Notes under the pieces: generated by a model
Database searches by the model: none
Told to the model about the DNA's origin: nothing
Seen by the model: the letters and a program-made list of their open reading frames with translations, nothing else
DNA from: a virus
Length of the DNA: 60,087 nt
IMG/VR virus record: IMGVR_UViG_3300045988_173323
Reading direction: 5' to 3' (one strand)
Position numbers and translations under genes: made by a program
In this document: piece by piece, positions 1 through 60,087 of the stretch
Numbering within the stretch: the stretch's first letter is position 1
How the letters are laid out: every line of letters begins with the position of its first letter

Positions 1-55
1 AACTTGTTACAATGGTATTATATCGCACCTTAGCTTAAAAGTCAAGCATTTTCGT

Positions 56-235
56 TTATTTTTTAAAATCTTTTAACTGCTGGTTTGTAGACAACTCTTT
101 AATTTTATATTTATGTAATCTGTTGTTTAAACAATAAATGCATGAACCATGGTTTCTGCACTGCATTGATATTGCTTTTGCTTTGCGGTATTCTTTTCTA
201 TGCTCTTTACCACTTTTAATTGCTTTGTCCATCAT
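56..235 (-). CDS. small Cys/His-rich protein (59 aa), absent from ORF track
   Basis: Manual translation of the minus strand gives MMDKAIKSGKEHRKEYRKAKAISMQCRNHGSCIYCLNNRLHKYKIKELSTNQQLKDFKK. An RBS (AGGTGG) lies 6 nt upstream. It sits directly downstream of the nucleotidase gene in the same operon. The C-x5-C-x2-C pattern suggests a small zinc-binding protein. Confidence 0.35.
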   Translation of the reverse strand: MMDKAIKSGKEHRKEYRKAKAISMQCRNHGSCIYCLNNRLHKYKIKELSTNQQLKDFKK

Positions 236-252
236 GTTTAACCACCTACTTT

Positions 253-726
253 CTATAAGAAATTTTTTAATACTTCCATGATATTGTTTACATCAAAACT
301 ATTTTTGCCCCACTCTTTTCTATTGCGTTCCTCGTCATCAAAAAGCCATCCCTTACAATCAACGACAGTACTTTTTGGTGTACCATAGTTTACAATTTTG
401 ATTTCATCCCATTCAATACTAGGCAAGTGTTTTTCAAGCCATGCAAGTTTTACACTTGTTACCGCCGTATTATAAGAAGCTGACCCGCTTTTACTTAACC
501 AGCTTACAATACCGATTCTATAGCCATTAGCTTGTAACTTGTGAAGCACTCTTGCGAAAGCTGAAAAATTGAAAAGCGGTTTTGCTACTTTGTATGGTGT
601 AGTATCTTCTTTTTCCAAATATGCTAACCAGTTTTCCACGCCGTAGAAATTAGCAAGTGTGCCGTCCATGTCAAAATAAATAGTTCCCTTTGTGTTCATC
701 ATTTCTTTAATTGTATTATTCATCAT
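253..726 (-). CDS. HAD-superfamily 5'(3')-deoxyribonucleotidase-like phosphatase
   Basis: The N-terminal FDMDGTLANF matches the DxDGT(L/V) HAD motif I of NT5C-type deoxyribonucleotidases. The size (157 aa) fits. The track start at 738 is a TTG; ATG-ATG at 724-726 with a GGGAAGGA RBS is more likely. Confidence 0.55.
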   Translation of the reverse strand: MMNNTIKEMMNTKGTIYFDMDGTLANFYGVENWLAYLEKEDTTPYKVAKPLFNFSAFARVLHKLQANGYRIGIVSWLSKSGSASYNTAVTSVKLAWLEKHLPSIEWDEIKIVNYGTPKSTVVDCKGWLFDDEERNRKEWGKNSFDVNNIMEVLKNFL

Positions 727-844
727 AATATCTACCAATCCTTCCCTTTTTGATTATCGCAAGTGCTTTGCGATTGACCGACCAATGATTATGTGAACCT
801 TGCTTTGTTTCTGTTTTTTAAGTTTAATGTCCTTCGACAAGTAT

Positions 845-873
845 ATATTACTACATCTTAGCGAAAAAGTCAA
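845..873 (-). promoter_or_regulatory. sigma70-like promoter (TTGACT-17-TAATAT) for the leftward nucleotidase operon
   Basis: Minus-strand reading: TTGACT, a 17-bp spacer, then TAATAT. It lies about 100 nt upstream of the ATG at 726. Confidence 0.4.
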
Positions 874-1170
874 ATTTATTTTTTATTGTGCAAAGTGATG
901 AAAATTTTACATAAAAATCATAGTATTTTTGTTAAAATGTACAAATGTAGAAAAATAATGCGGATTTAGGCAGATTTTTGTGCATTTTGCTATCTTAAAT
1001 ATCACATATTGTGTTTCTGCGTGTCAAAAAAGGTATGATTTTTTATTAAAATTTCGTCACTTTGCACAAGGTGTAGAAAATCTTAGCATTATTTTATTAA
1101 ATTTTGTACATTTTGTACACCATGTCAAAAAATGGGATTTTTTTAATTTATTTTTTGTGCAAATTGCCTA

Positions 1171-1200
1171 TTGACAAAAAGGTGCTAGATGTGGTATAAT
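1171..1200 (+). promoter_or_regulatory. near-consensus sigma70 promoter with extended -10 (TTGACA-17-TGgTATAAT), rightward
   Basis: TTGACA at 1171-1176 and TGGTATAAT at 1192-1200. No plus-strand CDS follows; the transcript would start about 1207 inside a GC hairpin. Confidence 0.55.
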
Positions 1201-1205
1201 AAAAT

Positions 1206-1227
1206 TTCGGGGTGCCCCGACCCCGAA
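1206..1227. other. GC-rich hairpin (TTCGGGG-N8-CCCCGAA) between two face-to-face promoters
   Basis: A 7-bp perfect stem with an 8-nt loop; locally >70% GC in a ~28% GC genome. It lies at +1 of the rightward promoter and about +12 to +33 of the leftward promoter. Confidence 0.5.
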
Positions 1228-1245
1228 CGGAATTCGTCTACTTCC

Positions 1246-1274
1246 ATTATAGCATACTCGAGCCACCTTGTCAA
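1246..1274 (-). promoter_or_regulatory. consensus sigma70 promoter (TTGACA-17-TATAAT), leftward, convergent with promoter 1171-1200
   Basis: Minus-strand reading: TTGACA (RC of 1269-1274), a 17-bp spacer, TATAAT (RC of 1246-1251). The -35 lies in the left arm of the 28-bp inverted repeat. Confidence 0.55.
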
Positions 1275-1339
1275 GAGAAAAAATGCACAAATTTTAGGAT
1301 AAAAATTTTGAAAAATTTGTGCATTTTTTCTCTTGACAA
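1268..1339. repeat. 28-bp perfect inverted repeat (TTGTCAAGAGAAAAAATGCACAAATTTT / reverse complement) separated by 16 bp
   Basis: Arms are at 1268-1295 and 1312-1339 and are exact reverse complements. Each arm carries a TTGACA -35 (of the divergent promoters) plus a TGCACAAA element. Confidence 0.9.
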
Positions 1340-1361
1340 AATGTCTCAACTATGCTATAAT
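1333..1361 (+). promoter_or_regulatory. consensus sigma70 promoter (TTGACA-17-TGcTATAAT), rightward, divergent from promoter 1246-1274
   Basis: TTGACA at 1333-1338 and TATAAT at 1356-1361 with TG at 1353-1354. The mirror arrangement matches the leftward promoter because of the inverted repeat. Confidence 0.55.
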
Positions 1362-1365
1362 GGAA

Positions 1366-1398
1366 GGCTCGGCTCGCATGGGCTGCTCGCGAGCCGGC
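1366..1398 (+). other. GC-rich structured leader (GGCTCGC...GCGAGCC; 10-bp palindrome GCTCGCGAGC) at +1 of the rightward promoter
   Basis: Seen directly in the sequence; about 75% GC over 33 nt. No ORF with an RBS follows. Confidence 0.4.
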
Positions 1399-1449
1399 TA
1401 TTATAACACATTTTCCGCGACTTGTCAACCCCTTTTAAAAAATTTTTTT

Positions 1450-1522
1450 ATTTTCGTCATTTTGCATAAAAATAAAATTCAGCATTTTGCACAAATTTTA
1501 TTTTCGTCATTTTGCATAAAAA
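1450..1522. repeat. two identical 23-bp direct repeats (ATTTTCGTCATTTTGCATAAAAA) exactly 50 bp apart
   Basis: Copies are at 1450-1472 and 1500-1522. A TTTTGCACA (DnaA-box-like) 9-mer lies between them at about 1486-1494. Confidence 0.85.
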
Positions 1523-1549
1523 AACAAAAGCCTAAATTATATAGGCTTT
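1514..1549 (-). terminator. rho-independent terminator ending the leftward early region
   Basis: A 7-bp stem AAAGCCT/AGGCTTT (1527-1549) is followed on the minus strand by a U-run (complement of A-rich 1516-1526). It lies 19 nt past the stop of CDS 1568-1774. Confidence 0.5.
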
Positions 1550-1567
1550 ATCATTACTCTTATTAAG

Positions 1568-1774
1568 TTATTTAGTATTACATTTACATTTTGCTTCTGT
1601 AATAATTTCTGTCTGATTAATTTCTGTATTGCTATTGTTATTAAAAAAATGGTCTGAGCCTTTTGCTAAAAAAACTATTATAGTTGCTAGAATCATTCCG
1701 ATTATAAGAAAACCAATTAGACCATTCAAATCTCTTCTAAATTCTTCATCTGTTGGGGCTTTTTCTTCTCTCAT
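1568..1774 (-). CDS. small membrane protein (68 aa, one central TM helix)
   Basis: ORF track entry; hydrophobic segment LIGFLIIGMILATIIVFLA. Confidence 0.5.
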   Translation of the reverse strand: MREEKAPTDEEFRRDLNGLIGFLIIGMILATIIVFLAKGSDHFFNNNSNTEINQTEIITEAKCKCNTK

Positions 1775-1820
1775 TTATTTTTTCCTTTTTTTAGAGTTGT
1801 GAGTTGTGAATTTCATGGAC

Positions 1821-2000
1821 TTAATTATTATTAAGTCCATGAAACTTTTTATTTTCTCGTTTCATTATTGTTTCATAAGCAATCTCTACTATTTCTTTTG
1901 AAATATTTTGATTTTCTGCTATTTTACAGAACATAATCACTGTATCATTTTCAAACCCTTTTACTTTAATTACATTATCCATCATCTCTGTTCTTGTCAT
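1821..2000 (-). CDS. small protein, paralog family A (59 aa from the MTRTEMMDNV start)
   Basis: The ORF track start at 2021 lies only about 5 nt from the predicted TSS. The ATG at 1998-2000 has an RBS (AAAGAGAGG) at correct spacing. It is paralogous to ORF 2160-2285. Confidence 0.5.
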   Translation of the reverse strand: MTRTEMMDNVIKVKGFENDTVIMFCKIAENQNISKEIVEIAYETIMKRENKKFHGLNNN

Positions 2001-2032
2001 TATTGCTTTCCTCTCTTTCATTTGATAATGTT

Positions 2033-2061
2033 ATTATACTATAAAGTCGGCTACTTGTCAA
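2033..2061 (-). promoter_or_regulatory. consensus sigma70 promoter (TTGACA-17-TATAAT), leftward, with conserved leader cassette
   Basis: Minus-strand reading: TTGACA (RC of 2056-2061), a 17-bp spacer, TATAAT (RC of 2033-2038). It is followed by the leader AACATTATCAAATGAAAGAGAGG, which is shared with the cassettes at 2921-2984 and 4366-4426. Confidence 0.55.
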
Positions 2062-2159
2062 CTACATTTTTTAAATGTTTAATTGCTTTTTCTCATTTTT
2101 ACTATCTTTTTCTTTTTTCTTTGTCGCATGAGTTTTTAAAACTCATGCGACTTTTACTA

Positions 2160-2285
2160 TTATTTTATTACTACTGCGTAAGCAAGTTCTACTGTTGTAT
2201 TTGAAACTTCACTTTCTGCTAATTTACAAAACCAGATTGTCAGTTCATCTTCAAAGCCTCTTGCTTTAATCACATTGTCCGTCAT
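2160..2285 (-). CDS. small protein, paralog family A (41 aa), absent from ORF track
   Basis: Manual translation gives MTDNVIKARGFEDELTIWFCKLAESEVSNTTVELAYAVVIK. It aligns with the core of the 1821-2000 product (MMDNVIKVKGFENDTVIMFCKIAENQNISKEIVEIAYETI). A TTGACA-17-TAATAT promoter lies upstream at about 2300-2330. Confidence 0.45.
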   Translation of the reverse strand: MTDNVIKARGFEDELTIWFCKLAESEVSNTTVELAYAVVIK

Positions 2286-2364
2286 TTCTTTTTTTACTGT
2301 TGTCTTTGACTGTTTTTATATTATCACAAAAGCTTGATTTTGTCAAGTTTTTGTGATATTTTTT

Positions 2365-2697
2365 TTACTTTTTTTGTTTAAAATTACTATGTAATTCAAT
2401 TACTTTACCGCAGTTGTCACAAGTCCAATAGTAAATTGTTCCGACATTTTTTATATAGTCTGCGTTTGCAAATCTCCATTTATTTCCGCACTCTACACAG
2501 TAGCCATTGTTCCAATTTACTTTATCGGATGATTGTTCAATTTTAATTAGCCATGTAAAAGTGCATCCTATTAAAAGAGCTAAGATAATGCCAATTACTG
2601 TTTTAATGATTCGATTTCCATTTTCATAAAAGATGTTTACCATAAATCCGCCAACGAATATTGTCATAAGAATCGTTACTAAAATTGTTCTAATCAT
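2365..2697 (-). CDS. membrane-anchored zinc-ribbon protein (110 aa)
   Basis: Two N-terminal hydrophobic helices, then C-x2-C ... C-x2-C (CVECGNKW...CDNCGKV). An RBS (GAAGGAA) lies upstream. Confidence 0.5.
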   Translation of the reverse strand: MIRTILVTILMTIFVGGFMVNIFYENGNRIIKTVIGIILALLIGCTFTWLIKIEQSSDKVNWNNGYCVECGNKWRFANADYIKNVGTIYYWTCDNCGKVIELHSNFKQKK

Positions 2698-2720
2698 TTT
2701 TTAATTCCTTCTTTCTTTAT

Positions 2721-2921
2721 TTATTTATTATTACTATCTCTCTTAACTATATTTATAATATCACATTTTTCGGTTTTTGTCAAGCCTTTTTCCTCTTTTA
2801 AAATTCTATTGATTTGGTTTTTAATATCCTTCAAATCTTCAAGACTGCAATAAACTTTATCACCCCAACCGCCTTTAATTGTATAAGGATAACTCTTATC
2901 ATCACTTTTTTCTACTGTCAT
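2721..2921 (-). CDS. hypothetical protein (66 aa from the MTVEKSDD start)
   Basis: The track start at 2984 lies inside the -35 of its own promoter. The ATG at 2919-2921 has a GAGAGAGG RBS and the conserved leader. Confidence 0.5.
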   Translation of the reverse strand: MTVEKSDDKSYPYTIKGGWGDKVYCSLEDLKDIKNQINRILKEEKGLTKTEKCDIINIVKRDSNNK

Positions 2922-2955
2922 TTTTATCAACCTCTCTCTTTCATTTGATAATGTT

Positions 2956-2984
2956 ATTATACTATAGGTCTTAACAAAAGTCAA
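2956..2984 (-). promoter_or_regulatory. consensus sigma70 promoter (TTGACT-17-TATAAT), leftward, with conserved leader cassette
   Basis: Minus-strand reading: TTGACT, a 17-bp spacer, TATAAT. The -35 is embedded in the imperfect palindrome AGGTCTTGAC-TTTT-GTTAAGACCT. Confidence 0.55.
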
Positions 2985-3002
2985 GACCTATTTTATTTTT
3001 TC

Positions 3003-3404
3003 TCAAATTTTTGTTATTCCTCTGTCTTTCAAATATTCACAAAAACTATCAGAGTCAAGCATTTTCGCAATGTCTTTCATTGAAACGTTCATTTTGTTAT
3101 ACACACAACGTACTTCAATAGGTTTAAATTTTTTTTCTGTAATAGCTGTTGATAAAGAATCTTCTACATTGCTTAATCGAACAACTCTTTTTTTAAAGAA
3201 ATTTTTTGAAATTTCAGCATTTATAAATAAACCTTTTTCAACTAAATTAATCAGTTCGTCAAAAGTGTTGATTGTAAAGTTCCTTGTCTTTGCTTCTGCT
3301 TCTTCTGGGGTAAGGTATCTTACGTGTTCCCAGATACTTGTATCAACAAAGTTTTTTCGACCCTCTATTCTGTACTTGAATCTATAATCATAAACTTCTT
3401 TCAT
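3003..3404 (-). CDS. hypothetical protein (133 aa from the MKEVYDYRF start)
   Basis: ORF track entry. The track start is a TTG; the ATG at 3402-3404 is preceded by AGAAAGAGG. Confidence 0.5.
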   Translation of the reverse strand: MKEVYDYRFKYRIEGRKNFVDTSIWEHVRYLTPEEAEAKTRNFTINTFDELINLVEKGLFINAEISKNFFKKRVVRLSNVEDSLSTAITEKKFKPIEVRCVYNKMNVSMKDIAKMLDSDSFCEYLKDRGITKI

Positions 3405-3437
3405 TTTTATCAACCTCTTTCTTTATTTTCTATATTT

Positions 3438-3466
3438 ATTATACAGTATCTATTGACTTTTGTCAA
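3438..3466 (-). promoter_or_regulatory. consensus sigma70 promoter (TTGACA-17-TATAAT), leftward
   Basis: Minus-strand reading: TTGACA (RC of 3461-3466), a 17-bp spacer, TATAAT (RC of 3438-3443). The flank has the same AAAATAGGTCTTGAC upstream element as the promoter at 2956-2984. Confidence 0.5.
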
Positions 3467-3481
3467 GACCTATTTTATTTT

Positions 3482-3742
3482 TTATTTTGGAAGGATAACC
3501 TCAGCTTCGACAGGTACTACTTTCTCAGATGCCATAAAAGCTTTCATATATCCCGTAGCAAGATTAACCGCAATGAATCTACCTTTTTGTCTTTCCAAGA
3601 AAAAACCGCTATTCCTATCAATAATCATGTACAACCCGATTTCATCAATACCACCTCTTTGACTAATACTGAAAAAAGTTTTTCCTATTGTCAAGTCATT
3701 GATGCAAATTTCTGTTGCTTTTTTATCATAGTTGATTTTCAT
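3482..3742 (-). CDS. hypothetical protein (86 aa)
   Basis: ORF track entry; an AGAGAGG RBS lies 8 nt upstream. Confidence 0.5.
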   Translation of the reverse strand: MKINYDKKATEICINDLTIGKTFFSISQRGGIDEIGLYMIIDRNSGFFLERQKGRFIAVNLATGYMKAFMASEKVVPVEAEVILPK

Positions 3743-3760
3743 TTTAATTACCTCTCTTTC

Positions 3761-3943
3761 TTATTTAATTTCTTTAAAGATACTTTCATCTGTGGCATTA
3801 CATAACTTATTATTTACGTTATACTTAGCATAAAGCCACTTTTTACAATCCCATTTTAGCGGACAATGATAACAAGTTGTAGTAAAAGCCGTGGTTTCCA
3901 TCGGAATTGCAAGAAATATCTTTTTAAGTTTTTTAGTTATCAT
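3761..3943 (-). CDS. small Cys-rich protein (60 aa; CYHCPLKWDCKKW)
   Basis: ORF track entry; an AAGGAGGAG RBS lies upstream. Confidence 0.45.
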   Translation of the reverse strand: MITKKLKKIFLAIPMETTAFTTTCYHCPLKWDCKKWLYAKYNVNNKLCNATDESIFKEIK

Positions 3944-3976
3944 ATTATTTTTTTCTCCTTCCTTTTAACTATCTTT

Positions 3977-4005
3977 ATAATACCATATTAAAATTATTTT
4001 GTCAA
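3977..4005 (-). promoter_or_regulatory. sigma70-like promoter (TTGACA-17-TATTAT), leftward
   Basis: Minus-strand reading: TTGACA (RC of 4000-4005), then a -10 with 5 of 6 matches. Confidence 0.35.
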
Positions 4006-4084
4006 TCCCCTTTTATAAAAAATTATAAAAAAGGAAGATTTTTTATCTTCCTTTTACTTTTGTTTTATTCTTGTTTTTTTATTT

Positions 4085-4231
4085 TTATCTTAATAATCTT
4101 AATAAATAGTTATTTTCATGCTCTTTCAAAAAAGCGTTAATTTCTTCTATTGTTTCAGCGTAAATCTCGCCTGTCTCAGTGTCTACAAGCATCAATTTTT
4201 TACTTCCTAAAAATAATCCTAAATCTAACAT
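4085..4231 (-). CDS. small protein (48 aa), absent from ORF track
   Basis: Manual translation gives MLDLGLFLGSKKLMLVDTETGEIYAETIEEINAFLKEHENNYLLRLLR; an RBS (AATGGAGGG) lies upstream. Confidence 0.35.
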   Translation of the reverse strand: MLDLGLFLGSKKLMLVDTETGEIYAETIEEINAFLKEHENNYLLRLLR

Positions 4232-4245
4232 ATTTAAGCCCTCCA

Positions 4246-4365
4246 TTAAGAAATTTTTACCAGATAACCGTTTGTATTTTTTTCTACTGAAAAAATGTAT
4301 TGATTATCTTTTAAGTATTTTTTTACAGTTTCAAATGCTTTTCGAGTTGTCAGTAACATTGTCAT
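4246..4365 (-). CDS. small protein (39 aa), absent from ORF track
   Basis: Manual translation gives MTMLLTTRKAFETVKKYLKDNQYIFSVEKNTNGYLVKIS. It is preceded by the conserved leader cassette (AAATGAAAGAGAGG). Confidence 0.35.
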   Translation of the reverse strand: MTMLLTTRKAFETVKKYLKDNQYIFSVEKNTNGYLVKIS

Positions 4366-4397
4366 ATCCCTTTACCTCTCTTTCATTTGATAATACT

Positions 4398-4426
4398 ATG
4401 ATACTATATTTCTTTGCTTTTGTCAA
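4398..4426 (-). promoter_or_regulatory. sigma70 promoter (TTGACA-17-TATCAT), leftward, with conserved leader cassette
   Basis: Third copy of the module ...TAT(A/C)ATAGTATTATCAAATGAAAGAGAGG. Confidence 0.5.
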
Positions 4427-4543
4427 GCATTTTAGGAAAATTTTCTAAAGATTTTTTTATGCGGATTTCCGCTGGAAAAACCTGAACTTAAGGAGATTAT
4501 AGGCGAACCGACTCCAGAACTATCAAGTTCGGGAGTCCCTTTT

Positions 4544-4720
4544 TTATTTAAGGAATGATTCTAAAGCCTTGTAGCATAAATCAGCGTTTTCTTTATCTTT
4601 TATGCTAGTACCTTTAGAAAAGTCATTCATAGCGGCTGTCAGTAGTTCTGGTACTGAAATAAATTCAAATTCAAATACCAACTGTAAAGCCGCCAATTCA
4701 TTAAGATTGACTTTTTTCAT
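4544..4720 (-). CDS. small protein (58 aa), absent from ORF track
   Basis: Manual translation gives MKKVNLNELAALQLVFEFEFISVPELLTAAMNDFSKGTSIKDKENADLCYKALESFLK; an RBS (GGAGATAAG) lies upstream. Confidence 0.4.
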   Translation of the reverse strand: MKKVNLNELAALQLVFEFEFISVPELLTAAMNDFSKGTSIKDKENADLCYKALESFLK

Positions 4721-4769
4721 CGGTTCTTTCTTATCTCCTTTTTAAATATTTTATTTTCTTTACATTATT

Positions 4770-4798
4770 ATTATATCAAATTTTTTAATAAAAATCAA
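4770..4798 (-). promoter_or_regulatory. sigma70-like promoter (TTGATT-17-TATAAT), leftward
   Basis: Seen on the minus strand upstream of ORF 4544-4720. Confidence 0.4.
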
Positions 4799-4814
4799 AA
4801 AAGATACTTTATCT

Positions 4815-4854
4815 AAACAAGCAAAGAAAAGGGCTGAACTTATTCCGCCCTTTT
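4815..4854 (-). terminator. putative rho-independent terminator after the lipoprotein-like gene
   Basis: A 7-bp stem AAAGGGC/GCCCTTT with a 12-nt loop, followed by a U-rich tract on the minus strand. Confidence 0.35.
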
Positions 4855-4866
4855 CCCGCTTCCCCG

Positions 4867-5133
4867 CTATCCTATTATCTCTGCATTTGTAATAATATCA
4901 TCTGTCACGTTGTCAGTCCCTAAAGAATCCATGTATAATTTAACTCTATCTTTTGCTTTAAAACCGTCTCCATAGAAACTCCAAACATGTCCGTAGCTAT
5001 CCATAACCACCACCTCATCATTAAAAGAGCTAATCACTTTAGCTTCTCTTGTATACTTAGTAAAGCTACCAAAACCGCAAATACTACTTAAAACTGCACT
5101 TACTGCTAATCCTAAAATCACCTTTTTCATCAT
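4867..5133 (-). CDS. secreted or lipoprotein-like small protein (88 aa from the MMKKVILG start)
   Basis: An N-terminal signal-peptide-like segment ends ...AVLSSICGF, a possible lipobox Cys. The track start is a TTG; ATG-ATG is preceded by AGAAAGAGG. Confidence 0.5.
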   Translation of the reverse strand: MMKKVILGLAVSAVLSSICGFGSFTKYTREAKVISSFNDEVVVMDSYGHVWSFYGDGFKAKDRVKLYMDSLGTDNVTDDIITNAEIIG

Positions 5134-5135
5134 AT

Positions 5136-5414
5136 CTAACTCCAACCTCTTTCTTTCTTAATCTTTTCGTATCTTTCTTTTGCTTCTTTTTCAATCTTCT
5201 TTTTGTCATACATTCTAATTTTCATTCTAGTATATCCGTCTCTTTTTAAACACCAACGTTCTGTTTTACGTTGTACTACTATTTTATCAATAGCTCTTTG
5301 CTGTACCTCTTGCTTATGAGTGTTGTAATATTTGATACTCTCAATTTCTAATAAAGTACTTATTGGTCTGTACTTATTGGTTACACTAAACAAAGTGCAT
5401 TGAATTGTTATCAT
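5136..5414 (-). CDS. basic (K/R-rich) hypothetical protein (92 aa), possibly nucleic-acid binding
   Basis: ORF track entry. An AGAGAGGTGA RBS lies upstream. It is the first gene after the promoter at 5443-5471. Confidence 0.5.
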   Translation of the reverse strand: MITIQCTLFSVTNKYRPISTLLEIESIKYYNTHKQEVQQRAIDKIVVQRKTERWCLKRDGYTRMKIRMYDKKKIEKEAKERYEKIKKERGWS

Positions 5415-5442
5415 CTTCTTATCACCTCTCTTTTCAAGTATT

Positions 5443-5471
5443 ATTATACTACCTTATTATACCATTGTCAA
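5443..5471 (-). promoter_or_regulatory. consensus sigma70 promoter (TTGACA-17-TATAAT), leftward, first promoter of the early region
   Basis: Minus-strand reading: TTGACA (RC of 5466-5471), a 17-bp spacer, TATAAT (RC of 5443-5448). Confidence 0.5.
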
Positions 5472-5489
5472 GCGTTTATTTATAGTATT

Positions 5490-5880
5490 TTTATTCGTCT
5501 TAATGCATATTTATTTATGTATATTTATTCACATTGCTAGTTAGCTTTACATATTTTATATTTATATCCTTTTATAAATTTTATAAATTAAATTATAAAA
5601 TAAAATATAATATATCAGTTATTGCATTGTTTTACTTAATATTTATTTAAGCATATCTTTCTTATTATACTATTATGTTATTCTATTATAACTATTATAA
5701 GACAAGAGTCTTACGTTGAATACACTATTATTATTATTGTAACACTTCTATAAAAGTAATTACATAATATAAAATATTATTATACTTATACTTTGTATGT
5801 ATTGTTATAGTATAATATTATTATACTGTTATTATTATTATTATTATTATCTTTCCTTTATCTTAAGCTTAATCTCTCAT
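5490..5880. repeat. about 390 bp of extreme AT-rich low-complexity non-coding DNA with an (ATT)7 microsatellite (5831-5850)
   Basis: Seen directly in the sequence. No ORF is present. A small palindrome TAAGAC-AAGA-GTCTTA lies at about 5698-5713. Confidence 0.6.
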
Positions 5881-5899
5881 TATAACACCTTTAGCTCAT

Positions 5900-6170
5900 T
5901 CTGTCAATAGACATTTTACACAATTTTTTCTTTTGATTTTCGTGCAGATTGACCATTGACATTTCTTGTCTATTGACATTTTGTACAAAAATCAAATTAT
6001 ATTTTTGTATACTTTTACCATTGACAGGACTTGTCAATAGACATAATGCACAAAATTTTCCTTGCATTTTTGTGCAATTTTACCTATTGACAAACTCATT
6101 TTAGGAAAATATCTTTGTGCATTTTTTACAAAAATTTAGCCAAAAATTTGTGCATTTTGTCTATTGACAG
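5900..6170. promoter_or_regulatory. array of at least 5 copies of the near-palindromic 12-mer TGTC(TATT/AATA)GACA flanked by TTGTGCA / TGCACAAA elements, in both orientations
   Basis: Copies are at 5903-5914, 5967-5978, 6032-6043, 6084-6092 (half site) and 6158-6169. ACCATTGACA appears at 5952 and 6017. The same motif family occurs in the 980-1340 control region. Confidence 0.6.
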
Positions 6171-6177
6171 GCTTCTC

Positions 6178-6223
6178 GGAGCGTTGCGAAAGTATACGCT
6201 CCGATGGTAGATGGCAAGCTACC
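6178..6223. other. pair of GC-rich hairpins (GGAGCG-N13-CGCTCC; GGTAG-N8-CTACC) immediately after the last repeat copy
   Basis: Seen directly in the sequence; locally about 55% GC versus a ~28% background. Confidence 0.45.
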
Positions 6224-6507
6224 AATAGCCAATAAAATTCTAATCTTCTTGCTTTATTTTAATTATTTAAAGAATTTATTTTATTAGTTTAACTCTTTCT
6301 CCTCTTTATTTAAAATAATGTGTTCAAAATCCTTCTGAACAAAAAACATATCCTCTTTGGAAAATGATTTGAAAAATTATTTGTTAGGCGGTGTTTTGTT
6401 GCTTCTTACTCAAAAGAAAAGACCAATCTACAGACCATACCCAAACATAATACCCGGGCTATATTAAAGGATTAAAATTTTTTACTTTTATAAAAAGATA
6501 GTGTTCT

Positions 6508-6645
6508 CCACAATTCTCTCTCCAAAAAAATTTTTAAATCTAAAAATTGAAGAAAATGAAGAAGAAAAAATTGAAATAATTCTCCTTCCAAAAATTTTAG
6601 AATCTAAGAATCTAAAATAAAAACTTTAAGGATTCTAAATATTAA
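6508..6645. repeat. iteron-like direct and inverted repeats (CCAAAAA(A)TTTT(T)A-AATCTAA; AGAATCTA x2; GGATTCT)
   Basis: Units are at about 6512-6545 and 6583-6612; AGAATCTAAGAATCTAAAA at 6599-6617; the inverted partner GGATTCTAAA at 6631-6640. Confidence 0.45.
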
Positions 6646-6727
6646 AAAATTTTCTTCTTCTTCTTCTTTAAAAAATGCGTGAGTGTCAAGTTAATCTCCG
6701 AAATACGTTTAAAAGCTTAGTAATCAT

Positions 6728-6952
6728 CTAAAACATCGCGTTTGCCTGTTCATAATATTTTAATTCTTGAATCCAAGCGATTGGAATTACCATTTCCGCT
6801 TTAGCGTATCTTTCTATAGCATCCATGATTTCATGTCTCCTAGTATTGATTATTTCTAATCTAAAAGTTTCACGCGGAACCAATCCTGCAACTGCAACTG
6901 CAACTGTTTTCTTTGCTTTCCCTGTTTCGTTATTCATAGTCATATTACTCAT
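6728..6952 (-). CDS. hypothetical protein (74 aa)
   Basis: ORF track entry. A strong RBS (AGGAGGAAAA) lies upstream. It is translationally coupled downstream of the DUF2493-like gene. Confidence 0.5.
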   Translation of the reverse strand: MSNMTMNNETGKAKKTVAVAVAGLVPRETFRLEIINTRRHEIMDAIERYAKAEMVIPIAWIQELKYYEQANAMF

Positions 6953-6964
6953 ATTATTTTCCTC

Positions 6965-7309
6965 CTATTTTACTATTTTAATTACTTTACCATGTTTTCC
7001 GCTCATTTTCATTTTCATAATAATCTTTCTAATTATTGCGTCTTTTCCATCATAAAAAAGTATAGCAAAATCAATATTATCTACCATTTTCTGAATTAAT
7101 TTATCTATATTGCGATCAAATATATATTCAATAGGAGCACCATTATTTTCTGCCCATATTTTTCCAATAGACTCCGAGAGCTTCTTCTCCGTATTCCCGC
7201 AAACAACAGTAAACAAGTAACACTGCGTTTCACAGATAAAATCTTCCATAGCTGCGGAGACTAGGCGATTATCCGCGAAACCGCGACTTCCAAGAATACT
7301 AATTCTCAT
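6965..7309 (-). CDS. DUF2493-like (SLOG/LOG-type Rossmann) phage protein
   Basis: The pattern MRISILGSRGFAD...TVVCG...W...P...LFYDGKD...GK.VKIV recalls the DUF2493 signature (MRVxVxGSRxF.D...VV.GGA...W...P...FPGG..GT...G..V). The call is by recall only. Confidence 0.45.
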   Translation of the reverse strand: MRISILGSRGFADNRLVSAAMEDFICETQCYLFTVVCGNTEKKLSESIGKIWAENNGAPIEYIFDRNIDKLIQKMVDNIDFAILFYDGKDAIIRKIIMKMKMSGKHGKVIKIVK

Positions 7310-7390
7310 CTCTTTTTCCTCTTGTTTTATTTATAAAATAATTATAACAAAAATTTTTTAAAAAATCCAATTAAAGTGCTTTAATCAAAT

Positions 7391-7419
7391 TTGACAAAAA
7401 AATTTTTTTGTGGTATAAT
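7391..7419 (+). promoter_or_regulatory. near-consensus sigma70 promoter with extended -10 (TTGACA-17-TGgTATAAT) driving the rightward structural operon
   Basis: TTGACA at 7391-7396 and TGGTATAAT at 7411-7419. The RBS AAAGGAGAAATT lies before the ATG at 7447. The region is divergent from gene 6965-7309. Confidence 0.6.
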
Positions 7420-7446
7420 ATAATTGTAAATTAGAAAGGAGAAATT

Positions 7447-8604
7447 ATGACACCAATAATAATAGAAGATGAAGCTTTTGAGGAGAATATTTTAGAAGAA
7501 GAAAAAACAACAGAAAAACAAATCAAAGAAGAAAATATACAAACTACTATTAAATTAGATTATTCTTTAGAGACTCCTGAAGAGCGGAATGAATTAGTTA
7601 AAAAAATTATAAATAATACTCCTTCTGAGCAATTAACACCTAGATATTTAGAAATATTGTCAGATTACATTATTTTTGCTATGGATAAACAAGAGCGGAA
7701 ACAAAAGCAAATATTAACTGATAATCACATGGTCACAGTTAACAAAAGAGAAACTTCTTTTGAAGGATTAGTTGGTCGCTTAGAGAATGGCGAAGATGGC
7801 ATTTATAATATGATTGCTAATGATAAGAATATTATCTTTACACCTAAATTTCAAATAACTCAACAAGATATTGCGGAAATCCCCGAGTTAAAACAACTTG
7901 TAGACGCGATTGCGGAAGTTGAAAAAGCTGAGAAAAAAGCAGTTGGTAAAAAGAAATTTTTATTAAAAAAGCAACTTATTGCTATGAGACAAGATCAATA
8001 TGTAATTAGAAGTGCATATAAGCCGCCAATTTATTGTATGAACGCAATTAAAAGTTTTAGCAAAATTGATTTTGATGAAAATGTTTCTATTAGCGGAGAT
8101 GATGAAATTGAAGATAATAGCTTAGTTTCTTTTTTTAATCCTAAGCACGTATCTGCGTTATTATGTAACTATTCCCGCCTAAAAGAAGATGCATGGGGAA
8201 AATTCTATAGTGATTCATACTTTTTAATGGAAGATTTAGATACATTAATAGAAAAGACTTTAAGAGACAGCTATCCAATGTATTATGACCTCTTGATTTA
8301 TAAAATAGATGGAAAACAAAATCTTGAAATTCAAAGCCTATTGAATCAAAAGCATAATGTAAAACATTCAGTGGAATATATATCATCTTTGTGGCGGAAT
8401 AAGATACCTAAGCTATTGTCAGAGCAAGCTCAGGAAGACTACTTAATTTGGTATTATACGACTCAGAAGAAGGGAAAATGGAAAAAATGTTCCCGCTGTG
8501 GGGAAATCAAATTAGCTCATAATAAATTTTTTTCAAAGAATAAGACAAGCAAAGATCATTTTTACAGTATATGTAAATGTTGTCGAAATAAGAAAAATAA
8601 GTAA
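7447..8604 (+). CDS. hypothetical acidic protein with a C-terminal C-x2-C...C-x2-C zinc ribbon (385 aa)
   Basis: ORF track entry. The C-terminus reads CSRCGEIKLAHNKFF...ICKCCRNKKNK. It is the first gene of the late operon. Confidence 0.55.
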   Translation: MTPIIIEDEAFEENILEEEKTTEKQIKEENIQTTIKLDYSLETPEERNELVKKIINNTPSEQLTPRYLEILSDYIIFAMDKQERKQKQILTDNHMVTVNKRETSFEGLVGRLENGEDGIYNMIANDKNIIFTPKFQITQQDIAEIPELKQLVDAIAEVEKAEKKAVGKKKFLLKKQLIAMRQDQYVIRSAYKPPIYCMNAIKSFSKIDFDENVSISGDDEIEDNSLVSFFNPKHVSALLCNYSRLKEDAWGKFYSDSYFLMEDLDTLIEKTLRDSYPMYYDLLIYKIDGKQNLEIQSLLNQKHNVKHSVEYISSLWRNKIPKLLSEQAQEDYLIWYYTTQKKGKWKKCSRCGEIKLAHNKFFSKNKTSKDHFYSICKCCRNKKNK

Positions 8605-8616
8605 AGGAGGCTAATA

Positions 8617-9816
8617 ATGAATTATACTTGCAACAAATGCGGAAAATCAATGGATGAAATAAATTTTTATACATATAAAAATGGTAAAAAAACAGAATTA
8701 TGTAAAAAATGTTTAACTATGCATATAAATAATTTTGAACCTAATACTTTCCTATGGGCATTAGAAAAGATGGATGTTCCATATGTTCCAGAAGAATGGA
8801 ATATTTTAAGGGATAAAGCCTATGCAAAAGATCCTTATAAAATGAATGGGATGTCAGTATTTGGAAAATATCTTTCTAAAATGCGGCTAAAACAGTGGAA
8901 AAATTATAGTTGGGCAGATACAGAAAAGATTGCTCAAGAAAAAGAAAAAAAGACTCAAGAGGATCTCGAACAACAGAAAAAATTTGAAGAGAGTATGAAG
9001 CAACAGCTTGAAAAAGGGGAAATTTCTGAAGCTGAATACAAAACAATGGTTTCTACCCCTACTCAGAACGCGGAATTGGCGGTAAAAGCTCCTAAGAATG
9101 AGATTGGAACTGACAATTTTTATGATGAAAATAATTTTATAAGCGAGGATGAATTAATTGATCCCGCCGCGGAATTAACTCAAGAAGATAAGATTTACTT
9201 AGCTATGAAATGGGGACGTTTATACAAACCAAATGAGTGGGTTGAATTAGAGAAAAAATATGAAGAGATGACTAGTTCTTTTGATATTCAAGATTCAGAT
9301 ACTACAGGAACTTTAATTCTTATTTGTAAAACCTATTTAAAGATGAATCAGGCGATCGATTGCGGTGACATGGATGGATACCAGAAATTATCCAGAGTAT
9401 ACGATTCATTGCGTAAATCCGCAAAATTTACAGCCGCACAAAATAAAGAAGTAAAAAGTGATTTTGTAGACTGTATTGGAGAGATGGTTGCCTATTGTGA
9501 AAAAAATGGCGGTCAGATTCCAAGAATGAAGATAGAGGCTCCAAATGATATAGTAGATAAGGTTATCATGGATTTAAAAGAGTATACGAGATCATTGATT
9601 TATGATGATAAATCCCTTGCTCAACAGATAGAAAATTATATTAAGCAGAGAGAAAATGCGGATGCGATGAAGAAAGATAGAGAAGAAGCTAAAGAAAAAG
9701 GCTATAATCAAATAGAATTAAAAGATAGAGATTATCAAACTTATTTTGATAATATTGCAAAAGAAAAAGAAAATGATGAAAAAATTTATATAGGAGAGGA
9801 TGAAGACTTTATATGA
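8617..9816 (+). CDS. N-terminal zinc-ribbon protein (399 aa); candidate small terminase or DNA-recognition subunit by position only
   Basis: CNKCGK...CKKC lies at the N-terminus, followed by a coiled-coil middle. The stop overlaps the TerL start (ATGA at 9813-9816). Confidence 0.45.
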   Translation: MNYTCNKCGKSMDEINFYTYKNGKKTELCKKCLTMHINNFEPNTFLWALEKMDVPYVPEEWNILRDKAYAKDPYKMNGMSVFGKYLSKMRLKQWKNYSWADTEKIAQEKEKKTQEDLEQQKKFEESMKQQLEKGEISEAEYKTMVSTPTQNAELAVKAPKNEIGTDNFYDENNFISEDELIDPAAELTQEDKIYLAMKWGRLYKPNEWVELEKKYEEMTSSFDIQDSDTTGTLILICKTYLKMNQAIDCGDMDGYQKLSRVYDSLRKSAKFTAAQNKEVKSDFVDCIGEMVAYCEKNGGQIPRMKIEAPNDIVDKVIMDLKEYTRSLIYDDKSLAQQIENYIKQRENADAMKKDREEAKEKGYNQIELKDRDYQTYFDNIAKEKENDEKIYIGEDEDFI

Positions 9817-11555
9817 GTTTAAAAGGTTTATTAGATTTATCTGAATCTAGAACCCTTAAGAAGCAGGGCATGTCAGAAGAAAGACTGAAAGCTCAACTTC
9901 CTCATTTAAGAAAACTAATCGCTTATTATAGAGAATATCCAGATCTTTTAGTAGACTTTATGAAAGGTCCTGAGAGTACTTTTAAATTCTTTTTTTACCA
10001 GAGAATATTCTTAAGAATTACAATGCGGCATAGATATGTGTATGCCACTTTTCCACGTGCGTATAGTAAATCATTCTTATCTATGATGATTCTTATGTTA
10101 AGATGTATTCTCTATCCTAACTCACATTTATTTGTTACTACTGGCGGGAAAGAACAAGCTGCTAGTATTACCATAGCAAAGATTGAAGAAATATGTAAGC
10201 TCATTCCCGCCCTTAATAATGAATTAGATTGGTCAAGAGGAGCTTCTAAGAAATCAAAAGACGATGTTAATTATATCTTTAAAAATGATTCTTCTATTAA
10301 TATATTAGCTGCGAAACAATCTTCTAGAGGCCAGCGTAGGACAGGTGGTTTAATGGAAGAATGTGTTCTTATAGACGGAGATATATTAAATGAAATAATA
10401 ATTCCTACGACAAATGTTGATAGATTATTACCAGATGGAACTAGACATAAAGAAGAAATAATTAATAAAAGTCAAATATATATTACAACAGCTGGGTGGA
10501 AGAATTCATTTGCATATGATAAACTGATGGAGCTTTTGGTTCAGTCAATGATTGAACCTGATAAAGTTATGATTATGGGTGGAACCTATGAAACGCCTGT
10601 TGCAGAAGGTCTTTTGGATGAAGATTTTGTAGAGCAACTCAAATTACAAGGCACATTTAAAGAAGATTCTTTTGATAGGGAATATCGTTCTAAATGGAGC
10701 GGAGATGCAGAAAATGCATTTTATTCTTCTGAAAAGTTTGATAGGTATAGAGTGTTATCCCAACCAGAATACGAATATAGCGGAAGAAGTAGTAAATCAG
10801 CTTATTATGTTATAGGGGTGGACGTCGGACGTATAGGCTGTACAACTGAAGCTTGTATATTCAAAGTTACCCCTCAACCGCAAGGAGCAGCTTTAAAGAG
10901 TTTGGTTAATATCTATACTTATGAAGCAGAGCATTTTGAAACTCAGGCAATCAATTTAAAGAAATTATATTATAAGTACAAAGCTAAAATTATTTCGATT
11001 GATGCAAATGGCTTGGGTATTGGACTCATCGACTTCATGACAAGGGCACAGATTGACCCTGAAACAGGGGATACCCTTCCGCCGTTTGGAGTTGAAGGAG
11101 GAACATCAGAGGATGCTATTGCTCCTTATAGAAAAATTAAGGGCGGAGATGTGGAAGATAATGCTTTATATTTAATTAAAGCAAATGCACCAATTAATAC
11201 TGAAGCTTATTCATATACTCAGACTCAAATGTCTAGCGGAAAAATTAAATTTTTGAAAGATGAGTCTGAAGCTAAAGCTAAGCTAATGTCATCAAAAGTT
11301 GGTCAGAATATGGATGCAGATAAAAGAAATGAATATTTAAAACCTTTTGTTTTAACAACGATTTTAAGAGAACAAATGCTAAATCTAGTTGAAGAAAATG
11401 AAGGAGTTAATATTATTTTAAAACAATCTTCAAGAGGTATAAAAAAGGATAAGTTTTCTGCTTTTATATATGGACTGTACTATATAAAACAGGAAGAAGA
11501 CCATAAGAAAAAGAGACGAAGTAGAAATATATCAGATTTTATGTTCTTTAGCTAA
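9813..11555 (+). CDS. terL: terminase large subunit
   Basis: 580 aa. The N-terminal ATPase region has a deviant P-loop (PRAYSKSF). The C-terminal RNase-H-like nuclease motif is YVIGVDVGRIG. It sits immediately upstream of the portal gene. Confidence 0.8.
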   Translation: MSLKGLLDLSESRTLKKQGMSEERLKAQLPHLRKLIAYYREYPDLLVDFMKGPESTFKFFFYQRIFLRITMRHRYVYATFPRAYSKSFLSMMILMLRCILYPNSHLFVTTGGKEQAASITIAKIEEICKLIPALNNELDWSRGASKKSKDDVNYIFKNDSSINILAAKQSSRGQRRTGGLMEECVLIDGDILNEIIIPTTNVDRLLPDGTRHKEEIINKSQIYITTAGWKNSFAYDKLMELLVQSMIEPDKVMIMGGTYETPVAEGLLDEDFVEQLKLQGTFKEDSFDREYRSKWSGDAENAFYSSEKFDRYRVLSQPEYEYSGRSSKSAYYVIGVDVGRIGCTTEACIFKVTPQPQGAALKSLVNIYTYEAEHFETQAINLKKLYYKYKAKIISIDANGLGIGLIDFMTRAQIDPETGDTLPPFGVEGGTSEDAIAPYRKIKGGDVEDNALYLIKANAPINTEAYSYTQTQMSSGKIKFLKDESEAKAKLMSSKVGQNMDADKRNEYLKPFVLTTILREQMLNLVEENEGVNIILKQSSRGIKKDKFSAFIYGLYYIKQEEDHKKKRRSRNISDFMFFS

Positions 11556-11628
11556 AACAAAATGGACAAATGTTTATAAAAAAGAGGAAGTATTTTTAAA
11601 GTATTATGAAAAAGAAGGGAGAAATGCT

Positions 11629-11985
11629 ATGCGAGCAAGTAGAGGTGAAATAAAAATTGAAGAAATTCTTCAAGAATCAGGTTTGAATTTTAAAGAAGAG
11701 TATATTTTTTCTGACCTTGTAAGTTCTAGCGGTCGACCCCTCAGATTTGATTTTGCGATTTTAGATGATAATAATGAATTAGATTTTTTAATAGAGTTCC
11801 AGGGTATTCAACATTATGAACCAAAGAGCAAATTTGGTGGAATCTCTGGATTGCGGAAGCAACAATATAATGATATGAAGAAGAGAGAATATTGTGCTAA
11901 GCACAATATTCCTCTTGTAATCATTCCTTATTGGGATGAAGGTAGACTTGATTATGATTATATTATGACTGCCGCAGGATATTAA
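11629..11985 (+). CDS. DUF559/Vsr-like PD-(D/E)xK endonuclease-fold protein (118 aa)
   Basis: Motifs RFDFAI ... LIEFQGIQH ... KHNIPLVIIPYWD resemble the D...E-x-(D/Q)-G-x-Q-H core of DUF559/Vsr-type nucleases. It is inserted between terL and the portal gene. Confidence 0.45.
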   Translation: MRASRGEIKIEEILQESGLNFKEEYIFSDLVSSSGRPLRFDFAILDDNNELDFLIEFQGIQHYEPKSKFGGISGLRKQQYNDMKKREYCAKHNIPLVIIPYWDEGRLDYDYIMTAAGY

Positions 11986-12101
11986 AATTTTTATTTTAAT
12001 AAATTAGATAAAATTGTATTTTATGTTATACTATACTTAGAAAGGTTAAGGTGTATATCTTGATAAATAGAGTAGCAGAAATAAAGAAGAAGGGGTTCCA
12101 A

Positions 12102-13643
12102 ATGAGTATTAATGACTCCACAGAAGATATATATGCTCAATCTTTTAATGCAGTAGACTTTTCTAAAATCAAGGTCGGGATAAAAACTTTAGATGACGCT
12201 ATTGTAAACTTAGGAGAACTAAAAAAAATCAATCCTAGGTTAGCTGATAAAAAAGAAGTTTTACGAGCTATTAATAATGGAGACTATGAAACAATGAGAG
12301 ATATATCTAATTTCTTTTATAAAACTAGTGGTATTTATAATAGACTTTGTAGATATATGGCATATTTATATAGATATGATTGGTTAATTACTCCTTATAT
12401 TAATTCAGATAATTTAAAGCCAGAAAAAGTATTAGATGGATTTAATAAAGCTTTAATGTATTTAGATAACTTTGAGGCTAAACGTTTTTTTGGGGAAGTT
12501 GCATTAAAAGTTATTAAGAATGGCTGTTATTATGGATATTTGATCCCCCAAAAAGATCGAATGGTAATACAAGAATTGCCGCCTAAATATTGCCGTTCAA
12601 GATTTAGTGTTAATGGACGTCCTGCGGTAGAGTTTAATATGAGATTTTTTGATGAAGCATTTAGAGATACAACTCAAAAGATGAAAATGCTAAATCTGTT
12701 TCCCGCGGAATTTAAGAAAGCTTATATTCTTTACAAAGAAGGAAAATTAAAAGCTGATTTTGCTGGAGATACATCTGGGTGGTATCTATTAAACATTGAT
12801 AACGTAATAAAATTTAACTTGAATGGAGATGACTTTCCGGCTTTTATTTCAGTCATTCCCGCAATTATAGATCTAGATGCTGCACAAGAGCTAGATAGAA
12901 AGAAAATGCAACAAAAACTATTAAAAATTATCATTCAGAAAATGCCTGTTGATAAAAATGGAGATTTGATTTTTGATGTAGAAGAAGCTCAACAGTTACA
13001 TAATAACGCTGTGAAAATGTTAGGAAAAGCGATTGGGATAGATGTTTTAACTACTTTTGCTGATGTTGAAGTTGCGGATATGGCTGATAAGAGTTCCACC
13101 ACTACTGTTGATGAATTGGAAAAGGTTGAGCGTGCAGTTTATAATGAAGCTGGAGTTTCTCAGATGCAATTTAACACAGATGGAAATATTGCCTTAGAAA
13201 AATCTATTTTGAATGACGAAGCTTCCATGTATAATTTATTAATTCAATTTGAAGGGTTTTTAAATACATTATTAAAACCTTTTAATAAGAATCCAAAAAA
13301 AGTATACTATAAAGCACAGATTTTAACTACAACAATTTATAATTATAAAGAGATGGCTAAATTGTATAAAGAACAGACTCAATTAGGTTATTCTAAGATG
13401 TTACCGCAAATAGCTCTAGGTCAATCTCAAAGTTCAATTTTAGCTAATGCTTATTTTGAAAATGACGTTTTAGATTTAGTAAATCTATTTATTCCGCCTT
13501 TAATGTCTAGCACTATGAACGTGGAAGCATTAAGCCAAGCAAAAACTGCGGAAGATGGAGAAGAAAAGAAAGCGGGCAGAAAAGAAAAAGCTGATGATGA
13601 GAAAAGTGAAAAAACTATGAAAAATATAGAATCTCAAGGTTGA
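12102..13643 (+). CDS. portal protein
   Basis: 513 aa. The gene order is terminase, portal, scaffold, capsid. The track start at 12051 is a GTG; the ATG at 12102 has a GAAGGGG RBS. Confidence 0.6.
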   Translation: MSINDSTEDIYAQSFNAVDFSKIKVGIKTLDDAIVNLGELKKINPRLADKKEVLRAINNGDYETMRDISNFFYKTSGIYNRLCRYMAYLYRYDWLITPYINSDNLKPEKVLDGFNKALMYLDNFEAKRFFGEVALKVIKNGCYYGYLIPQKDRMVIQELPPKYCRSRFSVNGRPAVEFNMRFFDEAFRDTTQKMKMLNLFPAEFKKAYILYKEGKLKADFAGDTSGWYLLNIDNVIKFNLNGDDFPAFISVIPAIIDLDAAQELDRKKMQQKLLKIIIQKMPVDKNGDLIFDVEEAQQLHNNAVKMLGKAIGIDVLTTFADVEVADMADKSSTTTVDELEKVERAVYNEAGVSQMQFNTDGNIALEKSILNDEASMYNLLIQFEGFLNTLLKPFNKNPKKVYYKAQILTTTIYNYKEMAKLYKEQTQLGYSKMLPQIALGQSQSSILANAYFENDVLDLVNLFIPPLMSSTMNVEALSQAKTAEDGEEKKAGRKEKADDEKSEKTMKNIESQG

Positions 13644-13662
13644 TTAAATTGGAGGTAGCTAA

Positions 13663-15072
13663 ATGTCAAGAATGAGTATAGCTACGATAGATAGTCCAGA
13701 ATTTATAAACGTTTCTCCATATAATCCTTTAATTTCAGAATGTGAAATTAAAGTTTTGTATTTGGGAGAAAATAGAAATCATAGCTATATAAGTAAAGAA
13801 GTAGCTACAGAGATGGCTAATTCGTTACCTGGATGTCCTATTGTAGGTTATTTTAAACAAGATGTAAAAGATTTTGGCGATCATGGGGATCAAGTAGTAA
13901 TTGATGAAAATGGAATACATTTTAATTGTCTTACAAAACCTTATGGATTTGTAGCTCCTAATGCTAAAATTTGGTTTCAAAAATTTGAGGATACAGACGA
14001 TTTTGGAAATTCTATTATTAGAGAATATTTAATGACTACTGGGTTTTTGTGGACAGGGCAGTTTGAAGAGGCTCAAGCTGTTGTTGAGCAGGGAAAACCA
14101 CATTCTATGGAATTAGATGAAGATTCCTTAGAAGGAGAATGGTCAAAAAATTATAAAACAGGTATAGAGTTTTTTATTATAAATGACGCAATATTTTCAA
14201 AATTATGTATTTTAGGAGATAATGTTGAACCTTGTTTTGAAGGTTCAAGTGTAACAGCTCCATGTATAAGTACATCGTTTACTAAAGTAGATGATAATTT
14301 TAAAAAGACTTTATATACTATGATGCATGAATTAAAAGATGCATTAGAAGGAGGACAAATGGCTTTAGAAAAAGATAATAAAAAAGTTTCTGATGAAAAG
14401 GACAAAAAAGAACAAAACTTTTCCGCAGAAAATCAAAATTCTACAGAGGGATTAAATCAAACTGATTTTGTAGCTTCTGATAAAGATAAAGATAAAAAAG
14501 AAGAAGAAGTTAAAGAAGATCAGCCTAAAAATGATGAAACCACAAAGACAGAAAAAGATGATGAAGATAAAAAGAAAAACTTTGTAAAAAAAGAAGAAGA
14601 TGAGACTGTTAAAGAAGAGTCTACTTCAAATGAAGATAAAAAAGATGATAATAAAGCACCTTCTGATAAAGAGGAAGAAAAAGAGAAGAAAGATAAATAC
14701 GCTTTATTAGAAACTCAATATCAAGATTTACAAAGTAAATACTCTGCATTAAAAGAGGATTTTCAATCATTAGTAGCTTTTAAAAATCAAATTGAAAACG
14801 AGAAAAAAGATGCTTTAATCAATAGCTTTTATATGCTTTCAGATGAAGATAAGAAAGATGTAATTGCAAATAAAGCTAAATACTCTTTAGATGATATTGA
14901 AGCAAAGTTATCTGTAATTTGTGTTAGAAAGAAAGTTAATTTTGATTTAGAGGATACCTCAAAAAATGAAAAAGATAATCCTGTTGCAACTTTTAATTTA
15001 GAAGAACAGGATAGCTCTATCCCAGCGTGGATAAATGCTTTAAAAAATACTCGAAACAGTAGAAATGATTAA
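13663..15072 (+). CDS. putative scaffolding protein (N-terminal globular domain, long D/E/K-rich low-complexity region, C-terminal coiled coil)
   Basis: 469 aa. Residues ~230-330 are about 70% K/E/D. It lies between the portal and capsid genes. Confidence 0.45.
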   Translation: MSRMSIATIDSPEFINVSPYNPLISECEIKVLYLGENRNHSYISKEVATEMANSLPGCPIVGYFKQDVKDFGDHGDQVVIDENGIHFNCLTKPYGFVAPNAKIWFQKFEDTDDFGNSIIREYLMTTGFLWTGQFEEAQAVVEQGKPHSMELDEDSLEGEWSKNYKTGIEFFIINDAIFSKLCILGDNVEPCFEGSSVTAPCISTSFTKVDDNFKKTLYTMMHELKDALEGGQMALEKDNKKVSDEKDKKEQNFSAENQNSTEGLNQTDFVASDKDKDKKEEEVKEDQPKNDETTKTEKDDEDKKKNFVKKEEDETVKEESTSNEDKKDDNKAPSDKEEEKEKKDKYALLETQYQDLQSKYSALKEDFQSLVAFKNQIENEKKDALINSFYMLSDEDKKDVIANKAKYSLDDIEAKLSVICVRKKVNFDLEDTSKNEKDNPVATFNLEEQDSSIPAWINALKNTRNSRND

Positions 15073-15085
15073 GGAGGATATATAG

Positions 15086-15670
15086 ATGGCTGCTACAACA
15101 ATTAAAAGAGTTGGTTTTGGTCAAGTTGAACCTAATCATTTGTCAGCTCAAAGAACTTCTCAGATTTATGCACAGTTACCAGCAAAATCTGATATTAGTA
15201 TTCTTGAAAATGGTCAGTATGTAAAATATGACTATGCTAATGGAGAAGTTAATTTTACTGGCAAAGGCGAATGGATGATGGTGTTCAACGAAGTAAAATT
15301 ATACGATGATAAGTGGAGAGAGTCTTATAAAGACTTTGCTATGATTAAAGATAATTATACAGCGGGAAGCGATGATATTACTCATGGTGGCTTAGGTCCA
15401 CTTAAAGGTCAGATGGTTCCGCGTGTAATTAAAACAAATGTTGGAGATATTTATACTACTAATGCTGTTGGTGCTGCGAATACAAGCGGAAAAGCAGAAT
15501 ATGCTGGTATTGCTCTTGAAGTAGGAGACTTTTTAAAAGTTGACACAACAGGCTTCTTAGTAAAAGATGAAACAGCAGAAGCTTCAACAGAAAGTATGTT
15601 ATGGCAAGTAGTAAAAATTTATACTATGGCAGATGGACAACCAGCTGTTAAGGTAATGAGAGTTAAATAA
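15086..15670 (+). CDS. head protein (decoration or auxiliary), 194 aa
   Basis: It lies immediately upstream of the major capsid gene; an RBS (AAGGAGGA) is present. Confidence 0.4.
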   Translation: MAATTIKRVGFGQVEPNHLSAQRTSQIYAQLPAKSDISILENGQYVKYDYANGEVNFTGKGEWMMVFNEVKLYDDKWRESYKDFAMIKDNYTAGSDDITHGGLGPLKGQMVPRVIKTNVGDIYTTNAVGAANTSGKAEYAGIALEVGDFLKVDTTGFLVKDETAEASTESMLWQVVKIYTMADGQPAVKVMRVK

Positions 15671-15685
15671 GGAGGATTATAAGAG

Positions 15686-16714
15686 ATGGCTTTAAGTAGA
15701 AAAGATTTATTTACATTAGCTAAAACCGTAGCAAAAGCTAATCCTTCTTCTCAGGTTGCTTATTCTTTCGGTAATGAAAAATTTAGCTATTCAGATTTAA
15801 ACGATACATTGAGAAACGAATTAAGAGAAATCGCGGGAACATACGCACTTTATCGCGAAAATAAGAATACAATTTTTGCTCTTATGGAAGAGACTATTGA
15901 CGATATTCTTCCAAAAAAAGTATTAGAGCAGTATGGTCAATTTGCTGAAATTAAGACATTTAGCCAGGGAGACAAACCTGTATTCACTCAGAGAATTACG
16001 GTTGCTTCAAAGAGACGTGCAAAACAATTTATTACAAAAGTTGGATTAGCAGGTATTTATGAAGTATTCAAACTGGATGGTAAATCTTATGAAGTTCCTA
16101 CAAGTGCTTTTGGTGGAGCTGCTCAGATTGGATTTGAAGAGTTCTTAGATGGACGTATAGATTTCGCAGATGTTCTTGACATTGTTATGGAAGGATTAGA
16201 CGAAAGCGTTTATCTTGAAATTGAAAGAGCTTTGAAAGGTGCTGTAACTAATTTACAAGCTAATAATAAAACCACCCAAGGTTCTTTTATAGAAGCTGAA
16301 ATGGATAAATTGTTAGCTGTAGCAGATTCTTATGGACAAGCTACTATTTATTGTACGTATGAATTCGCAGCTACCATGGTACCTGCTGAAGGTTGGGTTT
16401 CAGACGCTATGAAAGACCAGAAATGGAATAATGGTTATTTAGCAAATTATAAAGGACATAGAGTAATTGTTTTACCTCAGTCTTATGAAGATGAAACTAA
16501 TAGTAAAAAAGTTATCGACCCATCTTATGCATGGATTATTCCTACTGGCGGAAATGATAAACCTGTAAAAATTGCTCTTGAAGGACAGACTATCGTTAGA
16601 GAAATTGAAAATGCTGATATGTCAAGAGAAATTCAGGTTTACAAGAAAATGGGTGTTGCTGCAATTATTACTAATAATATTTGCGTATATAGAAACACTG
16701 GTTTGACTCAATAA
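15686..16714 (+). CDS. major capsid protein (HK97-fold type)
   Basis: 342 aa; position in the operon, composition, and a strong RBS (AAGGAGGATT). Confidence 0.65.
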   Translation: MALSRKDLFTLAKTVAKANPSSQVAYSFGNEKFSYSDLNDTLRNELREIAGTYALYRENKNTIFALMEETIDDILPKKVLEQYGQFAEIKTFSQGDKPVFTQRITVASKRRAKQFITKVGLAGIYEVFKLDGKSYEVPTSAFGGAAQIGFEEFLDGRIDFADVLDIVMEGLDESVYLEIERALKGAVTNLQANNKTTQGSFIEAEMDKLLAVADSYGQATIYCTYEFAATMVPAEGWVSDAMKDQKWNNGYLANYKGHRVIVLPQSYEDETNSKKVIDPSYAWIIPTGGNDKPVKIALEGQTIVREIENADMSREIQVYKKMGVAAIITNNICVYRNTGLTQ

Positions 16715-16781
16715 TTTAATATGGGGAAGATATTATCTTCCCCAATATTTTTATATATATTTAGAGATAAAAGGAGAAAAT

Positions 16782-17351
16782 ATGTTAGAGAAAGATACTT
16801 TAATCAAAGTTATAAATAGAGATAATGGAACTGTTGGTTATACAATTCCTGACTTAGGAAATTTACATCGTAATTTTCAGCCAAGAGAAGAAAAAGAAGT
16901 TACTATGGACGAGTTGAGAAAGCTATCTTATTTACCAGGCGGAATAGTTATTTTAAAAGACTGTTTAATCATTAAAAACAAAGAGGCTTTAGAAGAATTA
17001 CTTCCAGAAGTCGAGCCAGAATATTTTTATTCAGAAGAAGATATTAAAAAATTACTTTTAACAGGTTCATTAGATCAGCTTATGGATTGCTTAGACTTTG
17101 CTCCTATTGGTGTTATTGATTTAGTCAAAGAGTTAGCAGTTAAATTAAAAATTAATGACATTAGTAAGAGAGAAGCTATTTTTGAGAAGACTGGTTTTAA
17201 TGTAAGCAAGGCTATTGAAATCAATAAAGAGACAGACGAAAATGAAATTCCTAAAGAAAAAATTAGAAGAGCTACTCCAGTTTCTTCAACATCAACTTCG
17301 ACAGGAAGAAGAACAGCTCCGCCAAAATACAAAGTAACAGTTACAAAATAA
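16782..17351 (+). CDS. structural protein (189 aa) with a Ser/Thr-rich C-terminus
   Basis: ORF track entry in the head-tail joining block. Confidence 0.4.
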   Translation: MLEKDTLIKVINRDNGTVGYTIPDLGNLHRNFQPREEKEVTMDELRKLSYLPGGIVILKDCLIIKNKEALEELLPEVEPEYFYSEEDIKKLLLTGSLDQLMDCLDFAPIGVIDLVKELAVKLKINDISKREAIFEKTGFNVSKAIEINKETDENEIPKEKIRRATPVSSTSTSTGRRTAPPKYKVTVTK

Positions 17352-17370
17352 AACATAAAGGGAGGCAATT

Positions 17371-17940
17371 ATGAATAATATTAATAAAACTCCTTTTTCT
17401 AAAGTTTATGATTGTTTTTTATCAACTAAGGTAACAGACGATATGTACTTAGAATTAACTGAATTAGAGACGTTTCGTATGTTGCAAGACCTCTTGCTTT
17501 CCGCAATGCATAAGTTTGAATTTCCGCGAGTTAATCTTTACGATTATGAAGAAGATTCTTTTGTAGACGAATCTATTTATAAAGGAGTTGAAAGTAATAA
17601 TATAGAAGTTAAAGCTTTTATTTATTCGGGTGGTTTTTTTAATAGTTTTTTAACTCAAGAGGAAATCAATATTCTCGCGGTTTACATGGTTGTAGAGTGG
17701 ATAGGATATCAGTTAGCTTCGATTGAGAATACTAGACTTAAATATAGCGGTTCAGATTTTAAATTTACTTCTCAGGCAAATCATATGCATAAATTATTAG
17801 CAATTAAGAAAGATTATGAAAGAGAAGGATTTCATTTACAGAGATTGTATAAAAGAAGAAAAGCTGATAAAAAAGGTATTGTGCGTTCAACCTTCAATAT
17901 TATTATGGAACCAATAGAGGAGGAGCGTTATGATACTTAA
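17371..17940 (+). CDS. head-tail connector/adaptor candidate (189 aa)
   Basis: ORF track entry; an RBS (AAAGGGAGG) is present. Confidence 0.4.
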   Translation: MNNINKTPFSKVYDCFLSTKVTDDMYLELTELETFRMLQDLLLSAMHKFEFPRVNLYDYEEDSFVDESIYKGVESNNIEVKAFIYSGGFFNSFLTQEEINILAVYMVVEWIGYQLASIENTRLKYSGSDFKFTSQANHMHKLLAIKKDYEREGFHLQRLYKRRKADKKGIVRSTFNIIMEPIEEERYDT

Positions 17941-18235
17941 ATATGGTGCGGAAATAGATAAATCCGCTATTGATAAAAACTTAAATAGAATTACAAATCA
18001 AATCTATAAGTTATTGCCAAGTAGAGAAGAAAAAACAGATTGGCAAAAGCCATTAACTACTATTATTGAAGAGCTTGCGGGAATGGATAGACTGTTATTT
18101 GACCAGCATGAAGTTCTGTTTCCGCTCTTGTGTAAATTAGAAGGATTATTCCTGCTATCAGAAGATAAAGATTTTTTTCTTTATAGAAGGACTATCTTCG
18201 AATGTTTAGGATTGATAAATAATATAAAGATATGA
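17930..18235 (+). CDS. head-tail joining protein candidate (101 aa)
   Basis: ORF track entry; it overlaps the neighbouring genes by 11 nt and 4 nt. Confidence 0.4.
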   Translation: MILKYGAEIDKSAIDKNLNRITNQIYKLLPSREEKTDWQKPLTTIIEELAGMDRLLFDQHEVLFPLLCKLEGLFLLSEDKDFFLYRRTIFECLGLINNIKI

Positions 18236-19191
18236 GTGGATTAGATAATTTAAAAACTAGACTTAATTATTATGGCGGAAGTAAGGAACGAAGGCTTATT
18301 AATGATAAACTTAGATCATTAAAAAAAGCTATGTATTCTTATCAAGGTCAAACCGCGATTCTTGAAGACGGACGAGAGTTTAAATGCTTAATTAACCCAA
18401 ATAAGTTAAATCCAGATTACGATAATAAAATACTTTCTATACCTTATAAAGATGTATGTTTAAATAAAGACAGATTAGGAAAAACTTCTGAAGCAGAAGA
18501 GGAGTTGGGGATAAAGTCTGGAGACATTATCTCTTGGAAAGAGACTAATACTAAATGGATTATTTATTTACCTTTTTTAGAAGAAGTTGCTTATTTTAGA
18601 GCGGAGATTAGAAAGTGCGAGGCTCAAGCTGAATTAAACGGGAAGAAATATTGGATTTATATTAGAGGTCCGGTAGAAACTACTATTCAATGGAATAAAA
18701 AGAATAATACAGTTTGGAATGACTTAAATAACACCTTAGTTTTTTATATTACTAAGAATGAGGAAACTTTAGATTTTTTTCATAGATTTAAGTTATTGAA
18801 AATAGAAGGACAAACTTGGGAAGTCCAAGACACGAATATCTTTTATGGGGAAGGTATTATTAAAGTTACTGTAAAAGAATATTATGAGAATCCGCTTCAA
18901 GATTATTATGAAGAAAGAGAAAAAGAAAAAAAAGAAGATTCAACAACAGAATCTGATATAGTAGGAGATGTTGAAGTATATCCATATGATATAAAAGAAT
19001 ATTCTTTAAAAGGAGATTTTAAAGAAGGTACTTGGAGCATAAATAATAATAAAGCGAAAATTATAGAAATAAAAAATAATTCTGCTATTGTAGAGGTAGT
19101 AACTGGAAAAAGTGGAGAATTTATTTTAACTTACAGTGAAAAAGATCAAGGAAAGGTTTTAACTTTAAAAGTAAAAATCAATTCTTTGTAA
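18232..19191 (+). CDS. structural protein (319 aa)
   Basis: ORF track entry; ATGA overlap with the previous gene. Confidence 0.4.
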   Translation: MSGLDNLKTRLNYYGGSKERRLINDKLRSLKKAMYSYQGQTAILEDGREFKCLINPNKLNPDYDNKILSIPYKDVCLNKDRLGKTSEAEEELGIKSGDIISWKETNTKWIIYLPFLEEVAYFRAEIRKCEAQAELNGKKYWIYIRGPVETTIQWNKKNNTVWNDLNNTLVFYITKNEETLDFFHRFKLLKIEGQTWEVQDTNIFYGEGIIKVTVKEYYENPLQDYYEEREKEKKEDSTTESDIVGDVEVYPYDIKEYSLKGDFKEGTWSINNNKAKIIEIKNNSAIVEVVTGKSGEFILTYSEKDQGKVLTLKVKINSL

Positions 19192-19194
19192 GAT

Positions 19195-19803
19195 GTGAAT
19201 AGAGATAAAAGGAGTAATATGAAAAGAAATTTAGCCGTAACGAATATTCAATCATCTTTTCTCTCTTGTGAAAAAGATACTGAAAGAATATTAAAAAAAC
19301 TTTTTGTTGAAAGTAAACCTTATAGTGACGATCTAAAAAGACTTTTGGTAATAAATACTAAAGACTGTTTAGATAATAAAGAAGATGAACAGTATAAAAA
19401 AAAATTAACTGAAATGACTCTTGGAAAAATGATTGAGCAGGGTTATGTTAAATTAAAACCTAAGCTTAGACTTCCTGAACATGAAGAAATTAAATCTTAT
19501 ATAATTGTTTCTTATGATAATTTTACACCCAATAGAACAAATCCAGAATTTAGAGATTGTACGATTAATTTTGACGTATTATGTCATACTGATTATTGGG
19601 ATATAGGAAACTATAGAGTGAGACCGCTTAAAATTTGTGGTTATATAGATGGGCTTTTGAATAATACAAAATTAACAGGAATTGGAGAATTGCAGTTGGC
19701 AAGATGTAATGAATTACTTTTAGATGAAGACTTAAGCGGATATAGTTTAACTTATAAAGCAATTCATGGCAGTGATGATAAGATTCCTTCTGAGGAAGAA
19801 TAA
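19195..19803 (+). CDS. structural protein (202 aa)
   Basis: ORF track entry. Confidence 0.4.
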   Translation: MNRDKRSNMKRNLAVTNIQSSFLSCEKDTERILKKLFVESKPYSDDLKRLLVINTKDCLDNKEDEQYKKKLTEMTLGKMIEQGYVKLKPKLRLPEHEEIKSYIIVSYDNFTPNRTNPEFRDCTINFDVLCHTDYWDIGNYRVRPLKICGYIDGLLNNTKLTGIGELQLARCNELLLDEDLSGYSLTYKAIHGSDDKIPSEEE

Positions 19804-20546
19804 TGAATAATGATTTACTTTTATTGTCTGGTAATGATATTGCTTTTACAGAAGCTCAACTCACTGTACATCAACCTATTATTAAAGAAATTGCTTATAT
19901 TGGAGAAGAAACTTTTTTTATGGGATGCGAATTTCTAAATTTTTCAAAAGATAATTTAAGTAAAGAGGACAAAGTTAATTTAAGAAATAAAACTAATTTT
20001 GAAATATTAATGTCAATAATGAAAAGCAAAAATGTTATTGCCCAACAGAATAAAAACTGTGCTTTATTAGTGCTAATGTTATTATTCCCAGAATATAGTT
20101 TATCATTAGATATGTTTATGGAACAAATTGTTCTAAAAAAAGATGGGAAAGAATATTTTATCAATAATAAAAATTATGAAGCATTTAAAAGTATTCTAAT
20201 TTCTGTCTTTTGTTTAGATAAAAACAAAGATGATGTATCTTCATATAATCCTGGTAATGATTCAGCTAGAAAAATCGCGGAAAAGCTGAAAAAAGGTCGA
20301 GCTAAAGTTGCATCTTTAAAAGGTGATTCTCAAAAAATTTCTATTTTAGAAAGATATATTTCTATCTTAGCTGTTGGAGAAAATAAAGATATAAATTCTT
20401 TAATGCAATATACTGTTTATCAATTATTTGACGAGTTTCAGCGGTTTGAATTAAAACAAAGCTATGATATATATTTTAAAGCTAAATTAGCTGGAGCTAA
20501 AGATTTGGATGAAGTAGAAAATTGGATGAAAAATATCCATCCATAA
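19803..20546 (+). CDS. tail completion/terminator candidate (247 aa)
   Basis: ORF track entry; TAATG overlap with the previous gene. Confidence 0.35.
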   Translation: MNNDLLLLSGNDIAFTEAQLTVHQPIIKEIAYIGEETFFMGCEFLNFSKDNLSKEDKVNLRNKTNFEILMSIMKSKNVIAQQNKNCALLVLMLLFPEYSLSLDMFMEQIVLKKDGKEYFINNKNYEAFKSILISVFCLDKNKDDVSSYNPGNDSARKIAEKLKKGRAKVASLKGDSQKISILERYISILAVGENKDINSLMQYTVYQLFDEFQRFELKQSYDIYFKAKLAGAKDLDEVENWMKNIHP

Positions 20547-20629
20547 TATTACTTTATGTATAAAGATAACTTAAAAAAGTTATTTTTAAAAGATAAATTA
20601 AGAATTTTATATAAGGAGGATAATGCGTT

Positions 20630-21574
20630 ATGAAGTTTGGCGTTAGAGAGATTTGTGATGTAGTGTTTAAAGCGAAAGCAAATGTCACTATTGGTAATAC
20701 TAAATTCGTCAAAGGTCAGCCTGTACTTTATATAGATACAGCAAAAACTTCTACCTTAGAAGGTGCTGCAACCACAGTCTATGCACAGGGTGGAAAAGGA
20801 AACACTAGACTGATCGCATGGGAAGGTGAAAAGACTTTAACTTTTACAGTTGAAGATGCTCTATTATCACCTATTGGTTTTGCTGTACTTTCTGGAGCAG
20901 GCTTAGTTAAAGCTGATAGTAAGAATTTAGTCCATGTTCATATGACAACTGATGTAATCGCGGGAGCAGAAGGTGTTTGTGAAATCACTTATGAAGCTTT
21001 TGATGATGAAACAACAACAATCTGTAATACAACAGATGTTCCTGTATTTGGTACTGTTTTAGATGGTTCTGGCTCAGGCATTAAATTCTTAGGAGCAGGT
21101 ACATTTGAAGCAGCAACCGCAACGGTAAATGTAAAATCTACTACTATAGAAAATGCTATTGAAGTATCAAACGGAAAAACTTGTCAGATTAAATTTACAG
21201 GTGCGGTTGAAGGTCAGGTAGTAAGAATTGATTATTACATCATTAAATCTGCAGGTGCTCAGACCATTACTATTGATGCTGAAAACTTTGCTGGTTACTA
21301 CTATGTAGAAGCTAGTACATTATTTAGACGTCAGGATACTGGAGTAGATATGCCTGCTGAATTAGTTATTCCGAATGTAAAAATTCAGTCTAACTTTACA
21401 TTCACTATGGCTGCTACCGGAGATCCATCTACATTTACTTTTACGATGGATGCCTTCCCAGGATATACAATGTTTGATAGAACAAAGAAAGTCCTTTGTG
21501 CAATTCAAATTATTGGCACTGACGCAGTAGATGGTGTTGAAGATACAGGTCATACAAACCATCAAAAAGGTTGA
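20630..21574 (+). CDS. major tail (tube) protein
   Basis: 314 aa, T/G/V-rich beta-type composition. It lies just before the chaperone and tape measure genes, has a strong RBS (AAGGAGGATA), and is followed by a terminator. Confidence 0.6.
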   Translation: MKFGVREICDVVFKAKANVTIGNTKFVKGQPVLYIDTAKTSTLEGAATTVYAQGGKGNTRLIAWEGEKTLTFTVEDALLSPIGFAVLSGAGLVKADSKNLVHVHMTTDVIAGAEGVCEITYEAFDDETTTICNTTDVPVFGTVLDGSGSGIKFLGAGTFEAATATVNVKSTTIENAIEVSNGKTCQIKFTGAVEGQVVRIDYYIIKSAGAQTITIDAENFAGYYYVEASTLFRRQDTGVDMPAELVIPNVKIQSNFTFTMAATGDPSTFTFTMDAFPGYTMFDRTKKVLCAIQIIGTDAVDGVEDTGHTNHQKG

Positions 21575-21582
21575 TAATTAAA

Positions 21583-21614
21583 TAGGAGAGTTTAATAACT
21601 CTCCTATTTTTTTT
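21583..21614 (+). terminator. rho-independent terminator after the major tail gene
   Basis: Stem AGGAGAGTT/AACTCTCCT with a TAAT loop, followed by T9. Confidence 0.6.
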
Positions 21615-21634
21615 ATTTATGGAGGAAGTGTAAT

Positions 21635-22822
21635 ATGGCAAAAACTAAAATGGATGTTAATGAGAAAGATATTGATAAAATGGAAGATACTGTTTTAGAT
21701 GCTATGGACGAACCTGTTAAAGAAGTTGTTAAAGGCAATTTAAAAAAAATGAGAGAGGAAGCTCTAGCCTATTTAAATAAATTAAAAGAACTAAAAAAAG
21801 ATATTGAAGATATAGAAGATAGGATTAAAAAGTTAAAAGAATTTAGACATCAATATTCTAATAAAGTAAAAGTTCCAGGTAGAAAAAAAGCAGTGTCAGA
21901 ATATGAATTAATGGATGAGTATGTGCATGCAAGAGCGGAAAAGAATAGACTTTTAGCTGGAGATATTCCTAAACAACTTTATGAAAGTAGTTTTAAGTTT
22001 CAAAAAGCTTTGAATGAATTTTTAGGTCAAAAAGTAACAATGGTTTATGTATATAGATATAAAAATCAAGCACCTGTTTTATATGAAATACTGAATGAAG
22101 ATATATTAAAATTTGGAGATGCTTCAAAGTCTGGATTTACAGCTAGATATAAGGCAACTCAAAAACAAATAGAAAATATGTTAGAAAGTAAGGCTATTCA
22201 GCAGTTAGAAACAGGGAATGATTTTAATTTCAATCTTAATAACTTAAATCAAACATATGATGAAGTTATGTTTAGATTTAGAAAAAGTAAAAAAGTAACA
22301 GGTGGTCATTATATTATACTATGGCAAAATCCATTAAAGACTTGGCATCAGGCTTTTATATCTTCAGAAGGTGATATTAATGAAGCTTATGCTTCTATTG
22401 TTTTGGCGAATAGACAAGAGCCTAGCTTTGAAATAACCGAAAGCAATATTCTGTTACAATTAGAACTTTTTGTAAAGGACTTTATTGACGAAGTTTTAAA
22501 AGTAGATAGTTTACCTGGGGCATTAGAAGGAGATTTAGAGATGGGAGAAATTGAATATGGAATTAAATCTGCTGGTGCTTCAGCATTAGGGTTGCAACAA
22601 TTAGCAGATTTAGCCAAAAGTATTGTAGAAGATGAAAATTATAGTGAAGAAGAATTATTAAAGAAGAAAAAAGAATTTAAAGAGAACAAACAGACAAGAA
22701 ATAAACTTTTAGAATCATTAGAAGATCAAGTTGATAAGAGTATAAAAGAAGCAATAATAGATGCGTACCAGATGGGCGGAAAAAGAGCTTTAAACAGAGC
22801 AAAAAAATTAACTAAAAATTAA
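21635..22822 (+). CDS. coiled-coil K/E-rich protein (395 aa), function unknown
   Basis: ORF track entry; an RBS (GGAGGAAG) is present. Confidence 0.45.
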   Translation: MAKTKMDVNEKDIDKMEDTVLDAMDEPVKEVVKGNLKKMREEALAYLNKLKELKKDIEDIEDRIKKLKEFRHQYSNKVKVPGRKKAVSEYELMDEYVHARAEKNRLLAGDIPKQLYESSFKFQKALNEFLGQKVTMVYVYRYKNQAPVLYEILNEDILKFGDASKSGFTARYKATQKQIENMLESKAIQQLETGNDFNFNLNNLNQTYDEVMFRFRKSKKVTGGHYIILWQNPLKTWHQAFISSEGDINEAYASIVLANRQEPSFEITESNILLQLELFVKDFIDEVLKVDSLPGALEGDLEMGEIEYGIKSAGASALGLQQLADLAKSIVEDENYSEEELLKKKKEFKENKQTRNKLLESLEDQVDKSIKEAIIDAYQMGGKRALNRAKKLTKN

Positions 22823-22824
22823 CT

Positions 22825-22852
22825 TGACAAAAGAAAAATTTTATAGTATAAT
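22825..22852 (+). promoter_or_regulatory. internal sigma70-like promoter (TTGACA-16-TATAAT) ahead of the chaperone and tape measure genes
   Basis: TTGACA at 22825-22830 and TATAAT at 22847-22852. Confidence 0.4.
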
Positions 22853-22889
22853 ATTCTTATAAGATGAGACAAAAGGAGAAATAAATAAA

Positions 22890-23423
22890 ATGAAAGTAAG
22901 TTATGCAAATTTAAAATTAAAAACTAAAGATGAAATTAAAACTTTTAATTTTAATAATACAGAAATAGAAGTTAAACAATATTTACCTATTGAAGATAAA
23001 TATGATTTAGTTATGATTACTTTACAAAAAGCAGAAGAAAATGGTATTTATAATGCTTTAAAATTAGATATGTATTTTCATCTACATTTAGTTTATATGT
23101 ATACCAATTTAAGTTTTACAGAGAAACAAAAAGAAAATGAAATGAAAATTTATGATACTTTAGAGAGTAATGGTTTTATTGATAAAATGATTGAAATTAT
23201 TCCTGAAGAAGAATATAATGCTTTATTTACTTTTATGGATGAAATAATGCTTAATACTTTAAATTATACCAATACTGCGGGAGCTGTTATTCAAAGTATT
23301 ATAAATGATTTACCTAAAAACGCAAAGATTGCTAAAGATATAGTTGATTCTTTTGATAAAGAAAAATATCAAGAGGTAATTGAATTTGCGAAAGTGGCTA
23401 ATGGAAATCGTCCGATTGGGTAG
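22890..23423 (+). CDS. tail assembly chaperone candidate (177 aa)
   Basis: Its position directly upstream of the tape measure gene. No -1 frameshift extension frame is open downstream. Confidence 0.4.
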   Translation: MKVSYANLKLKTKDEIKTFNFNNTEIEVKQYLPIEDKYDLVMITLQKAEENGIYNALKLDMYFHLHLVYMYTNLSFTEKQKENEMKIYDTLESNGFIDKMIEIIPEEEYNALFTFMDEIMLNTLNYTNTAGAVIQSIINDLPKNAKIAKDIVDSFDKEKYQEVIEFAKVANGNRPIG

Positions 23424-23506
23424 AATAAATTAATAAAAATGCCTTTATTATCATATTATGGTAGTAAAGGTATTTTTTTATGCGTAATTTTAGGAGGTAA
23501 AAGGAT

Positions 23507-26500
23507 ATGGCGGCTACAAATCGTATTGATTTTACAGTTGGCTTTAATACAGATCAAAGCGGTTTATCAAGTATTAAGAAGGCATTAGAAGAAATTCAAA
23601 AAATGACTTCTGGTGATTTGATGAGCTTAAATAAAGGAATGGATTTAAGTGAAGCCAATAGCAGATTATCTCAAATAAAAGAATCTGCTAGCCAAGTTCA
23701 AAAAGCGTTAGAAAAAGCTTTTAACGCGGATTTAGGAACATTAAATGTATCTAAATTTAACAATGAATTAAAAAATTTAGATATAAATAAAATTTACAAT
23801 GATTTTAATAGTGCGGGTTCGGCAGGACAAACCGCTTTTAAAAATATGACAACTCAGATTTTAACTACTAATATGCAGTTAAAACAAACTCATAGCTTCT
23901 TAGAGAATATGGCTACAACTCTATCCAATACTATTAAATGGAATATTGCATCTGGAGCCATGAATGCATTAACTAATAACGTTCAACAAGCAGTTAATTA
24001 TGTTGAAAAATTAGATACTTCATTAAATAATATTAGAATTGTAACTGGCAAATCTGCGGAAGAAATGCGTGATTTCGCGGAATCTGCGAGTCAAACCGCT
24101 CAAGAGCTATCCGCGAGTACAAGAGATATAACTGAAGGAGCTTTAATTTATTATCAACAGGGTGATACAGATGAAGATGCTCTTGCTAAAGCTGAGATTA
24201 CTCAGAAAACCGCGAATGTATCTCAGATTAGCTCAGAACAGGCTGCGGAATATTTAACTGCGGTTTGGAATGGTTATAAAGTAGCTAATGAAGCTGCGGC
24301 TGAAGGAATGGACGTTTATGAAAAATATGTAGACAAGTTAGCGGCTGTAGCAGCTACAACTGCGTCAGACTTAGCTGAATCTTCTATGGCTATTTCTAAA
24401 GTAGCTTCCGCAGCAAGTTCTATGGGCGTTGATTTTGACCAATTAAATGCTCAGATTGCGACTATTATTTCTGTTACCCGCCAAGCACCAGAATCAGTAG
24501 GTACAGCCCTAAAGACAATTTATGCTCGTATGGGTGATCTAGCTGTTGATGGTGTTGATGAATTTGGAGTTTCTCTTGGTGAAGTTTCTGGAAAGATGAA
24601 AACAATGGGCATTGACATCTTAGATGAGAATGGTCATCTAAAAGAGATGGGAAATGTTATTGAAGAAGTAGCAGGTAAGTGGAGTACTTGGACAGACGAA
24701 CAAAGACAAGCGGCAGCAGTTGCAATCGCAGGTAAGAGACAGTATAATAACTTAATTGCTTTATTTGATAACTGGGATATGTATACTGATGCTTTAGATA
24801 CTTCTAAAAATGCATTGGGAACTCTTGAAGAACAACAGGACATCTATTCTGAAAGAACAGAAGCTCATATCCAAAGAATGAGAACTACTTTCGAGGATTT
24901 ATATGATTCTTTATTAAAGCCAGAAGCCATTAATAAAGTTGTCGACGGAATTACTTTTGTTGTAGATAAAATTGCAACATTAGTTGACAATATCGGCGGT
25001 GGCAAGACTGTTCTTGCTGAGCTAGGATCTTTAGGTGTAAGAGTATTTAGTAAACAAATCGCTGGTGGTATTTCTACAACTATAGCTAATTTTAAAAATG
25101 TAAAATCTAATGCTGAACAACTTAATGCTCAATTAGAGATTTTACAACAGTATAAAGGATTATCTGCGTTAGATGAAGATACTAAAGAATTAGTAAATAT
25201 GAAGCAAGAGATTGTGGATTTAGGATCTGTTGCTACTACTGAACAACAGAACATTGCTAACGGTTTTATTGAACAAATAAATGCTTTGCAAAATCAAAAG
25301 AAACAGTTAGAAGAGAATGAGGAAGCTGCAAAAAATCTTTATAAGGCTTTAACTAATGAAGAATTAGACTTAGATAGCCTTAGAGGAAAGGGCGAAGAAG
25401 CAGAAAAAACAGATACATATAAAGAAGTTCAGAAGCAAGTAGCTGAGACTCAGAAGCAGTATAAAAGTTTGAATAAAGAAGCTTCTAATTATGCTGGGGC
25501 TTTGACTTTAGCTACTTTTAATCAAAGACAAGCTTCTAAAGATAGTTCAAAGCAAGAAGAGGCAATTAAATCTTATGAAGCTTTAACTATCGCTGTAAAA
25601 AAATATAATGATGAAGTAAAAAAAATAGTTTCTTCAAGTCCAGAAGTCGCAAGTGCTTATGAAAATTTTAATAAGAAATTAAAAGAGTATAGTGAACTCA
25701 CAGGAAATGCTGAAAAATCGGTAGGAGAATTAATTGCGACTTACCCAGAATTAAGCAAAGCTTTCAAAGAGGTAACAGAAGTAAGTAAAGATTATGCTAG
25801 CCAAGCGGCAAGTGATGCACAGAAGGTCATGAAAACTGCACAAGATGTCGCTGCAGGGATAGGGGAAAAAGTAAAAGAAAAATTAGATGAGTCTCGCTCT
25901 GCATGGAAAAGCTTTATAGATGATGTAAGAAATACTGCGGTTATTCAATCAGCCCTAGACATTGCGGGTTCTATTGGAGAAATAGGTTCTTCTATAGTTA
26001 GTTTAAAAGGAATATGGGATGTTTTTTCAGATGATTCTTTATCTATAACAGAAAAATTAGGACAATCATTTACTGTTTTGCTTTCTACTTTACCACTTCT
26101 CATAGATGGGATTCAAGGACTTCGAGCAGGTCTTATAACTTTGGCTCAAAATGCAATTCCAGCTTTAGCTGGCTCTTCTTTGACTGCGTGGGAAGCGATT
26201 GGAGCATTATTTTCAGCCTCTTGGATTGGTTGGGCTGCGGCGGCAGTAGGTGCGATTGCACTAGTAGTATTCGCTATAGATCATTTTACGGTAAGTGCAA
26301 AAGAGGCAAAAGAAGCTTTAGAGAGTCAATTTGAAGAGTATGAAAAAGCTCAACAGGAAGTAGATGAATTAAATTCTAAGTTAGAAACAACACAAGAAAG
26401 ATTAAAAGAATTATATCAAATTTCTCCAGATGAGCTTACTCTTGCACAAAAAGAGGAACTAAAAACCTTAGAAGCCCAAAATGCGGCGTTGACAACACAG

Positions 26501-29500
26501 CTTGAGCTAAGAAAGAAAGTTGCAAAAGCTGAGGAAAAGAAAACAGTAGAAGCCGCAGAACAAGCCGCAAAAAAAGACGCATATGGTAAAGAACTTGAGA
26601 CAGCATCGGTAGACGCGTCAGTAGATAGGAGCCAATTAGCAGAAGTATCTGGAATAAATATTGGAAATGGAAGGAAAGTTCAAGATATACTTCTTGATGA
26701 TTCTGTTGCTAAGTTTCAACTAGGCGATGAGAAAGCTTATGAGGAATATAAAGCTCAAGCAGAATATTCTATTTCCGAAATTAGAGATCTATTAGCGAAA
26801 GAGAATACTGGAATTAATTATGACCAGAGAGAAGCTTTAAAGGCTTATGTAAGTAATTTAGAATTCACTCTGTCTTCAGTAAATAAAAAATGGGAAAATT
26901 CTTCTGGTGAAGTTTCTAAAAGTTTAACAGACGCGTATAATAACGCTTTAAAACAGATTCCTCTGTTAGAAGAAGCTGGTTCAAAATATGTTGACTACTA
27001 TTATAATATTGTTGAACAATATTATAGAAAAACAGATACATTAGGTTTTGCTACTAAGCAAGCTTTCGGTGAAGCTTTAAGTGAAAATAAAGAAGCTTTT
27101 GATAAAATGAAAGCAGAGATAGAAAAAGAAGGCGGAATTGATGTATTATTAGCGGATGATGGTAAAAAGCTACGAAATGTTATAGGTAGTAATGCTTTTG
27201 AATCTTTAAAAGAATACTCTACTCAAACAGGACTTTCTTTAGAAATTTTATTAAAGAGTCTTGATGAGATTGATGCTAAATATGATGATATTAAAGATGG
27301 GGCATCTATTGCGGCTAATACAGAGAAAAAAGAAATTGAAGAATTAACAAAAAAACAAGAACAGTATCAAGAGGAATTAGATAAAAAATCTGTAATTAGT
27401 GAAATTTCTACTCAATTAGCTAGCGAAGGTAGCTTAGATAAATTAAGTAAAAGTAAAGAAGGAAAGGCTACTTTAGAGACTTTTAATCAGATGCTAGAGG
27501 AAACCGCAGGCATTTATAATAAAAATGTAAGTGCGGCTCAAGAGTTTGAAGAAGCTGCTGCTAGAGGCGTTCTTGGACAAATAGAATATTTAGAAGATTT
27601 AAGAGAAGCAGATTCTAATTATTATACTGAAGTTATCGAGTTAGAAAAACAAAAATTAGAAGCGGAATTAGATTCTAATAAAAAAATATTAGAAGGATAT
27701 GCACATAGAAAAACTGAATTAACTATGCATATCAATCAGCTAGAGGATATAAGAGAGAAAGAAGGTTCTCTTAGTAAAGAACAACTAGATGAACTTAGTA
27801 ATGCTCAAGTTGAATTGGAAGCAGTTACAGAAAAATATAATGAATATCAAAACGCTGTTTCAGATACAAAGAAAGAAATAGAGGATACCGATTGGGAATT
27901 AAAAATTGATTTAGCTGGTGCGGAAGAAATTTTAAGTATCGGTGATTCTATTTTAAGTGAATCTGATAAGATTAGAGAAGCGGCAATGATGATTGGTGAA
28001 GGATATGTTGTTGCGTCTGAGGATGCTAAACAGTTAGCAGAAGTTTTTCCAGAAATTATGGAAAATGCGGAAGTGTTAGCAGATGGACAAATTCAATTAA
28101 ATCAAGGTGTAGTTGAAGAAACTTTAACTGGACAGCAATCTATTCTTCATGGAGATGTAACAACCGCTTTATCTAGAATAGATAGTCAGGTTAAAATTTT
28201 AACTGCACAAAAAGAAGCGGCTGAGGCAGAGTTAGAATTATGGCAATCTGTATATCAAGGAAAAGTAGATATGGACTCTCAGGCTTTGGAAGCTATGGCG
28301 GGAGGACAGAAATCTTTTACTGAGTATTTGGTTGATTTAGGTGTTAAAGAATCTGATGCAGATAAAGCAGTTAAAGAAGCTATGGCGGGAAACTACGATG
28401 AGTTAGCTCGAATAGCAAAAGATGCTTCTATCAATATGGATCAAAACCTTAGTCAGGGTATTCAAGATGCAGCCAATAACTCAAAGACTAATTTAGGTGC
28501 TGTCGTTACTAACTTTATGGCTGTTATGAGAGCTGCTCAAGAAGCGGGAAAAGCTGCATCCGCGTCTATGAATGGAAAGGTAGCAGGAGAATACATTTCT
28601 CCAGATAGTCTCTCTGGCGGAGGTTGGTCACAGAATTTTACCGGAAAAACTCTGGACGCAAAGTTTAAAGGTGCTGAAAACAATATAACCACAACAACAA
28701 AAGAGTTTGCGGCAGATAAAATTAATGAAGCTAAAATAAGAATAAATAAGTATACAAAAGCAATATCTGAAATGGAGGCTTTAGCGTCAAGACTTCGTGA
28801 GAATGAAGCTAATTCTAATTTAGCTCTTGAAAGTGCAAAAGCAGGGACTGGTGGTTCAACGCCTTTTGAGAAAGATAAGAGCAGTAAAGGCGGAAAAGGT
28901 AGCGGAGGAAAAGGTGGTTCTTCATCAGATGCACAAGCTGACAAAATAGATTTATTGCAAGATGAATCTGAAGTATATCACGACATAGATCTTGAAATTA
29001 AAAATATCACAAGAGATTTAGATGCTTTACAGAAAAAACAAGAAAAGCTTACAGGTAAAGAATTAATTAAAAATCTTCAAGAGCAGTTAGACTTATTGGA
29101 AAAACAAAAGAAAGCTTATGGTGAAAAGATAGAAGTAGCCGAAATTCAGTCAGGAGCATATAAATCTGCATTAAAACAAGAAGGGGTTACTTTTGATGCA
29201 GATGGAAATATAACCAATTATTTTAATATTATGAAAACCAAGCTGGATAATGTCAATAAAATGATTACTAAATATAATGGCATGTCCAAAGCAGAGCAAA
29301 AGAAATATAAGCAAACGGTTGAAGATGCTAAAAAGGATTATGAGAATTTTAAAAAGATTCTTAGCAAATATGAAGACTTAAAAGCAGATGAAAAAGAAAT
29401 AAAAAAGCAACAGCAAGAGGCAGAAGATAAGGCTACAGAAGTAAGGATTAAGAAGTTTACCTTAAAAGTTGACTTAGCTCTTGATACGGCTCAAGCAGAG

Positions 29501-32038
29501 AGAGATTTTAATGCTTTTAAAAAGAAAGTTATTGATGGTATAAAAGATGACGATTTTTCGGGTCAAGTTAATGCTTTACTATCTAATTTTAGTTCATATG
29601 TAAAGCCAGATGGTACAGGTGAGATTCAAGCTTTAACAGATCAGCTTAATAAAACTAAGAGTGAAATTGAAATTATGAAAGCTGGTGGAAAATCAACTAT
29701 TTATGGAGATAATCTTGCTAAAGCTTATGAAGACTTAGAGAAATATGAAAAAAATGCGGAGACCGCGTTAGAAAACTATGCACAAATATCAAAGGATATT
29801 GAAGAGACTTACCTAAGTGCAATAGATAAAGCTCAAGAAAAACTAGATGAGCAATCAGAGCAATATGAATTTATATCTGATTTGATTGACCATGATAAAG
29901 ATGTAATTGGTTTAATCTATGGCGATAAAGCTTATTCTCAATTAGCTAAATATTATGAGATGCAAAGAAAAAATAATAATGACAATTTAGACTTTGCAAG
30001 AAAACAAGTAGAATTCTGGAAACAGAGAATGGATAACGAAGAAAAAGATTCCAAAGCTTGGAAAGAATATAAAGCTAATTATGAAAAAGCGGTTACTGAT
30101 TTAAACTCAAAAGTTAAGAGTTCTATTGAAGAAGTTATTGAAGAATATAAAAATACTATAAATAAAATCTTTGAAGACATTAACAAGAGATTAACTAACG
30201 GAAGCGGATTAGATTATGTTAAAGATCAATGGGATTTAATTAACAAAAATGCAGATATGTATTTGGATAGTATTAATTCTTCTTTTGAAATTCAAAAACT
30301 TCAAAATAAGTATTTAGATTCTATTGATAATACAAGTAGCTTATCTGCTCAAAAGAAATTAAATAACTTGATGAATGAGCAGATTGAAATGCTTAAAGCT
30401 AAAGAAAAGTTAACTCAATATGATGTAGATCGTGCTAATGCGTTATATGAAATAGCCTTAAAAGAAATTGCTTTACAAGATGCTCAAAAAAATAAGTCAA
30501 AAATGAGATTGAGACGTGATTCTCAAGGAAATTATAGTTATCAATATGTTTCTGATGAAGATAGTATAGCTCAAGCACAGCAAGAGCTATTAGAAGCTCA
30601 AAATTCTCTCTATAATTTGGATAAAGACAAGTATAAGAGTAATTTAGATGAAATCTATAGCACTTATTCTGAGTTCCAACAGAAATTATTAGAACTGTAT
30701 TCAGATACCACTCTTGCAGATGAAGAAAGAGAAGAAAAGAAAAAGTTATTAGCAGAACAATATGGCGAAATAATAAATAACTTAGTTGAACAAAATGAGC
30801 AAGTTAAGCAGAATCTCCAGGATACAACTTTCCAAGAATTGGCTAAAAAATATAATACCGATGTAGCTAACTTCCAAGGAATGTCAGATGAGGAAAAGAG
30901 AATCTTAATGGAGAGTATGATTCCGCAATGGAATTCAGGCGTTCAGCAAATGGCTGATAAATTTGCGGGAGAAGGCGGTTTTATTCCAACTTGTGAAAAT
31001 GCCTTTAAACAGCTAGATGAAGCTTTACTTACTTATAGAAATAACTTGAGTGAGACAAGCGAGCGTTCAGGGGTAGATTTTAACAAGATTGCTGAAGGAT
31101 ATGATATGAATATCCAAAAAGCTAAAGAACTTCTTGAGGAAAATGATAAGTTACTTGAAAAATACAAGGCTCAATTAGAAGCTGTTCAAGATGTACTTCA
31201 AGAAGTGAAACAGCTAGAAGAAGCTTATAGAGGTGTTGCGGCAGCTGCTATTTCTGCGGTTACAGAAGCTAATAAATTAAAGCAACAGAAGGATAAGGAA
31301 GCGAGAGAAGAAGCAGATAAAGATGCTGCTGGAAATGGCAAAAGCGGAGATAATAAAAAGAATAACAAAAGTAATAAAGGTGGAGGAAAGAATACAATCG
31401 TTGATGTCAAAGCGGATCCTTCTGATACTCCAGCAAGTGCAGTTGACATGGACGAAGGTAGTAAGAAATTTAAAGTTGGAGATAAGGTTAAATTACTAAA
31501 AGGAAAAAGATATTATTATACGTCTGAAGGAGCTGAACCTTCAGGAAATAGAGGAGCTGGACAGAATAAACCTGGTACGATTACTCAGATTGAAAAGGGA
31601 GCTAAAAAGCCTATTCATGTTCAGAGTAACGATGGTCCGTTTGGATGGCTTACAAAAGATGATATCAAGAAATTTGATACTGGTGGATATACTGGAGCAT
31701 GGAGTGGAAATGAAGGAAAAGTTGGTATTCTTCATCAGAAAGAGTTAGTCTTAAATAAAGAAGATACTAAAAATTTCTTATCTGCTATGAATGTTGTTAG
31801 AAGTTTAGATAGTGTTTTAGATACAATTAATGCATCTATGATGAATAGATTAGTTGGATTGTTAACTAAGACTACTACTTCTTTGAGCGGAATTTCCGCG
31901 TCTCAGGATTTAACTGTTGACCAGAAAGTTCAAATAGAAGCTTCTTTCCCAAATGTTCAAAACTCTGGAGAAATTGAAGAGGCATTTAAAAATTTAGTAA
32001 ATTATGCAAGTCAACATGCATATGACACTAAACGTTAG
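23507..32038 (+). CDS. tail tape measure protein (2843 aa)
   Basis: Extensive coiled coil. A central hydrophobic block reads LLSTLPLLIDGIQGL...AIALVVFAI. Near the C-terminus there is a Gly/Lys/Asn-rich linker, an about 70-aa SH3-like module (KVGDKVKLLKGKRYYY...GPFGWLTKDDI), then a typical TMP terminal block (GGYTGAWSGNEGKVGILHQKELVL). Confidence 0.85.
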   Translation: MAATNRIDFTVGFNTDQSGLSSIKKALEEIQKMTSGDLMSLNKGMDLSEANSRLSQIKESASQVQKALEKAFNADLGTLNVSKFNNELKNLDINKIYNDFNSAGSAGQTAFKNMTTQILTTNMQLKQTHSFLENMATTLSNTIKWNIASGAMNALTNNVQQAVNYVEKLDTSLNNIRIVTGKSAEEMRDFAESASQTAQELSASTRDITEGALIYYQQGDTDEDALAKAEITQKTANVSQISSEQAAEYLTAVWNGYKVANEAAAEGMDVYEKYVDKLAAVAATTASDLAESSMAISKVASAASSMGVDFDQLNAQIATIISVTRQAPESVGTALKTIYARMGDLAVDGVDEFGVSLGEVSGKMKTMGIDILDENGHLKEMGNVIEEVAGKWSTWTDEQRQAAAVAIAGKRQYNNLIALFDNWDMYTDALDTSKNALGTLEEQQDIYSERTEAHIQRMRTTFEDLYDSLLKPEAINKVVDGITFVVDKIATLVDNIGGGKTVLAELGSLGVRVFSKQIAGGISTTIANFKNVKSNAEQLNAQLEILQQYKGLSALDEDTKELVNMKQEIVDLGSVATTEQQNIANGFIEQINALQNQKKQLEENEEAAKNLYKALTNEELDLDSLRGKGEEAEKTDTYKEVQKQVAETQKQYKSLNKEASNYAGALTLATFNQRQASKDSSKQEEAIKSYEALTIAVKKYNDEVKKIVSSSPEVASAYENFNKKLKEYSELTGNAEKSVGELIATYPELSKAFKEVTEVSKDYASQAASDAQKVMKTAQDVAAGIGEKVKEKLDESRSAWKSFIDDVRNTAVIQSALDIAGSIGEIGSSIVSLKGIWDVFSDDSLSITEKLGQSFTVLLSTLPLLIDGIQGLRAGLITLAQNAIPALAGSSLTAWEAIGALFSASWIGWAAAAVGAIALVVFAIDHFTVSAKEAKEALESQFEEYEKAQQEVDELNSKLETTQERLKELYQISPDELTLAQKEELKTLEAQNAALTTQLELRKKVAKAEEKKTVEAAEQAAKKDAYGKELETASVDASVDRSQLAEVSGINIGNGRKVQDILLDDSVAKFQLGDEKAYEEYKAQAEYSISEIRDLLAKENTGINYDQREALKAYVSNLEFTLSSVNKKWENSSGEVSKSLTDAYNNALKQIPLLEEAGSKYVDYYYNIVEQYYRKTDTLGFATKQAFGEALSENKEAFDKMKAEIEKEGGIDVLLADDGKKLRNVIGSNAFESLKEYSTQTGLSLEILLKSLDEIDAKYDDIKDGASIAANTEKKEIEELTKKQEQYQEELDKKSVISEISTQLASEGSLDKLSKSKEGKATLETFNQMLEETAGIYNKNVSAAQEFEEAAARGVLGQIEYLEDLREADSNYYTEVIELEKQKLEAELDSNKKILEGYAHRKTELTMHINQLEDIREKEGSLSKEQLDELSNAQVELEAVTEKYNEYQNAVSDTKKEIEDTDWELKIDLAGAEEILSIGDSILSESDKIREAAMMIGEGYVVASEDAKQLAEVFPEIMENAEVLADGQIQLNQGVVEETLTGQQSILHGDVTTALSRIDSQVKILTAQKEAAEAELELWQSVYQGKVDMDSQALEAMAGGQKSFTEYLVDLGVKESDADKAVKEAMAGNYDELARIAKDASINMDQNLSQGIQDAANNSKTNLGAVVTNFMAVMRAAQEAGKAASASMNGKVAGEYISPDSLSGGGWSQNFTGKTLDAKFKGAENNITTTTKEFAADKINEAKIRINKYTKAISEMEALASRLRENEANSNLALESAKAGTGGSTPFEKDKSSKGGKGSGGKGGSSSDAQADKIDLLQDESEVYHDIDLEIKNITRDLDALQKKQEKLTGKELIKNLQEQLDLLEKQKKAYGEKIEVAEIQSGAYKSALKQEGVTFDADGNITNYFNIMKTKLDNVNKMITKYNGMSKAEQKKYKQTVEDAKKDYENFKKILSKYEDLKADEKEIKKQQQEAEDKATEVRIKKFTLKVDLALDTAQAERDFNAFKKKVIDGIKDDDFSGQVNALLSNFSSYVKPDGTGEIQALTDQLNKTKSEIEIMKAGGKSTIYGDNLAKAYEDLEKYEKNAETALENYAQISKDIEETYLSAIDKAQEKLDEQSEQYEFISDLIDHDKDVIGLIYGDKAYSQLAKYYEMQRKNNNDNLDFARKQVEFWKQRMDNEEKDSKAWKEYKANYEKAVTDLNSKVKSSIEEVIEEYKNTINKIFEDINKRLTNGSGLDYVKDQWDLINKNADMYLDSINSSFEIQKLQNKYLDSIDNTSSLSAQKKLNNLMNEQIEMLKAKEKLTQYDVDRANALYEIALKEIALQDAQKNKSKMRLRRDSQGNYSYQYVSDEDSIAQAQQELLEAQNSLYNLDKDKYKSNLDEIYSTYSEFQQKLLELYSDTTLADEEREEKKKLLAEQYGEIINNLVEQNEQVKQNLQDTTFQELAKKYNTDVANFQGMSDEEKRILMESMIPQWNSGVQQMADKFAGEGGFIPTCENAFKQLDEALLTYRNNLSETSERSGVDFNKIAEGYDMNIQKAKELLEENDKLLEKYKAQLEAVQDVLQEVKQLEEAYRGVAAAAISAVTEANKLKQQKDKEAREEADKDAAGNGKSGDNKKNNKSNKGGGKNTIVDVKADPSDTPASAVDMDEGSKKFKVGDKVKLLKGKRYYYTSEGAEPSGNRGAGQNKPGTITQIEKGAKKPIHVQSNDGPFGWLTKDDIKKFDTGGYTGAWSGNEGKVGILHQKELVLNKEDTKNFLSAMNVVRSLDSVLDTINASMMNRLVGLLTKTTTSLSGISASQDLTVDQKVQIEASFPNVQNSGEIEEAFKNLVNYASQHAYDTKR

Positions 32039-32040
32039 AT

Positions 32041-32071
32041 AAGAGAGGTTTATACCTCTCTTATTTTTTTT
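32041..32071 (+). terminator. rho-independent terminator after the tape measure gene
   Basis: Stem AAGAGAGGT/ACCTCTCTT with a TTAT loop, followed by T9. Confidence 0.6.
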
Positions 32072-32132
32072 GGACATTTTTATTTAAAAATCTTTAATAA
32101 AAAATTATATTTTATATAAAGAGAGAAAAGGA

Positions 32133-35100
32133 GTGTATAAGTTGAGTAATAACATAGAAAGCAATATTTGCAAAGCTATTGATATTATTGTAAAGAAAGC
32201 GGTAAATCAAGCTAGCTATGATAAAACAATTCAAGCAACAATTCTTTCATGTGTAGATGCTACTATTGGTAAATACAAAGTAAAGTATCAAGATAGCACT
32301 TTTTATGCGTACTCAGGAAACTCTGATACCACTTATACAGATGGTTCTAATGTCTATATACTAATTCCTGGTAACGATATGAAAAAAGATAAGACTATTT
32401 TAGGTACAACGAAAAAACTAGGTATTAACTATATAGCTACTTCAGAAGGAGAAGAGAGTTATGAACCTATTGGAAATAACTGTATTTCTTCATCTATTAC
32501 TTTTGGATTAAGTTCATATTCAAAAGTTGGACAAGAGAAAATCTTATATAGCAGAGATTTTCCAAATAAGAATTTAATAAAAGTAGACAGTGCATCTGCG
32601 GAAGAGTATATAAAACAATCTGCAAATTTAATTTGTAGCATGAAAGTAAGAACATCTTTACCGCCAGAGCAACAAAGTAGGGGTAATTATGGTATTATTT
32701 TTGCATTAGATTTTTTAGATAATGCTACTAATAAAACTATAACAAGAAATTATGTTATAGATGTGGATAAAATGACAGGTAACCCTTATAAACTAGTTTA
32801 TTCAACTAAACAATATGGTATTTTTGATATAGATGGAATAAATTTCAAATCTATAAAAGAAATTAAATTATTCTGTTATAATTTCCCGAATAGCAAGGAA
32901 AATTATATTGATGATATTTTTATAGAAGATTTGCAATTTTATGGAGTTGCAAAACTTAGCGAGGAGGATATTAATGGTTGTAGTTTAAGTATCATAACTC
33001 CGCAAGGTAATTTTTTCAATAAAAATGCGAATAAAAATGATTATAAAAAGTTACAGGCTCAAGTTAGAGTCAAAGGAAAAGTTATAGATAATAATTCTCA
33101 AAAACTTCCTTTCTATTGGTTTGTAGAAGATATTAATATTACATCGAAAAGTTTAGGTTATCATAAGTATGGCGGTCAGGGCTGGAGATGTTTAAATAAG
33201 TATAATATTATTCAAGACGCGAATGAAGAAAATGGAGAAGCCGCAATAGTAGAATATGTAGCTCTTGATTCTGAGTACAAGGTCTATTTTGAAGATGTAA
33301 TTGCGAAAGAGACTAAATATAAATGCGTTGTTATTTATGATGAGAGTGCTTTAGAAAAACAGATTGTGATTAAAAATTATAATTCTAATTATCAATTTTC
33401 ATTAGTATCTGATTTAGGAGAGCAGTTTTATTATGATGTTGGTTATCCTACTTTAACTTGTTTAATGAATGGAGAACAAATAAAAGATACGGGTAATTAT
33501 GAATTCTCTTGGATTACTGTTGATAGCATAGGCGGTTTTAGTAATCTTGAAGAGACGACCGCGGAAAATGAAGAATATAATAAGGCAGTTAAGAATAAAA
33601 AAAATTTAGAAAAAGCTATTAGTGATGGTACAAAGTATTACGAAGTTGTAAAGGATGAATTAGACAGATATAATGCTGTTATAGAGAAATATAATACAAT
33701 AACAAGAGTAGAAAAAGATAAGATTATTCATATAGATGTACGCTCTATTACACGAAATAAAACTTATAAATGTGCGGTATATTATATTAGAAATGGAAAT
33801 AAAACCTTCTTAGGTTCAGCATCAATCACTTTAACTAACTCCTTAGGCACAGAAGGTTCATATACTTTAGTTATTAACAATGGTATACAAACTTTTAAAT
33901 ATAATGAAAATGGAATTAGCCCAGCTTCTAAGTCATTGGAAAAGCCTATCATTTTACAAGCTTTAACTTTTACTATTTATAATAATTTAGGTCAGCCTAT
34001 TGATGATGAAGTGGCTAAGCACTGTAAAATTAAATGGATTGTTCCTTCTAAAAATACTATGTTAAAGATTTCATCAGATTATAATAATGTTAAAAAAGAT
34101 GAAGATTTAATCAATAATACAACAACATATAATAATATTACAACTTTGACATATGGTATTGAAGATAAGTATTCTGTTAATAAAGTTAGAAATAATATTC
34201 AATTAGCAGTAGAATATAAAGAGATGAATTTAATTGCGGAAACTAACTTTACTTTTGTTAAAGAAGGAGAGTCTGGAACAAATGGGACTGACATTGTATG
34301 TAAAATAGTTCCAAATGTTGAAGATGGAAAACCTATTCCAGTATATCCAATTCTTACTAAAAGTGGTGCTACTTATAGTTTTAATTTTGAGAAGAAAAAA
34401 AATGCAGAATCAAATTTTAAAATTGAAATATGGAAAGATGGAGAAATAGTTTTTAGCGGAAGTACTACGTCAGGTAATACGACAGTAGTTTGGAGCGTAT
34501 TAAAAAATAAATATGGACTTGATTATGGGAATTCTAGCGGTACAGATTATTCTTTTATACAAATTAATGCTCAAAATGGAAATGTTACTGAAGCGGTTAC
34601 TGGAAAAGAGCCAAAAGAGCCTTTGGCTTGGGGTCGCCTAGGAGTTGCTAATATTATAAAAGCTACAGTAAAATATGATGGAGTAACTTATTATGTTACT
34701 ATGCCAATCATAGTTGCGGAAATTTATGATTACAACTATAAAGTTAATTTAAAGGATTATACTGGTTTTAGGTATGTTATTTATAATGCGGATGGAAGGA
34801 AACCTAAATATGATAATGCTACTCCTTTTACTTTAGAAGTTAAGAAACGTATGCAAGAAGCTAATGGCTATGTGGATATTAGCACCAATTCAAAAACTAA
34901 TTATACATGGGATAGAAAAGGAAGCATTTTAGAATATCACCAGAGTTCTGGAACTAATGATTCAACTTGTTGGGAAGAAAAATCTTCTCTACATTTAATA
35001 GATATTAGTCCAGAAAACATTTCAATAAATCAGCATAGTTATAAACCTATTGATAATTATGATGGACAATGTGTAAATAATGGTATAGTGTGTACCATAA

Positions 35101-36746
35101 AAGATGAAAATAATAACAATAAAAAAGTTGCAGATATCTATATACCAGTACATTTATATTTGAATAGATTTAATAATGCGGCTATAAATGATTGGGATGG
35201 TAATAGTGTTAATGTAAATAGCAATGGCGGATTTATCCTATCCCCGCAAGTTGGAGCAGGAATAAAAGATAATAGTAATGCTTTTACAGGTATTGTTATG
35301 GGAAAAGTACAAGAAGCTAATCAGAATAATATTGAGGTAGGATTATTCGGATATAATAAAGGTCAAAGAAATATATTCTTAGACGCGGAAACGGGTAAAG
35401 CTATTTTTGGTGTTAATAATGGCGGACAAATTATTTTAGATCCTTCTGATGGAAAAGCTGAAATAAAGTCTGGAAATTATAAAGATGGAGTAGGTGGCAT
35501 GTTAATTGATTTAACTACGCCAGAAATTAAATTTGGGACAGGCTATTTTAGTGTTAATAGTAGTGGCTATTTAACAGCAAAAGGTGGAGGAAGTATTGCT
35601 GGATGGAATATTGGTGAAAATACTCTATCTAAAGGTAGTGTAATTTTAAGTTCAGACAATTCTGAACAAACTAACAAAGCTTTTAAAGTGGGAAATGTTT
35701 TTAGTGTAGATTATAATGGATTTTTAGTAGCTCAACAAGCAACCATAGGTAGTGGAACAGCCAAAATTACTGTGGGTATGAATCAAACAAAAGCATACAG
35801 TGCTATTTATAGTGGGGATAAAAATGGATTACAAGTAAAGGAAAAAGGCTTTTACTTAGGAACAAATGGAATTGGGCTTGGAACGACCGAAAAAGTAAAA
35901 AGTAAAATAGTAAGCAAATTTCAAGTAGATGATGAAGGAAATTTTTATGCCGCTTCAGGATGTATTGGTTTTGGAAAGGATCCTTTAGAAATAACAAGTA
36001 ATGGTTTGTGTAAAGGTAAAACAACCTATAATGATAATAACGAAGGAGTTTATTTAGGGTCGAATGGAATTGGATTAGGTGCGAAGAATTTTACAGTTAA
36101 TGCTGCTGGATATTTAACTGCAAAGAGCGGAAAAATTGGAGGCTGGGAAATTAGTGACTCTAGTTTAGTAGGAACAGAGAAGAAAAAAGATAAGGAAGAA
36201 AAGAAAATAACTTTAAATCCAGCAACAGGCATAAATTTTAATGATCTTTTTACAGTTAATCAAAATGGATACTTAACTGCAAAAAGCGGAGAGATTGGAG
36301 GCTGTACTATAACAGGTAGTGGCATCTCTGGCTCTACTAAAGGAGGAGCATCTTGGAGCATACAAGGAGATGGCACAGCTAGCTTTACTAATGTATTAAT
36401 AAATGGAAAGTCAATTATATCAGCAGGTACTCAAATTGGCACGGAATATGATAGTAATGGAAATGTTTCAAAACAATCAGATTTGCCTAAGTATATAGGA
36501 AGTCAATCTGGGGGAGCTTTGTCATCTAATTTAGGTAATAATGATTATGTAAAAAATAGAGCTTCAGAATCAGATCAATATGAGGTAGGTTGGTTTTTAG
36601 GAATTGTACAAATAGACAAAATATCTCTTGATGTAAAAAATAAAACTGCATCATTATGGTATAAACGGATGCCTTTTTTAAGTAAAGGATCAGTGTCAAG
36701 CAGTGATGCCCATGGATTAGCTTTTGATTATATAGGAGAAAAATAA
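32133..36746 (+). CDS. large tail fibre / distal tail structural protein (1537 aa) with repeated GYLTAKxGxIGGW and G(F/V)YLGxNGIGLG motifs
   Basis: Its size and position after the tape measure gene; the C-terminal third carries three diverged repeats. Confidence 0.6.
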   Translation: MYKLSNNIESNICKAIDIIVKKAVNQASYDKTIQATILSCVDATIGKYKVKYQDSTFYAYSGNSDTTYTDGSNVYILIPGNDMKKDKTILGTTKKLGINYIATSEGEESYEPIGNNCISSSITFGLSSYSKVGQEKILYSRDFPNKNLIKVDSASAEEYIKQSANLICSMKVRTSLPPEQQSRGNYGIIFALDFLDNATNKTITRNYVIDVDKMTGNPYKLVYSTKQYGIFDIDGINFKSIKEIKLFCYNFPNSKENYIDDIFIEDLQFYGVAKLSEEDINGCSLSIITPQGNFFNKNANKNDYKKLQAQVRVKGKVIDNNSQKLPFYWFVEDINITSKSLGYHKYGGQGWRCLNKYNIIQDANEENGEAAIVEYVALDSEYKVYFEDVIAKETKYKCVVIYDESALEKQIVIKNYNSNYQFSLVSDLGEQFYYDVGYPTLTCLMNGEQIKDTGNYEFSWITVDSIGGFSNLEETTAENEEYNKAVKNKKNLEKAISDGTKYYEVVKDELDRYNAVIEKYNTITRVEKDKIIHIDVRSITRNKTYKCAVYYIRNGNKTFLGSASITLTNSLGTEGSYTLVINNGIQTFKYNENGISPASKSLEKPIILQALTFTIYNNLGQPIDDEVAKHCKIKWIVPSKNTMLKISSDYNNVKKDEDLINNTTTYNNITTLTYGIEDKYSVNKVRNNIQLAVEYKEMNLIAETNFTFVKEGESGTNGTDIVCKIVPNVEDGKPIPVYPILTKSGATYSFNFEKKKNAESNFKIEIWKDGEIVFSGSTTSGNTTVVWSVLKNKYGLDYGNSSGTDYSFIQINAQNGNVTEAVTGKEPKEPLAWGRLGVANIIKATVKYDGVTYYVTMPIIVAEIYDYNYKVNLKDYTGFRYVIYNADGRKPKYDNATPFTLEVKKRMQEANGYVDISTNSKTNYTWDRKGSILEYHQSSGTNDSTCWEEKSSLHLIDISPENISINQHSYKPIDNYDGQCVNNGIVCTIKDENNNNKKVADIYIPVHLYLNRFNNAAINDWDGNSVNVNSNGGFILSPQVGAGIKDNSNAFTGIVMGKVQEANQNNIEVGLFGYNKGQRNIFLDAETGKAIFGVNNGGQIILDPSDGKAEIKSGNYKDGVGGMLIDLTTPEIKFGTGYFSVNSSGYLTAKGGGSIAGWNIGENTLSKGSVILSSDNSEQTNKAFKVGNVFSVDYNGFLVAQQATIGSGTAKITVGMNQTKAYSAIYSGDKNGLQVKEKGFYLGTNGIGLGTTEKVKSKIVSKFQVDDEGNFYAASGCIGFGKDPLEITSNGLCKGKTTYNDNNEGVYLGSNGIGLGAKNFTVNAAGYLTAKSGKIGGWEISDSSLVGTEKKKDKEEKKITLNPATGINFNDLFTVNQNGYLTAKSGEIGGCTITGSGISGSTKGGASWSIQGDGTASFTNVLINGKSIISAGTQIGTEYDSNGNVSKQSDLPKYIGSQSGGALSSNLGNNDYVKNRASESDQYEVGWFLGIVQIDKISLDVKNKTASLWYKRMPFLSKGSVSSSDAHGLAFDYIGEK
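35564..36325 (+). repeat. three diverged about 60-bp intragenic repeats encoding the GYLTAK(G/S)G.I(A/G)G(W/C) motif
   Basis: The DNA units are at about 35564-35625, 36108-36165 and 36266-36325; their similarity was seen directly. Confidence 0.55.
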
Positions 36747-37013
36747 ATGAGTAATAATAACAATAATATAGATCTAAATATTCAATGTTATAAATTTTCA
36801 CAAGATTTAATAACATTAATAAGCAATAGCGGTTTGCCTATTACCGTAGCTTATTTAATTTTAAAAGATACTTGTCAACAAGTTGAAAAAACAAAAAATA
36901 ATTATTTATCAATGCTATCTTCAGAATCTATAGAAAAAGTTTCTGTGCCTTTAAGTATTAATGAAGAAGATAATCAAGATAATAAAGAAGATTTAGAAGA
37001 AAAGGAGAATTAA
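36747..37013 (+). CDS. small acidic protein (88 aa, N-terminal poly-Asn)
   Basis: ORF track entry. Confidence 0.4.
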   Translation: MSNNNNNIDLNIQCYKFSQDLITLISNSGLPITVAYLILKDTCQQVEKTKNNYLSMLSSESIEKVSVPLSINEEDNQDNKEDLEEKEN

Positions 37014-37014
37014 T

Positions 37015-37398
37015 ATGGTAGATGTATTAATGGTATTTTTAAAATTAGTTATTATGGTTGTTGTTCCAGTAGCAACATCAGTTTTAACATTCTTATTAAA
37101 AACTTATCTTGAAGAACTAATTAACAAAAATGTTCAAAATGAAACTGCGGATGCTCTAAAGAAAGGACTAAATATTATTTTAGATTCAGTTAATTATGTT
37201 CAACAGACATACGTAGATAATTTAAAGAAAGAAGATAAGTTTACCGCGGAAGCTCAGTCTAAAGCTCTTCAAAGTGCGAAACAACGTGCTATTGAATTAA
37301 TGAATACTGATGTCCAATCCGCGATTGAAGCTAGTTACGGTAACTTAGATACTTATGTTACTACAGTAATAGAAAGTTTAATAAAGAAAAATAAATAA
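37015..37398 (+). CDS. N-terminally membrane-anchored coiled-coil protein (127 aa)
   Basis: The N-terminal hydrophobic stretch is MVFLKLVIMVVVPVATSVLTFLL. Confidence 0.45.
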   Translation: MVDVLMVFLKLVIMVVVPVATSVLTFLLKTYLEELINKNVQNETADALKKGLNIILDSVNYVQQTYVDNLKKEDKFTAEAQSKALQSAKQRAIELMNTDVQSAIEASYGNLDTYVTTVIESLIKKNK

Positions 37399-37408
37399 GA
37401 AAGGAGAG

Positions 37409-37434
37409 AGGCGGGTTCATCCCGCCTATTTTTA
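37409..37434 (+). terminator. rho-independent terminator/attenuator (AGGCGGG-TTCAT-CCCGCCT + TATTTTT)
   Basis: Seen directly. It sits between an AAGGAGAGAGG RBS-like element and the ATG at 37437. Confidence 0.5.
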
Positions 37435-37436
37435 GT

Positions 37437-38837
37437 ATGGATAAAATTAAATCAGCAAAAATATCTTTAGATGATGGTGCTAGTTATAGTGAAGAAATTC
37501 CTATTGGGGTAGAAGCTTCTAATGTAGACCTACCAGATGGAACTAACTTAGGTGAATATTTAGAAGATATGAAAATTGCAAATGAACTTAAAGCAAGTTT
37601 AAAATCCGCCAGATTACGTAATTATCAAGGAGAAGTTCCTGTTGGAGCGAGAAGCTTGACCATTGGATCAAATAATAGGGCAGTTGGAGAAGATTCTTTT
37701 GCAGAAGGAAAAGCAACTTATGCAGTAGGTAATTTTTGCCATGCTGAAGGTAATGGTACTACTGCGGGTTTTAAGGATACTTCAACTGGTAAAACAACTT
37801 ATGCAGCACATGCTGAAGGCGGTAATACTCAAGCTTTAGGAATGTATTCTCATGCGGAAGGATATAATACAATAGCTAAGGCAAATATGTCTCATTGCGA
37901 GGGATTTGGTGGAGAGGCAAAAGGTACTAGTTCTCATGTAGAAGGACTTGGAACTATTTCTCATGCTTCATATCAGCACGTACAAGGAAAATATAATGTA
38001 GAAGATATTGAAAATAAGTATGCCCATATTGTAGGCGGTGGCACAGGCAGTTCTGAGGATCAAAGAAAAAATATTCACACTCTTGATTGGCATGGTAATG
38101 CCGTATATTCAGGAGATGTAATCATAACTGTTGAAGATGAACAGATACCTCTTTCTTCTATAGTCGACGTTTTTCGTACTGGAGCCGCGGCTCATAATTC
38201 TGTATACAGAGGAAAATTTTTAGGAGATACTATTACTTCAGAACAGGCTTCTGCAATTAGTGATGGAACTTTTAGAGATTTATATTTAGGCGATTATTGG
38301 ACTGTTAATGGAGTCAATTATAGGATAGCGGATTTTGATTATTGGATAAATAAAGGCTTTCCAGAGATTGATAAAACAAAAGTTCATCATCTTGCTATTG
38401 TTCCAGATAGTTGTTTAGCCACTGGACAAATGAATTCTTCCCTTACTACCAATGGTGGATATATAGGTTCTGGAATGAAAATAAATATATTAAATACTGT
38501 TACATCAAATTTACCAGATACTTTTAAATCAAGAATACTATCTCGTAGAGTTATGGTTGAAGGAACTTGGATTGTTACTACATTAGATCTAATGAATGAA
38601 GTGATGGCATATGGCTGCTATATTTATACCCATAACAATAATAAACAAACCTCTGACAATAGACAATTAAATTTATTTCGTTTCAATTCAGATTTACTAA
38701 ATATCAATAATAATTATTGGTTGAGAGATGTATCAAGCGAAACTAGGTTTTGTTTAGTTTCTCAATATGGAGATGCGAGTAGAGATGATGCTACTAGCAC
38801 TTATGACGTTAGACCTGTTTTTGCGATAGGTGGTTAA
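37437..38837 (+). CDS. tail fibre / receptor-binding protein with tandem (S)HAEG-x-NT beta-helix-type repeats (466 aa)
   Basis: The repeats read CHAEGNGTTAG...AHAEGGNTQALG...SHAEGYNTIAKA...SHCEGFGGEAKG...SHVEGLGTIS. Confidence 0.55.
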   Translation: MDKIKSAKISLDDGASYSEEIPIGVEASNVDLPDGTNLGEYLEDMKIANELKASLKSARLRNYQGEVPVGARSLTIGSNNRAVGEDSFAEGKATYAVGNFCHAEGNGTTAGFKDTSTGKTTYAAHAEGGNTQALGMYSHAEGYNTIAKANMSHCEGFGGEAKGTSSHVEGLGTISHASYQHVQGKYNVEDIENKYAHIVGGGTGSSEDQRKNIHTLDWHGNAVYSGDVIITVEDEQIPLSSIVDVFRTGAAAHNSVYRGKFLGDTITSEQASAISDGTFRDLYLGDYWTVNGVNYRIADFDYWINKGFPEIDKTKVHHLAIVPDSCLATGQMNSSLTTNGGYIGSGMKINILNTVTSNLPDTFKSRILSRRVMVEGTWIVTTLDLMNEVMAYGCYIYTHNNNKQTSDNRQLNLFRFNSDLLNINNNYWLRDVSSETRFCLVSQYGDASRDDATSTYDVRPVFAIGG

Positions 38838-38935
38838 TATAGGTTTTTAGTAGCTCTATATGGGTAGAACTATTTAATTACTTTTTTCTTTTTTTAAAAT
38901 ATTATGAAGAAAGACAAAATAGGAGGGCAAGTTTT

Positions 38936-39418
38936 GTGATAGAGCTATTAGCAAAATATTCTTTATCAGAAATTGTTGCTTTTTTAGTTACTTTTGCTTT
39001 GGCTATAAAAGGAGTTATTTCTTTTTATGATTGGGCAACTGAACGATTAAAAAAAGCTTTTAGTAAAGAAACTCAAAGAGATAAAGAAAAAGAAGTATTA
39101 GAAGAAAGATTAGTTTATGGAGCTGATAAAATGCGGGCTTTAGATAAACAACAGAAACAAACTAATGAACAATTAAAGGCAATTCATAAACAACTAGAAA
39201 TGTTAATTTCTTCTGATAAAGATGATATAAAAGCTGATTTAACTAAAGATCATCATTATTTTTGTTATAAAAAAAAGTGGATAGATGATTATAGCTTAGA
39301 TTGTATGCAAAGAAGATTTGAAAGATATGTAGAAGAAGGCGGCAATTCTTTTATTGAAAAATTGATGGATGAAGTTAAAGATCTACCAAACCAGCCGCCT
39401 TCTGATTTAGATAATTGA
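38936..39418 (+). CDS. N-terminally membrane-anchored coiled-coil protein (160 aa; GTG start)
   Basis: The transmembrane segment is IVAFLVTFALAIKGVISF. Confidence 0.4.
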   Translation: MIELLAKYSLSEIVAFLVTFALAIKGVISFYDWATERLKKAFSKETQRDKEKEVLEERLVYGADKMRALDKQQKQTNEQLKAIHKQLEMLISSDKDDIKADLTKDHHYFCYKKKWIDDYSLDCMQRRFERYVEEGGNSFIEKLMDEVKDLPNQPPSDLDN

Positions 39419-39450
39419 ATTGAATTAAAGAGAAAAAAGGAGAAAATAAT

Positions 39451-42171
39451 ATGGCAAGCATAGGAAATAATTTATATCCCCCAATTATAGATACATTTAT
39501 GCCAGCCTTTATACGAACTCAAACTTGTAGAGTTTATTTTTCATTGTCAAGATATAATGATATAAAAGAAATAATGAACGCACAGATTATCGTAAGTAAT
39601 CAAAGTACTAACGCATCTGTACTAGATTCCGTCGCTTACCCCGTGGGCATAAAAGTATCTAATATTTTGATTGATTCAGAAAGAATTACTGATGATAAAT
39701 ATTATGTAGAAATAAATCCCTCAGATTTAGCAGGAAATAGGGGGTTTGGAGTTAATCAATTTTATAAAGTTCAAATTCGTTTTACTAGTACAAATGCTAC
39801 TAGTTTTCCAAGCGATACCAATAAAATAGCTAGTTGGTTATCAAGTAATGAAAGTTATTTTTCTGAATGGTCTACGGTTTGTGTTATTAAAGGCATAGAG
39901 AAGCCACAATTATCTATTGTAGGATTCGAGAATGGACTAGACCAAGAAATTATTTTTACAAATCAAGTTACATCAATAGTAGGTTCAATGTATTATTCTG
40001 CTAATTCTACTCTTGAAAAAGAATTTTTAAAAACCTATCAGATTCAAATTTATAATAGTGAGACAGAGGAAGCAAAGCCTGTTATAGATAGTGGGATTTT
40101 ATATTCTAATCCATATAGTCCTAATGAAATTAATTATACTTTAAATTATCAATTAGAAGAAGGAACTCAGTATAGAGTAGATATTACCTATACTACAAAT
40201 AATTATTATACTTCTACACAATCGTATAATTTCATTATTATTAGTTATGGAATAGATAGGTTAAATGCCACTATAACCGCATTAGATGATCTTGATGAAG
40301 GGCGAGTTAAAATTCATATATTAAGTACAAAAGATGAAACTTTTTTTGGAAACGTTACAATCAGAAGAACCTCCAGTAACAGTAATTTTCAAGTTTGGGA
40401 AGATATATATACAATTAGTATTGTTGCGAGTGAAAAACTGGATTTGACTTGGTACGACTATACCGTTGAGAGCGGCGTTTGGTATAAGTATTGTGCCCAG
40501 AAAACAAATGAGCGTGGAGACCGAGGTCCGATAATTCAAATTGATAGTCCAATCATGCTAAATCTTGAAGATAGTTATTTAAGTGCGAATGGAAAACACT
40601 TAAAATTAAAATTTGATAATCAGATTTCTTCTTTCCAACATACTATTTCAGAAACTAAGACGGACACCATAGGCTCTCAATTTCCATATATTAGAAGAAA
40701 TGGCAATATGAATTATCGTCAGTTTCCTATCACTGGATTGATAACTAGCTTTTGCGATGAACAAGAATTATTTACTAGCAAAGATGAGATTTATGGTGAA
40801 AGTAAAAATCTTTATAAAGAATATAACAGTGAACAGAATATTTCTGATTATAGAGATTTTATATATGAGAAGAAGTTTCGAGATAAGGTATTGGATTTTT
40901 TATATGAAGATTCTGTTAAACTTTTTAGGTCAACAACAGAAGGAAATATATTAGTTAAGTTAATGGATATTACTTTAACCCCTAATCAAACGTTAGGTAG
41001 AATGTTATATTCATTTTCCGCGAACGCATATGAAATAGATGAAAGTAATTTGGTCAATTATAATAAATATAATATTCAATTAAGTGGAGAAACAGTATCA
41101 TATATAGAAGGTACTTTTTCTAAAATTGGTCAACTATATGGAGAATTTAGAAAGAATACCAATATTTTTTCTATAATTTCAGAAAAATATGTAGAATCTA
41201 GTAAAACAGGTGTAATAAATGTTCCTCAATATTTAAGCTATTTGAAAGTTGAATTTAATTCAAAGCCTTATTTAATTGTAGATGGAAGTAATCCCCGCCC
41301 TGCGTTACCAAATGAAAAATCAAATAACTTAGTTCAAGGATATATAATGACGATTAATGGAAAAAATGTTATAGTAAAAGAACGCGGTTTTTATGAACTA
41401 AGAGATGAAGGTATTAACATAACTTCACTAGTTTTCCCTGTTGACTGTAATGTTACTATTGATTATGTTTATGTTTATACAAAAGAAGAAGATACTCGCA
41501 GAAAAGTTGATAGAGTTTATTATACTCAAAAGGTTGGTCAATTATTTGGTACTTTTGATATAAAAGATCTTTTAATAAATAAAGTTTACTCAAAATATTT
41601 TGAAGATACTAAAACGTATTATCAAAAATTAGTTTCTATAAATGGAATTAATGTAGAAGCTAATCCAGGAGTTGTTATTTATGTACAAGATTCAGAAGAT
41701 GAAAGTTTATTTAGACACGTAATTGGAGAAACTGGAGTTTTACAGCTATATAGTGATGACGCAGTTATTCAAGGTTTTTATTTTGGCGGATTTCACCTAA
41801 CTGAATTTACTGGAGAGAATTTAGAAGTTATGAACTTGGATAGTCAATATATAGAAACTGGCATTGAAGCGAATGATTTTAATAAGATAAAAAATCCTAT
41901 TCCGAATGGAGTTTACAAAATAAGAGATTATAGTATACATAGTGATAGATATGAAAATCCGATGTTATTTTTGTCATCAAATAAAGGAATAGTTAAAGAT
42001 TCAGTAACTCAAAAGTATATATTGCTATTGAGACAGTTAATCAATAATAGATTCATTTATTTTAGAGACAAATGGTATGTATTTAATGATAATGGAGATG
42101 TTCTTTGTCCAATAGATGCATTAATAGATTATTTTTGTGAAATAGAGAAAGGAGAGTATTCAGCAACATGA
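39451..42171 (+). CDS. baseplate / tail structural protein (906 aa)
   Basis: ORF track entry; an RBS (AAAGGAGAAAA) is present. Confidence 0.5.
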   Translation: MASIGNNLYPPIIDTFMPAFIRTQTCRVYFSLSRYNDIKEIMNAQIIVSNQSTNASVLDSVAYPVGIKVSNILIDSERITDDKYYVEINPSDLAGNRGFGVNQFYKVQIRFTSTNATSFPSDTNKIASWLSSNESYFSEWSTVCVIKGIEKPQLSIVGFENGLDQEIIFTNQVTSIVGSMYYSANSTLEKEFLKTYQIQIYNSETEEAKPVIDSGILYSNPYSPNEINYTLNYQLEEGTQYRVDITYTTNNYYTSTQSYNFIIISYGIDRLNATITALDDLDEGRVKIHILSTKDETFFGNVTIRRTSSNSNFQVWEDIYTISIVASEKLDLTWYDYTVESGVWYKYCAQKTNERGDRGPIIQIDSPIMLNLEDSYLSANGKHLKLKFDNQISSFQHTISETKTDTIGSQFPYIRRNGNMNYRQFPITGLITSFCDEQELFTSKDEIYGESKNLYKEYNSEQNISDYRDFIYEKKFRDKVLDFLYEDSVKLFRSTTEGNILVKLMDITLTPNQTLGRMLYSFSANAYEIDESNLVNYNKYNIQLSGETVSYIEGTFSKIGQLYGEFRKNTNIFSIISEKYVESSKTGVINVPQYLSYLKVEFNSKPYLIVDGSNPRPALPNEKSNNLVQGYIMTINGKNVIVKERGFYELRDEGINITSLVFPVDCNVTIDYVYVYTKEEDTRRKVDRVYYTQKVGQLFGTFDIKDLLINKVYSKYFEDTKTYYQKLVSINGINVEANPGVVIYVQDSEDESLFRHVIGETGVLQLYSDDAVIQGFYFGGFHLTEFTGENLEVMNLDSQYIETGIEANDFNKIKNPIPNGVYKIRDYSIHSDRYENPMLFLSSNKGIVKDSVTQKYILLLRQLINNRFIYFRDKWYVFNDNGDVLCPIDALIDYFCEIEKGEYSAT

Positions 42172-44195
42172 GATATCCTTATTTAAAAGACTCTTCTTTT
42201 TTAAAAGAAATTGATAAATTAAAAATAAAGGAGCAATTTGTAAAGATTATATTATTAGATTTTTATGAGAACCCAATAAGAGAAATACAGGGAAAAGCTA
42301 TAAGTGGTAGCTTAAATTTAGAAGGGGAATCAAATATTAGAAGGACTTGCAATTTAACTATGGTTGCAAGTCCTTTTGAAAATGATCTAACTAATATAAA
42401 TAATCTTATTTCTATAAATAAAAAGATTCAATTAGAAATAGGAATTTTAAATACTACAAAAAAATATCAAGAGTATAAAATAATCTGGTTTCCGCAAGGT
42501 GTTTTTGTTAATATTAACTCATCTATTTCACATTCTACTAGTGACGTAACTATATCATTACAGATGAAAGATAAAATGTGTTTACTTAATGGAGAGTGCG
42601 GAGGCATTATTCCTGCTTCTACAACTTTTCACGAATATGAGACAACTGATGAAAATGGTAATACAGTAATAAGTAATCCAACAATTTATCAGATTATTCA
42701 AGAGGTAGTTAATCATTTTGGCGGAGAACAGCTAAGTAAAATTATTATTAGTGATATTGATCTCCGCATTAAGAAGGTTATGAAATGGACAGGAAGTTCT
42801 CCTTTCTACTTGATAAAAAAAATGAAAAATAATACTATTCAATATTTGCCTACTACTAACGCAGATGAACTTACAAAAGAAGATGTTCAAGAGTATAAAA
42901 TATATGAATATGGAGAAGATATAGGATATGTATACACAGACTTCGTCTATCCAGGAGAATTAATTGGAGATGCTGGAAGCACTGTATGTGATATTTTAGA
43001 CTCTATTAAAGACACTTTAGGGAATTATGAATATTTTTATGATGTAGAAGGAAATTTTATTTTTCAAGAAATTAAAAATTATTTAAACAATTCTCAAACA
43101 AAAGTTGAATTAAATAATATGACAAATGACAATTATTTAATTGATATGAGTAAAGGCAAGTCAGTTTATACTTTTGATGATAGTTGTTTGGTTACTTCTT
43201 ATTCAAATAGCCCGCAATATGGAATGATAAAAAATGATTTTATAGTATGGGGTATGAAAGAAAATGAGAATGGAAACACAATGCCTATTCGTTATCATTT
43301 AGCTATTGATTCTAAGCCTAAAGTTGGAAATACTTATAAATGTTTTTTCTATGAAGATCCAGATGATAAAATTAAAAAGGCTAAATGCCCTATTACTTTT
43401 CCTACTTTTTCTGACTTTCCAAAGGAAGGTAAAGCAGATGTTTTTTATATGGCTAAAGATTCAGGTATAATATATAAATGGGTTACTTCAGAAAATGGAG
43501 ATGAAAAATATATTGCTATAGAGAATCAATTAACTTCCATTATTACTTCTGATTGGCGGACTGAGTTATATCTATCTGGTGTTAACGGAGAGCCTTTAGG
43601 TTCAGATTCTAATTATTATTATACTGAGCTATTGAATGAGTGGCCCAAGCTCTATGATATTGAGAACGGGAAATTTTATGATGAAAATTTAAAGACACCA
43701 AGTGATATAGATTATTTTTTAGATTTCATAGATTCTTCAGCGTCAATTTCTGAACTTAGTATATCTAATATAGGAAGAAGAACTAAAGTTATTAATGATG
43801 ATAAGATAAATTGTATTTTTGAGCCAGAGATTCCAGATTTAGTATTATTAAATTTAGCGGATAAGAATGTTGAAGAGCTAAGGACAGAATGTGATAACAA
43901 AGGACAAGATTATGTACAACTGGAAGATAGAATTTTTAATATGATTGTTGCAGGAGGAAAATCTAATTCCGCGTATAATATGGTTCGAGAACTTCTATAT
44001 CAATATACTAGTTATAATGAAAGTATTACAATAGATGCATTACCAATTTATTATTTAGAGCCTAATGTTAGAATTACAGTAAGAGATAGTCTAAGTGGAA
44101 TCTACGGAGACTATATGATAAAAAGTATCTCTCTTCCATTAGACATATCTAGTACAATGTCGATATCTTGTACAAGAGCTTTAGAAAGATTTTAA
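42168..44195 (+). CDS. baseplate / tail structural protein (675 aa)
   Basis: ORF track entry; ATGA coupling with the previous gene. Confidence 0.5.
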   Translation: MRYPYLKDSSFLKEIDKLKIKEQFVKIILLDFYENPIREIQGKAISGSLNLEGESNIRRTCNLTMVASPFENDLTNINNLISINKKIQLEIGILNTTKKYQEYKIIWFPQGVFVNINSSISHSTSDVTISLQMKDKMCLLNGECGGIIPASTTFHEYETTDENGNTVISNPTIYQIIQEVVNHFGGEQLSKIIISDIDLRIKKVMKWTGSSPFYLIKKMKNNTIQYLPTTNADELTKEDVQEYKIYEYGEDIGYVYTDFVYPGELIGDAGSTVCDILDSIKDTLGNYEYFYDVEGNFIFQEIKNYLNNSQTKVELNNMTNDNYLIDMSKGKSVYTFDDSCLVTSYSNSPQYGMIKNDFIVWGMKENENGNTMPIRYHLAIDSKPKVGNTYKCFFYEDPDDKIKKAKCPITFPTFSDFPKEGKADVFYMAKDSGIIYKWVTSENGDEKYIAIENQLTSIITSDWRTELYLSGVNGEPLGSDSNYYYTELLNEWPKLYDIENGKFYDENLKTPSDIDYFLDFIDSSASISELSISNIGRRTKVINDDKINCIFEPEIPDLVLLNLADKNVEELRTECDNKGQDYVQLEDRIFNMIVAGGKSNSAYNMVRELLYQYTSYNESITIDALPIYYLEPNVRITVRDSLSGIYGDYMIKSISLPLDISSTMSISCTRALERF

Positions 44196-44216
44196 TAATA
44201 AGAAAGGAGAAAACTT

Positions 44217-44957
44217 ATGTATCAAATAGGTCAATTTCGTAGAACTCAATTACCTATAGATAGATATAAAATTACCAAACAAGGTGAAATTGTAAGCGTA
44301 AAAAGTACCTTAAAAAGCAGTAATGGTGAAGAAGATGACTCTTTTGTTTTTGAAAATAAAGGACTTTTATTAGAAGGTAGTAATGTTTTAGATAATCAAA
44401 CTAGTTATTATTTAAAGTTTACTGTTTATAAGAAAACTTCTGGAGAACAAAGTTTTGACTTAATTTTAAAGAATAGTGATGTTTCAAACAAAGAAACTCA
44501 GACTATAGAGTCTTTTGTTGCGGCGAAGTTAGTAGAGGGAGAAAAAAATAATAAAGTAACTTTCGAAGTAATTATTTCTCCTAATTCAACATATAATCAA
44601 ATTGTTTTCGATTTAGATAGAACTTCAATAGATTTAAAAGAAGCTAATCAAGAGAAAGAGGATGTAGTTGGAAGAGTTATGAATATTGAAGTTAATGATT
44701 TTTATGCTATTCATAATATAATTGAAGATTTATCTTCTAATCTTAATTATTCTGATTTAGAAGAGCTAGCTAAAATCGGCGTACAAGGACCGCCTGGATT
44801 GATTATGTGTATCAACAGGGAACAGATTAGAATAGGTAGAACTGGAATATATGAATTAAATAATGGGATGAAGATTCAATCTATTGGTTTTATTTTAAAA
44901 AAATCTGATTTTTATTTAGATGGAACTGATTATTTCATAATGGATTTCCAGTATTAA
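44217..44957 (+). CDS. tail structural protein (246 aa)
   Basis: ORF track entry; an RBS (AAAGGAGAAAA) is present. Confidence 0.45.
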   Translation: MYQIGQFRRTQLPIDRYKITKQGEIVSVKSTLKSSNGEEDDSFVFENKGLLLEGSNVLDNQTSYYLKFTVYKKTSGEQSFDLILKNSDVSNKETQTIESFVAAKLVEGEKNNKVTFEVIISPNSTYNQIVFDLDRTSIDLKEANQEKEDVVGRVMNIEVNDFYAIHNIIEDLSSNLNYSDLEELAKIGVQGPPGLIMCINREQIRIGRTGIYELNNGMKIQSIGFILKKSDFYLDGTDYFIMDFQY

Positions 44958-44967
44958 GGAGGTTAGA

Positions 44968-46560
44968 ATGTTAGGAAGTTTTTATGGAGGTAAACCAGGA
45001 GTTTCCTTTATCATTGTAAAGAGTTATTTGTCTATTGAGGCAATGAAAAATGATTTTAGACAAGGTCCGCTTTTTAGTGAAGTTACTTTTGGGGAATATG
45101 TTTTAATTAACACTGAGAACAAAAATGATCCTGATAATGGAAAGATTTTTAGAAGAGGATTAAATTATACTGATACGAAAACTGCGGGAGCTATTTATGT
45201 AGGTACTGTTGTTGGTCCCGCGGGAAGAGCTCCGATGCTAGAAGTTACTACTTTAGATATAATAAAAGATAAACAAAATGAAGAAGGTTTTGAATATAGA
45301 AAAGGTGAAGGCTCTTATGCCTTAAGCGGAAAAGATTTATTACCAGGTAAGGTAGATGGAGAAGACCAGTATAATGATGAAATTCAATGGGGATACTGCT
45401 CTGTTAGAAATGCAAATGGAGAAGATACTACTGCATATATTGGTTTTAAATTTCCTTATTTAGTAGTTGACTTTAAAGCTAATTCAGTTAGTCCATATTA
45501 TAATAGAAGTAATGACACAGCTAATTTTACTAATAATAATTTAGTTGAAAGAGCTGATGATAAGTCTCATCCTTTTTATGAAGAATGGGATATTAAAATT
45601 CCAAAAGGAATAAAAGGAGACTCTTTAAAGAACTTAAGAGTAATGGTTGCTGATGATTCAGTTCAATATGAAAACTTAAGTAAAAAAGCAGATGATATTG
45701 CTAATAGTAGAAAAGTACTAGTATATGATTATTATAATTATGATGCTAATGCGAATGGTGAATTAACTCCTATTTACTTAGGAGATTATAATATGATTGA
45801 AGATATCTATATAGATGGAGTAACAGGCAAGATTACTATTAATTATACACATGATGATGACTATGGTAAATTTTTACAATTTGTTAATGGAATTTCAATA
45901 GCGGAAAATGGAACTGTCACTCTTAGCTATACAGGCGGTGCTTCAGATGTAGTTTTATCTACTAAATTAAAATGGATTTCTAATGTAACGGTAAACACTG
46001 GAACTCAAGAGGGAAATGGCACTCAGAAAATCGCTGTAACTTATAATGATGGAACTTCTAGTGAAATTGGAAATCCATTAAATTATATTATGAGAATGGC
46101 GGTAAATGAAGAAAATTATCATTTGTTAATTCTTTATAGTGATCCCGCACGTAGACAAAGTTTAATTTCATCTGGACAAGCAGTTACTTATAATGGAATT
46201 CAAGGATGGTTAGATTTAGGTTCAGTAAAAGATAAGGGTGGATTATTAGTAGGTCCGCGTATAAAAATCTCAGACTTAGGATTGACAAGTAGTGCAACTA
46301 CACAACAGATTGCTGCGGCTTTAAAACGTTTATATCCAAATGGTTTTTCAGATGCAGATAAAGGAAAAGTTGCAGTTATAGAGTTTGATGAAACAATAAA
46401 AGACTATTATGGATTCGATTATGATAGTAATGAATGGTATTACATCGCAGGTTCTGCTTTAATTAATATTCCTATTGTAGTAGGTAAAGAGAATGATGCA
46501 GATATAGAATCAAAGATAAATGATTTACCTGAAGGCGGTATCTGGTTTGTAATAGACTAA
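44968..46560 (+). CDS. tail structural protein (530 aa)
   Basis: ORF track entry; an RBS (AAGGAGG) is present. Confidence 0.45.
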   Translation: MLGSFYGGKPGVSFIIVKSYLSIEAMKNDFRQGPLFSEVTFGEYVLINTENKNDPDNGKIFRRGLNYTDTKTAGAIYVGTVVGPAGRAPMLEVTTLDIIKDKQNEEGFEYRKGEGSYALSGKDLLPGKVDGEDQYNDEIQWGYCSVRNANGEDTTAYIGFKFPYLVVDFKANSVSPYYNRSNDTANFTNNNLVERADDKSHPFYEEWDIKIPKGIKGDSLKNLRVMVADDSVQYENLSKKADDIANSRKVLVYDYYNYDANANGELTPIYLGDYNMIEDIYIDGVTGKITINYTHDDDYGKFLQFVNGISIAENGTVTLSYTGGASDVVLSTKLKWISNVTVNTGTQEGNGTQKIAVTYNDGTSSEIGNPLNYIMRMAVNEENYHLLILYSDPARRQSLISSGQAVTYNGIQGWLDLGSVKDKGGLLVGPRIKISDLGLTSSATTQQIAAALKRLYPNGFSDADKGKVAVIEFDETIKDYYGFDYDSNEWYYIAGSALINIPIVVGKENDADIESKINDLPEGGIWFVID

Positions 46561-46572
46561 AGGAGTTAAAAT

Positions 46573-46863
46573 ATGAGTGATACAAGTGTTAATAAATTCT
46601 TTGGTCAGATACGAGGACCTTTTACCAAAGACCAAGAAATTATAGAATTGATTAGAACTGTGACTAACTATAGAAATTTAAGTTATTTAAAAAAAGTAGG
46701 TATTCAAACAGATGTAAGAAACGAGATAGAAATAAATGGTCATATCTTTGAAATAGGCAAAACTGGTATTTTGGAGAGCGATTATGATAATAAAATTACT
46801 TCTTTAAAATTTAAGCAGGATGTTGATGAATATACTATTGTAGATTTTATTTGTAATAAATGA
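46573..46863 (+). CDS. small tail-associated protein (96 aa)
   Basis: ORF track entry. Confidence 0.4.
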   Translation: MSDTSVNKFFGQIRGPFTKDQEIIELIRTVTNYRNLSYLKKVGIQTDVRNEIEINGHIFEIGKTGILESDYDNKITSLKFKQDVDEYTIVDFICNK

Positions 46864-46877
46864 AAGGAGTGTGTTAG

Positions 46878-47441
46878 ATGGCGGAAACAAGCAGTTCATT
46901 TAAAGTTAAACAAAAAGATGGCACTTTTAAAGATTTTAAATTTAAAGTAGATACAATAAATGTAAAGTTATCCGACCAGTATCAAGGTACTCAAGGATTG
47001 GATAATTTAGAAGATTTTTTAAAGGCTGAAAAAGAATGGACAAGTAGCGGAAATCTTAATTATGAGATCTCAGATGGTACTGTCATTAGATTGACTATTA
47101 CCCCAGCCGCGAAAAAATTAGCAAATTGTCTTTATATTTTTTCTGAGTATAATGGTCATCCTATGGAAGTAAAACAGATTCCTGTAAATATGGTAGATTA
47201 TGAAAATAAGATAATTCAATTATCCTATACCATTGTAGATCCCATTACCCATGCTATGACTATTTTTCAATATAATCTAACTTGGGAAAATGATAAAAAT
47301 ACTTTAACAGTTTCTGATGTTCGTACAGCAGAATTAAAAGTAATTATAGAATCCGATGGTAGCAAAAATTTAGATTTTCAAGTGGTAGAAGGAAAAAATA
47401 ATAAAGCTTATAGATTAAGACAATTATGCCTTTCAAGATAG
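46878..47441 (+). CDS. tail-associated protein (187 aa), last gene of the structural operon
   Basis: ORF track entry; followed by a strong terminator. Confidence 0.4.
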   Translation: MAETSSSFKVKQKDGTFKDFKFKVDTINVKLSDQYQGTQGLDNLEDFLKAEKEWTSSGNLNYEISDGTVIRLTITPAAKKLANCLYIFSEYNGHPMEVKQIPVNMVDYENKIIQLSYTIVDPITHAMTIFQYNLTWENDKNTLTVSDVRTAELKVIIESDGSKNLDFQVVEGKNNKAYRLRQLCLSR

Positions 47442-47450
47442 TAAAATGCT

Positions 47451-47495
47451 AGCCAAGAATAATATTTATTGTTATTCTTGGCTATTTTTTTGTTT
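47451..47495 (+). terminator. rho-independent terminator ending the structural operon
   Basis: An 11-bp stem GCCAAGAATAA/TTATTCTTGGC followed by T8. Confidence 0.65.
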
Positions 47496-47622
47496 TATAC
47501 AGAATTTTATATACGTACTTTTTATTTTCTTACTTTAGGAGCCAAATTTACTTTTTAAATAAATTTTAATGAAAATTTCGGGCAAAGTGTAAAATTTATT
47601 ACTAGTCATTTTTCATATACCA

Positions 47623-48132
47623 TTGCAAGGGAAAGGAGTGAAAAGTAAAATGTATCAAAATTTACAACAACTGCAAAACAGTCCTTATTACCAATACCCT
47701 TATAATCAACAATATCAACGCCTGGCACAATTAGAACAACAACAACAGATGAATACTCCATATAATACTATGGTTTCTCAAAATCAAAGTTTTTTAAAAG
47801 GTAGACCAGTAGTATCCATGGAGGAAGCCCGTGCCGCACAGATTGATTTAGATGGTTCGTTGTTTATTTTTACTGACATAGGAAATAAGAAGATTTATAC
47901 TAAACAGATAAATCTTGATGGAACTGCTACTTTGAACACTTACTCTCTTGTAGAAAATGTAGCACCAATAGAAAGTTATGTCACTAAAACTGAATTTGAA
48001 AAAGCCATCTCATCAATTAGGGAAGAAATGGTTAAAAAGGAAACATTAGAAAGGAATGTAGATAATGACTCAATTAAACAGCAACAATCTGGAACAACTA
48101 AAAAAGCAGTTTGCAAACCATCCTCTTTTTAA
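47623..48132 (+). CDS. Gln/Tyr-rich (prion-like N-terminus) protein, 169 aa
   Basis: The N-terminus reads YQNLQQLQNSPYYQYPYNQQYQRLAQLEQQQQ; an RBS (AAGGGAAAGGAG) is present. Confidence 0.45.
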   Translation: MQGKGVKSKMYQNLQQLQNSPYYQYPYNQQYQRLAQLEQQQQMNTPYNTMVSQNQSFLKGRPVVSMEEARAAQIDLDGSLFIFTDIGNKKIYTKQINLDGTATLNTYSLVENVAPIESYVTKTEFEKAISSIREEMVKKETLERNVDNDSIKQQQSGTTKKAVCKPSSF

Positions 48133-48262
48133 TAGAGCAGAACAAATGGTATCTGGAAAAACGTCAGAAGAGATAGAACAAATTGCGAAAAATTTATGCC
48201 AGCAAAGAGGAATTAATTTTGATGAAGCATGGAAAATGTTTCAACAACAATTTAGATTTTAG
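48065..48262 (+). CDS. small helical protein (65 aa) overlapping the previous gene's 3' end
   Basis: ORF track entry. The 68-nt overlap is out of frame; the RBS is weak. Confidence 0.3.
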   Translation: MTQLNSNNLEQLKKQFANHPLFNRAEQMVSGKTSEEIEQIAKNLCQQRGINFDEAWKMFQQQFRF

Positions 48263-48316
48263 CGTACAAGGCTTTTATGGAAAACAAATTATAAATTATA
48301 AAAAAGGAGATTTATT

Positions 48317-49066
48317 ATGGGAATGATGAATGATGGATTAAGTATCGCTGATGCTATGGCTTTAGCAAAAGATGGAGATTGCACTGGATTCGGCGGAAAT
48401 GGTACTTGGATTTGGGTATTTTTCTTATTTTTCTTGTTAGCTTGGGGCGGAAATGGCTTCTTTGGTAATAGAAGTGGAGTAGATAGTGCCGCAGTTCAAG
48501 GAGCTTTAACAAGAGCAGATTTATTTGAAGGATTTAACAACAGCGACGTTCAAAGACAATTACAAGGATTATCTAATGGACTTTGTGATGGATTCTACGC
48601 TCAAAACACAACTATGTTAAATGGTTTTAATACTGTTGGTAGAGAACTTTGTCAAGGTTTTGGTGGAGTTAATAGTAATATGAGTTTAGGTTTTGCAGGA
48701 ATTCAATCTGCAATTAATGATGCAAAATTTGCGGATCAGCAATGCTGCTGTGAAACGAATCGCAACATAGACGCGGTTCGCTATGAAAACTCTCGTAATA
48801 CTTGCGATATTGTAAATGCAATTCGTGAAGATGGAAATACTACAAGAGCGTTAATCAATGCTAATACAATGCAGGATTTAAGAGATAAATTAGCGGATAG
48901 AGATAGAGATCTTATGACTGCAAATTTCCAACTAAGTCAACAGGCTCAAAGTGCTAATTTGATTGGAACATTAAGACCTTATCCACAACCAGCTTACATT
49001 ACTTGCTCTCCATATGAAGCTTCCTTATTAGGAAACAGAATTTATAATGGATGCGGCTGTAATTAA
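48317..49066 (+). CDS. membrane protein with a Gly/aromatic YjcZ-like TM segment and a Cys-rich C-terminus (249 aa)
   Basis: The TM segment is GFGGNGTWIWVFFLFFLLAWGGNGFFGN. The C-terminus carries QQCCCE ... GCGCN. An RBS (AAGGAGA) is present. Confidence 0.45.
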   Translation: MGMMNDGLSIADAMALAKDGDCTGFGGNGTWIWVFFLFFLLAWGGNGFFGNRSGVDSAAVQGALTRADLFEGFNNSDVQRQLQGLSNGLCDGFYAQNTTMLNGFNTVGRELCQGFGGVNSNMSLGFAGIQSAINDAKFADQQCCCETNRNIDAVRYENSRNTCDIVNAIREDGNTTRALINANTMQDLRDKLADRDRDLMTANFQLSQQAQSANLIGTLRPYPQPAYITCSPYEASLLGNRIYNGCGCN

Positions 49067-49080
49067 TCTTAATAGAATAC

Positions 49081-49099
49081 GGGCGGAGATTCTCCGCCC
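49081..49099 (+). other. GC-rich hairpin (GGGCGGAG-ATT-CTCCGCCC) without a U-tract
   Basis: Seen directly in the intergenic region between genes 48317-49066 and 49119-49568. Confidence 0.4.
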
Positions 49100-49118
49100 A
49101 AGAAAGGAAATATAAAAT

Positions 49119-49568
49119 ATGGGATATACAATAAACAAAGCATATCAAAAAAGCGTATTAAATGCTGTATCTACTGCGACTGAAACCTTAACAACAGGAC
49201 AACTTTTACCATTTACTAATATCAATATTTTAAATGGATGCTCTATCAATTATGTTGCTGGTTCCTCTTCAATTCAATTAAAGAAACCAGGAGTCTATTT
49301 AATTAGTGTAGATGCTACCGCCGCAGAATCTGGAACCGCGGGAACTGTTACTATGCAATTACAGAAGAATGGAGTTAATGTAGAAGGGGCAAAAAGTAGC
49401 TCTAATTCCGCGGCAGTAACAGACTTTAATGGAATGTCTTTTTCAACTGTTGTCAAAGTTTTACCTTCTTGTGCTTCTATTGATAATACTACTACTTTGA
49501 CTGTATTAAATACTGGCGTAGGAACTATTTATTCTAATACTAATATAACTGTAGTTAAATTATGCTAA
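49119..49568 (+). CDS. BclA C-terminal-domain-like (C1q/TNF-like jelly-roll) protein, 149 aa
   Basis: The T/S/G/V-rich beta composition, with VYLISVDATAAESGTAGTVTMQLQKNGVNVEGA, resembles exosporium BclA-CTD. The call is by recall only. Confidence 0.4.
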   Translation: MGYTINKAYQKSVLNAVSTATETLTTGQLLPFTNINILNGCSINYVAGSSSIQLKKPGVYLISVDATAAESGTAGTVTMQLQKNGVNVEGAKSSSNSAAVTDFNGMSFSTVVKVLPSCASIDNTTTLTVLNTGVGTIYSNTNITVVKLC

Positions 49569-49583
49569 TAAGGAGGCTATATT

Positions 49584-50129
49584 ATGGCAGAAATAGTATC
49601 TCCAAAAACAATAGTGGAAAATACGAGCGAAGATATAATGATTAAGATGATGGAGCAAAATTTAGAAGGAGTAATGTTTCATTTATTTGAAACAGACTTA
49701 TATGATTTATTAAAATTACCTGGATTTAAGGCTTTACATCATCACCAATCACAAGAAGAGACTGAAACTCTTGAACTTTTAAAACATAAATATATTGAGA
49801 AATATAAAAAATTTCCAATCTTAAAAACAAAAAGTATTGACCGTTGGGAAGAAAACGAGGATTTATATAAAGATTTATCTGAAGAAAAAATTATTTCTTT
49901 AGTGAAAGAATCTATGAAACAATACGCTGATTGGGAAAGCGAAGTTTTAGAACATCTATTACAATGGAAAAGAAATGTAGAAGATAGAAAGATCGTGCAT
50001 AAAATGATAGAAGATGTCATGCAAGAGATAAAGCATATAGAAACATTAATGGACATCTTAGAAGAACATGATTATAATTATCAATGTATCTGTGAAATCT
50101 CTGATTACCTTAGTCGTAGATATAAATAA
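49584..50129 (+). CDS. hypothetical helical protein (181 aa)
   Basis: ORF track entry; an RBS (AAGGAGG) is present. Confidence 0.45.
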   Translation: MAEIVSPKTIVENTSEDIMIKMMEQNLEGVMFHLFETDLYDLLKLPGFKALHHHQSQEETETLELLKHKYIEKYKKFPILKTKSIDRWEENEDLYKDLSEEKIISLVKESMKQYADWESEVLEHLLQWKRNVEDRKIVHKMIEDVMQEIKHIETLMDILEEHDYNYQCICEISDYLSRRYK

Positions 50130-50130
50130 T

Positions 50131-50158
50131 GGGAGCTATTTAGCTCCCATATTTTTTT
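50131..50158. terminator. bidirectional rho-independent terminator at the junction of the convergent late (+) and replication (-) modules
   Basis: Stem GGGAGCTA/TAGCTCCC followed by T7 on the plus strand. It overlaps the ruvC stop on the minus strand. Confidence 0.55.
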
Positions 50159-50651
50159 ATTCCCAAATAATTTTATTATTTAAAAGAATATATGCATAAC
50201 CTATTCCTATAGCATCTGCTTCATCATCATTTACTTTAATATTAAATTTTTCTTCTACAAATCGAATATCTTCAAGCTTTAATTCTTCTCTTTTGATTCC
50301 TTTTCCTGTGCGGATTCCACATGCAGAACGCCATTCACTTGGGTATAAATATTCAATTTTTATTTGTGGAAAATTATCATGTACAGTAAAAGCTATCGCT
50401 GCTTGAAGCCACATCAAAACACGATGAGTTTGAATATTTTGCAATCCATTTTCTGGTCTAACTTCCTCCAAAATAATTTTATCTATAGAATATTTCTTTA
50501 AAATTTCAATTAGTCCTTCTATCATTTTTTTTATTCTTGCGATAACATCTTTTGAAGAAGCTGTAATACAAGTATGATAAGTTAGTTTATTGTTTTCAAA
50601 AATAGCGAATCCGCTACTCTTGGAACTTGCGTCTATTGATAATATGTTCAT
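50157..50651 (-). CDS. ruvC: RuvC-family Holliday junction resolvase
   Basis: The N-terminal ILSIDASSKSSGFAIF (RuvC ILGIDPGSRVTGYGV), DKIILEEV (DYFAIEQVF) and C-terminal DDEADAIGIGYAY (ADAADALAIA) match the catalytic acidic residues of RuvC. Confidence 0.7.
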   Translation of the reverse strand: MNILSIDASSKSSGFAIFENNKLTYHTCITASSKDVIARIKKMIEGLIEILKKYSIDKIILEEVRPENGLQNIQTHRVLMWLQAAIAFTVHDNFPQIKIEYLYPSEWRSACGIRTGKGIKREELKLEDIRFVEEKFNIKVNDDEADAIGIGYAYILLNNKIIWE

Positions 50652-50679
50652 ATTTATTCTCCTTTATTTTTCTATCTAA

Positions 50680-50708
50680 ATTATAACATATTATTCTAAT
50701 TCTGTCAA
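50680..50708 (-). promoter_or_regulatory. consensus sigma70 promoter (TTGACA-17-TATAAT) for ruvC
   Basis: Minus-strand reading: TTGACA (RC of 50703-50708), a 17-bp spacer, TATAAT (RC of 50680-50685), then the RBS AAAGGAGAA. Confidence 0.5.
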
Positions 50709-50720
50709 ATTTTATTTAAA

Positions 50721-50759
50721 CAAAAAAAATAGAGTATATAAAATATATTATATACTCTA
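50721..50759 (-). terminator. rho-independent terminator after the dUTPase gene
   Basis: Stem TAGAGTATATA/TATATACTCTA followed on the minus strand by U8. Confidence 0.55.
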
Positions 50760-50766
50760 CTTAATA

Positions 50767-51210
50767 TTATTTAGAACCGGTAGAACCAAAGCCTCCTGTC
50801 CCTCTATCGGTATTCGTGAGAGAGTCAGCTTCTTCGAAAATAACTGGAATGAAAGGCATAATAATCAGTTGTGCTATTCTTTCTCCAGCCTCTACTACCA
50901 TTGTTTTATCAGAATCATTATGAACGGCTACAATATACTCACCCCGGTAGTCTGAGTCACAAACGCCAACGCAGTTAGCTGGACGTAATCCTTTTTTCGT
51001 AGCCAATCCGCTTCTCGCGAAAATGGCTCCAAAAGTATTTTCCTCTAATTCAATAGCAAGTCCCGTACCTATTTTTACAGTTTTGTGAGGAGGAATTTCT
51101 ATATCATATGCGGTCGCCGCGTATAAATCATAGCCTGCGGCATACTCACTTCCGCGAGTAGGAATTTTCGCTAAATCATTTAAACGCTTTATTTTTATTT
51201 TATTTGCCAT
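50767..51210 (-). CDS. dut: dUTP diphosphatase (dUTPase)
   Basis: All five dUTPase motifs are present: AGYDL, RSGLA, GVCDSDYRGE, GERIAQL and RGTGGFGSTG. Confidence 0.9.
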   Translation of the reverse strand: MANKIKIKRLNDLAKIPTRGSEYAAGYDLYAATAYDIEIPPHKTVKIGTGLAIELEENTFGAIFARSGLATKKGLRPANCVGVCDSDYRGEYIVAVHNDSDKTMVVEAGERIAQLIIMPFIPVIFEEADSLTNTDRGTGGFGSTGSK

Positions 51211-51461
51211 TAAAAAGCTCCTTTTTTAGTATATTCAATGTCAATCTCACTATCTGGCTCTTGTTCATTATTAAAAAGTTTTACAACTTCAAAACGAATC
51301 CATTCATCAATGATTTCGCCTTTTGATTTTTTTTCTTTTTTGGTACTACTATATTTAGCTACCGTAAAATGCGGATCAGCTTTTAATTCTTTAAGAAAAT
51401 CTTCTACTTCTCTTTCATTACTTAATCTATATGTTTCTACTACTTTTGTTAAATATCTCAT
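51210..51461 (-). CDS. hypothetical protein (83 aa)
   Basis: ORF track entry; start/stop overlap with dut. Confidence 0.45.
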   Translation of the reverse strand: MRYLTKVVETYRLSNEREVEDFLKELKADPHFTVAKYSSTKKEKKSKGEIIDEWIRFEVVKLFNNEQEPDSEIDIEYTKKGAF

Positions 51462-51472
51462 TATAATTCTCC

Positions 51473-51730
51473 CTAAATTAAATTAATTTGAATTGAGTTT
51501 TTATTATATTTAGAAAATTCTGCTTCTTTAATTTTTTTACTAATGCCTTTTGTATATTGCTTAGGTCCAGTCAAGTCTACCTGAGTAATATTATACTTTT
51601 CTACAAAAGTAAAGATGGTATCGTTTACTTCATCTATTGTAGGATAAGCCATATCAATTTTATTACCATTTTCATAAACGTAAAAGCTTTGTTCCAAATC
51701 AAAAGGTCTTAATATTCCAATTATTTTCAT
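51473..51730 (-). CDS. hypothetical protein (85 aa)
   Basis: ORF track entry. Confidence 0.45.
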   Translation of the reverse strand: MKIIGILRPFDLEQSFYVYENGNKIDMAYPTIDEVNDTIFTFVEKYNITQVDLTGPKQYTKGISKKIKEAEFSKYNKNSIQINLI

Positions 51731-51731
51731 A

Positions 51732-52100
51732 TTACACCTCTATAATAGCTTCATCATATGGAAATAAATAATAGCAGTATGCATCATTATTCGTTTTAAT
51801 CCAAATTTCAAAAGCTTCTTGTATTTCGTCTACTTTACTAATGCCTAAAATTTCTCCTCTATTGAGTAAACATTCTTTTAATTCTTCTGTTGCCTTTTCC
51901 GCGGAAGCATGATTGTTTATTTTAAAAATAGTGTAATCCTTTGCTTCATTGCAAAGTAGCATAAAATACATTTTATTATTTTTAAAAAATTTAGTTACCT
52001 GTTTTAATTTATTAGTTAAAGCAGGATAAGAAAGTTTTTTTTCTTTTTTCATAAGATTTTTATTAATCTCATATAAAGTTCCTAAACTAATTTCTCCCAT
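51732..52100 (-). CDS. hypothetical protein (122 aa)
   Basis: ORF track entry. Confidence 0.45.
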   Translation of the reverse strand: MGEISLGTLYEINKNLMKKEKKLSYPALTNKLKQVTKFFKNNKMYFMLLCNEAKDYTIFKINNHASAEKATEELKECLLNRGEILGISKVDEIQEAFEIWIKTNNDAYCYYLFPYDEAIIEV

Positions 52101-52135
52101 ATTTCTTACTCCTTTTAATTATAATATATTTTTAT

Positions 52136-52621
52136 TTAAAAGTCAATTCCTTTTTTTAATATTCGTTGATTACGACTACCCCTCCAAGACAGCCCATATT
52201 CATATTCGTCCTGTTTAAATTGTCCATCTATTAGGATATCTACATATTCTAATATTGGCAAATTTTTAATATCTTCTAAGACAAAACCAGTCCAAAGCCA
52301 TATTGTTTTATCTGGAAAATTTTTCTTAAAATTAACACATAATTTAGTAACAGTATTTAGATTATATTGACTTAAAGGTTCTCCGCCCAAAATTGATATT
52401 CCACTGATATGTTCGTTAATAGAATTAAAAATTTCTTGTTCTTTTGTTTCAGTATACTCTTCTCCATAATTAGGATTCTGTAATTTATAATTAAAACATC
52501 CTTTACAATGGAAATCACATCCAGAAAAAAAGATAGCGGTTCTTAGCCCTTCTCCATTTGATATGCAATATTTTTTAATCTTTGCTATATTAGCCATATT
52601 ATTCTTCCTCTTCTGGATCAA
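52136..52621 (-). CDS. nrdG: anaerobic ribonucleoside-triphosphate reductase activating protein (radical SAM)
   Basis: The CDFHCKGC cluster (C-x3-C-x2-C) follows GEGLRTAIFFSGC. It overlaps the nrdD 3' end. Confidence 0.85.
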   Translation of the reverse strand: MIQKRKNNMANIAKIKKYCISNGEGLRTAIFFSGCDFHCKGCFNYKLQNPNYGEEYTETKEQEIFNSINEHISGISILGGEPLSQYNLNTVTKLCVNFKKNFPDKTIWLWTGFVLEDIKNLPILEYVDILIDGQFKQDEYEYGLSWRGSRNQRILKKGIDF

Positions 52622-54722
52622 TGTGATAAACTCTTGCGGCTATATCTGCTGCCCTACCTTCACTAAAAGGATTAGTACTTATATATCCACATATACGAAC
52701 TGCAACATTCATTTTATCAAAATCATCGTTTCCGCAACAAGGACAAACGAATTTTAATTTATTTTTATCCATTTTAATATCTGTACTTCCACAAACTTGA
52801 CAGTAAGATGTAGTAGTGTTAATTTCTGCATACATATTAGTTTCATAAATATGTTTAATAATTTCCAATAGTGCAGGAATATTATTTTCCATATTTGGTG
52901 TTTCACAATATGTAATTTGACCTCCTTCGCTATATTTAGCGAAATCACTTTCAATAGTTAATTTCTCAAAAGCATCTATTGAAAATGCAGGATTTATATG
53001 ATAAGAATTAGTAATATATAATTTATCATTAACACCTTTTATGATAGGATATTCTTTCAACGCTTTTGCAAATTTAGTTGTAGTATTTTCAATAGGAGTC
53101 CCATATAAAGAAAAACCTATATTTGTTTTATTTTTCCATTCTTTACATTTTTCATTAAGGTGCTTCATAATAGACAGAGCCATTTCTTTTCCTTCTGAAG
53201 TAGTTAAGCTTTTATTTGTTAAAGCTAATACTGTTTCCCACAGTCCTGCATAGCCAAGAGAGATAGATGAATTTAATCCATATAATAAAGGATCAATTAC
53301 TTCTCCAGGTTTTAATCTTGCACAAGCACCATGTTGCCATAATATCGGGGCTACATCAGACTTTGTTCCTAGTAATCTATTATGCCTAATCATTAATGCT
53401 CTATAGCATAATTCTAGTCTTTCGTCTAGCACACTCCAGAAATCTTCCTTACTATTGATAGCTTCTAATGCAGCTGCCGCCAGATTTATAGTGACTACGC
53501 CCTGATTAAATTTCCCCCAATATCTATGTTCGATTGGATCTCCTGCGAGAAAAGATCTACATCCCATACATCCGTAGACGTCGCCTTTTAACTCTTTCAT
53601 CTTCTTTGCAGAGATATAATCTGGAACTAATCTTTTTGCACTACACTCCGCGGCTAATTCTGTTAAATACCAATATTCGCTATCTTCTGTAATGTTATTT
53701 TTATCTAAAACATAAAGTAACTTTGGAAAAGCTACAGTTACGTAAACACCCTGTTCATTCTTAATTCCTTTAATTCTTTGTTTTAAAATTTCTTCTATTA
53801 TTAGAGCTAAGTCTTTTTCCTCTTGTTTATTTTTAGCATCTTTTAAATAAAGAAATAAACTTGCAAATGGAGACTGACCATTCGTACTAGACATTGTAAT
53901 TAATTGATACTGAATTGTCTGAACGCCATCTGAGATTTCATCTCTTATTAACCTTTCAATTTCAGGATCACTCAAAAAAGGAAATTTTCTTAAATACCTT
54001 TCTCTTGATTTTTGAACAAGAGGGGCTAAGTGAGCTATATTGATAGTTTGTCCTCCATACTGAGAGCTTGCAACTTGAGCAGCAATTTGAGTTGCAACAG
54101 TACAACCTGTTCTAAAACTATTTGGAGGGTCTATCTTAGAGCCGCTTATAACAGTACCATTCTGTAACATATCTTCAAGATTAACTAAACAACAATTAGT
54201 CATTGGCATAGCAGGACTATAATCCATATCGTGAAAATGAATCCATCCTTTGTTGTGAGCATCTAATATGTCTTTATCAATATGAAATTCCGCTAATTCC
54301 TTACAGGTAAATCCAGCAATATAATCTCTCATAGTTGGAATAATTCTAGTATCTTTATTAGAGTTTTCGGTTTTAGATTCTTTATCTGTCCCATCAATTA
54401 GATTAAGAATTTTTTCATTCTTAAATTTTAATGTTCCTTTCATTTCTCTAAGATGAGTTCTTTCATCTCTATACACAATAAAAGCTTTTGCAACATCTTT
54501 TCTTTTAGTAGACATTAGTCCTTTTTCAACTAAATCTTGAATTTCTTCTACTGTTAAGTCTTTTGTTTTTGCTATATCTGAAATATAATCTGCAATATTA
54601 CCAGCTTTAATTAAAGCATAATCAGATATATCATTATCAATTTGCTTAAAAGCAGCAAGAACCGCGTCTACAATTTTCATCTTATCAAATTTTACTGTTC
54701 TATTATCTCTTTTAATTACCAT
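52599..54722 (-). CDS. nrdD: anaerobic (class III) ribonucleoside-triphosphate reductase
   Basis: An N-terminal ATP-cone (VIKRDNRTVKFDKMKIVDAV), the C-terminal Zn site CQVCGS...CPCCGN, and the glycyl-radical motif RICGYIS. Confidence 0.9.
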   Translation of the reverse strand: MVIKRDNRTVKFDKMKIVDAVLAAFKQIDNDISDYALIKAGNIADYISDIAKTKDLTVEEIQDLVEKGLMSTKRKDVAKAFIVYRDERTHLREMKGTLKFKNEKILNLIDGTDKESKTENSNKDTRIIPTMRDYIAGFTCKELAEFHIDKDILDAHNKGWIHFHDMDYSPAMPMTNCCLVNLEDMLQNGTVISGSKIDPPNSFRTGCTVATQIAAQVASSQYGGQTINIAHLAPLVQKSRERYLRKFPFLSDPEIERLIRDEISDGVQTIQYQLITMSSTNGQSPFASLFLYLKDAKNKQEEKDLALIIEEILKQRIKGIKNEQGVYVTVAFPKLLYVLDKNNITEDSEYWYLTELAAECSAKRLVPDYISAKKMKELKGDVYGCMGCRSFLAGDPIEHRYWGKFNQGVVTINLAAAALEAINSKEDFWSVLDERLELCYRALMIRHNRLLGTKSDVAPILWQHGACARLKPGEVIDPLLYGLNSSISLGYAGLWETVLALTNKSLTTSEGKEMALSIMKHLNEKCKEWKNKTNIGFSLYGTPIENTTTKFAKALKEYPIIKGVNDKLYITNSYHINPAFSIDAFEKLTIESDFAKYSEGGQITYCETPNMENNIPALLEIIKHIYETNMYAEINTTTSYCQVCGSTDIKMDKNKLKFVCPCCGNDDFDKMNVAVRICGYISTNPFSEGRAADIAARVYHIDPEEEE

Positions 54723-54802
54723 AATTAATATTATCCTCCTAATTATATTATTATTTTAAGGCTTATAATATATATTAAATTTTACTTATTGATTATTATT
54801 AG

Positions 54803-55393
54803 TTATTGTCCATGTATAAAATCTGCAATAGGTTCAAAAGAGTCAAACATACTAGGAGCATAATCAGATTCATTATAAAAAGTTATATATTCAAAATTAA
54901 TGTCTGAAAAATCTCTTTCGTCAGCAAGAAATCTTCGACAAATTTCTCTGCAATCTGGGTTATGTTCTCTTCTTAAAGCTCTTTTTAATCTTTCTTTTCC
55001 TGGTGCTTCTATTAAAACTGGTAGTACCTCTATTCTTTCATCTTTCAATAATTGCCTAATCCCTGAGATACTAAAAACACCAATATTTATTTTATCTTTA
55101 TCTAACTCTTGGATAGAAGTGCCATATAGCCATTTTTTAAAATAAACCGCATCTATTATATCTTTATTGCGAACCCGTCTTTCAAAATCATCACGATATA
55201 GAAAATAATAATCTATGCCATCTCTTTCGTATGCTCTTGGTGATCTAGTAGTACAACTAATAATTTCTTTTATTTCTGAATGATTGTAACACATTCGTTT
55301 TTTTATAGTATCTTTTCCTGCACCGCTCTTTCCGAACAGTGCAAGAACTTTATATTTTGACATTTTATTCTCCTTCCATACCATATCTAACAT
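54803..55393 (-). CDS. gmk: guanylate kinase-family nucleoside monophosphate kinase
   Basis: The P-loop GKSGAGKDT, the TTRSPRAYERDGIDYYF guanylate-kinase signature (TTRxPRxGExDGxDYxF), and the YGTS motif. Confidence 0.75.
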   Translation of the reverse strand: MLDMVWKENKMSKYKVLALFGKSGAGKDTIKKRMCYNHSEIKEIISCTTRSPRAYERDGIDYYFLYRDDFERRVRNKDIIDAVYFKKWLYGTSIQELDKDKINIGVFSISGIRQLLKDERIEVLPVLIEAPGKERLKRALRREHNPDCREICRRFLADERDFSDINFEYITFYNESDYAPSMFDSFEPIADFIHGQ

Positions 55394-56776
55394 GCTCTAG
55401 TTTCATATCTGAACCATTGACGTCAATAATCTTGTAGAGCTGATGGGTAGGGGTATGTTTATACGATTTAGTCTGAAATGTATCTCCACGCCTAAACCCA
55501 GTACACATTACTTTTGTTCCTCTTTGAAACCAGCCTTTTTCCATAACTTTTTTAGTTCCATCTTCTTGCTTTTCAGAAATTTGTCTCCCAAACATAGCAA
55601 AGTAATCTTTTGTAAATTTTACATTAACAACTCCAGAAGTTGTTAATAATGATATTGAAGAACGAGCATCATTTTTACTGATTACAGTGCCAATGATTTT
55701 ATAAGTCTTATAAATAGGGATTTCTTTTCCATTTCTTTTGAAAAAATAATCTACAACAGGCTCTTCGGGTAATTTAGAAAAATCTGAAATTCCATACTTT
55801 AAAGTATCAATATTTATTAATTCATGTGGATGATAATAAAAACATAAGCTTTCCATTTCCCACGCGGAAATATTTCCTTTAGCATATTTATTCCAAGAGT
55901 CAAGAAATAAAGCCTCATTAAATTCTTTTAATACTGTCTGTTGATTCTCTTTAAGCCAATCTCTAGCTCTATCCATGCCTTTTTGATACTTTTTATCCCA
56001 TTTGTTTTGTAAAATACAAACGCATCCGTTTATCACTTCAAGGTCTTCCATATCGTATCTTTGATTGTAGAATTTTTCACAAGCATCATCAAAGACATAA
56101 TATTTTCCAACTTTTTTCTCAGTTTTTAGATACTTATTAAAGAAAAATAATCTTTTCATACTATCTAAAGAAGGTGGAATTAAGTCTTTTTGAATTAAAC
56201 CATTAAAGTTTTGTAGCGTTAATTTCTTTTTTGGTTCACTAACAACAGACAGATAATATATCATTACAAGCACTCTTGGTTCAACATTTAATTCTTTTGC
56301 CCATTCTAATTCCAGTTTATCAAAAGCTCCGCTCTTTATTAAGGAAATCATTGCAGATTTATTTAAAGGACATCTTATCATAAAGTCTTTAATGCTTTTA
56401 TATGGTCTACCAGAAAAAATCTGCTCAATAATTGGTGCACCTACATTACTCAATGCTTTCATTCCAAAAAGAATTTCGTTGTTTTCAACATCTGGCTTAA
56501 AGCTATAGTCAGATTTATTTATATCAACTAAAGAAATTTTTATTCCTCTTGATAAAATATCTCCAATAGCCTTAGCTATTTTACTATAATCCGTAGATTT
56601 TTCTTTCTTTTTACTTTCTTCTGTTTCTTCTTCATTTTCAATATTATCTTCTTCTAAGGCTCCACTATTTACAATTAAACACGCGGTATTCCAATAGATA
56701 GGATTCCATCTTGTGGCTATGTATATAGTTTGAAATCCTATGAAAGAGTAAGCCAGGGCATGTATGCATAATTTAA
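55365..56776 (-). CDS. dnaE: DNA polymerase III alpha (DnaE-type) C-terminal exon (HhH + OB-fold region), downstream of the intron
   Basis: The translation upstream of the track start continues in frame as HALAYSFIGFQTIYIATRWNPIYWNTA...DINKSDYSF...EILFGM-KALSNVGAPIIEQI, matching the DnaE ...SHAxAYSxIGxQ... fingers and HhH region. The 5' limit at 56776 is the estimated 3' splice site (+/- a few nt). My reading of the displayed sequence near 56460 differed by 1 nt from the ORF track, and I trust the track. Confidence 0.7.
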
Positions 56777-56777
56777 A

Positions 56778-57992
56778 ATTACTGACTATTTTTTACAGAC
56801 GTTGTAGTGAGATTTTGGCTTTTCTCTTGTCTGCACACTATTTCCCAAAACGTATCAATAGTTTCAGTACTCCCCGTCTAACCAGGGATAGTCGATACAA
56901 CATTTTTCTTTTAATAGATTTATTTATTATCTCTAAGAGGGTATTTATATTTTTCTTTTTTATGAGAACGTCCTGCGTTAATATTTTTAATTGTTGCATA
57001 GCTTTTATTCCATTTTTTTGCGATATCTTTTAAAGATAAATCTGTTTCTAAAATATCTTTTATAATACCTTGAATCCAGATTTCATTTTTAGCTTTATTA
57101 CCACCTTTATCACAAAGAGGGTAGTTATCCTTATCACTATAAAAATATTTTCCTGTATTTATCATAGATAAAAATCCAGCTGATTTAATTCCAAAATCTT
57201 CTTGAATTGTTTTATATTTTTCTCCGCTTTTAATTCTATCTTTTATTTCTCTAATTTCTTTTTGAGAAAAGCGGCTTTTAGAATTTTTCTTTAAAGGATA
57301 ATCAAACTCTTCATTAAAATAATTTGTTCCAGTATTTATATTAACTAAAAACGTTCTTTTTAACTTAGGAAAATAAATTTTTTCAATATCATCATATTCT
57401 TCATCATTCATTAGACGATTTTGGATATCAATAATTTCTTCTTTTTTAAAGAGTTTAGATCGGTTTAATTTTTCTTCATACGTTAAAGGTTTTCTTTTAT
57501 ATCCTTGTCCGCCTAAAGTAATATTATATCCATTTTCATCTTTTAAAGAATGATAATATTGAATAAAATAAATTTCTCTTTCGTCAATATATTCTTGAGA
57601 TTCTCCATCAGCAATCTCTTCAAGAATATCAAAATTAAAATTATCCCAACCATATTTTCTTATGGCTGCGTGAAATGGCAAATTATAGCCAGAAGTTTTT
57701 TCATTAAAAGACTCACTTTTATGTCCATTTTTTCTTTTTTGAACATTATTAGTTTGTCCGATATAAATTTTACCATTTGTTTTATTTGTAAATTTATAAA
57801 TATAGTACATAATATTCTCCTTATACATTGTTTTACTATTCTCATGTATAACTGAAAAATACTATACCTCTATTAAAGAAATTTGTCACGAGATTTAACC
57901 CTCGTTAGCAATTAAAACCATATTTGCCAAATATGTAAATGTTTTAATTACCCCACTGATAAGTGGTTAAGTGTGTAAGCACCATTCACACA
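56778..57992 (-). mobile_element. group I intron (about 1.2 kb) in dnaE carrying a GIY-YIG homing endonuclease ORF
   Basis: dnaE reading frames lie on both sides. The insertion falls inside the conserved GY(S/G)F-NxS-HAxAY polymerase motif. In-frame stops follow exon 1 at 57986. A free-standing HEG with its own RBS lies inside. Flanking blocks of about 180 and 140 nt are compatible with a group I core. The boundaries are approximate. Confidence 0.7.
56920..57810 (-). CDS. GIY-YIG homing endonuclease (intron-encoded), 296 aa from MYYIYKFTN
   Basis: The classic N-terminal YYIYKFTNKTNGKIYIGQT...R...H...N...E GIY-YIG module is present. The C-terminal two-thirds looks like a DNA-binding extension. 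An AAGGAGA RBS precedes the second ATG; the track start at 57828 is 6 codons upstream. Confidence 0.8.
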   Translation of the reverse strand: MYYIYKFTNKTNGKIYIGQTNNVQKRKNGHKSESFNEKTSGYNLPFHAAIRKYGWDNFNFDILEEIADGESQEYIDEREIYFIQYYHSLKDENGYNITLGGQGYKRKPLTYEEKLNRSKLFKKEEIIDIQNRLMNDEEYDDIEKIYFPKLKRTFLVNINTGTNYFNEEFDYPLKKNSKSRFSQKEIREIKDRIKSGEKYKTIQEDFGIKSAGFLSMINTGKYFYSDKDNYPLCDKGGNKAKNEIWIQGIIKDILETDLSLKDIAKKWNKSYATIKNINAGRSHKKEKYKYPLRDNK

Positions 57993-60087
57993 ATGCTAAA
58001 GCTATATCCCATCTGCGGACCTATGCCATATTTCCATACATAGTCTCCGAGTTCTTTTCTTTTAGCTTGTTCAATAACCTTCTTTTTCAATTCTGGAATT
58101 TTACTCATTTGTTTTTTACCAACAATTTTTCTCGCGGTGTTGGCTTCAGATAACTTAAAACCGCAAATATCCTTATCCATTAACATACTCATTAATTGTT
58201 CTTGACTTGGCGGAACACCATAAGACTTTAAGAAATAAGGTTCTAATGTTTTCATCTCTTGAGGAGATAACCCCTCTCTTCTCATTTCTTGATACCAAAG
58301 ATCAATATTTTTTTTATATCTTACATATTTTTCCATTGGCGTTTCTTGACCTTTTTCACTAGTCATAAGTCTCATTAATCCATTAGCATCTGACATTTCA
58401 ATTATTGAGGCTGGCTTAATTTTTTTTGCAGCCTGACTGCCTACATCGCTATCAAATTGAAAAATATTTAAAACTGAGTTGTTTTGCAGTGCTTTCCAAC
58501 ATTTTTTATCTTCGATAGGTAAAACACTTGGATGAAAATATTTTTCATACACTTCTTTTAAAGATAAATCTGATTCAATTTCATTATTAGCCTGTAGTAA
58601 TTTAATTGTTTCTGCTAATTTATCCTGGACTTCAGTTACTAAGAAGTCATATTTTGTCATACCTGCTGCTTCGCACATATGAAGATCCCATTGCGTAATA
58701 ATTTCTCCTTTAGGAGTCCGCATAAAACATCCAAATTCATATGGGTCTTCATCAAAAAGGATTACTCCAGAAGCATGAGAACTCCTTTTGTTTACTAACC
58801 CTTCAATAGCAATCATAATATCTAATAAGCCAGGATATTTTTCTACCTCATTAGTAAACATCTTAATAGGCTTTCTATCTTTATCTGGGTTACCATTAAT
58901 GGCATCTGATAAAGACCATAAAAAACCTCTTTCACTTGGAATTAAAGAAGATAAAAATTGAGCAGTGTCAACATCAATTCCGTCTGGATACTCTTCACTT
59001 CTATATCCGCGACAAGCAGTTAAAATAGTTGATCGAGTACCTTCAGTTCCAAAAGTGGCTATCAACGTACATCCTAAATTTTTTCGAGATAAAACATCGA
59101 TATCTTTTTTAAAATTTTTTCCGCGTTCTTCCTTTATTTTCTTTAAAATTAAAGGTCTTTTACTTGGACTTAAATCTAAATCTATATCTCCAAGCTCTAT
59201 ACGCTCTTTATTTAAATATCTCCAGAAAGGAAGCTCCCATTCAATCGGATCTAGTTGAGTAATTCCCATTAAGTAATGATTTAATCCAGAGCAAGAACTT
59301 CCTCTTCCTGCACCTACCATACTTCCGCAATCCCAAAATAAATCAACATAATGTTGTAAAGTATTAGGATAACTAAACATATTAGTTTCAAGTTTTTTAC
59401 TAATAGTATCTTTAATATCAGCTTCTTCTTCTAATCGAGATAAATAAGTATTGTTATATTTATTTATTTCTTGGAGTTTTTGCAAACAAGTATTAACCCA
59501 ATATCTGTCTTGAATATCATCACTTAATAATAATTTATGTAAAGTAGGATATTCCTTTAAAGAGTTATCTTTAGGGTAATCTCTAACTTTAACTTTTGGA
59601 ATTGTTTGTTTATGTTTTAAATTATAATTTTCAATTTTAGAATAAATTTCTAAAGAATTATTACATAATTCTTCATAATTTAACTCAGAAGGCTTTAAAT
59701 TTTCAATTATTTCTTCTTCTGATTGCAAGTAACTATATTCATAAAACTCATCAACTTCTCGTTCTCCACCCTTAGAATTTAAGTAAGATTTATGAACAAA
59801 TCTATCTTCTTTTTTTAAATAATGAGCATCTGTGCCAAGTACCATTTTTATATTAAAACATCTAGCAATAGATAAAAGTCTCTTATTTACCATTACTTGA
59901 TCTTTACTTTGTCCTGGAGCACACTCAATATAGAAATCTTGTCCAAATAAAGACTTGTTCCATAAAATAAAATTAACTATTCTATTATGAGCTTCCCCCG
60001 CAGATTCAACATCTTTCATCTGCTCTGCTAAAATTAATTGTTTAGTTAAAGTGCTTAATTCTCCGCCCAAACATGCTGTTGTTGCAA
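57993..60087 (-). CDS. dnaE: DNA polymerase III alpha (DnaE-type) N-terminal exon (PHP domain + polymerase core), truncated by the window end
   Basis: The PHP motif GTDAHY and the palm/fingers region are present, ending ...GIGPQMGYSF immediately before the intron. The ORF remains open at 60070-60087, so the start lies beyond the window. Confidence 0.8.

Follow-up and report, generated by a model that had tools for sequence, protein, structure and literature searches.

What is the function of a repeat array in a large non-coding stretch of the early region of a viral genome? Gene regulation has hardly been studied in the large siphophages that infect Clostridia of the gut and their Firmicute relatives. 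Here, we analyse the array (5902-6169) in a 60,087-nucleotide stretch of viral DNA (IMG/VR record IMGVR_UViG_3300045988_173323; the window), where it shares a non-coding stretch (5415-6727) with GC hairpins and 65-bp repeats. An initial annotation, made from the letters of the sequence, had described at least five copies of a near-palindromic 12-mer within 270 bp and had proposed a multi-operator region, an origin or a packaging-related recognition array. Of these roles, a multi-operator region of the early region is the best fit to the evidence presented below.

No ORF, tRNA or Rfam family was found that explains the array region. A tRNA scan of 1-8000 returned none, and an Rfam scan of the same interval gave sub-threshold miRNA-like matches to a 126-bp palindrome (1240-1366) alone and nothing in 5893-6235. 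Two ORFs that overlap the array (5891-6067, minus; 5949-6104, plus) appear spurious, since they are composed of the repeats themselves.

The repeated half-unit is 22 bp long (TTGTRCA-N9-TTGACA) and is larger than the 12-mer, whose TGTCTA part is the final six bases of the N9 between the TTGTRCA box and TTGACA. Two half-units stand back to back in an imperfect 60-bp palindrome (consensus TGTCAA-N9-TRYACAA-N16-TTGTRYA-N9-TTGACA), and the array consists of four such palindromes in tandem with a period of ~65 bp. Units 1 (5902-5961; TGTCAATAGACA-ttt-TACACAA-N16-TCGTGCA-N9-TTGACA) and 2 (5967-6026; flipped 12-mer, TGTCTATTGACA, with boxes TGTACAA-N16-TTGTATA-N9-TTGACA) were defined by alignment A1, an everted-pair scan and a direct-repeat family with 65-bp spacing (D1). 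Unit 3 (6032-6092; TGTCAATAGACA-taa-TGCACAA-N16-TTGTGCA-N10-TTGACA) is the best preserved, with 0 mismatches in the everted-pair scan. Unit 4 (6110-6169), which forms an inverted repeat (I1) with unit 3, has a degenerate left arm (TTTACAA) and a right arm, TTGTGCA-N9-TTGACA (6148-6169), that carries the fourth exact 12-mer; a solitary TTGTGCA box lies at 6115(+). Alignment A1, whose rows are the four units, their reverse complements and the core of a divergent promoter region further left (cluster A, described below), places all of these in one family.

Exact copies of TGTCTATTGACA or its complement occur at 5902(-), 5967(+), 6032(-) and 6158(+) and are absent from the rest of the 60 kb. The repeats first reported are real, then, but exact copies number four; the others are degenerate, with ACCATTGACA found twice (at 5952 and 6017, as originally noted) and ACCTATTGACA once. 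At one mismatch or fewer, the 12-mer has 6 matches against 0.45 expected, a number reached in 0 of 100 shuffles. The composite TTGTGCA-N9-TTGACA (two mismatches or fewer) has 11 matches in the window against 1.7 expected, nine of which fall in 1155-1338 and 5902-6169. TTGTGCA heptamers are similarly concentrated (11 of 19 inside the two motif regions, ~0.9 kb in all), so the clustering is not a composition effect, the outcome that would have spoken against the initial annotation. That annotation had also placed a flanking sequence on a fixed side of most copies, and TTGTGCA or a one-mismatch variant indeed stands beside each copy of the 12-mer. Its proposal of a dyad-symmetric protein-recognition array is supported as well, except that the dyad is the 60-bp palindrome and not the 12-mer.

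The TTGACA within the motif had been dismissed as a -35 box for want of a -10 at 17 bp. This does not hold for the copy at 5902-5913, which reads TTGACA-17-TATAAT plus TG on the minus strand, nor for cluster A, where a half-unit is followed by TATAAT at 17 to 18 bp three times. The leftmost promoter (5879-5923, minus) comprises a TTGTGTA box (5923-5917), a TTGACA -35 (5907-5902), a 17-bp spacer and TGtTATAAT (-10 at 5884-5879). It matches the extended -10 sigma-A consensus at 12/12 positions with the TG extension, has a predicted leftward start near 5872 and is kept in the closest relative, L001, at 7774(-). Extended -10 promoters of the sigma-70/sigma-A type (TTGACA, 17±1 bp, TATAAT, TG at -15/-14) were found at 5907-5879(-), 1171(+), 1274(-), 1333(+) and 1428(-), and four of nine composite copies have a perfect TATAAT at 17 to 18 bp with the TG extension. 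Across the window, perfect TTGACA-N16-18-TATAAT occurs 11 times (0.07 expected), nine times within 1-7420. Among 142 instances of AATTTGTGCA-N9-TTGACA in IMG/VR, 85 (60%) have a -10 matching at least 5/6 positions at 16 to 18 bp. By these sequence matches, the 12-mer is predicted to be a -35 box with the bases just upstream of it, as found in the promoters of one family in a large gut Firmicute phage.

Most copies within the array are incomplete. The right arm of unit 3 offers a candidate weak promoter (6087-6115, plus; TTGACA-17-TATCTT, 10/12, a consensus match only) with a start perhaps near 6122, and the copies at 5956+, 5973+, 6021+, 6037- and 6164+ have no -10 with A2/T6 at 16 to 18 bp. 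The inner copies cannot hold a -10, because the next unit begins 5 bp past each -35. Promoters are impossible at six of the array's eight -35 hexamers, which a plain promoter reading leaves unexplained.

At its right end, the array runs into two adjacent GC hairpins (6176-6204 and 6205-6224; joint DNA folding, -15.8 kcal/mol; z = -4.7). Both hairpins of the initial annotation are thus present in the window, but the second (TGGTAG-8 nt-CTACCA) is lost in L001 and probably has no function. The first completes a "class C" element without a -10 (6148-6204, plus), aaaaaTTTGTGCA-N9-TTGACA-N6-GC hairpin, with stem TCGGAGCG/CGCTCCGA at 6176-6183 and 6197-6204 and a 13-nt loop. The same architecture, with different stem sequences, occurs in L001/2/7, L004/5 (two copies), L014-16, L017, L018 and L023-26; such a hairpin accompanies 8 of 30 box-TTGACA sites against a background of 0.3% (P ~4e-14). 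This conserved, hairpin-abutting class without a -10 is likewise unexplained by a plain promoter reading. Neither strand has a T-run at the hairpins of 6176-6224, which thus do not form an intrinsic terminator; a hairpin in cluster A (1206-1227) has a T-run on the minus strand. Folding compared between strands, as a guide to RNA or DNA function, gave no consistent bias.

Leftward, the promoter at 5907(-) is followed by an ORF-free, AT-rich leader (5480-5878, minus), within which 5551-5850 has the lowest GC content of the 60-kb window (13.3%) and holds its two least stable 100-bp stretches. The leader is present in L001 and absent from L023 and L025. The array adjoins the most easily melted DNA of the window, a position that would fit an origin too. 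A second consensus promoter (5471-5443, minus) heads the leftward early operon, whose first gene (5414-5136, minus) encodes a conserved 92-amino-acid protein without Pfam or PHROG function. Terminase genes lie 2.4 to 3.6 kb to the right of the array, replication genes, including the polymerase module, lie at 50 to 60 kb, and the orientation of gene blocks (leftward/rightward) and the GC skew both diverge near 7400, a point within ~1.3 kb of the array region.

The motif family recurs, as the initial annotation had noticed, in a second region (cluster A, 886-1494) ~4.7 kb left of the array. Here, a face-to-face promoter pair (1155-1290) sets box-N9-TTGACA-18-TATAAT (1155-1200, plus) against box-N9-TTGACA-17-TATAAT (1290-1246, minus), with the GC hairpin 1206-1227 between. 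The back-to-back core (1264-1343; the clusterA_div rows of A1) is the array palindrome with a centre of 26 bp, 10 bp longer than in the array, and carries complete promoters at 1274(-) and 1333(+), both arms with TGnTATAAT. As an inverted repeat, these arms are identical over 27 bp, suggestive of recent conversion. A second face-to-face pair (1317-1428) is formed by 1333(+) and 1428(-) around a GC hairpin (1367-1398). Predicted starts of the cluster A promoters are near 1207(+), 1239(-), 1368(+) and 1393(-). Solitary TTGTGCA boxes lie at 886(+), 978(+) and 1063(-) (886-1069) and at 1488(-) (1488-1494).

Comparison with relatives points to constraint on spacing. Across 11 non-redundant related loci, the distance from box to TTGACA was 9 to 10 bp (24 cases), 19 to 20 bp (6), 30 bp (3) or 40 bp (1); everted box pairs were separated by N15-16 (20), N25-27 (11) or N33-35 (3), and inverted pairs by N3 (9). 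Increments of one helical turn are the signature of a protein that contacts promoter-bound polymerase from one face of the helix. Box variants in the clade, for which IMG/VR gave at least 120 hits, are TTGTGCA, an L008 type (ATGTAAA..GATCA) and an L012 type (TTTGCA). Boxes and hairpin are retained at the syntenic site in lineages with 47 to 97% sigma-factor identity, and the number of units at this site ranges from 1 to 4. The four-unit array is retained in L001, L002 and L007, with both box-restoring and box-degrading changes, and L001 has a third box cluster besides the two. In L021, the most divergent lineage with the gene for the 92-amino-acid protein, a single TGCACAA-N16-TTGTGCA-N19-TTGACA-17-TACAAT promoter heads the operon with that gene, and further box-N10-TTGACA promoters precede early genes. 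Annotated phages gave no useful DNA matches, the closest named relatives (phAss-1, Enterococcus EF1/VRE9 and Sundance) being too distant. Neither promoters nor an origin are analysed in the paper on phAss-1, and a literature search for TTGTGCA returned irrelevant matches alone.

Taken together, these patterns are best explained if the array is a multi-site early promoter/operator control region, used by a putative box-binding factor together with host RNA polymerase, a reading in which our confidence is about even. The building block would be the upstream half of phage-specific promoters for host sigma-A (TTGTRCA, 9 bp, TTGACA), and a palindrome would be centred ~60 bp ahead of both its divergent start sites. 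Packed head to tail, the palindromes leave 5 bp between neighbouring -35s, and complete arms are therefore possible only at the two ends of the array. The left outer arm would fire through the AT-rich leader into the early operon starting at 5414, and the right outer arm, without a -10, would face the conserved GC hairpin. A putative box-binding protein, from phage or host and dimeric or of higher order, may occupy everted TTGTRCA pairs on one helix face and touch RNA polymerase bound to the neighbouring -35. With eight boxes and as many -35 hexamers in 270 bp, the array would then form a cooperative platform with switch-like behaviour, tuning how strongly or when the flanking promoters drive early transcription, most plausibly for shut-off or timing.

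Repeat anatomy, consensus promoters, quantised spacings and conservation are direct observations; both the binding of a protein to the box and the sign of its effect (activation or repression) are what we infer from sequence. Because the promoters are already consensus, an activator seems unnecessary, which counts against this part of the scheme. A site centred at -60 is, for its part, unusual for a simple repressor. No box-binding protein was identified; the small early proteins lack Pfam or PHROG function. By phyletic pattern, the best candidate is the 92-amino-acid product of 5136-5414, which occurs with boxes in 10 loci and is missing from 4 loci without box clusters. It is nonetheless not supported as the box binder, being missing from the box-rich L014 even by HMM search and having no known DNA-binding fold.

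The low GC content of the leader raises the alternative of a transcription-activated origin, in which the boxes would bind an initiator, 5907(-) would fire into the AT-rich interval as an unwinding or R-loop/primer zone and the hairpin would serve as a primosome or structural site. Parallels exist in T4 ori(uvsY) and ori(34) and in the T7 primary origins, and the origin of lactococcal phage c2 requires an untranslated early transcript. The least stable duplex in 60 kb does abut the array downstream of a consensus promoter, the repeated sites are phased and in both orientations, the divergence point near 7400 is ~1.3 kb away or less, and even Enterococcus phage VRE9_2 has a large non-coding region with lineage-specific palindromes at the equivalent position. 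We nevertheless consider an origin unlikely. The long left AT-rich stretch is lineage-specific (missing, as noted, in L023/L025), the half-unit demonstrably makes up the front of many other consensus promoters, no gene for an initiator, helicase or primase lies next to the array, and the flanking ORFs carry no replication annotation. The skew switch sits near 7400 and not at the array, and it coincides with the switch in gene orientation, so that transcription strand bias explains it. DnaA boxes (TTWTNCACA) are not enriched (12 against 8.4 expected in 60 kb, one of them in the array), and the repeats themselves were rejected as DnaA boxes, TTGTGCA matching TGTGNAWAA at just 5 to 7 of 9 positions. 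It is similarly improbable that the elements without a -10 (box, 9 bp, TTGACA, 4 to 9 bp, GC hairpin), together with face-to-face promoters that enclose a hairpin alone, form a new non-coding docking device. Host RNA polymerase and/or the box-binding protein would be parked beside an extrudable hairpin with no gene transcribed. The complex would insulate early operons from one another or block passage between them, hold or pause DNA on its way into the cell (the equivalent, in Firmicute phages, of the T5 injection stop) or provide a primer or loading site in replication, and the array of four units would be an amplified form. The -35-plus-hairpin element is widely conserved and fits no standard category. 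If this non-promoter reading were true, phages would have a new way of organising infection by means of host polymerase or DNA structure.

The variability of the early region suggests another alternative: that the array is an evolutionary by-product of repeated promoter/terminator cassettes, which either recombine often and so reshuffle small early genes, like the PeSL elements of T4-type phages, or spread as selfish palindromic repeats, and that it arose by tandem duplication of promoter cores with function limited to the outer promoter. The interval 1496-4026 of this hyperplastic region is swapped for other genes in relatives (one indel; DNA identity, 92 to 93% in the left flank and 87 to 89% in the right), its left breakpoint (1495) abutting the box at 1488-1494 and its right breakpoint (4027) lying at a terminator (4029-4055). 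The varying unit number at the syntenic site and the 27-bp inverted repeat of cluster A also agree with copying. Against this, the array keeps its four units in three relatives, box-restoring changes included, the promoter here faces the hairpin, an orientation not seen in the cassettes of T4-type phages discussed below, and quantised spacings with a fixed -35-to-hairpin distance despite differing stems indicate selection on geometry rather than mere copying; we regard a by-product as unlikely. Very unlikely, in our judgement, is a cis-acting site for the handling of DNA, located at a genome terminus or the boundary of a terminal repeat or close to one, whether it corresponds, in a large siphophage of Firmicutes, to the untranslated repeat regions and injection stop signal of T5 or serves as a terminase recognition array. 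The left terminal repeat of T5 carries leftward pre-early genes, including a 5' deoxyribonucleotidase, and T5 has large untranslated regions with direct and inverted repeats and palindromes, in which related blocks lie a few kilobases apart and poorly conserved ORFs stand between well conserved repeats (Davison, bioRxiv 10.1101/866236). The layout here is T5-like, with clusters at 886-1494 and 5902-6169, the third in L001 and hyperplastic genes between; a gene at 253-738 is similar to 5' deoxyribonucleotidase, and the terminase genes are close by on the right. However, the paired DnaA boxes that are the key feature proposed for T5 (Davison, bioRxiv 10.1101/866236) are absent, the scanned early ORFs matched no PHROG of described function, and hence none is annotated as T5 A1/A2, and physical ends are not readable from assemblies. 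L004, L014 and L017 each have two copies of the hairpin element, which argues against a unique cos/pac site, and the composite mostly forms ordinary promoters. The terminal repeat annotation of Sundance was set aside as a guide to termini, its genome organisation being too different.

What emerges is a family of promoters with helically phased spacing and a conserved box upstream, in which coding and non-coding early promoters can be told apart. The cis-elements offer bait for the regulator, markers for annotating the early regions of metagenomic phage genomes and parts for reporter or engineering tools.

Among known systems, the PeSL cassettes of T4-type phages are composites of a promoter and an early stem-loop between small variable early ORFs (PMC4122927, PMC2839356). 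The window, in cluster A, and its relatives resemble them in their promoter-hairpin composites, variable gene content and plausible recombination points. They differ in phage group and host, in having their own upstream box and in promoters that converge on the hairpin or stand back to back, whereas PeSL promoters follow a terminator, and neither the tandem four-unit array nor the class without a -10 is a PeSL feature. T5 and the window both have kilobase-scale non-coding repeat regions among the early genes of a large siphophage (bioRxiv 10.1101/866236). The window departs from T5 in having no DnaA-box pairs and in repeats that are recognisably promoter halves, and any link to a terminal repeat or to two-step injection is putative.

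Face-to-face promoters are also known from coliphage 186 (P2/186-type), where pR and pL both drive genes in a lysis/lysogeny switch. Cluster A has convergent pairs of strong promoters as well, and, since their predicted starts are only tens of base pairs apart, transcriptional interference is expected; here, no ORF lies between the promoters or beyond the rightward one, and a GC hairpin stands between the pair. Operators of the Rex/CRP/FNR type (TTGTGAA-N4-TTCACAA or TGTGA-N6-TCACA) are not matched by the boxes of the window, which are TTGTRCA everted with N16; where relatives have inverted pairs, the spacing is N3 (TGTGC-N5-GCACA), and true Rex-like sites occur in the Enterococcus relative alone. 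The geometry of class I activation at sigma-70 promoters, in which CRP sits at -61.5, -72, -82 or -93, offers a parallel: the site here is near -60, and box-to-(-35) distances of 9, 19, 30 and 40 bp follow steps of one helical turn, but the promoters here already have full consensus.

The central control region of the lytic Bacillus phage phi29 combines promoters A2c, A2b and A3 with four sites for protein p4 (CTTTTT-N15-AAAATG), and bound p4 contacts RNA polymerase on the adjoining promoter, which it activates or traps. The array resembles it as a short non-coding region of a lytic Firmicute phage, with divergent host-type promoters and several inverted-repeat sites about two helical turns apart (here, TRYACAA-N16-TTGTRYA). 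No p4 homologue was found and the box sequence is unrelated; the region described here is further distinguished by tandem stacked units, -35s without a -10 partner, several clusters and GC hairpins.

The repeats at 5902-6169 are genuine: they form a conserved cis-regulatory array that chance does not explain, and its anatomy, promoter quality, phasing and conservation were observed directly. The interpretation with the strongest support is an early promoter/operator region with multiple sites. The array sits in an ORF-free 1.3-kb stretch (5415-6727) within the leftward early region of this DNA (GC content, ~30%), where the small genes between the window start and about 7310 point leftward; late genes point rightward from 7447 onward. 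A phage sigma factor gene lies at 7447-8604. The window also encodes a terminase, a portal, an anaerobic ribonucleotide reductase and a 2843-aa ORF presumed to be the tape measure; long tape-measure ORFs are on record in relatives (PMC10607447). At the protein level, the window groups with large Firmicutes siphophages (phAss-1, Enterococcus EF1/VRE9 and Brevibacillus Sundance; roughly 135-140 kb). Annotated phages gave no useful DNA match, and tRNA and Rfam scans gave none either. A homing endonuclease gene (56920-57828) interrupts the DNA polymerase, whose two parts are encoded at 57986-60070 and 55365-56462.

The initial annotation had counted at least five copies of a near-palindromic 12-mer (TGTC-TATT-GACA); exact copies number four in 60 kb (5902-, 5967+, 6032- and 6158+), and with one mismatch allowed the 12-mer is far above expectation (6 matches versus 0.45 expected). 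The heptamer TTGTGCA (the box) lies on a constant side of every copy, as had been noted of the flanks, and the composite TTGTGCA-N9-TTGACA (22-bp half-unit, ≤2 mismatches) was matched 11 times versus 1.7 expected, with 9 of the 11 confined to 1155-1338 and 5902-6169. Since 11 of the window's 19 heptamers fall within about 0.9 kb, an equal density in coding DNA, which would have made the array a composition effect, was not found. Alignment of the four units, their reverse complements and the core of a second control region (cluster A, 886-1494) gave a single family with a 60-bp imperfect palindromic unit, TGTCAA-N9-TRYACAA-N16-TTGTRYA-N9-TTGACA. The 12-mer is made up of the -35 hexamer and, from the N9 spacer, its final six bases. 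The earlier idea of a dyad and a multi-operator region is partly right, the dyad being the palindrome in which the 12-mer is embedded. Units start at 5902, 5967, 6032 and about 6110 (spacings of 65, 65 and 78 bp). Both of the GC hairpins reported at the array's end are present (6176-6204 and 6205-6224; z = -4.7), although the second is absent from L001, the nearest relative.

Adjacent units place their -35 hexamers 5 bp apart, too close for the inner arms to fit a -10. One is present in the outer-left arm, which carries TTGACA-17-TATAAT with TG (12/12, minus strand, 5907-5879), contrary to the statement that no -10 lies at 17 bp; unit 3 has a -10-like TATCTT at 17 bp from its right arm, and hairpin 1 begins 6 bp beyond the outer-right arm (6164). 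Both arms of the cluster A palindrome (26-bp centre) run on into TGnTATAAT at 17 bp, giving the divergent promoters 1274(-) and 1333(+). An IMG/VR scan for AATTTGTGCA-N9-TTGACA returned at least 120 stretches, with 142 instances among the matches listed; 85 of these 142 have a -10 matching at least 5/6 positions at 16-18 bp, so at most places the half-unit belongs to a real promoter, as its upstream portion, and the earlier dismissal of TTGACA as a -35 box does not hold. Among the same listed matches, a hairpin accompanied the -10 in 35/85 and occurred without a -10 in 31/142.

Perfect TTGACA-N16-18-TATAAT promoters occur 11 times in the window (0.07 expected), nine of them within 1-7420; the others, both with a 17-bp spacer, lie at 22824-22852 (ahead of gene 22890, structural block) and 50680-50708 (where the leftward block begins, at 50.7 kb). 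In related loci, 18 recovered via the sigma factor and more via the 92-aa protein encoded first in the leftward early operon (5136-5414), such promoters split into two classes. Class A (n = 77, 67 leftward) is followed by an A-rich leader, a ribosome-binding site and ATG, and comprises ordinary early gene promoters. Class B (n = 22) is followed by a GC-rich hairpin starting TTTCGG, without an ORF, and often forms face-to-face pairs 87-104 bp apart; unpaired members are always rightward and antisense to early genes. Read on the minus strand, the class B hairpin and the sequence complementary to the plus-strand -10 and discriminator together look like an intrinsic terminator. Two window pairs, 1171+/1274- (1155-1290) and 1333+/1428- (1317-1428), have 12/12 extended -10 promoters and enclose only a GC hairpin (1206-1227 and 1367-1398, respectively) without an ORF; hairpin-enclosing pairs also occur in L001, L012 and L014. 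From 1333(+), an antisense RNA of ~470 nt is predicted over leftward gene 1568-1774 (68 aa, hydrophobic), to a plus-strand terminator at 1811-1844, a layout (1333-1844) that recalls type I toxin-antitoxin systems.

A systematic scan found a further element lacking a -10, aaaaaTTTGTGCA-N9-TTGACA-N4-9-hairpin, in almost every lineage (the window with L001, L002 and L007; L004 and L005, twice; L014-16; L017, as a face-to-face pair with one common hairpin; L018; L023-26), kept at a syntenic site right of the 92-aa gene. The GC stem (7-9 bp; loop, 11-13 nt) varies in sequence (TCGGAGCG, CGGCGCG, GGCTCGC, ACGGCCCGC, GTCGGCGTG, ACGGCGCGT and others), and a hairpin occurs at 8/30 box-TTGACA sites versus 0.3% background (P of about 4e-14). 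These hairpins have no T-run on either strand and are therefore not intrinsic terminators; folding energies gave no strand preference.

Boxes were found in lineages with 47-97% sigma identity and were missing or replaced in L008, L009 and L012. At the usual box distance upstream of hairpin-promoter -35 hexamers, L008 conserves ATGTAAA-NN-GATCA (1270-1320, 4070-4120) and L012 conserves TTTGCA-N9 (3280-3305, 4010-4040). These substitutes suggest box turnover, as expected if a putative binding factor co-evolves with its box. Across 11 non-redundant loci, spacings are quantised by the helical turn: box to TTGACA, 9-10 bp (24 cases), 19-20 bp (6), 30 bp (3) and 40 bp (1); everted box pairs, 15-16 bp (20), 25-27 bp (11) and 33-35 bp (3); inverted pairs, 3 bp (9). 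An everted pair with N9 and N16 is centred ~60 bp upstream of the predicted start site, the geometry of a putative factor touching promoter-bound polymerase from one helix face. Reading the box as a Rex or CRP operator led nowhere, as did searches on the 92-aa protein as its binder, and the literature held nothing relevant on the heptamer.

The 5907 promoter points leftward into ORF-free DNA (5480-5878) containing the window's GC minimum (5551-5850, 13.3%; no ORF), its two least stable 100-bp stretches and ATT/ATA repeat runs; this AT-rich stretch is shared with L001 and absent from L023/L025. Beyond it, a second consensus promoter (5471-5443) precedes the 92-aa gene. Right of the array, 6235-6727 holds more conserved non-coding motifs, including a CCCGGG...TATATTAAAGGATTAAAATTTTTT block around 6452-6490 and a tandem pair of ~65-bp repeats (6512-6577 and 6578-6641; core CTCTCCAAAAA), with akin motifs at the matching place in L001, L004, L010, L017, L018, L023 and L025. 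Enterococcus phage VRE9_2 has a syntenic 1.5-kb non-coding region (6490-8025) with other palindromes: three Rex/CRP-like TTGTGAA-N4-TTCACAA sites, AATAACAAGTGTTATTT five times and TGTAAGCGCTTACA twice.

The adjoining AT-rich minimum, the phasing of the repeated sites and the nearby strand switch would suit a transcription-activated replication origin, but DnaA-box and adjacent-initiator tests failed and the AT-rich part is specific to the window's lineage. The DnaA-box failure also counts against a T5-like injection or terminus signal, which would match the overall layout described for T5 (bioRxiv 10.1101/866236). The T5 pre-early region has dmp (5' deoxyribonucleotidase), and the early region here has a similar, HAD-type 5' deoxyribonucleotidase-like gene (253-738), a further point for that reading. 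A PeSL-like recombination cassette or selfish palindrome (PeSL concept, PMC4122927) fits the hyperplastic early region, where block 1496-4026, between cluster A and the array, holds different small early genes in L001, L002 and L007 between flanks of 92-93% (left) and 87-89% (right) DNA identity, its left breakpoint adjoining a box (1488-1494) and its right one a bidirectional terminator (4029-4055); it leaves the quantised geometry without explanation.

Against the promoter/operator reading, most array -35 copies cannot fire, the hairpin class without a -10 is not accounted for and no box binder was found. Under this best-supported reading, the four stacked palindromic cores would bind a putative box factor together with host polymerase and govern the outer promoter(s), chiefly the consensus promoter heading the leftward early operon. 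Protein binding at the box, and its sign, we infer from sequence patterns; our guess favours timing or shut-off over activation, because array-family promoters are already consensus. The array falls among known phage early promoter/operator modules; one component lacks an explanation, namely the -35-plus-hairpin element together with the face-to-face promoters that have no ORF.

Follow-up and report, generated by a model that had tools for sequence, protein, structure and literature searches.

What do five genes lying behind the structural operon, in the region 47500-50130 of this phage genome, do for the phage? The initial annotation had offered two answers: a novel membrane and Cys-rich lysis system with the third protein as its effector, or a set of sporulation-interfacing genes carried by a phage of a spore-forming host. 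Both are weighed here, together with other explanations, against the evidence from the window (the whole stretch of DNA analysed, 60 kb out of a genome of about 136 kb) and from related loci. The classification of the five genes as an accessory cassette is well supported on genomic and structural grounds, while their function as a membrane-anchored accessory complex is our guess.

Layout of the locus

The region contains five co-directional plus-strand ORFs, named X, Y, Z, W and V in that order (Table 1). All five have homologues in other genomes and are therefore taken to be real genes, and the terminator 5' of them is present as annotated. Beyond the second terminator, the minus-strand genes encode RuvC-like, dUTPase, NrdG and NrdD proteins. 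The terminators on both sides support the earlier description of a separate moron-like unit following the structural operon. However, the A+T-rich spacer of 165 nt upstream of X contains no convincing match to a sigma-70 promoter, which we count against the explanation preferred below. Of 47 distinct related loci, 27 have a terminator-like hairpin on the 5' side of X. In at least 13 loci of other phages a gene for a GerE/LuxR-type HTH protein (75-95 aa) lies directly upstream of the cassette, and this regulator matches stand-alone GerE at 1.2e-6. The cassette often appears to be an autonomous transcription unit. The hairpin between Z and W lacks a T-run on the plus strand and may serve as an RNA-stability or processing element.

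Table 1 Features of the cassette region and the holin gene of the window
Feature	Position	Strand	Remarks
Holin, LLH family	37015..37398	+	PF09682, phrog_13712; outside 47500-50130, among tail-fibre genes
Intrinsic terminator	47450..47484	+	15-bp stem and T-run; closes the structural (tail-fibre) operon
X, 160 aa	47650..48132	+	ATG with AGGAG 11 nt upstream
Y, 65 aa	48065..48262	+	homologues at the same position in 35 ORFs of related loci
Z, 249 aa	48317..49066	+	phrog_16490 match, 9e-29
Empty homing site	48749..48750	+	codon 145 of Z, the third Cys of CCC
Hairpin CGGGCGGAG-ATT-CTCCGCCCA	49080..49100	+	G+C-rich, between Z and W
W, 149 aa	49119..49568	+	after Z in 29 ORFs of related loci
V, 181 aa	49584..50129	+	remote ferritin-like; present in 12 ORFs of related loci
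Bidirectional terminator	50129..50150	.	point of convergence with minus-strand replication and nucleotide-metabolism genes

The five proteins

Protein X is Gln/Tyr-rich, as first described, with 66% Q+Y+N+P (including 15 Q and 7 Y) in residues 1-47. Its start is probably not the listed TTG at 47623. A conserved core (KGRPVxSxEEARAAQIDxDGSxxxFTDxxNKKIYTKQINLDGT) is followed by a helix and then by a variable tail (alignment A3). X matches phrog_21718 at 3.9e-8 and has 911 homologues, one of them 100% identical and named Megamonas funiformis; it has no match in PDB, Pfam or NCBIfam. The start of Y overlaps the final 68 nt of X in a different frame, an arrangement that suggests translational coupling; the overlap spans 4-8 nt in two related loci (L001 and L003). 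Protein Y carries the conserved motif NPxFxRxxQMxxGKxPEQ...RNxAxxRG and belongs to no recognised family in Pfam, PHROG or NCBIfam.

Protein Z is the hallmark of the cassette. It was described as a membrane protein with a Gly-rich transmembrane region and a Cys-cluster tail, and this description holds. A single hydrophobic segment at residues ~31-43 (IWVFFLFFLLAWG; nt 48407-48445), with a mean Kyte-Doolittle value of 2.4 across 13 residues, is flanked by Gly-rich stretches. The protein begins with an acidic N-tail and continues, after the hydrophobic segment, with a Gly-rich linker, 11-residue GF-containing repeats, a Cys block, long helices and a tail. The repeats vary in number and surround a conserved GLCDGFY motif. 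An invariant block reads CCCETNRNIDAVRYE...NTCDI, with the CCC at nt 48743-48751 (alignment A1), and includes the motif CCCETNRNID. Toward the C-terminus a near-invariant Pro-rich motif, RPxPxPAYITCSPY, precedes a Gly/Tyr/Cys tail (GCGCN). Z has 10 Cys in total, counting CCC143-145 and those of the C-terminal GCGCN, and at least two Cys occur in the tail of 42 of the 52 distinct homologues. The AF2 model of Z is poor and unreliable (pLDDT 47); it places a transmembrane helix at 31-43 and further helices at 75-114 and 126-218. No match to Z was obtained in Pfam, PDB, NCBIfam or PADLOC. The proposed YjcZ-likeness of Z found no backing, with no NCBIfam family (including TIGR01732) reported at E up to 1, and the likeness is compositional only. 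A search with Z returned 7,864 hits among 8,000 candidates. The family falls into 2,230 clusters at 50% identity (thousands at 90%), all made up of stand-alone proteins of about 110-300 aa. Z ranks among the larger uncharacterised protein families of phages and has no Pfam entry.

The Z gene is also the target of a mobile element. The site that is empty in the window is occupied in sister strains by a group I intron of 1,067 bp, whose exact insertion point was determined from blastn breakpoints against L070. The intron matches RF00028 Intron_gpI over the full model length with 43.4 bits (E 2.5e-9), a score below the gathering score of 50. It carries an ORF for a 247-aa GIY-YIG-like endonuclease and splits Z into ORFs of 144 and 65 aa; the split allele is present in RefSeq Megamonas funiformis as WP_440972058 and WP_440972060. 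A homing intron at the CCC motif indicates that Z is a conserved, expressed gene, and the polymorphism is a natural marker by which the dynamics of phage strains in Megamonas populations could be followed.

For protein W, the predicted likeness to the C-terminal domain (CTD) of BclA, with a C1q fold, was borne out by a confident model and by Foldseek and profile searches. The AF2 model (pLDDT 86.6, pTM 0.80) is a C1q/TNF-type jelly roll. Its best Foldseek matches in PDB are F-BclA-CTD (9H38), BclA-CTD (1WCK/3TWI) and ExsFA/BxpB, with E of 5e-9 to 6e-7 and TM of 0.65-0.76, and a sequence profile reaches PDB entries at 7e-4 to 1.7e-2. Compared with BFVD, W resembles stand-alone gut-phage proteins (TM 0.84-0.87), some of which were automatically named 'BclA protein'; a TPA record gives the same name to a member of the W cluster. 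W thus has the C-terminal C1q/TNF-like BclA_C domain by which the BclA family is recognised, although the Pfam BclA_C model is not hit by the single W sequence. It shares its jelly-roll fold with the BclA CTD, the F-BclA tip and ExsFA/BxpB (1WCK, 9H38, 7R5I, 8D02), and, as in ExsF/BxpB, the domain of about 150 aa makes up the protein by itself. Unlike BclA, it has no collagen-like stalk (no GXX repeats) and no exosporium leader (no NCBIfam hit, TIGR03720); inspection of its N-terminus revealed no signal peptide. In contrast to the exosporium proteins, W is encoded by a phage of a non-sporulating host and shares its operon with a membrane protein. Conserved PSC(C) and C-terminal KLC motifs are present. 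The slot after Z is occupied by one small beta-rich protein, which is either W or a member of an unrelated family (fam0) with Cys-rich ends; Z, W and fam0 all have terminal Cys-rich or Gly/Tyr/Cys motifs.

Protein V had been described only as helical. It is a four-helix protein, but that description was incomplete, since its profile (alignment A4) matches archaeal and bacterial ferritins in PDB over the full length, positions 8-180, at 6e-4 to 4e-3. Placement in the ferritin-like superfamily rests on this full-length profile similarity to the four-helix fold of prokaryotic ferritins (5LS9, 3KX9, 2JD6, 1VLG); no Pfam hit was obtained, including the ferritin clan. Our reading of the alignment gives invariant H33, H52, E118 and E148, roughly one per helix. 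This His/His/Glu/Glu set appears to be V's own; in the printed alignments the canonical ferroxidase ligands (E, ExxH, E, ExxH) are not at aligned positions. A suggested CotJB-like fold was not recovered, with no Pfam CotJB hit for Y, V or 12 V homologues. Downstream of the small beta-rich protein, related loci often carry V or, in its place, DUF7841 (PF25223).

Distribution of the cassette among phages

Iterated local HMM searches of related loci detected 54 ORFs for X, 35 for Y, 60 for Z, 29 for W and 12 for V. The order X, Y, Z, W, V is invariable, the 54 X ORFs lie immediately 5' of Y-Z, and X, Y and Z constitute the core of a collinear cassette. Its length ranges from three to seven genes, and 30-60% identity is kept across host phyla. 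The cassette is common to thousands of gut phages and nearly phage-restricted, with one hit in 72,556 plasmids. The phage of the window is SPbeta-like, with a terminase 44% identical to those of Enterococcus phage H1 and Geobacillus virus E3, and its SPbeta-like relatives (L063-L066) keep the cassette at the same place. Other backbones include C. perfringens siphoviruses, Dulem viruses 36 and 39, as well as a T7-like Dialister prophage in which the cassette is flanked by the T7 tail fibre on one side and by the lysis genes and terminase on the other; in the crAss-like phage cr116_1 a Z-like protein is all of the cassette that was detected. The hosts are Clostridia, Negativicutes and still other groups. 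The cassette is horizontally mobile, having spread across unrelated phage backbones and across hosts with one and with two membranes. Z and its fixed partners recur in SPbeta-like, T7-like, crAss-like and siphovirus genomes, and knowing what Z does would put an annotation on a recurring stretch of gut-virome 'dark matter'.

Like a moron, the cassette recurs as the same unit in unrelated backbones and at different genome positions. The usual position is after tail-fibre or lysis genes, often behind the cassette's own terminator; exceptions are the early region of the C. perfringens phages and a site beside the integrase of Dulem 39. Copies at prophage ends adjoin host genes or a serine recombinase. 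Known morons and lysogenic-conversion cassettes likewise sit at late-operon ends, such as bor and lom of lambda and the sublancin cluster of SPbeta, which follows the lysis genes. The present cassette shares with them this placement after tail or lysis genes or at a prophage end, the flanking terminators, the patchy occurrence across backbones and the coding of a membrane protein. It differs in being a multi-gene unit conserved across host phyla, in having no protein homologous to a known moron product, and in being kept also by phages for which an integrase was neither seen nor annotated (the lineage of the window, Dulem 36 and cr116_1).

Proposed function and its rivals

We tentatively favour, at somewhat short of an even chance, a mobile accessory cassette whose products build a membrane-anchored, envelope-altering complex. 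Z would enter the cytoplasmic membrane via its single hydrophobic segment and oligomerise by its long helices. Disulfides or bound metal, formed or held by the invariant Cys layer (CCC...C) and the Gly/Tyr/Cys tail, would lock the oligomer. The translationally coupled X and Y and a trimeric W head would dock onto Z. W might plausibly dock on the RPxPxPAYITCSPY tail of Z, for which the docking of the BclA/F-Anchor leader peptide on ExsF provides a precedent (PMC12357932). Such a complex would alter the envelope of the infected or lysogenic cell, most likely for exclusion or envelope control that helps the phage late in infection, and would neither degrade the wall nor coat spores. Inspection of the N-termini of X, Y, W and V showed no signal peptide. 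Several observations run against this reading. The N-tail of Z has a net charge of about -2.3 and its C-flank is about neutral, a pattern that does not point clearly to one membrane topology. Z is also strongly conserved across host phyla, unlike exclusion proteins in general, which tend to co-vary with their targets. In addition, the cassette abuts tail-fibre genes without a gap in several phages (L003, L039 and L032), which would also fit a late structural role.

A related but unlikely alternative is that the proteins are virion-associated or released, being made in the cytoplasm, freed by lysis and assembled, with cross-links through Cys/Tyr-rich ends, into a matrix, a decoration or a fibre whose head would be W or its beta-rich alternative. 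C1q-type heads tip many phage and giant-virus fibres, the cassette is mostly located 3' of tail-fibre or receptor-binding genes, no component has a signal peptide by inspection, and the terminal Cys-rich motifs and the occurrence in phages lacking a visible integrase point the same way. The strongly hydrophobic, transmembrane-like segment of Z argues otherwise, as do the variable genome position and the terminator that separates the structural operon from the cassette in the window.

The view that the cassette is the phage's lysis system was rejected. The window was said to have no canonical lysis cassette; in fact a holin gene is present (Table 1), whereas for endolysins the statement held within the scans given below. 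The holin, with one N-terminal transmembrane segment and a helical tail, matches PF09682 (Phage_holin_6_1, Holin_LLH) at 4e-10 with 40.4 bits against a cut-off of 24.9 and phrog_13712 holin at 1.2e-21, and is named 'phage holin, LLH family' in RefSeq. No endolysin domain was recognised by Pfam in 41 window ORFs, nearly all of at least 90 aa, or among precomputed Pfam hits of the right arm; in the left arm, smaller ORFs and a few of 90-112 aa were covered through the precomputed annotation of sister contigs. Searches of Pfam, NCBIfam and PHROG gave no muralytic hit (to an amidase, lysozyme/GH25, glucosaminidase or peptidase) for any of the five, and Z matches no holin family (Pfam, PHROG). Moreover, separate holin/endolysin sets accompany the cassette in at least seven phage lineages, and it replaces such a set in none of them. 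Complete sets occur in Clostridium phage XP41-N3, Dulem viruses 36 and 39 and cr116_1, and prophages provide further cases, with Phage_holin_4_1 and GH25 in L007-L010, Amidase_2 in L012 and Glucosaminidase in the T7-like Dialister prophage (L039). These results leave the proposed Cys-rich lysis system, with Z as its effector, unsupported.

A role as lysis effector or accessory, in which a membrane-disrupting or spanin-like Z completes envelope breakdown and the other proteins act as regulators, is rather improbable. In outline Z resembles the i-spanin of two-component spanins (Rz/Rz1), having an N-terminal transmembrane segment, long helices and Cys residues in its tail. In T7 the holin and spanins lie in the interval between fibre and terminase, and Z fills this interval in the Dialister prophage, where X-Y-Z lie directly upstream of three small transmembrane proteins and the glucosaminidase. 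The Z-like gene of cr116_1 lies 1-2 kb from the holin and an L,D-carboxypeptidase, and the host of the window phage has two membranes, with neither endolysin nor spanin recognised in the window. However, a scan for lipoboxes from all start codons in 47400-50200 and along the whole plus strand gave no lipoprotein ORF that could be a partner. Z, at 200-300 aa, is longer than spanins and is accompanied by X and Y. Spanins are useless in single-membrane hosts, and the family is commonest in phages of such hosts, among them Clostridia. Complete holin/endolysin pairs 3-17 kb from the cassette in other phages, the lack of muralytic or holin matches, and the cassette's frequent possession of its own terminator and HTH regulator also count against this role.

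A bolder proposal, which we consider quite improbable, is that the cassette encodes a previously unrecognised self-assembling envelope apparatus with Z as anchor and Cys-locked stalk, W or its alternative as head and X and Y as assembly partners, evolutionarily linked to exosporium nap and anchor proteins. If true, gut phages with sporulating or non-sporulating hosts would use such an apparatus, possibly as a coat or tether that can be cross-linked when the infected cells, membrane remnants or particles bearing it meet oxygen.

An anti-phage defence or abortive infection module, with Z as membrane effector and W as sensor, is very unlikely. The moron position at prophage ends, the small regulator that the cassette often has of its own, the transmembrane protein and the patchy, mobile distribution would fit such a module. 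Against it, the five proteins gave no significant match in PADLOC-DB v2 (only Y, to Cas3b at E 0.011 and 12 bits, which is not significant), and the cassette is almost confined to phage genomes. It also occurs in phages without a visible integrase and is stably kept in the SPbeta-like lineage, and for a defence gene it is very strongly conserved in sequence.

The sporulation-interfacing proposal, in which the proteins decorate the spore coat or exosporium or use it for hitch-hiking, is largely refuted for this phage and exceedingly improbable. It draws on the exosporium proteins F-BclA, BclA and ExsFA/BxpB as nearest structures of W, on the resemblance of Cys-rich Z and Tyr/Gln-rich X to coat proteins, on ferritin-like V, on the GerE match of the upstream regulator in other phages and on spore-forming hosts such as C. 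perfringens. Yet LuxR-type HTH domains and C1q folds also occur widely in settings unrelated to sporulation, W has neither leader nor collagen repeats, and no CotJB or YjcZ profile was hit. The cassette is also found in phages integrated on large contigs of Dialister (2.5 Mb), Phascolarctobacterium (545 kb) and Megasphaera (205 kb), which are non-sporulating genera. RefSeq assigns the phage proteins to Megamonas funiformis, a species described as non-spore-forming and Gram-negative-staining and with a GC content of 31.5% (PMC8638592), compared with 30.4% for the window. The spore-former host signature was rejected on these grounds, and BclA/ExsF-type domains in phage genomes are unusable as markers of a spore-forming host.

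The five cassette genes and their products

All five open reading frames that the initial annotation had reported at 47500-50130 are present and co-directional, and are designated X, Y, Z, W and V in gene order. The TTG at 47623, at which the ORF list begins X, is probably not its true start. The start of Y overlaps the end of X by 68 nt in the window and by 4-8 nt in two related loci (L001 and L003), and these start-stop overlaps suggest that X and Y are translationally coupled. The 165-nt spacer 5' of X contains no good sigma-70 match, TTGACA/TATAAT promoters are clear elsewhere in the window, and a comparison by eye of the region upstream of X across loci revealed no common promoter motif. 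The G+C content is 32.9% in the cassette versus 30.4% in the window, where tRNA genes are lacking and no Rfam family reaches its gathering score.

Coordinates of the cassette and of associated features (window positions unless a locus is named)
Feature	Position	Strand	Description
X	47650-48132	+	160 aa; ATG with AGGAG 11 nt upstream
Y	48065-48262	+	65 aa
Z	48317-49066	+	249 aa
W	49119-49568	+	149 aa
V	49584-50129	+	181 aa
Terminator	47450-47484	+	15-bp stem and T-run; closes the tail-fibre operon upstream of X
G+C-rich hairpin	49080-49100	+	between Z and W; without a T-run
Bidirectional terminator	50129-50150	.	downstream of V, at the convergence with minus-strand genes
Holin, LLH family	37015-37398	+	PF09682 at 4e-10, above gathering score; phrog_13712 "holin" at 1e-21; holin by RefSeq name
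Gene following the holin	37437-38837		466 aa; YadA-head-like fibre by look; weak DUF6273 C-terminus
Coiled-coil protein	38936-39418	+	160 aa; N-terminal TM segment
Intron insert in Z	L070 17714-18780	minus strand of L070	absent from the window (intron-less allele)
Upstream HTH gene	L007 8978-9220; L012 4911-5192; L018 4910-5143		at least 10 further loci
DNA polymerase III alpha	55365-60070	-	two ORFs
GIY-YIG ORF	56920-57828		separates the two polymerase ORFs
Tape-measure-type protein	23507-32038	+	2,843 aa; PF10145 at residues 196-409
PARG-like gene	L069 4421-5176		251 aa; PF10021
Gene-poor repeat stretches	~860-1530; ~5900-6170		repeat arrays
Inverted repeat	1241-1295 / 1312-1366		55 nt

The Gln/Tyr-rich character of X was confirmed (15 Gln and 7 Tyr among residues 1-47), and inspection of the N-termini of X, Y, W and V identified no signal peptide. 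Z had been described as a membrane protein with a YjcZ-like Gly/aromatic TM segment and a Cys tail. The hydrophobic segment, its Gly-rich flanks and the Cys tail are indeed present, while the YjcZ resemblance, like a CotJB-like fold, found no profile support. Z has a single strongly hydrophobic segment, IWVFFLFFLLAWG (residues ~31-43), with Gly-rich stretches on both sides, and ten Cys residues including CCC143-145 and the terminal GCGCN. The near-invariant parts of the alignment are GLCDGFY, CCCETNRNIDAVRYE...NTCDI..AI...G..TRALI, a long helical stretch and RPxPxPAYITCSPY; the C-terminal end is a Gly/Tyr/Cys low-complexity tail, with at least two Cys in 42 of 52 distinct homologues. With an acidic N-tail (mean net charge -2.3) and a neutral C-flank, Z would have an N-out/C-in topology by a slight preference only. 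The AF2 monomer of Z is unreliable (pLDDT 47) and too poor for a fold search; it shows one predicted TM helix along with a pair of long helices, and such a poor monomer model with long helices would fit an obligate oligomer. Helical periodicity in Z was weak and uninformative. Of 8,000 candidates scored, 7,864 matched Z and none of these carries a Pfam domain, and an exhaustive profile search collected 2,230 clusters at 50% identity, the best 150 of which are all stand-alone proteins of ~110-300 aa.

The BclA-CTD-like C1q fold proposed for W was borne out. An AF2 model built from 12 homologues reached a pLDDT of 86.6, and its best PDB matches were the F-BclA tip domain (9H38, the F-BclA-CTD of Sleutel et al. 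2025, PMC12357932), the BclA CTD (3TWI, 1WCK and others) and ExsFA/BxpB, with metazoan C1q/TNF domains ranking below these BclA/ExsF-type matches. The sequence profile alone retrieved 9H38 at 7e-4 and BclA at 5e-3. Unlike BclA, W has neither collagen repeats nor an exosporium leader. The description of V as helical holds but is too unspecific: a profile built from 12 homologues aligns along its entire length with prokaryotic ferritins (6e-4 to 4e-3), and V carries its own invariant set of H33, H52, E118 and E148.

The downstream genes are exchanged among loci. Loci that lack W have fam0 in its place, an unrelated family whose members measure 108-153 aa and are rich in Cys at their ends; V gives way to DUF7841 (PF25223, 4.7e-27) in other loci, and two more small families recur in cassette loci. 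Comparison of the cassette families by hhalign detected no cross-homology (W versus fam0, 7.7% probability; V versus DUF7841, 0.1%). X, Z and fam0 had no significant PDB match, whether searched by sequence or by profile. An Ena pilin-like (DUF3992) identity considered for fam0, with its Cys-rich N-terminus and beta domain, was rejected after Pfam and PDB gave no support.

Genomic settings of the cassette and the intron in Z

Loci were searched with iterated local HMMs in annotated phages, metagenome contigs and 51 GTDB-genome loci. The order X, Y, Z, W, V is constant, with 54, 35, 60, 29 and 12 ORF matches respectively. The surroundings vary considerably. In the SPbeta-like lineage of the window the cassette always follows the tail-fibre genes; in C. 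perfringens siphoviruses it lies ~4 kb downstream of amidase and holin, after an antirepressor; in Dulem virus 36 it comes directly after the receptor-binding protein, with holin and hydrolase 17 kb away, and in Dulem virus 39 after the integrase. Certain other prophages have it as their final block, ahead of host genes or a serine recombinase and downstream of either Phage_holin_4_1 with GH25 or Amidase_2. A T7-like prophage on a 2.5-Mb Dialister contig has the order T7 tail fibre, a 183-aa protein, X-Y-Z, three small TM proteins, glucosaminidase, and small and large terminase. In a crAss-like phage no more of the cassette was detected than a Z-like protein, close to holin, L,D-carboxypeptidase and terS. 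The hosts named for these loci include Clostridia, Negativicutes (Dialister, Megasphaera, Phascolarctobacterium, Selenomonadaceae), Treponema, Fibrobacter, Gastranaerophilales and Bacteroidales, an assignment in which some small MAG contigs, though not the large ones, may be mis-binned. Only one of 72,556 plasmids contained a match.

A terminator precedes the cassette in 27 of 47 loci. In at least 13 loci, the window not among them, a stand-alone HTH gene of the GerE/LuxR/sigma-region-4 type (75-95 aa; 1e-7 to 1e-6 to VpsT and GerE) lies directly upstream, often with a terminator between it and the cassette. One Faecalibacterium MAG contig (CAKTGQ010000006.1, 125 kb) carries two cassette copies (L060 and L061) with the same local layout 38.7 kb apart, which may be tandem or duplicated prophages.

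Z is interrupted in the sister strain L070 and likewise in the Megamonas record of RefSeq, leaving ORFs of 144 and 65 aa. The split is caused by a clean insertion of 1,067 bp, which falls within the codon for the third Cys of CCC and is flanked by window positions 48749 and 48750. This insert carries an ORF for a GIY-YIG-like protein of 247 aa and matches the group I intron model over the whole length of the model (43.4 bits, E 2.5e-9), below the Rfam gathering score of 50; alleles with and without the intron are both common in metagenomes. In conserved phage genes, homing introns typically occupy the region where conservation is highest, and the position of this one in the CCC codons is an independent sign that Z matters.

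Host, lysis genes and possible role

The large terminase shares 44% identity with its counterparts from SPbeta-like phages (Enterococcus phage H1, Geobacillus virus E3 and gut phage Phass-1), and one phage protein has a YonG_N domain. X, W, V, the holin and both halves of split Z occur under Megamonas funiformis RefSeq accessions (WP_440972056-061, WP_440971767), and the phage was found in hundreds of metagenome contigs. We conclude that it is an SPbeta-like phage of ~135-141 kb that infects or resides in M. funiformis.

The initial annotation had noted the lack of a canonical lysis cassette. An LLH-family holin is in fact present amid the tail-fibre genes with no endolysin adjoining, and the other half of the statement stood, in that no endolysin domain was found by Pfam scans covering 41 ORFs of the window, nearly all at least 90 aa long, or by PHROG scans of window ORFs. 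Precomputed Pfam matches extended this search to right-arm genes, and in the left arm the shorter ORFs, together with a few between 90 and 112 aa, were covered solely by precomputed sister-contig annotation. A PDB search of the 466-aa holin neighbour for an endolysin was likewise negative. Extension by ~8 kb and ~6 kb beyond the ends of the window uncovered no lysin, the window being 60 kb of the ~135-141-kb genome as seen in many independent contigs. The coiled-coil protein 1.5 kb downstream of the holin (weak DUF4446; phrog_4105, function unassigned) might serve as a lysis accessory or spanin-like protein in this two-membrane host.

The reading that we tentatively favour, although we place it somewhat short of probable, is that of a mobile accessory cassette building a Z-based membrane complex with an envelope-level role late in infection or in lysogeny. 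The cassette itself is accessory, horizontally mobile and often its own transcription unit. Z would form a membrane-anchored helical complex stabilised by Cys or metal, with X and Y as fixed partners and W or fam0, and V or DUF7841, as exchangeable peripheral subunits; the benefit to the phage might be exclusion or control of envelope events. The clefts of the ExsF trimer bind Pro-rich leader peptides of BclA and F-Anchor (PMC12357932), and by analogy the Pro-rich tail of Z could plausibly dock on a W trimer.

A virion-associated or released cross-linkable assembly seems unlikely. The novel lysis system that had been suggested did not survive: the cassette always occurs beside an ordinary holin/endolysin set, its proteins contain no muralytic domain, and a spanin reading was rejected after no lipobox ORF was found as lipoprotein partner; for these reasons it is not a lysis cassette. 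A lysis-accessory role, which we think rather unlikely, keeps some probability because lysis genes neighbour the cassette in T7-like and crAss-like genomes. Comparison of the five proteins with PADLOC models gave nothing significant (only Y, E 0.011, to Cas3b), and a defence module appears improbable. Spore interfacing is highly improbable: the structures closest to W belong to exosporium proteins, and the GerE/LuxR-like gene precedes other cassettes, but phages of non-sporulating genera keep the cassette, which argues against sporulation-interfacing or spore-coat genes, and the proposed spore-former host signature is removed because M. funiformis is described as an anaerobic, non-spore-forming, Gram-negative-staining bacterium of 31.5% G+C (PMC8638592).

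None of the cassette proteins corresponds to a known system of lysis, defence or sporulation. The component families are so far catalogued only as PHROGs without assigned function, one W homologue having been auto-named "BclA protein". Literature searches found no paper on the cassette, DUF7841 or the PHROG identifiers, and a study of C. perfringens phage genomics (PMC3118219) is silent on the cassette genes. Classical moron-type accessory modules show the same genomic behaviour, and we see a minority chance of a categorically new kind of system.

Further features of the phage genome

DNA polymerase III alpha is encoded as a PHP/DNA_pol3_alpha/finger part and a 365-aa HHH_6 part, and no group I intron was detected at this split at E up to 0.1. 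The 1,537-aa protein following the tape-measure-type protein had no family match. L069, from a sister strain, carries an extra PARG-like gene in its early region that is absent from the window's strain (comparison with L068 and with the window's left arm). The two gene-poor stretches contain arrays of a repeated TTTTGTGCA / TGCACAAA box beside TTGACA-type motifs (repeats of 53 nt at 65-nt spacing) and look like early promoter/operator arrays.

Follow-up and report, generated by a model that had tools for sequence, protein, structure and literature searches.

Interruption of dnaE by a Highly Probable Mobile Group I Intron

A phage dnaE gene in the 60087-nt stretch of viral DNA analyzed here (the window) is very probably interrupted by a mobile group I intron (57992..56767, minus strand), whose helix P6 loops out a gene for a GIY-YIG homing endonuclease. 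The two dnaE frames and the GIY-YIG gene between them lie on the same strand (Table 1). The upstream frame enters at the window end (60087), where it is incomplete, carries Pfam matches to DNA_pol3_alpha (2e-38) and DNA_pol3_finger (3e-23), and terminates as ...KYGIGPQMGYSFSIV, i.e., ...GYSFSIV (ORF end 57986), with U57993 as the final exon base. The downstream frame, which matches Pfam HHH_6 (3e-18), resumes as ...LCIHALAYSFIGFQTIY and extends to 55365. A previous reading made from the sequence alone (the sequence-only reading) had described this ending at ...GYSFSIV* and the in-frame resumption at IHALAYSF with the C-terminal ORF, and the reading frames confirm both. The interrupted codon is the one that follows GYSFS, within the dnaE motif GYxF...HAxAY. 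Because a split dnaE with a homologous ORF at the identical site recurs in at least 10 viral contigs and a near-identical intron-less allele exists, the arrangement is not a product of chance.

Table 1. Features of the interrupted dnaE locus and predicted elements of the intron (window coordinates)
Feature	Position	Strand	Remarks
dnaE exon 1	57993..60087	minus	Open frame from window end; Pfam domains; gapless against intron-less L179
dnaE exon 2	55365..56766	minus	Begins CAUACAUGCC; encodes (I)IHALAYSF...
Group I intron (predicted)	56767..57992	minus	1226 nt; 5′ UGUGUG, 3′ AUUAUG, omega-G at 56767
P1, guide and P10 strand	57978..57997	minus	Exon AGCAU/guide GUGCU; P10 GAAUG
P3 5′ strand CACACU	57970..57975	minus	Pairs with AGUGUG 56839-56834
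hpA and hpB, two hairpins between P3 and J3/4	57910..57966	minus	Covariation
J3/4 GCUAA and P4 ACGAG/CUCGU	57888..57909	minus	P4 capped by 8-nt loop GGUUAAAU
P6 5′ strand UUUCUUUAAUAGA	57869..57881	minus	Pairs with 56918-56905 around the endonuclease ORF
Promoter-like site GTGACA-17-TATAGT	57861..57889	minus	Upstream of the endonuclease gene; 10/12 positions match
GIY-YIG homing endonuclease gene	56920..57810	minus	296 aa and stop; wholly within P6 loop
P6 3′ strand UCUAUUAAAAGAAA	56905..56918	minus	Starts 1 nt past the endonuclease stop codon
Catalytic 3′ half (P7, P7.1, P7.2, P3 3′, P8, J8/7, P7 3′)	56784..56893	minus	
P7	5′ GACUAU 56893-56888, 3′ AUAGUC 56789-56784	minus	Invariant
P7.1	56887-56872	minus	100% paired, all pairs covary
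P7.2 with loop CUAUUGAUACG	56867-56845	minus	90% paired, all pairs covary
P3 3′ strand	56839-56834	minus	
P8	56833-56796	minus	92% paired, 5/5 pairs covary; followed by J8/7
P9 hairpin UAAUUUUAAAUUA, U and terminal G	56767..56781	minus	Omega-G 56767

Replication proteins including DnaE are classic hosts of inteins (PMC4760082), and "fractured genes" in which an endonuclease gene lies between split inteins have been described (PMC2677866), so that removal of the insert at the protein level, as an intein or split intein, has to be considered here. The continuous stop-free frame that would indicate an intein was looked for and is absent: the exon frame meets a TGA two codons beyond the junction, with the insert out of frame. 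The only Pfam matches in the ORF are GIY-YIG and a weak HTH, and the exon ends directly abut the conserved motif, leaving no room for intein halves. The stop codons already refute the intein, to which we attach a negligible probability.

Predicted Intron Boundaries and an Intron-Less Allele

Excising exactly 1226 nt gives a predicted spliced gene that aligns gaplessly over 3479 nt, at 97.5% identity, with an intron-less allele (L179). The intron shows a presence/absence polymorphism: it is lacking in L179, and the best 80 related loci are all uninterrupted at this position. Across the insertion site, L179 reads ...GGATATAGCTTTAGCAT^TATACATGCTCTGGCTTAC..., relative to which exon 2 carries two substitutions at +1 and +10, too few to bear on a co-conversion tract.

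The 5′ splice site was placed by the P1 U.G rule. By alignment alone, this boundary is ambiguous by 1 nt (AGCAU|U), which is settled only because a terminal G is required. In the window dnaE, a single G-terminated 3′ site restores the conserved motif; a unique G-terminated site likewise gives back [GS][YF]xFxxxHxxxY in every dnaE case and a G-terminated site gives back EGDSA in the TOPRIM (topoisomerase-type gene) cases, the homologous introns ending in ...AAUAAUG or ...AAUUAUG. The insert had earlier been delimited as 56778-57992, of which the start coincides with the first intron base, whereas the end falls 11 nt short of 56767. The predicted spliced junction, ...UUUAGCAU-CAUACAUGCC... (AGCAU-CAUACA), would give the ligation product ...GYSFSIIHALAYS..., i.e., GYSFS-I-IHALAYS, which is gapless against L179 and matches the product GYSFS-I/x-IHALAYS proposed beforehand.

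In P1, the exon bases AGCAU (57997-57993) pair with the guide GUGCU (57982-57978), with the U.G pair at the splice site. All positions of P1 pair in 23 sequences (100%), with covariation at four of the five pairs, and P1 is present in 31/31 unique relatives with 10 distinct exon/guide combinations, the U.G pair being invariant throughout. The P10 strand GAAUG (57987-57983) lies immediately 5′ of the P1 guide and is contiguous with P1. Its pairing in the window comprises three contiguous pairs plus one (GAAUG with CAU.C); the family mean is 3.95 of 5 positions paired, contiguous from the junction, vs. 3.12 ± 0.14 for shuffled sequences (2000 shuffles).

Splicing would begin with P1, formed in the pre-mRNA between the exon end AGCAU and the guide GUGCU, and free guanosine bound in P7 would attack after U57993. 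The terminal G56767 would next occupy the guanosine site, while P10 would position exon 2 for ligation.

Covariation in the RNA Core

The family alignment (A1) was partly assembled by hand and leaves out the ORF together with the tip of P6. Over the whole structure, 88.9% of its cells are paired, and the covariation score is 0.521, a value that 0 of 500 shuffles reach and that compares with at most 0.152 in slid controls. P3 is 94% paired with five of six pairs covarying, and all 13 P6 pairs covary. The 5′ strand of P3 follows P1 by 2 nt, with no P2 in between. Hairpin hpA (CCAC-UUAUCA-GUGG, 57966-57953) has a stem that is 98.6% paired, with 3/3 pairs covarying, and the outer stem of hpB (57949-57910) is 92% paired, with 9/9 pairs covarying. 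Covariation is uninformative for P4, P7, and the putative kissing loops, none of which varies. The hpA loop sequence AUCA is complementary to UGAU of the P7.2 loop, and since both are invariant, we infer, rather than read from covariation, that the hpA loop probably kisses the conserved P7.2 loop. Unconstrained minimum free energy (MFE) folding of the ORF-less relative L158 recovered P1, P3, hpA, hpB, P4, P7.1, P7.2, and P8. The sequence-only reading had made its assignment depend on a P1-P9 core in the flanks; P1, P3, P4, and P6 to P9 are present, and P5 cannot form.

Some pairings were tried and discarded. Pairing of GUAUCGA, 5′ of P7, with UUGAUAC was dropped when family comparison placed UUGAUAC in the loop of the covarying P7.2. 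A P3 5′ strand beside J3/4, as in td, finds no complementarity there, the covarying partner directly following P1, and a GC/GC extension of P3 was ruled out by wrong strand polarity.

The covariation also bears on whether any RNA is spliced. In Aeromonas phage Aeh1, nrdA is reportedly split by a homing endonuclease gene, mobE, into polypeptides that reassemble. The window dnaE might similarly have been split by its endonuclease gene into two separately translated, reassembling polypeptides without RNA splicing, given that the gene is physically divided, that a freely readable endonuclease gene lies between the halves, and that the flanks go unrecognized by the Rfam group I model RF00028. Against this stand the ~320 nt of conserved noncoding flank, the extensive helix covariation, a guide whose sequence follows that of the exon from one insertion site to the next, and the existence in dnaE of ORF-less copies of the same insert (L158 and L161). 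Moreover, there is no in-frame ATG, GTG, or TTG between the upstream stop and ATG 56462, the earliest start codon of the exon 2 frame, 101 codons downstream, so that a C-terminal half translated on its own would be missing 101 residues, HALAYS among them. We consider two reassembling polypeptides highly improbable.

Group II membership is suggested only by intron bases 2-6, GUGUG, which resemble the group II 5′ consensus. It is opposed by the lack of a reverse transcriptase or maturase, by a search of all Rfam families that returned no group II family even at E≤10, by a 3′ end that reads AUG and not AY, and by P7, P7.1, and P7.2 elements common to T4 td and to sister introns that match RF00028. 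The likelihood of a group II intron is vanishingly small, and the group I intron remains our reading in what follows.

Absence of P5 and the Rfam Group I Model

P4 of the window intron is closed directly by the 8-nt A-rich loop, and in alignment A3 a clean 22-column gap stands at the position of P5 in RF00028-positive relatives, the Enterococcus phage EF1 intron, and T4 td. The P4/8-nt-loop element is identical in 69 viral loci (dnaE, thyX, and TOPRIM), and the near-invariance of the loop suggests that it is functional. In the ORF-less L158, an intron of roughly 265 nt, the whole P4-P6 domain measures only ~45 nt.

Comparison of the flanks with RF00028, which the sequence-only reading had put forward as a check, gave no match at the gathering score (50 bits) in the window or at E≤10 (56300-58300). 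The ORF-less P5-less relatives in L158 and L161 were likewise undetected, as was every P5-less copy tested. An ORF alone does not account for the miss, since the ORF-bearing T4 introns td and nrdB still score 40.3 and 35.7 bits; we attribute it to two features that had not been foreseen, the absence of P5 and the two additional hairpins that separate P3 from J3/4. The RF00028 threshold is exceeded by sister introns that share hpA, P7.1, and the P7.2 loop (L094, 52.9 bits; L161, 57.8 bits), and the P7-P7.2 catalytic block of the window intron is also found within RF00028-positive matches. The proposal that a group I intron with a GIY-YIG gene splits dnaE inside the GYxF...HAxAY motif is thus upheld by family covariation, RF00028-positive sisters, and the intron-less allele, and not by the Rfam model.

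An element of group I descent could have lost self-splicing together with P5, so that it depends on a phage or host protein or leaves the gene nonfunctional. The missing core helix, the very short P4-P6 domain, and the failure of RF00028 on all P5-less copies tested are compatible with such decay. However, the P5-less form persists in several essential genes among its 69 loci with exons intact, the window dnaE differs from L179 by mostly synonymous substitutions (88 nucleotide changes, 13 amino-acid changes in 1159), and the P4 loop is near-invariant. These comparative points would carry the same weight for self-splicing and for protein-assisted splicing. Decay or protein dependence appears unlikely to us, though less so than the alternatives weighed above.

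Relatives and Distribution

Mobile group I introns that carry a GIY-YIG nuclease within phage replication genes are a well-known sort of element, and the practical consequences of the present one are modest. By its P7.1 and P7.2, the putative ribozyme is related to the T4 td type, from which it departs in the loss of P5, the lack of P2, and the placement of hpA and hpB. Like the td intron with I-TevI (group IA2), it has a GIY-YIG gene looped out of P6, an identical P7 (GACUAU/AUAGUC), P7.1, GAGUA, P7.2, GAAA, P3′, and P8 in the same order with shared motifs, a P4 of the form ACG.GG/C.CGU, a P1 U.G pair, and a host gene in nucleotide/DNA metabolism. In contrast, td possesses P5 and a P2 hairpin (P1-P3) and scores 40 bits on RF00028, whereas the window intron adds hpA, hpB, and a conserved 11-nt P7.2 loop. 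Of the traits of subgroup IA2 (td/Twort type), the intron has P7.1 and P7.2 between P7 and P3′, but no P2 between P1 and P3, and its P3 5′ strand does not adjoin J3/4; td and nrdB retain the usual order.

Mobile group I introns with homing endonuclease genes occupy conserved motifs of polymerase and other genes in phages SPO1/SP82/Bastille and Twort, where related introns lie close to one another without sharing a position; the polymerases concerned belong to family A rather than to the DnaE type, and the SPO1-group enzymes are HNH nickases. Closer to the window intron is the dnaE insertion of Enterococcus phages EF1/EF5 (MF001358), which lies in the same gene and motif, shares the hpA, P7.1, and P7.2 loop features, and encodes the best phage-database match to the window endonuclease (39% identity). 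It differs in its position, 13 nt farther upstream in the G|Y codon (GGG U|AU), as well as in keeping a normal P5, and EF1 dnaE contains a second insertion with an HNH gene. MF001358 is annotated with a "hypothetical protein" between two DNA polymerase III alpha coding sequences, and annotators will in the same manner miscall dnaE as two genes plus a hypothetical protein.

Megablast of cultured phages with the locus gave no match, and blastn with the 3′ core gave only a 49-nt match in Enterococcus phage VRE9_3. In bacterial and archaeal genomes, the P5-less motif had three matches only, all in metagenome-assembled genomes. The term "dnaE" is absent from a 2014 review (PMC3984707), and a literature search on phage dnaE introns or P5-less group I introns, partly swamped by "p53" papers, returned nothing relevant in the literature covered.

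A reading that we put forward tentatively as quite possible is that the window intron represents a widespread natural clade of P5-less group I introns with a minimal P4-P6 domain in phage and phage-like contigs (mostly metagenomic). Its peripheral hairpins would have moved to between P3 and J3/4, one of them kissing the P7.2 loop; it would still splice from essential genes (dnaE, thyX, one of TOPRIM type, and one with an NrdD-like ...RTCGY... motif at its end) while being invisible to the Rfam group I model; and the ribozyme and endonuclease pair, by retuning of the guide, would have colonized five sites in a 17-nt span at a single DnaE motif. The less ordinary part is a P4 that ends in a conserved A-rich loop, at 69 loci and in several essential genes, unseen by that model. 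An active RNA would represent a natural P4-P6 domain of smaller size, make it possible to test what P1 docking requires of J4/5 and P5, and imply that searches with the Rfam model undercount phage group I introns.

The GIY-YIG Endonuclease

The gene within P6 was described beforehand as complete and as having its own ribosome-binding site, and both points hold. Its ORF spans 57828..56920, and the actual start is the second ATG (57810), as indicated by agreement with homologue N termini and by an AAGGAG (57822-57817) that a 6-nt spacer separates from it. The protein matches Pfam GIY-YIG at 9e-11, TIGR01453 at 72.7 bits (cut-off 56.05), and PHROG 7168 at 8e-41. It aligns with the I-TevI catalytic domain (1MK0) over residues 4-98, keeping the YIG, KR (Arg), ERE (Glu), and GYN (Asn) positions. 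Its C-terminal half consists of three tandem ~55-aa repeats, and no alignment to I-TevI was obtained beyond residue 98.

The 296-aa enzyme would cut intron-less dnaE of coinfecting phages near the motif, and repair from the intron-bearing copy would spread the intron; the candidate substrate is an L179-type target, ...GGATATAGCTTTAGCATTATACATGCTCTGGCTTAC.... CGCAG, an I-TevI-style CNNNG, occurs 21-25 nt upstream of the insertion site; we do not claim it as a cleavage motif, since it is unconserved among homologues at the same site, some of which read CGCAA. The enzyme is a candidate new site-specific nuclease for a conserved polymerase motif. Homologous enzymes, 47-92% identical, accompany the intron at neighboring sites, and the relatives, whose five insertion points in the dnaE motif all fall within 17 nt, form a natural series for studying how guide and nuclease coadapt to their target.

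The endonuclease gene probably has its own promoter. Promoter-like sites such as that in Table 1 are not more numerous in the region than in shuffles, and the homologues L007 and L024 have a perfect TTGACA-17-TATAAT at the equivalent place.

The dnaE Gene Is Split by a Sporadic Insert

The dnaE halves, the GIY-YIG ORF, and the intron all lie on the minus strand (table of coordinates). The upstream dnaE frame, coding for the DNA_pol3_alpha and finger domains, runs in from the window end and terminates at ...KYGIGPQMGYSFSIV*, and the frame reopens as ...IHALAYSFIGFQTIY in a part that contains the HhH domain, so the sequence-only reading was correct that a GIY-YIG ORF stands between two halves of the gene. 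Past the stop that precedes this reopened frame, an in-frame start codon first occurs 101 codons beyond the junction, and the downstream half with its HALAYS motif is therefore untranslatable alone. This start codon position, together with the conservation and covariation of the flanking RNA, tells against genes-in-pieces, in which the halves would be translated separately; stop codons rule against an intein. A group II intron failed on all features checked.

The dnaE of a viral contig, L179, aligns without gaps to the predicted spliced gene of the window, with 97.5% identity over 3479 nt (88 substitutions) and 13 amino acid changes in 1159 residues, and reads ...AGCAT^TATACAT... at the insertion site. 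The alignment leaves a one-T ambiguity, which the requirement for a terminal G resolves to the boundary in the table; the insert had been recognized beforehand, with its 3′ end misplaced at 56778. The codon across the predicted junction is AUC (Ile) in the window versus AUU (Ile) in L179. In every dnaE relative, one single G-terminated 3′ site restores G/S-Y/F-x-F-x-x-x-H-x-x-x-Y, and in relatives within a TOPRIM gene, ligation at a G-terminated 3′ site restores EGDSA. Among the best 80 related loci, 80 are uninterrupted at the window's site; the intron is thus sporadic, as expected of a mobile element. Exon 2 bases 1 and 10 are C in the window and T in L179, both synonymous, and these differences, two changes only, could mark co-conversion or target immunity.

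Coordinates of features in the window and in related sequences
Feature	Sequence	Coordinates	Strand
Intron	Window	57992..56767	minus
Upstream dnaE frame, stop	Window	57986	minus
Downstream dnaE frame, end	Window	55365	minus
First in-frame ATG	Window	56462	minus
Exon 2 bases 1 and 10	Window	56766, 56757	minus
GIY-YIG ORF	Window	57828..56920	minus
Second ATG of ORF	Window	57810	minus
AAGGAG	Window	57822-57817	minus
Endonuclease repeats	Window	56920-57500	minus
Promoter-like site	Window	57861-57889	minus
Long ORFs	Window	23507-32038, 32133-36746	plus
dnaE insertions	EF1 (L001, MF001358)	1016-1840, 2966-3955	
dnaE introns	L161	4224-4440, 4960-5192 (minus), about 3280-3560	
Family-motif intron, then group I intron	L040	3736-3772 and 3970-4220	
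Core match	VRE9_3 (PP680569.1)	136603-136651	
P5-less P4 element	L261 (CACYVR010000001.1)	5135-5156	
GP20-b RNA	L093	6982-7044	minus

The Flanking RNA Covaries as a Group I Intron

The sequence GACUAU...ACUAUUGAUACG is common to the window, Enterococcus phage EF1, and an Enterocloster phage insert, and a scan of viral contigs found it at no fewer than 120 loci. Read side by side, the 3′ halves of the family consist of the P7 5′ strand, a covarying P7.1 hairpin, GAGUA, a covarying P7.2 stem with the conserved loop CUAUUGAUACG, GAAAU, P3′, P8, and AAGAUAGUC, the same order as in the T4 td intron. We identified 31 unique relatives with the window's P4 element and aligned 23 of them with the ORF and P6 tip removed, and covariation was tested against a structure drawn up on the window's row of the alignment. 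Standard pairs occupy 88.9% of cells, and the covariation score was 0.521 versus 0.152 for the best slid control, a score that 0 of 500 shuffles reached.

Pairing and covariation by helix in the alignment of 23 relatives
Helix	Cells paired	Covariation
P1	100%	4/5 pairs; U.G invariant
P3	94%	5/6 pairs
Hairpin hpA	98.6%	3/3 pairs
Hairpin hpB, outer stem	92%	9/9 pairs
P4	100%	none; invariant
P6	79%	13/13 pairs
P7	100%	none; invariant
P7.1	100%	5/5 pairs
P7.2	90%	5/5 in 5-pair block; sixth A-U pair invariant
P8	92%	5/5 pairs

The guide tracks the host site, with exon/guide pairs such as AGCAU/GUGCU, AGCGU/GCGCU, CGCGU/GCGCG, CAGGU/GCCUG, GGGUU/GACCC, and AGCCU/GGGCU and, outside dnaE, CUGGU/GCCAG in thyX and AGGGU/GCCCU in the TOPRIM gene. 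For P10, the pentamer immediately 5′ of the guide strand of P1 pairs with the first bases of exon 2 at a mean of 3.95 of 5 positions, versus 3.12 ± 0.14 in shuffles, and such a contiguous P10-P1 guide is typical of group I introns. The unconstrained minimum free energy fold of an ORF-less relative, L158, recovered P1, P3, hpA, hpB, P4, P7.1, P7.2, and P8, and a mini-construct of the window intron folded with z = −4.6. The covarying RNA, the P1/P10 guide, and the intron-less allele bear out the interpretation as a group I intron with a GIY-YIG endonuclease; the observation holds, and mobile group I introns are an ordinary kind of element.

The Ribozyme Core Lacks P5

The Rfam group I model RF00028, named as a check by the sequence-only reading, gave no match in the window at the gathering score and none in 56300-58300 at E ≤ 10. 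Since the ORF-containing control introns T4 td and T4 nrdB reach 40.3 and 35.7 bits, the presence of an ORF is not by itself enough to account for this failure. ORF-less members of the GACUAU...ACUAUUGAUACG family do pass: L094 reaches 52.9 bits over the motif, and a second intron in viral contig L161, whose alignment displays the same hpA, P7.1, and P7.2 loop, reaches 57.8 bits. The two P5-less, ORF-less dnaE copies of L158 and L161 are unseen at E ≤ 10. The window core is a variant missed by the standard model.

An 8-nt loop, GGU(U/A)AAAU, caps P4 (ACGAG/CUCGU) both in the window and at 69 viral loci, and the place of P5 is a clean 22-column gap in alignment with td, EF1, and two RF00028-positive sisters, all of which possess P5. 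Because GGxAAA and AU, the bases on either side of P5 in the sisters, are kept in this loop, the loop could still provide the J4/5 adenosines contacting the P1 wobble pair. The window intron also departs from td in lacking P2, with P3 5′ beginning two bases after P1, and in adding two covarying hairpins between P3 and J3/4. The hpA loop, (U)AUCA, is complementary to UGAU in the P7.2 loop, a candidate contact that covariation cannot test because both loops are invariant. Dependence of the P5-less RNA on a protein helper is a live alternative to self-splicing, and the evidence separates neither from the other.

P5-less copies occur in dnaE, thyX, the TOPRIM gene, and a gene with an exon ending ...RRTCGYIG, which we take to resemble NrdD. 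Among representative bacterial and archaeal assemblies, the element was found in only three, all metagenome-assembled. One copy is on a 139-kb contig binned as archaeal ("uncultured Methanobrevibacter sp."), which may be a phage contig assigned to the wrong bin or else belong to an archaeal virus. A literature search found no account of P5-less group I introns or phage dnaE introns, which is weak evidence of novelty; as far as we found, the P5-less core is apparently undescribed.

Related Introns Occupy Five Sites in One Motif

The best cultured-phage dnaE matches are from Enterococcus and SPbeta-type Bacillus phages (42-45% amino acid identity). No insertion interrupts the dnaE of Enterococcus phage VRE9_3, which reads QMGYSFSILHTIGY, and that of EF1 is divided into three pieces by two insertions. 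The EF1 insert with an HNH gene is annotated "Phage intron"; the GIY-YIG gene of the other bears no annotation beyond hypothetical protein, and the third dnaE piece is likewise labeled hypothetical. This GIY-YIG insert lies 13 nt upstream of the window's site, and its protein is the closest cultured-phage relative of the window endonuclease (39% identity). Family insertions fall at five points within G1-Y2-x3-F4-x5-x6-x7-H8, each with matching P1 and P10: codon 2, phase 1 (EF1); codon 4, phase 2 (L075, L099); codon 6, phase 2 (the window and at least 10 others); codon 7, phase 1 (L068, L155); and after codon 7 (L157, L161). Endonucleases at the codon 4, codon 6, and phase 1 codon 7 sites are full-length homologs (47-92% identity).

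Several viral contigs contain intron arrays. L161 dnaE has three group I introns, two RF00028-positive (57.8 and 48.8 bits) and the third P5-less, ORF-less, and missed. In L040, and likewise L046 and L121, a second, RF00028-positive group I intron comes within about 200-900 nt after a family-motif intron in the same gene. Far from dnaE, VRE9_3 matches the P7 to P7.2 core of the window over 49 nt, next to an annotated homing endonuclease gene; the match probably marks a further intron of the family that annotation has missed.

The Endonuclease Gene Has Its Own Translation Signals

The true start of the GIY-YIG gene is the second ATG, where homologs have the N terminus MYYIYKF..., and AAGGAG, its ribosome-binding site, precedes it. 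Against TIGR01453 "group I intron endonuclease" (cut-off 56.05) the protein scored 72.7 bits, and it matched PHROG 7168 at 8e-41. It also aligns to the I-TevI catalytic domain and retains the YIG, Arg, Glu, and Asn motifs. Its C-terminal half (residues about 104-296) comprises three ∼55-aa repeats in tandem that share 30-35% identity and all end in IN.G...YPL; they look like repeated helix-turn-helix modules and probably bind DNA. A promoter-like GTGACA-17-TATAGT lies within the intron upstream of this gene, its −35 element overlapping the conserved GUGACAAAU that follows P4; in the homologs from L007 and L024 the corresponding position holds a perfect TTGACA-17-TATAAT, which suggests endonuclease transcription independent of dnaE.

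Elsewhere in the window, the structural region contains two ORFs of great length, 2843 and 1537 aa. An unrelated viral contig, L093, gave a hit to GP20-b RNA (Rfam RF03003; 54.3 bits, above the gathering score).
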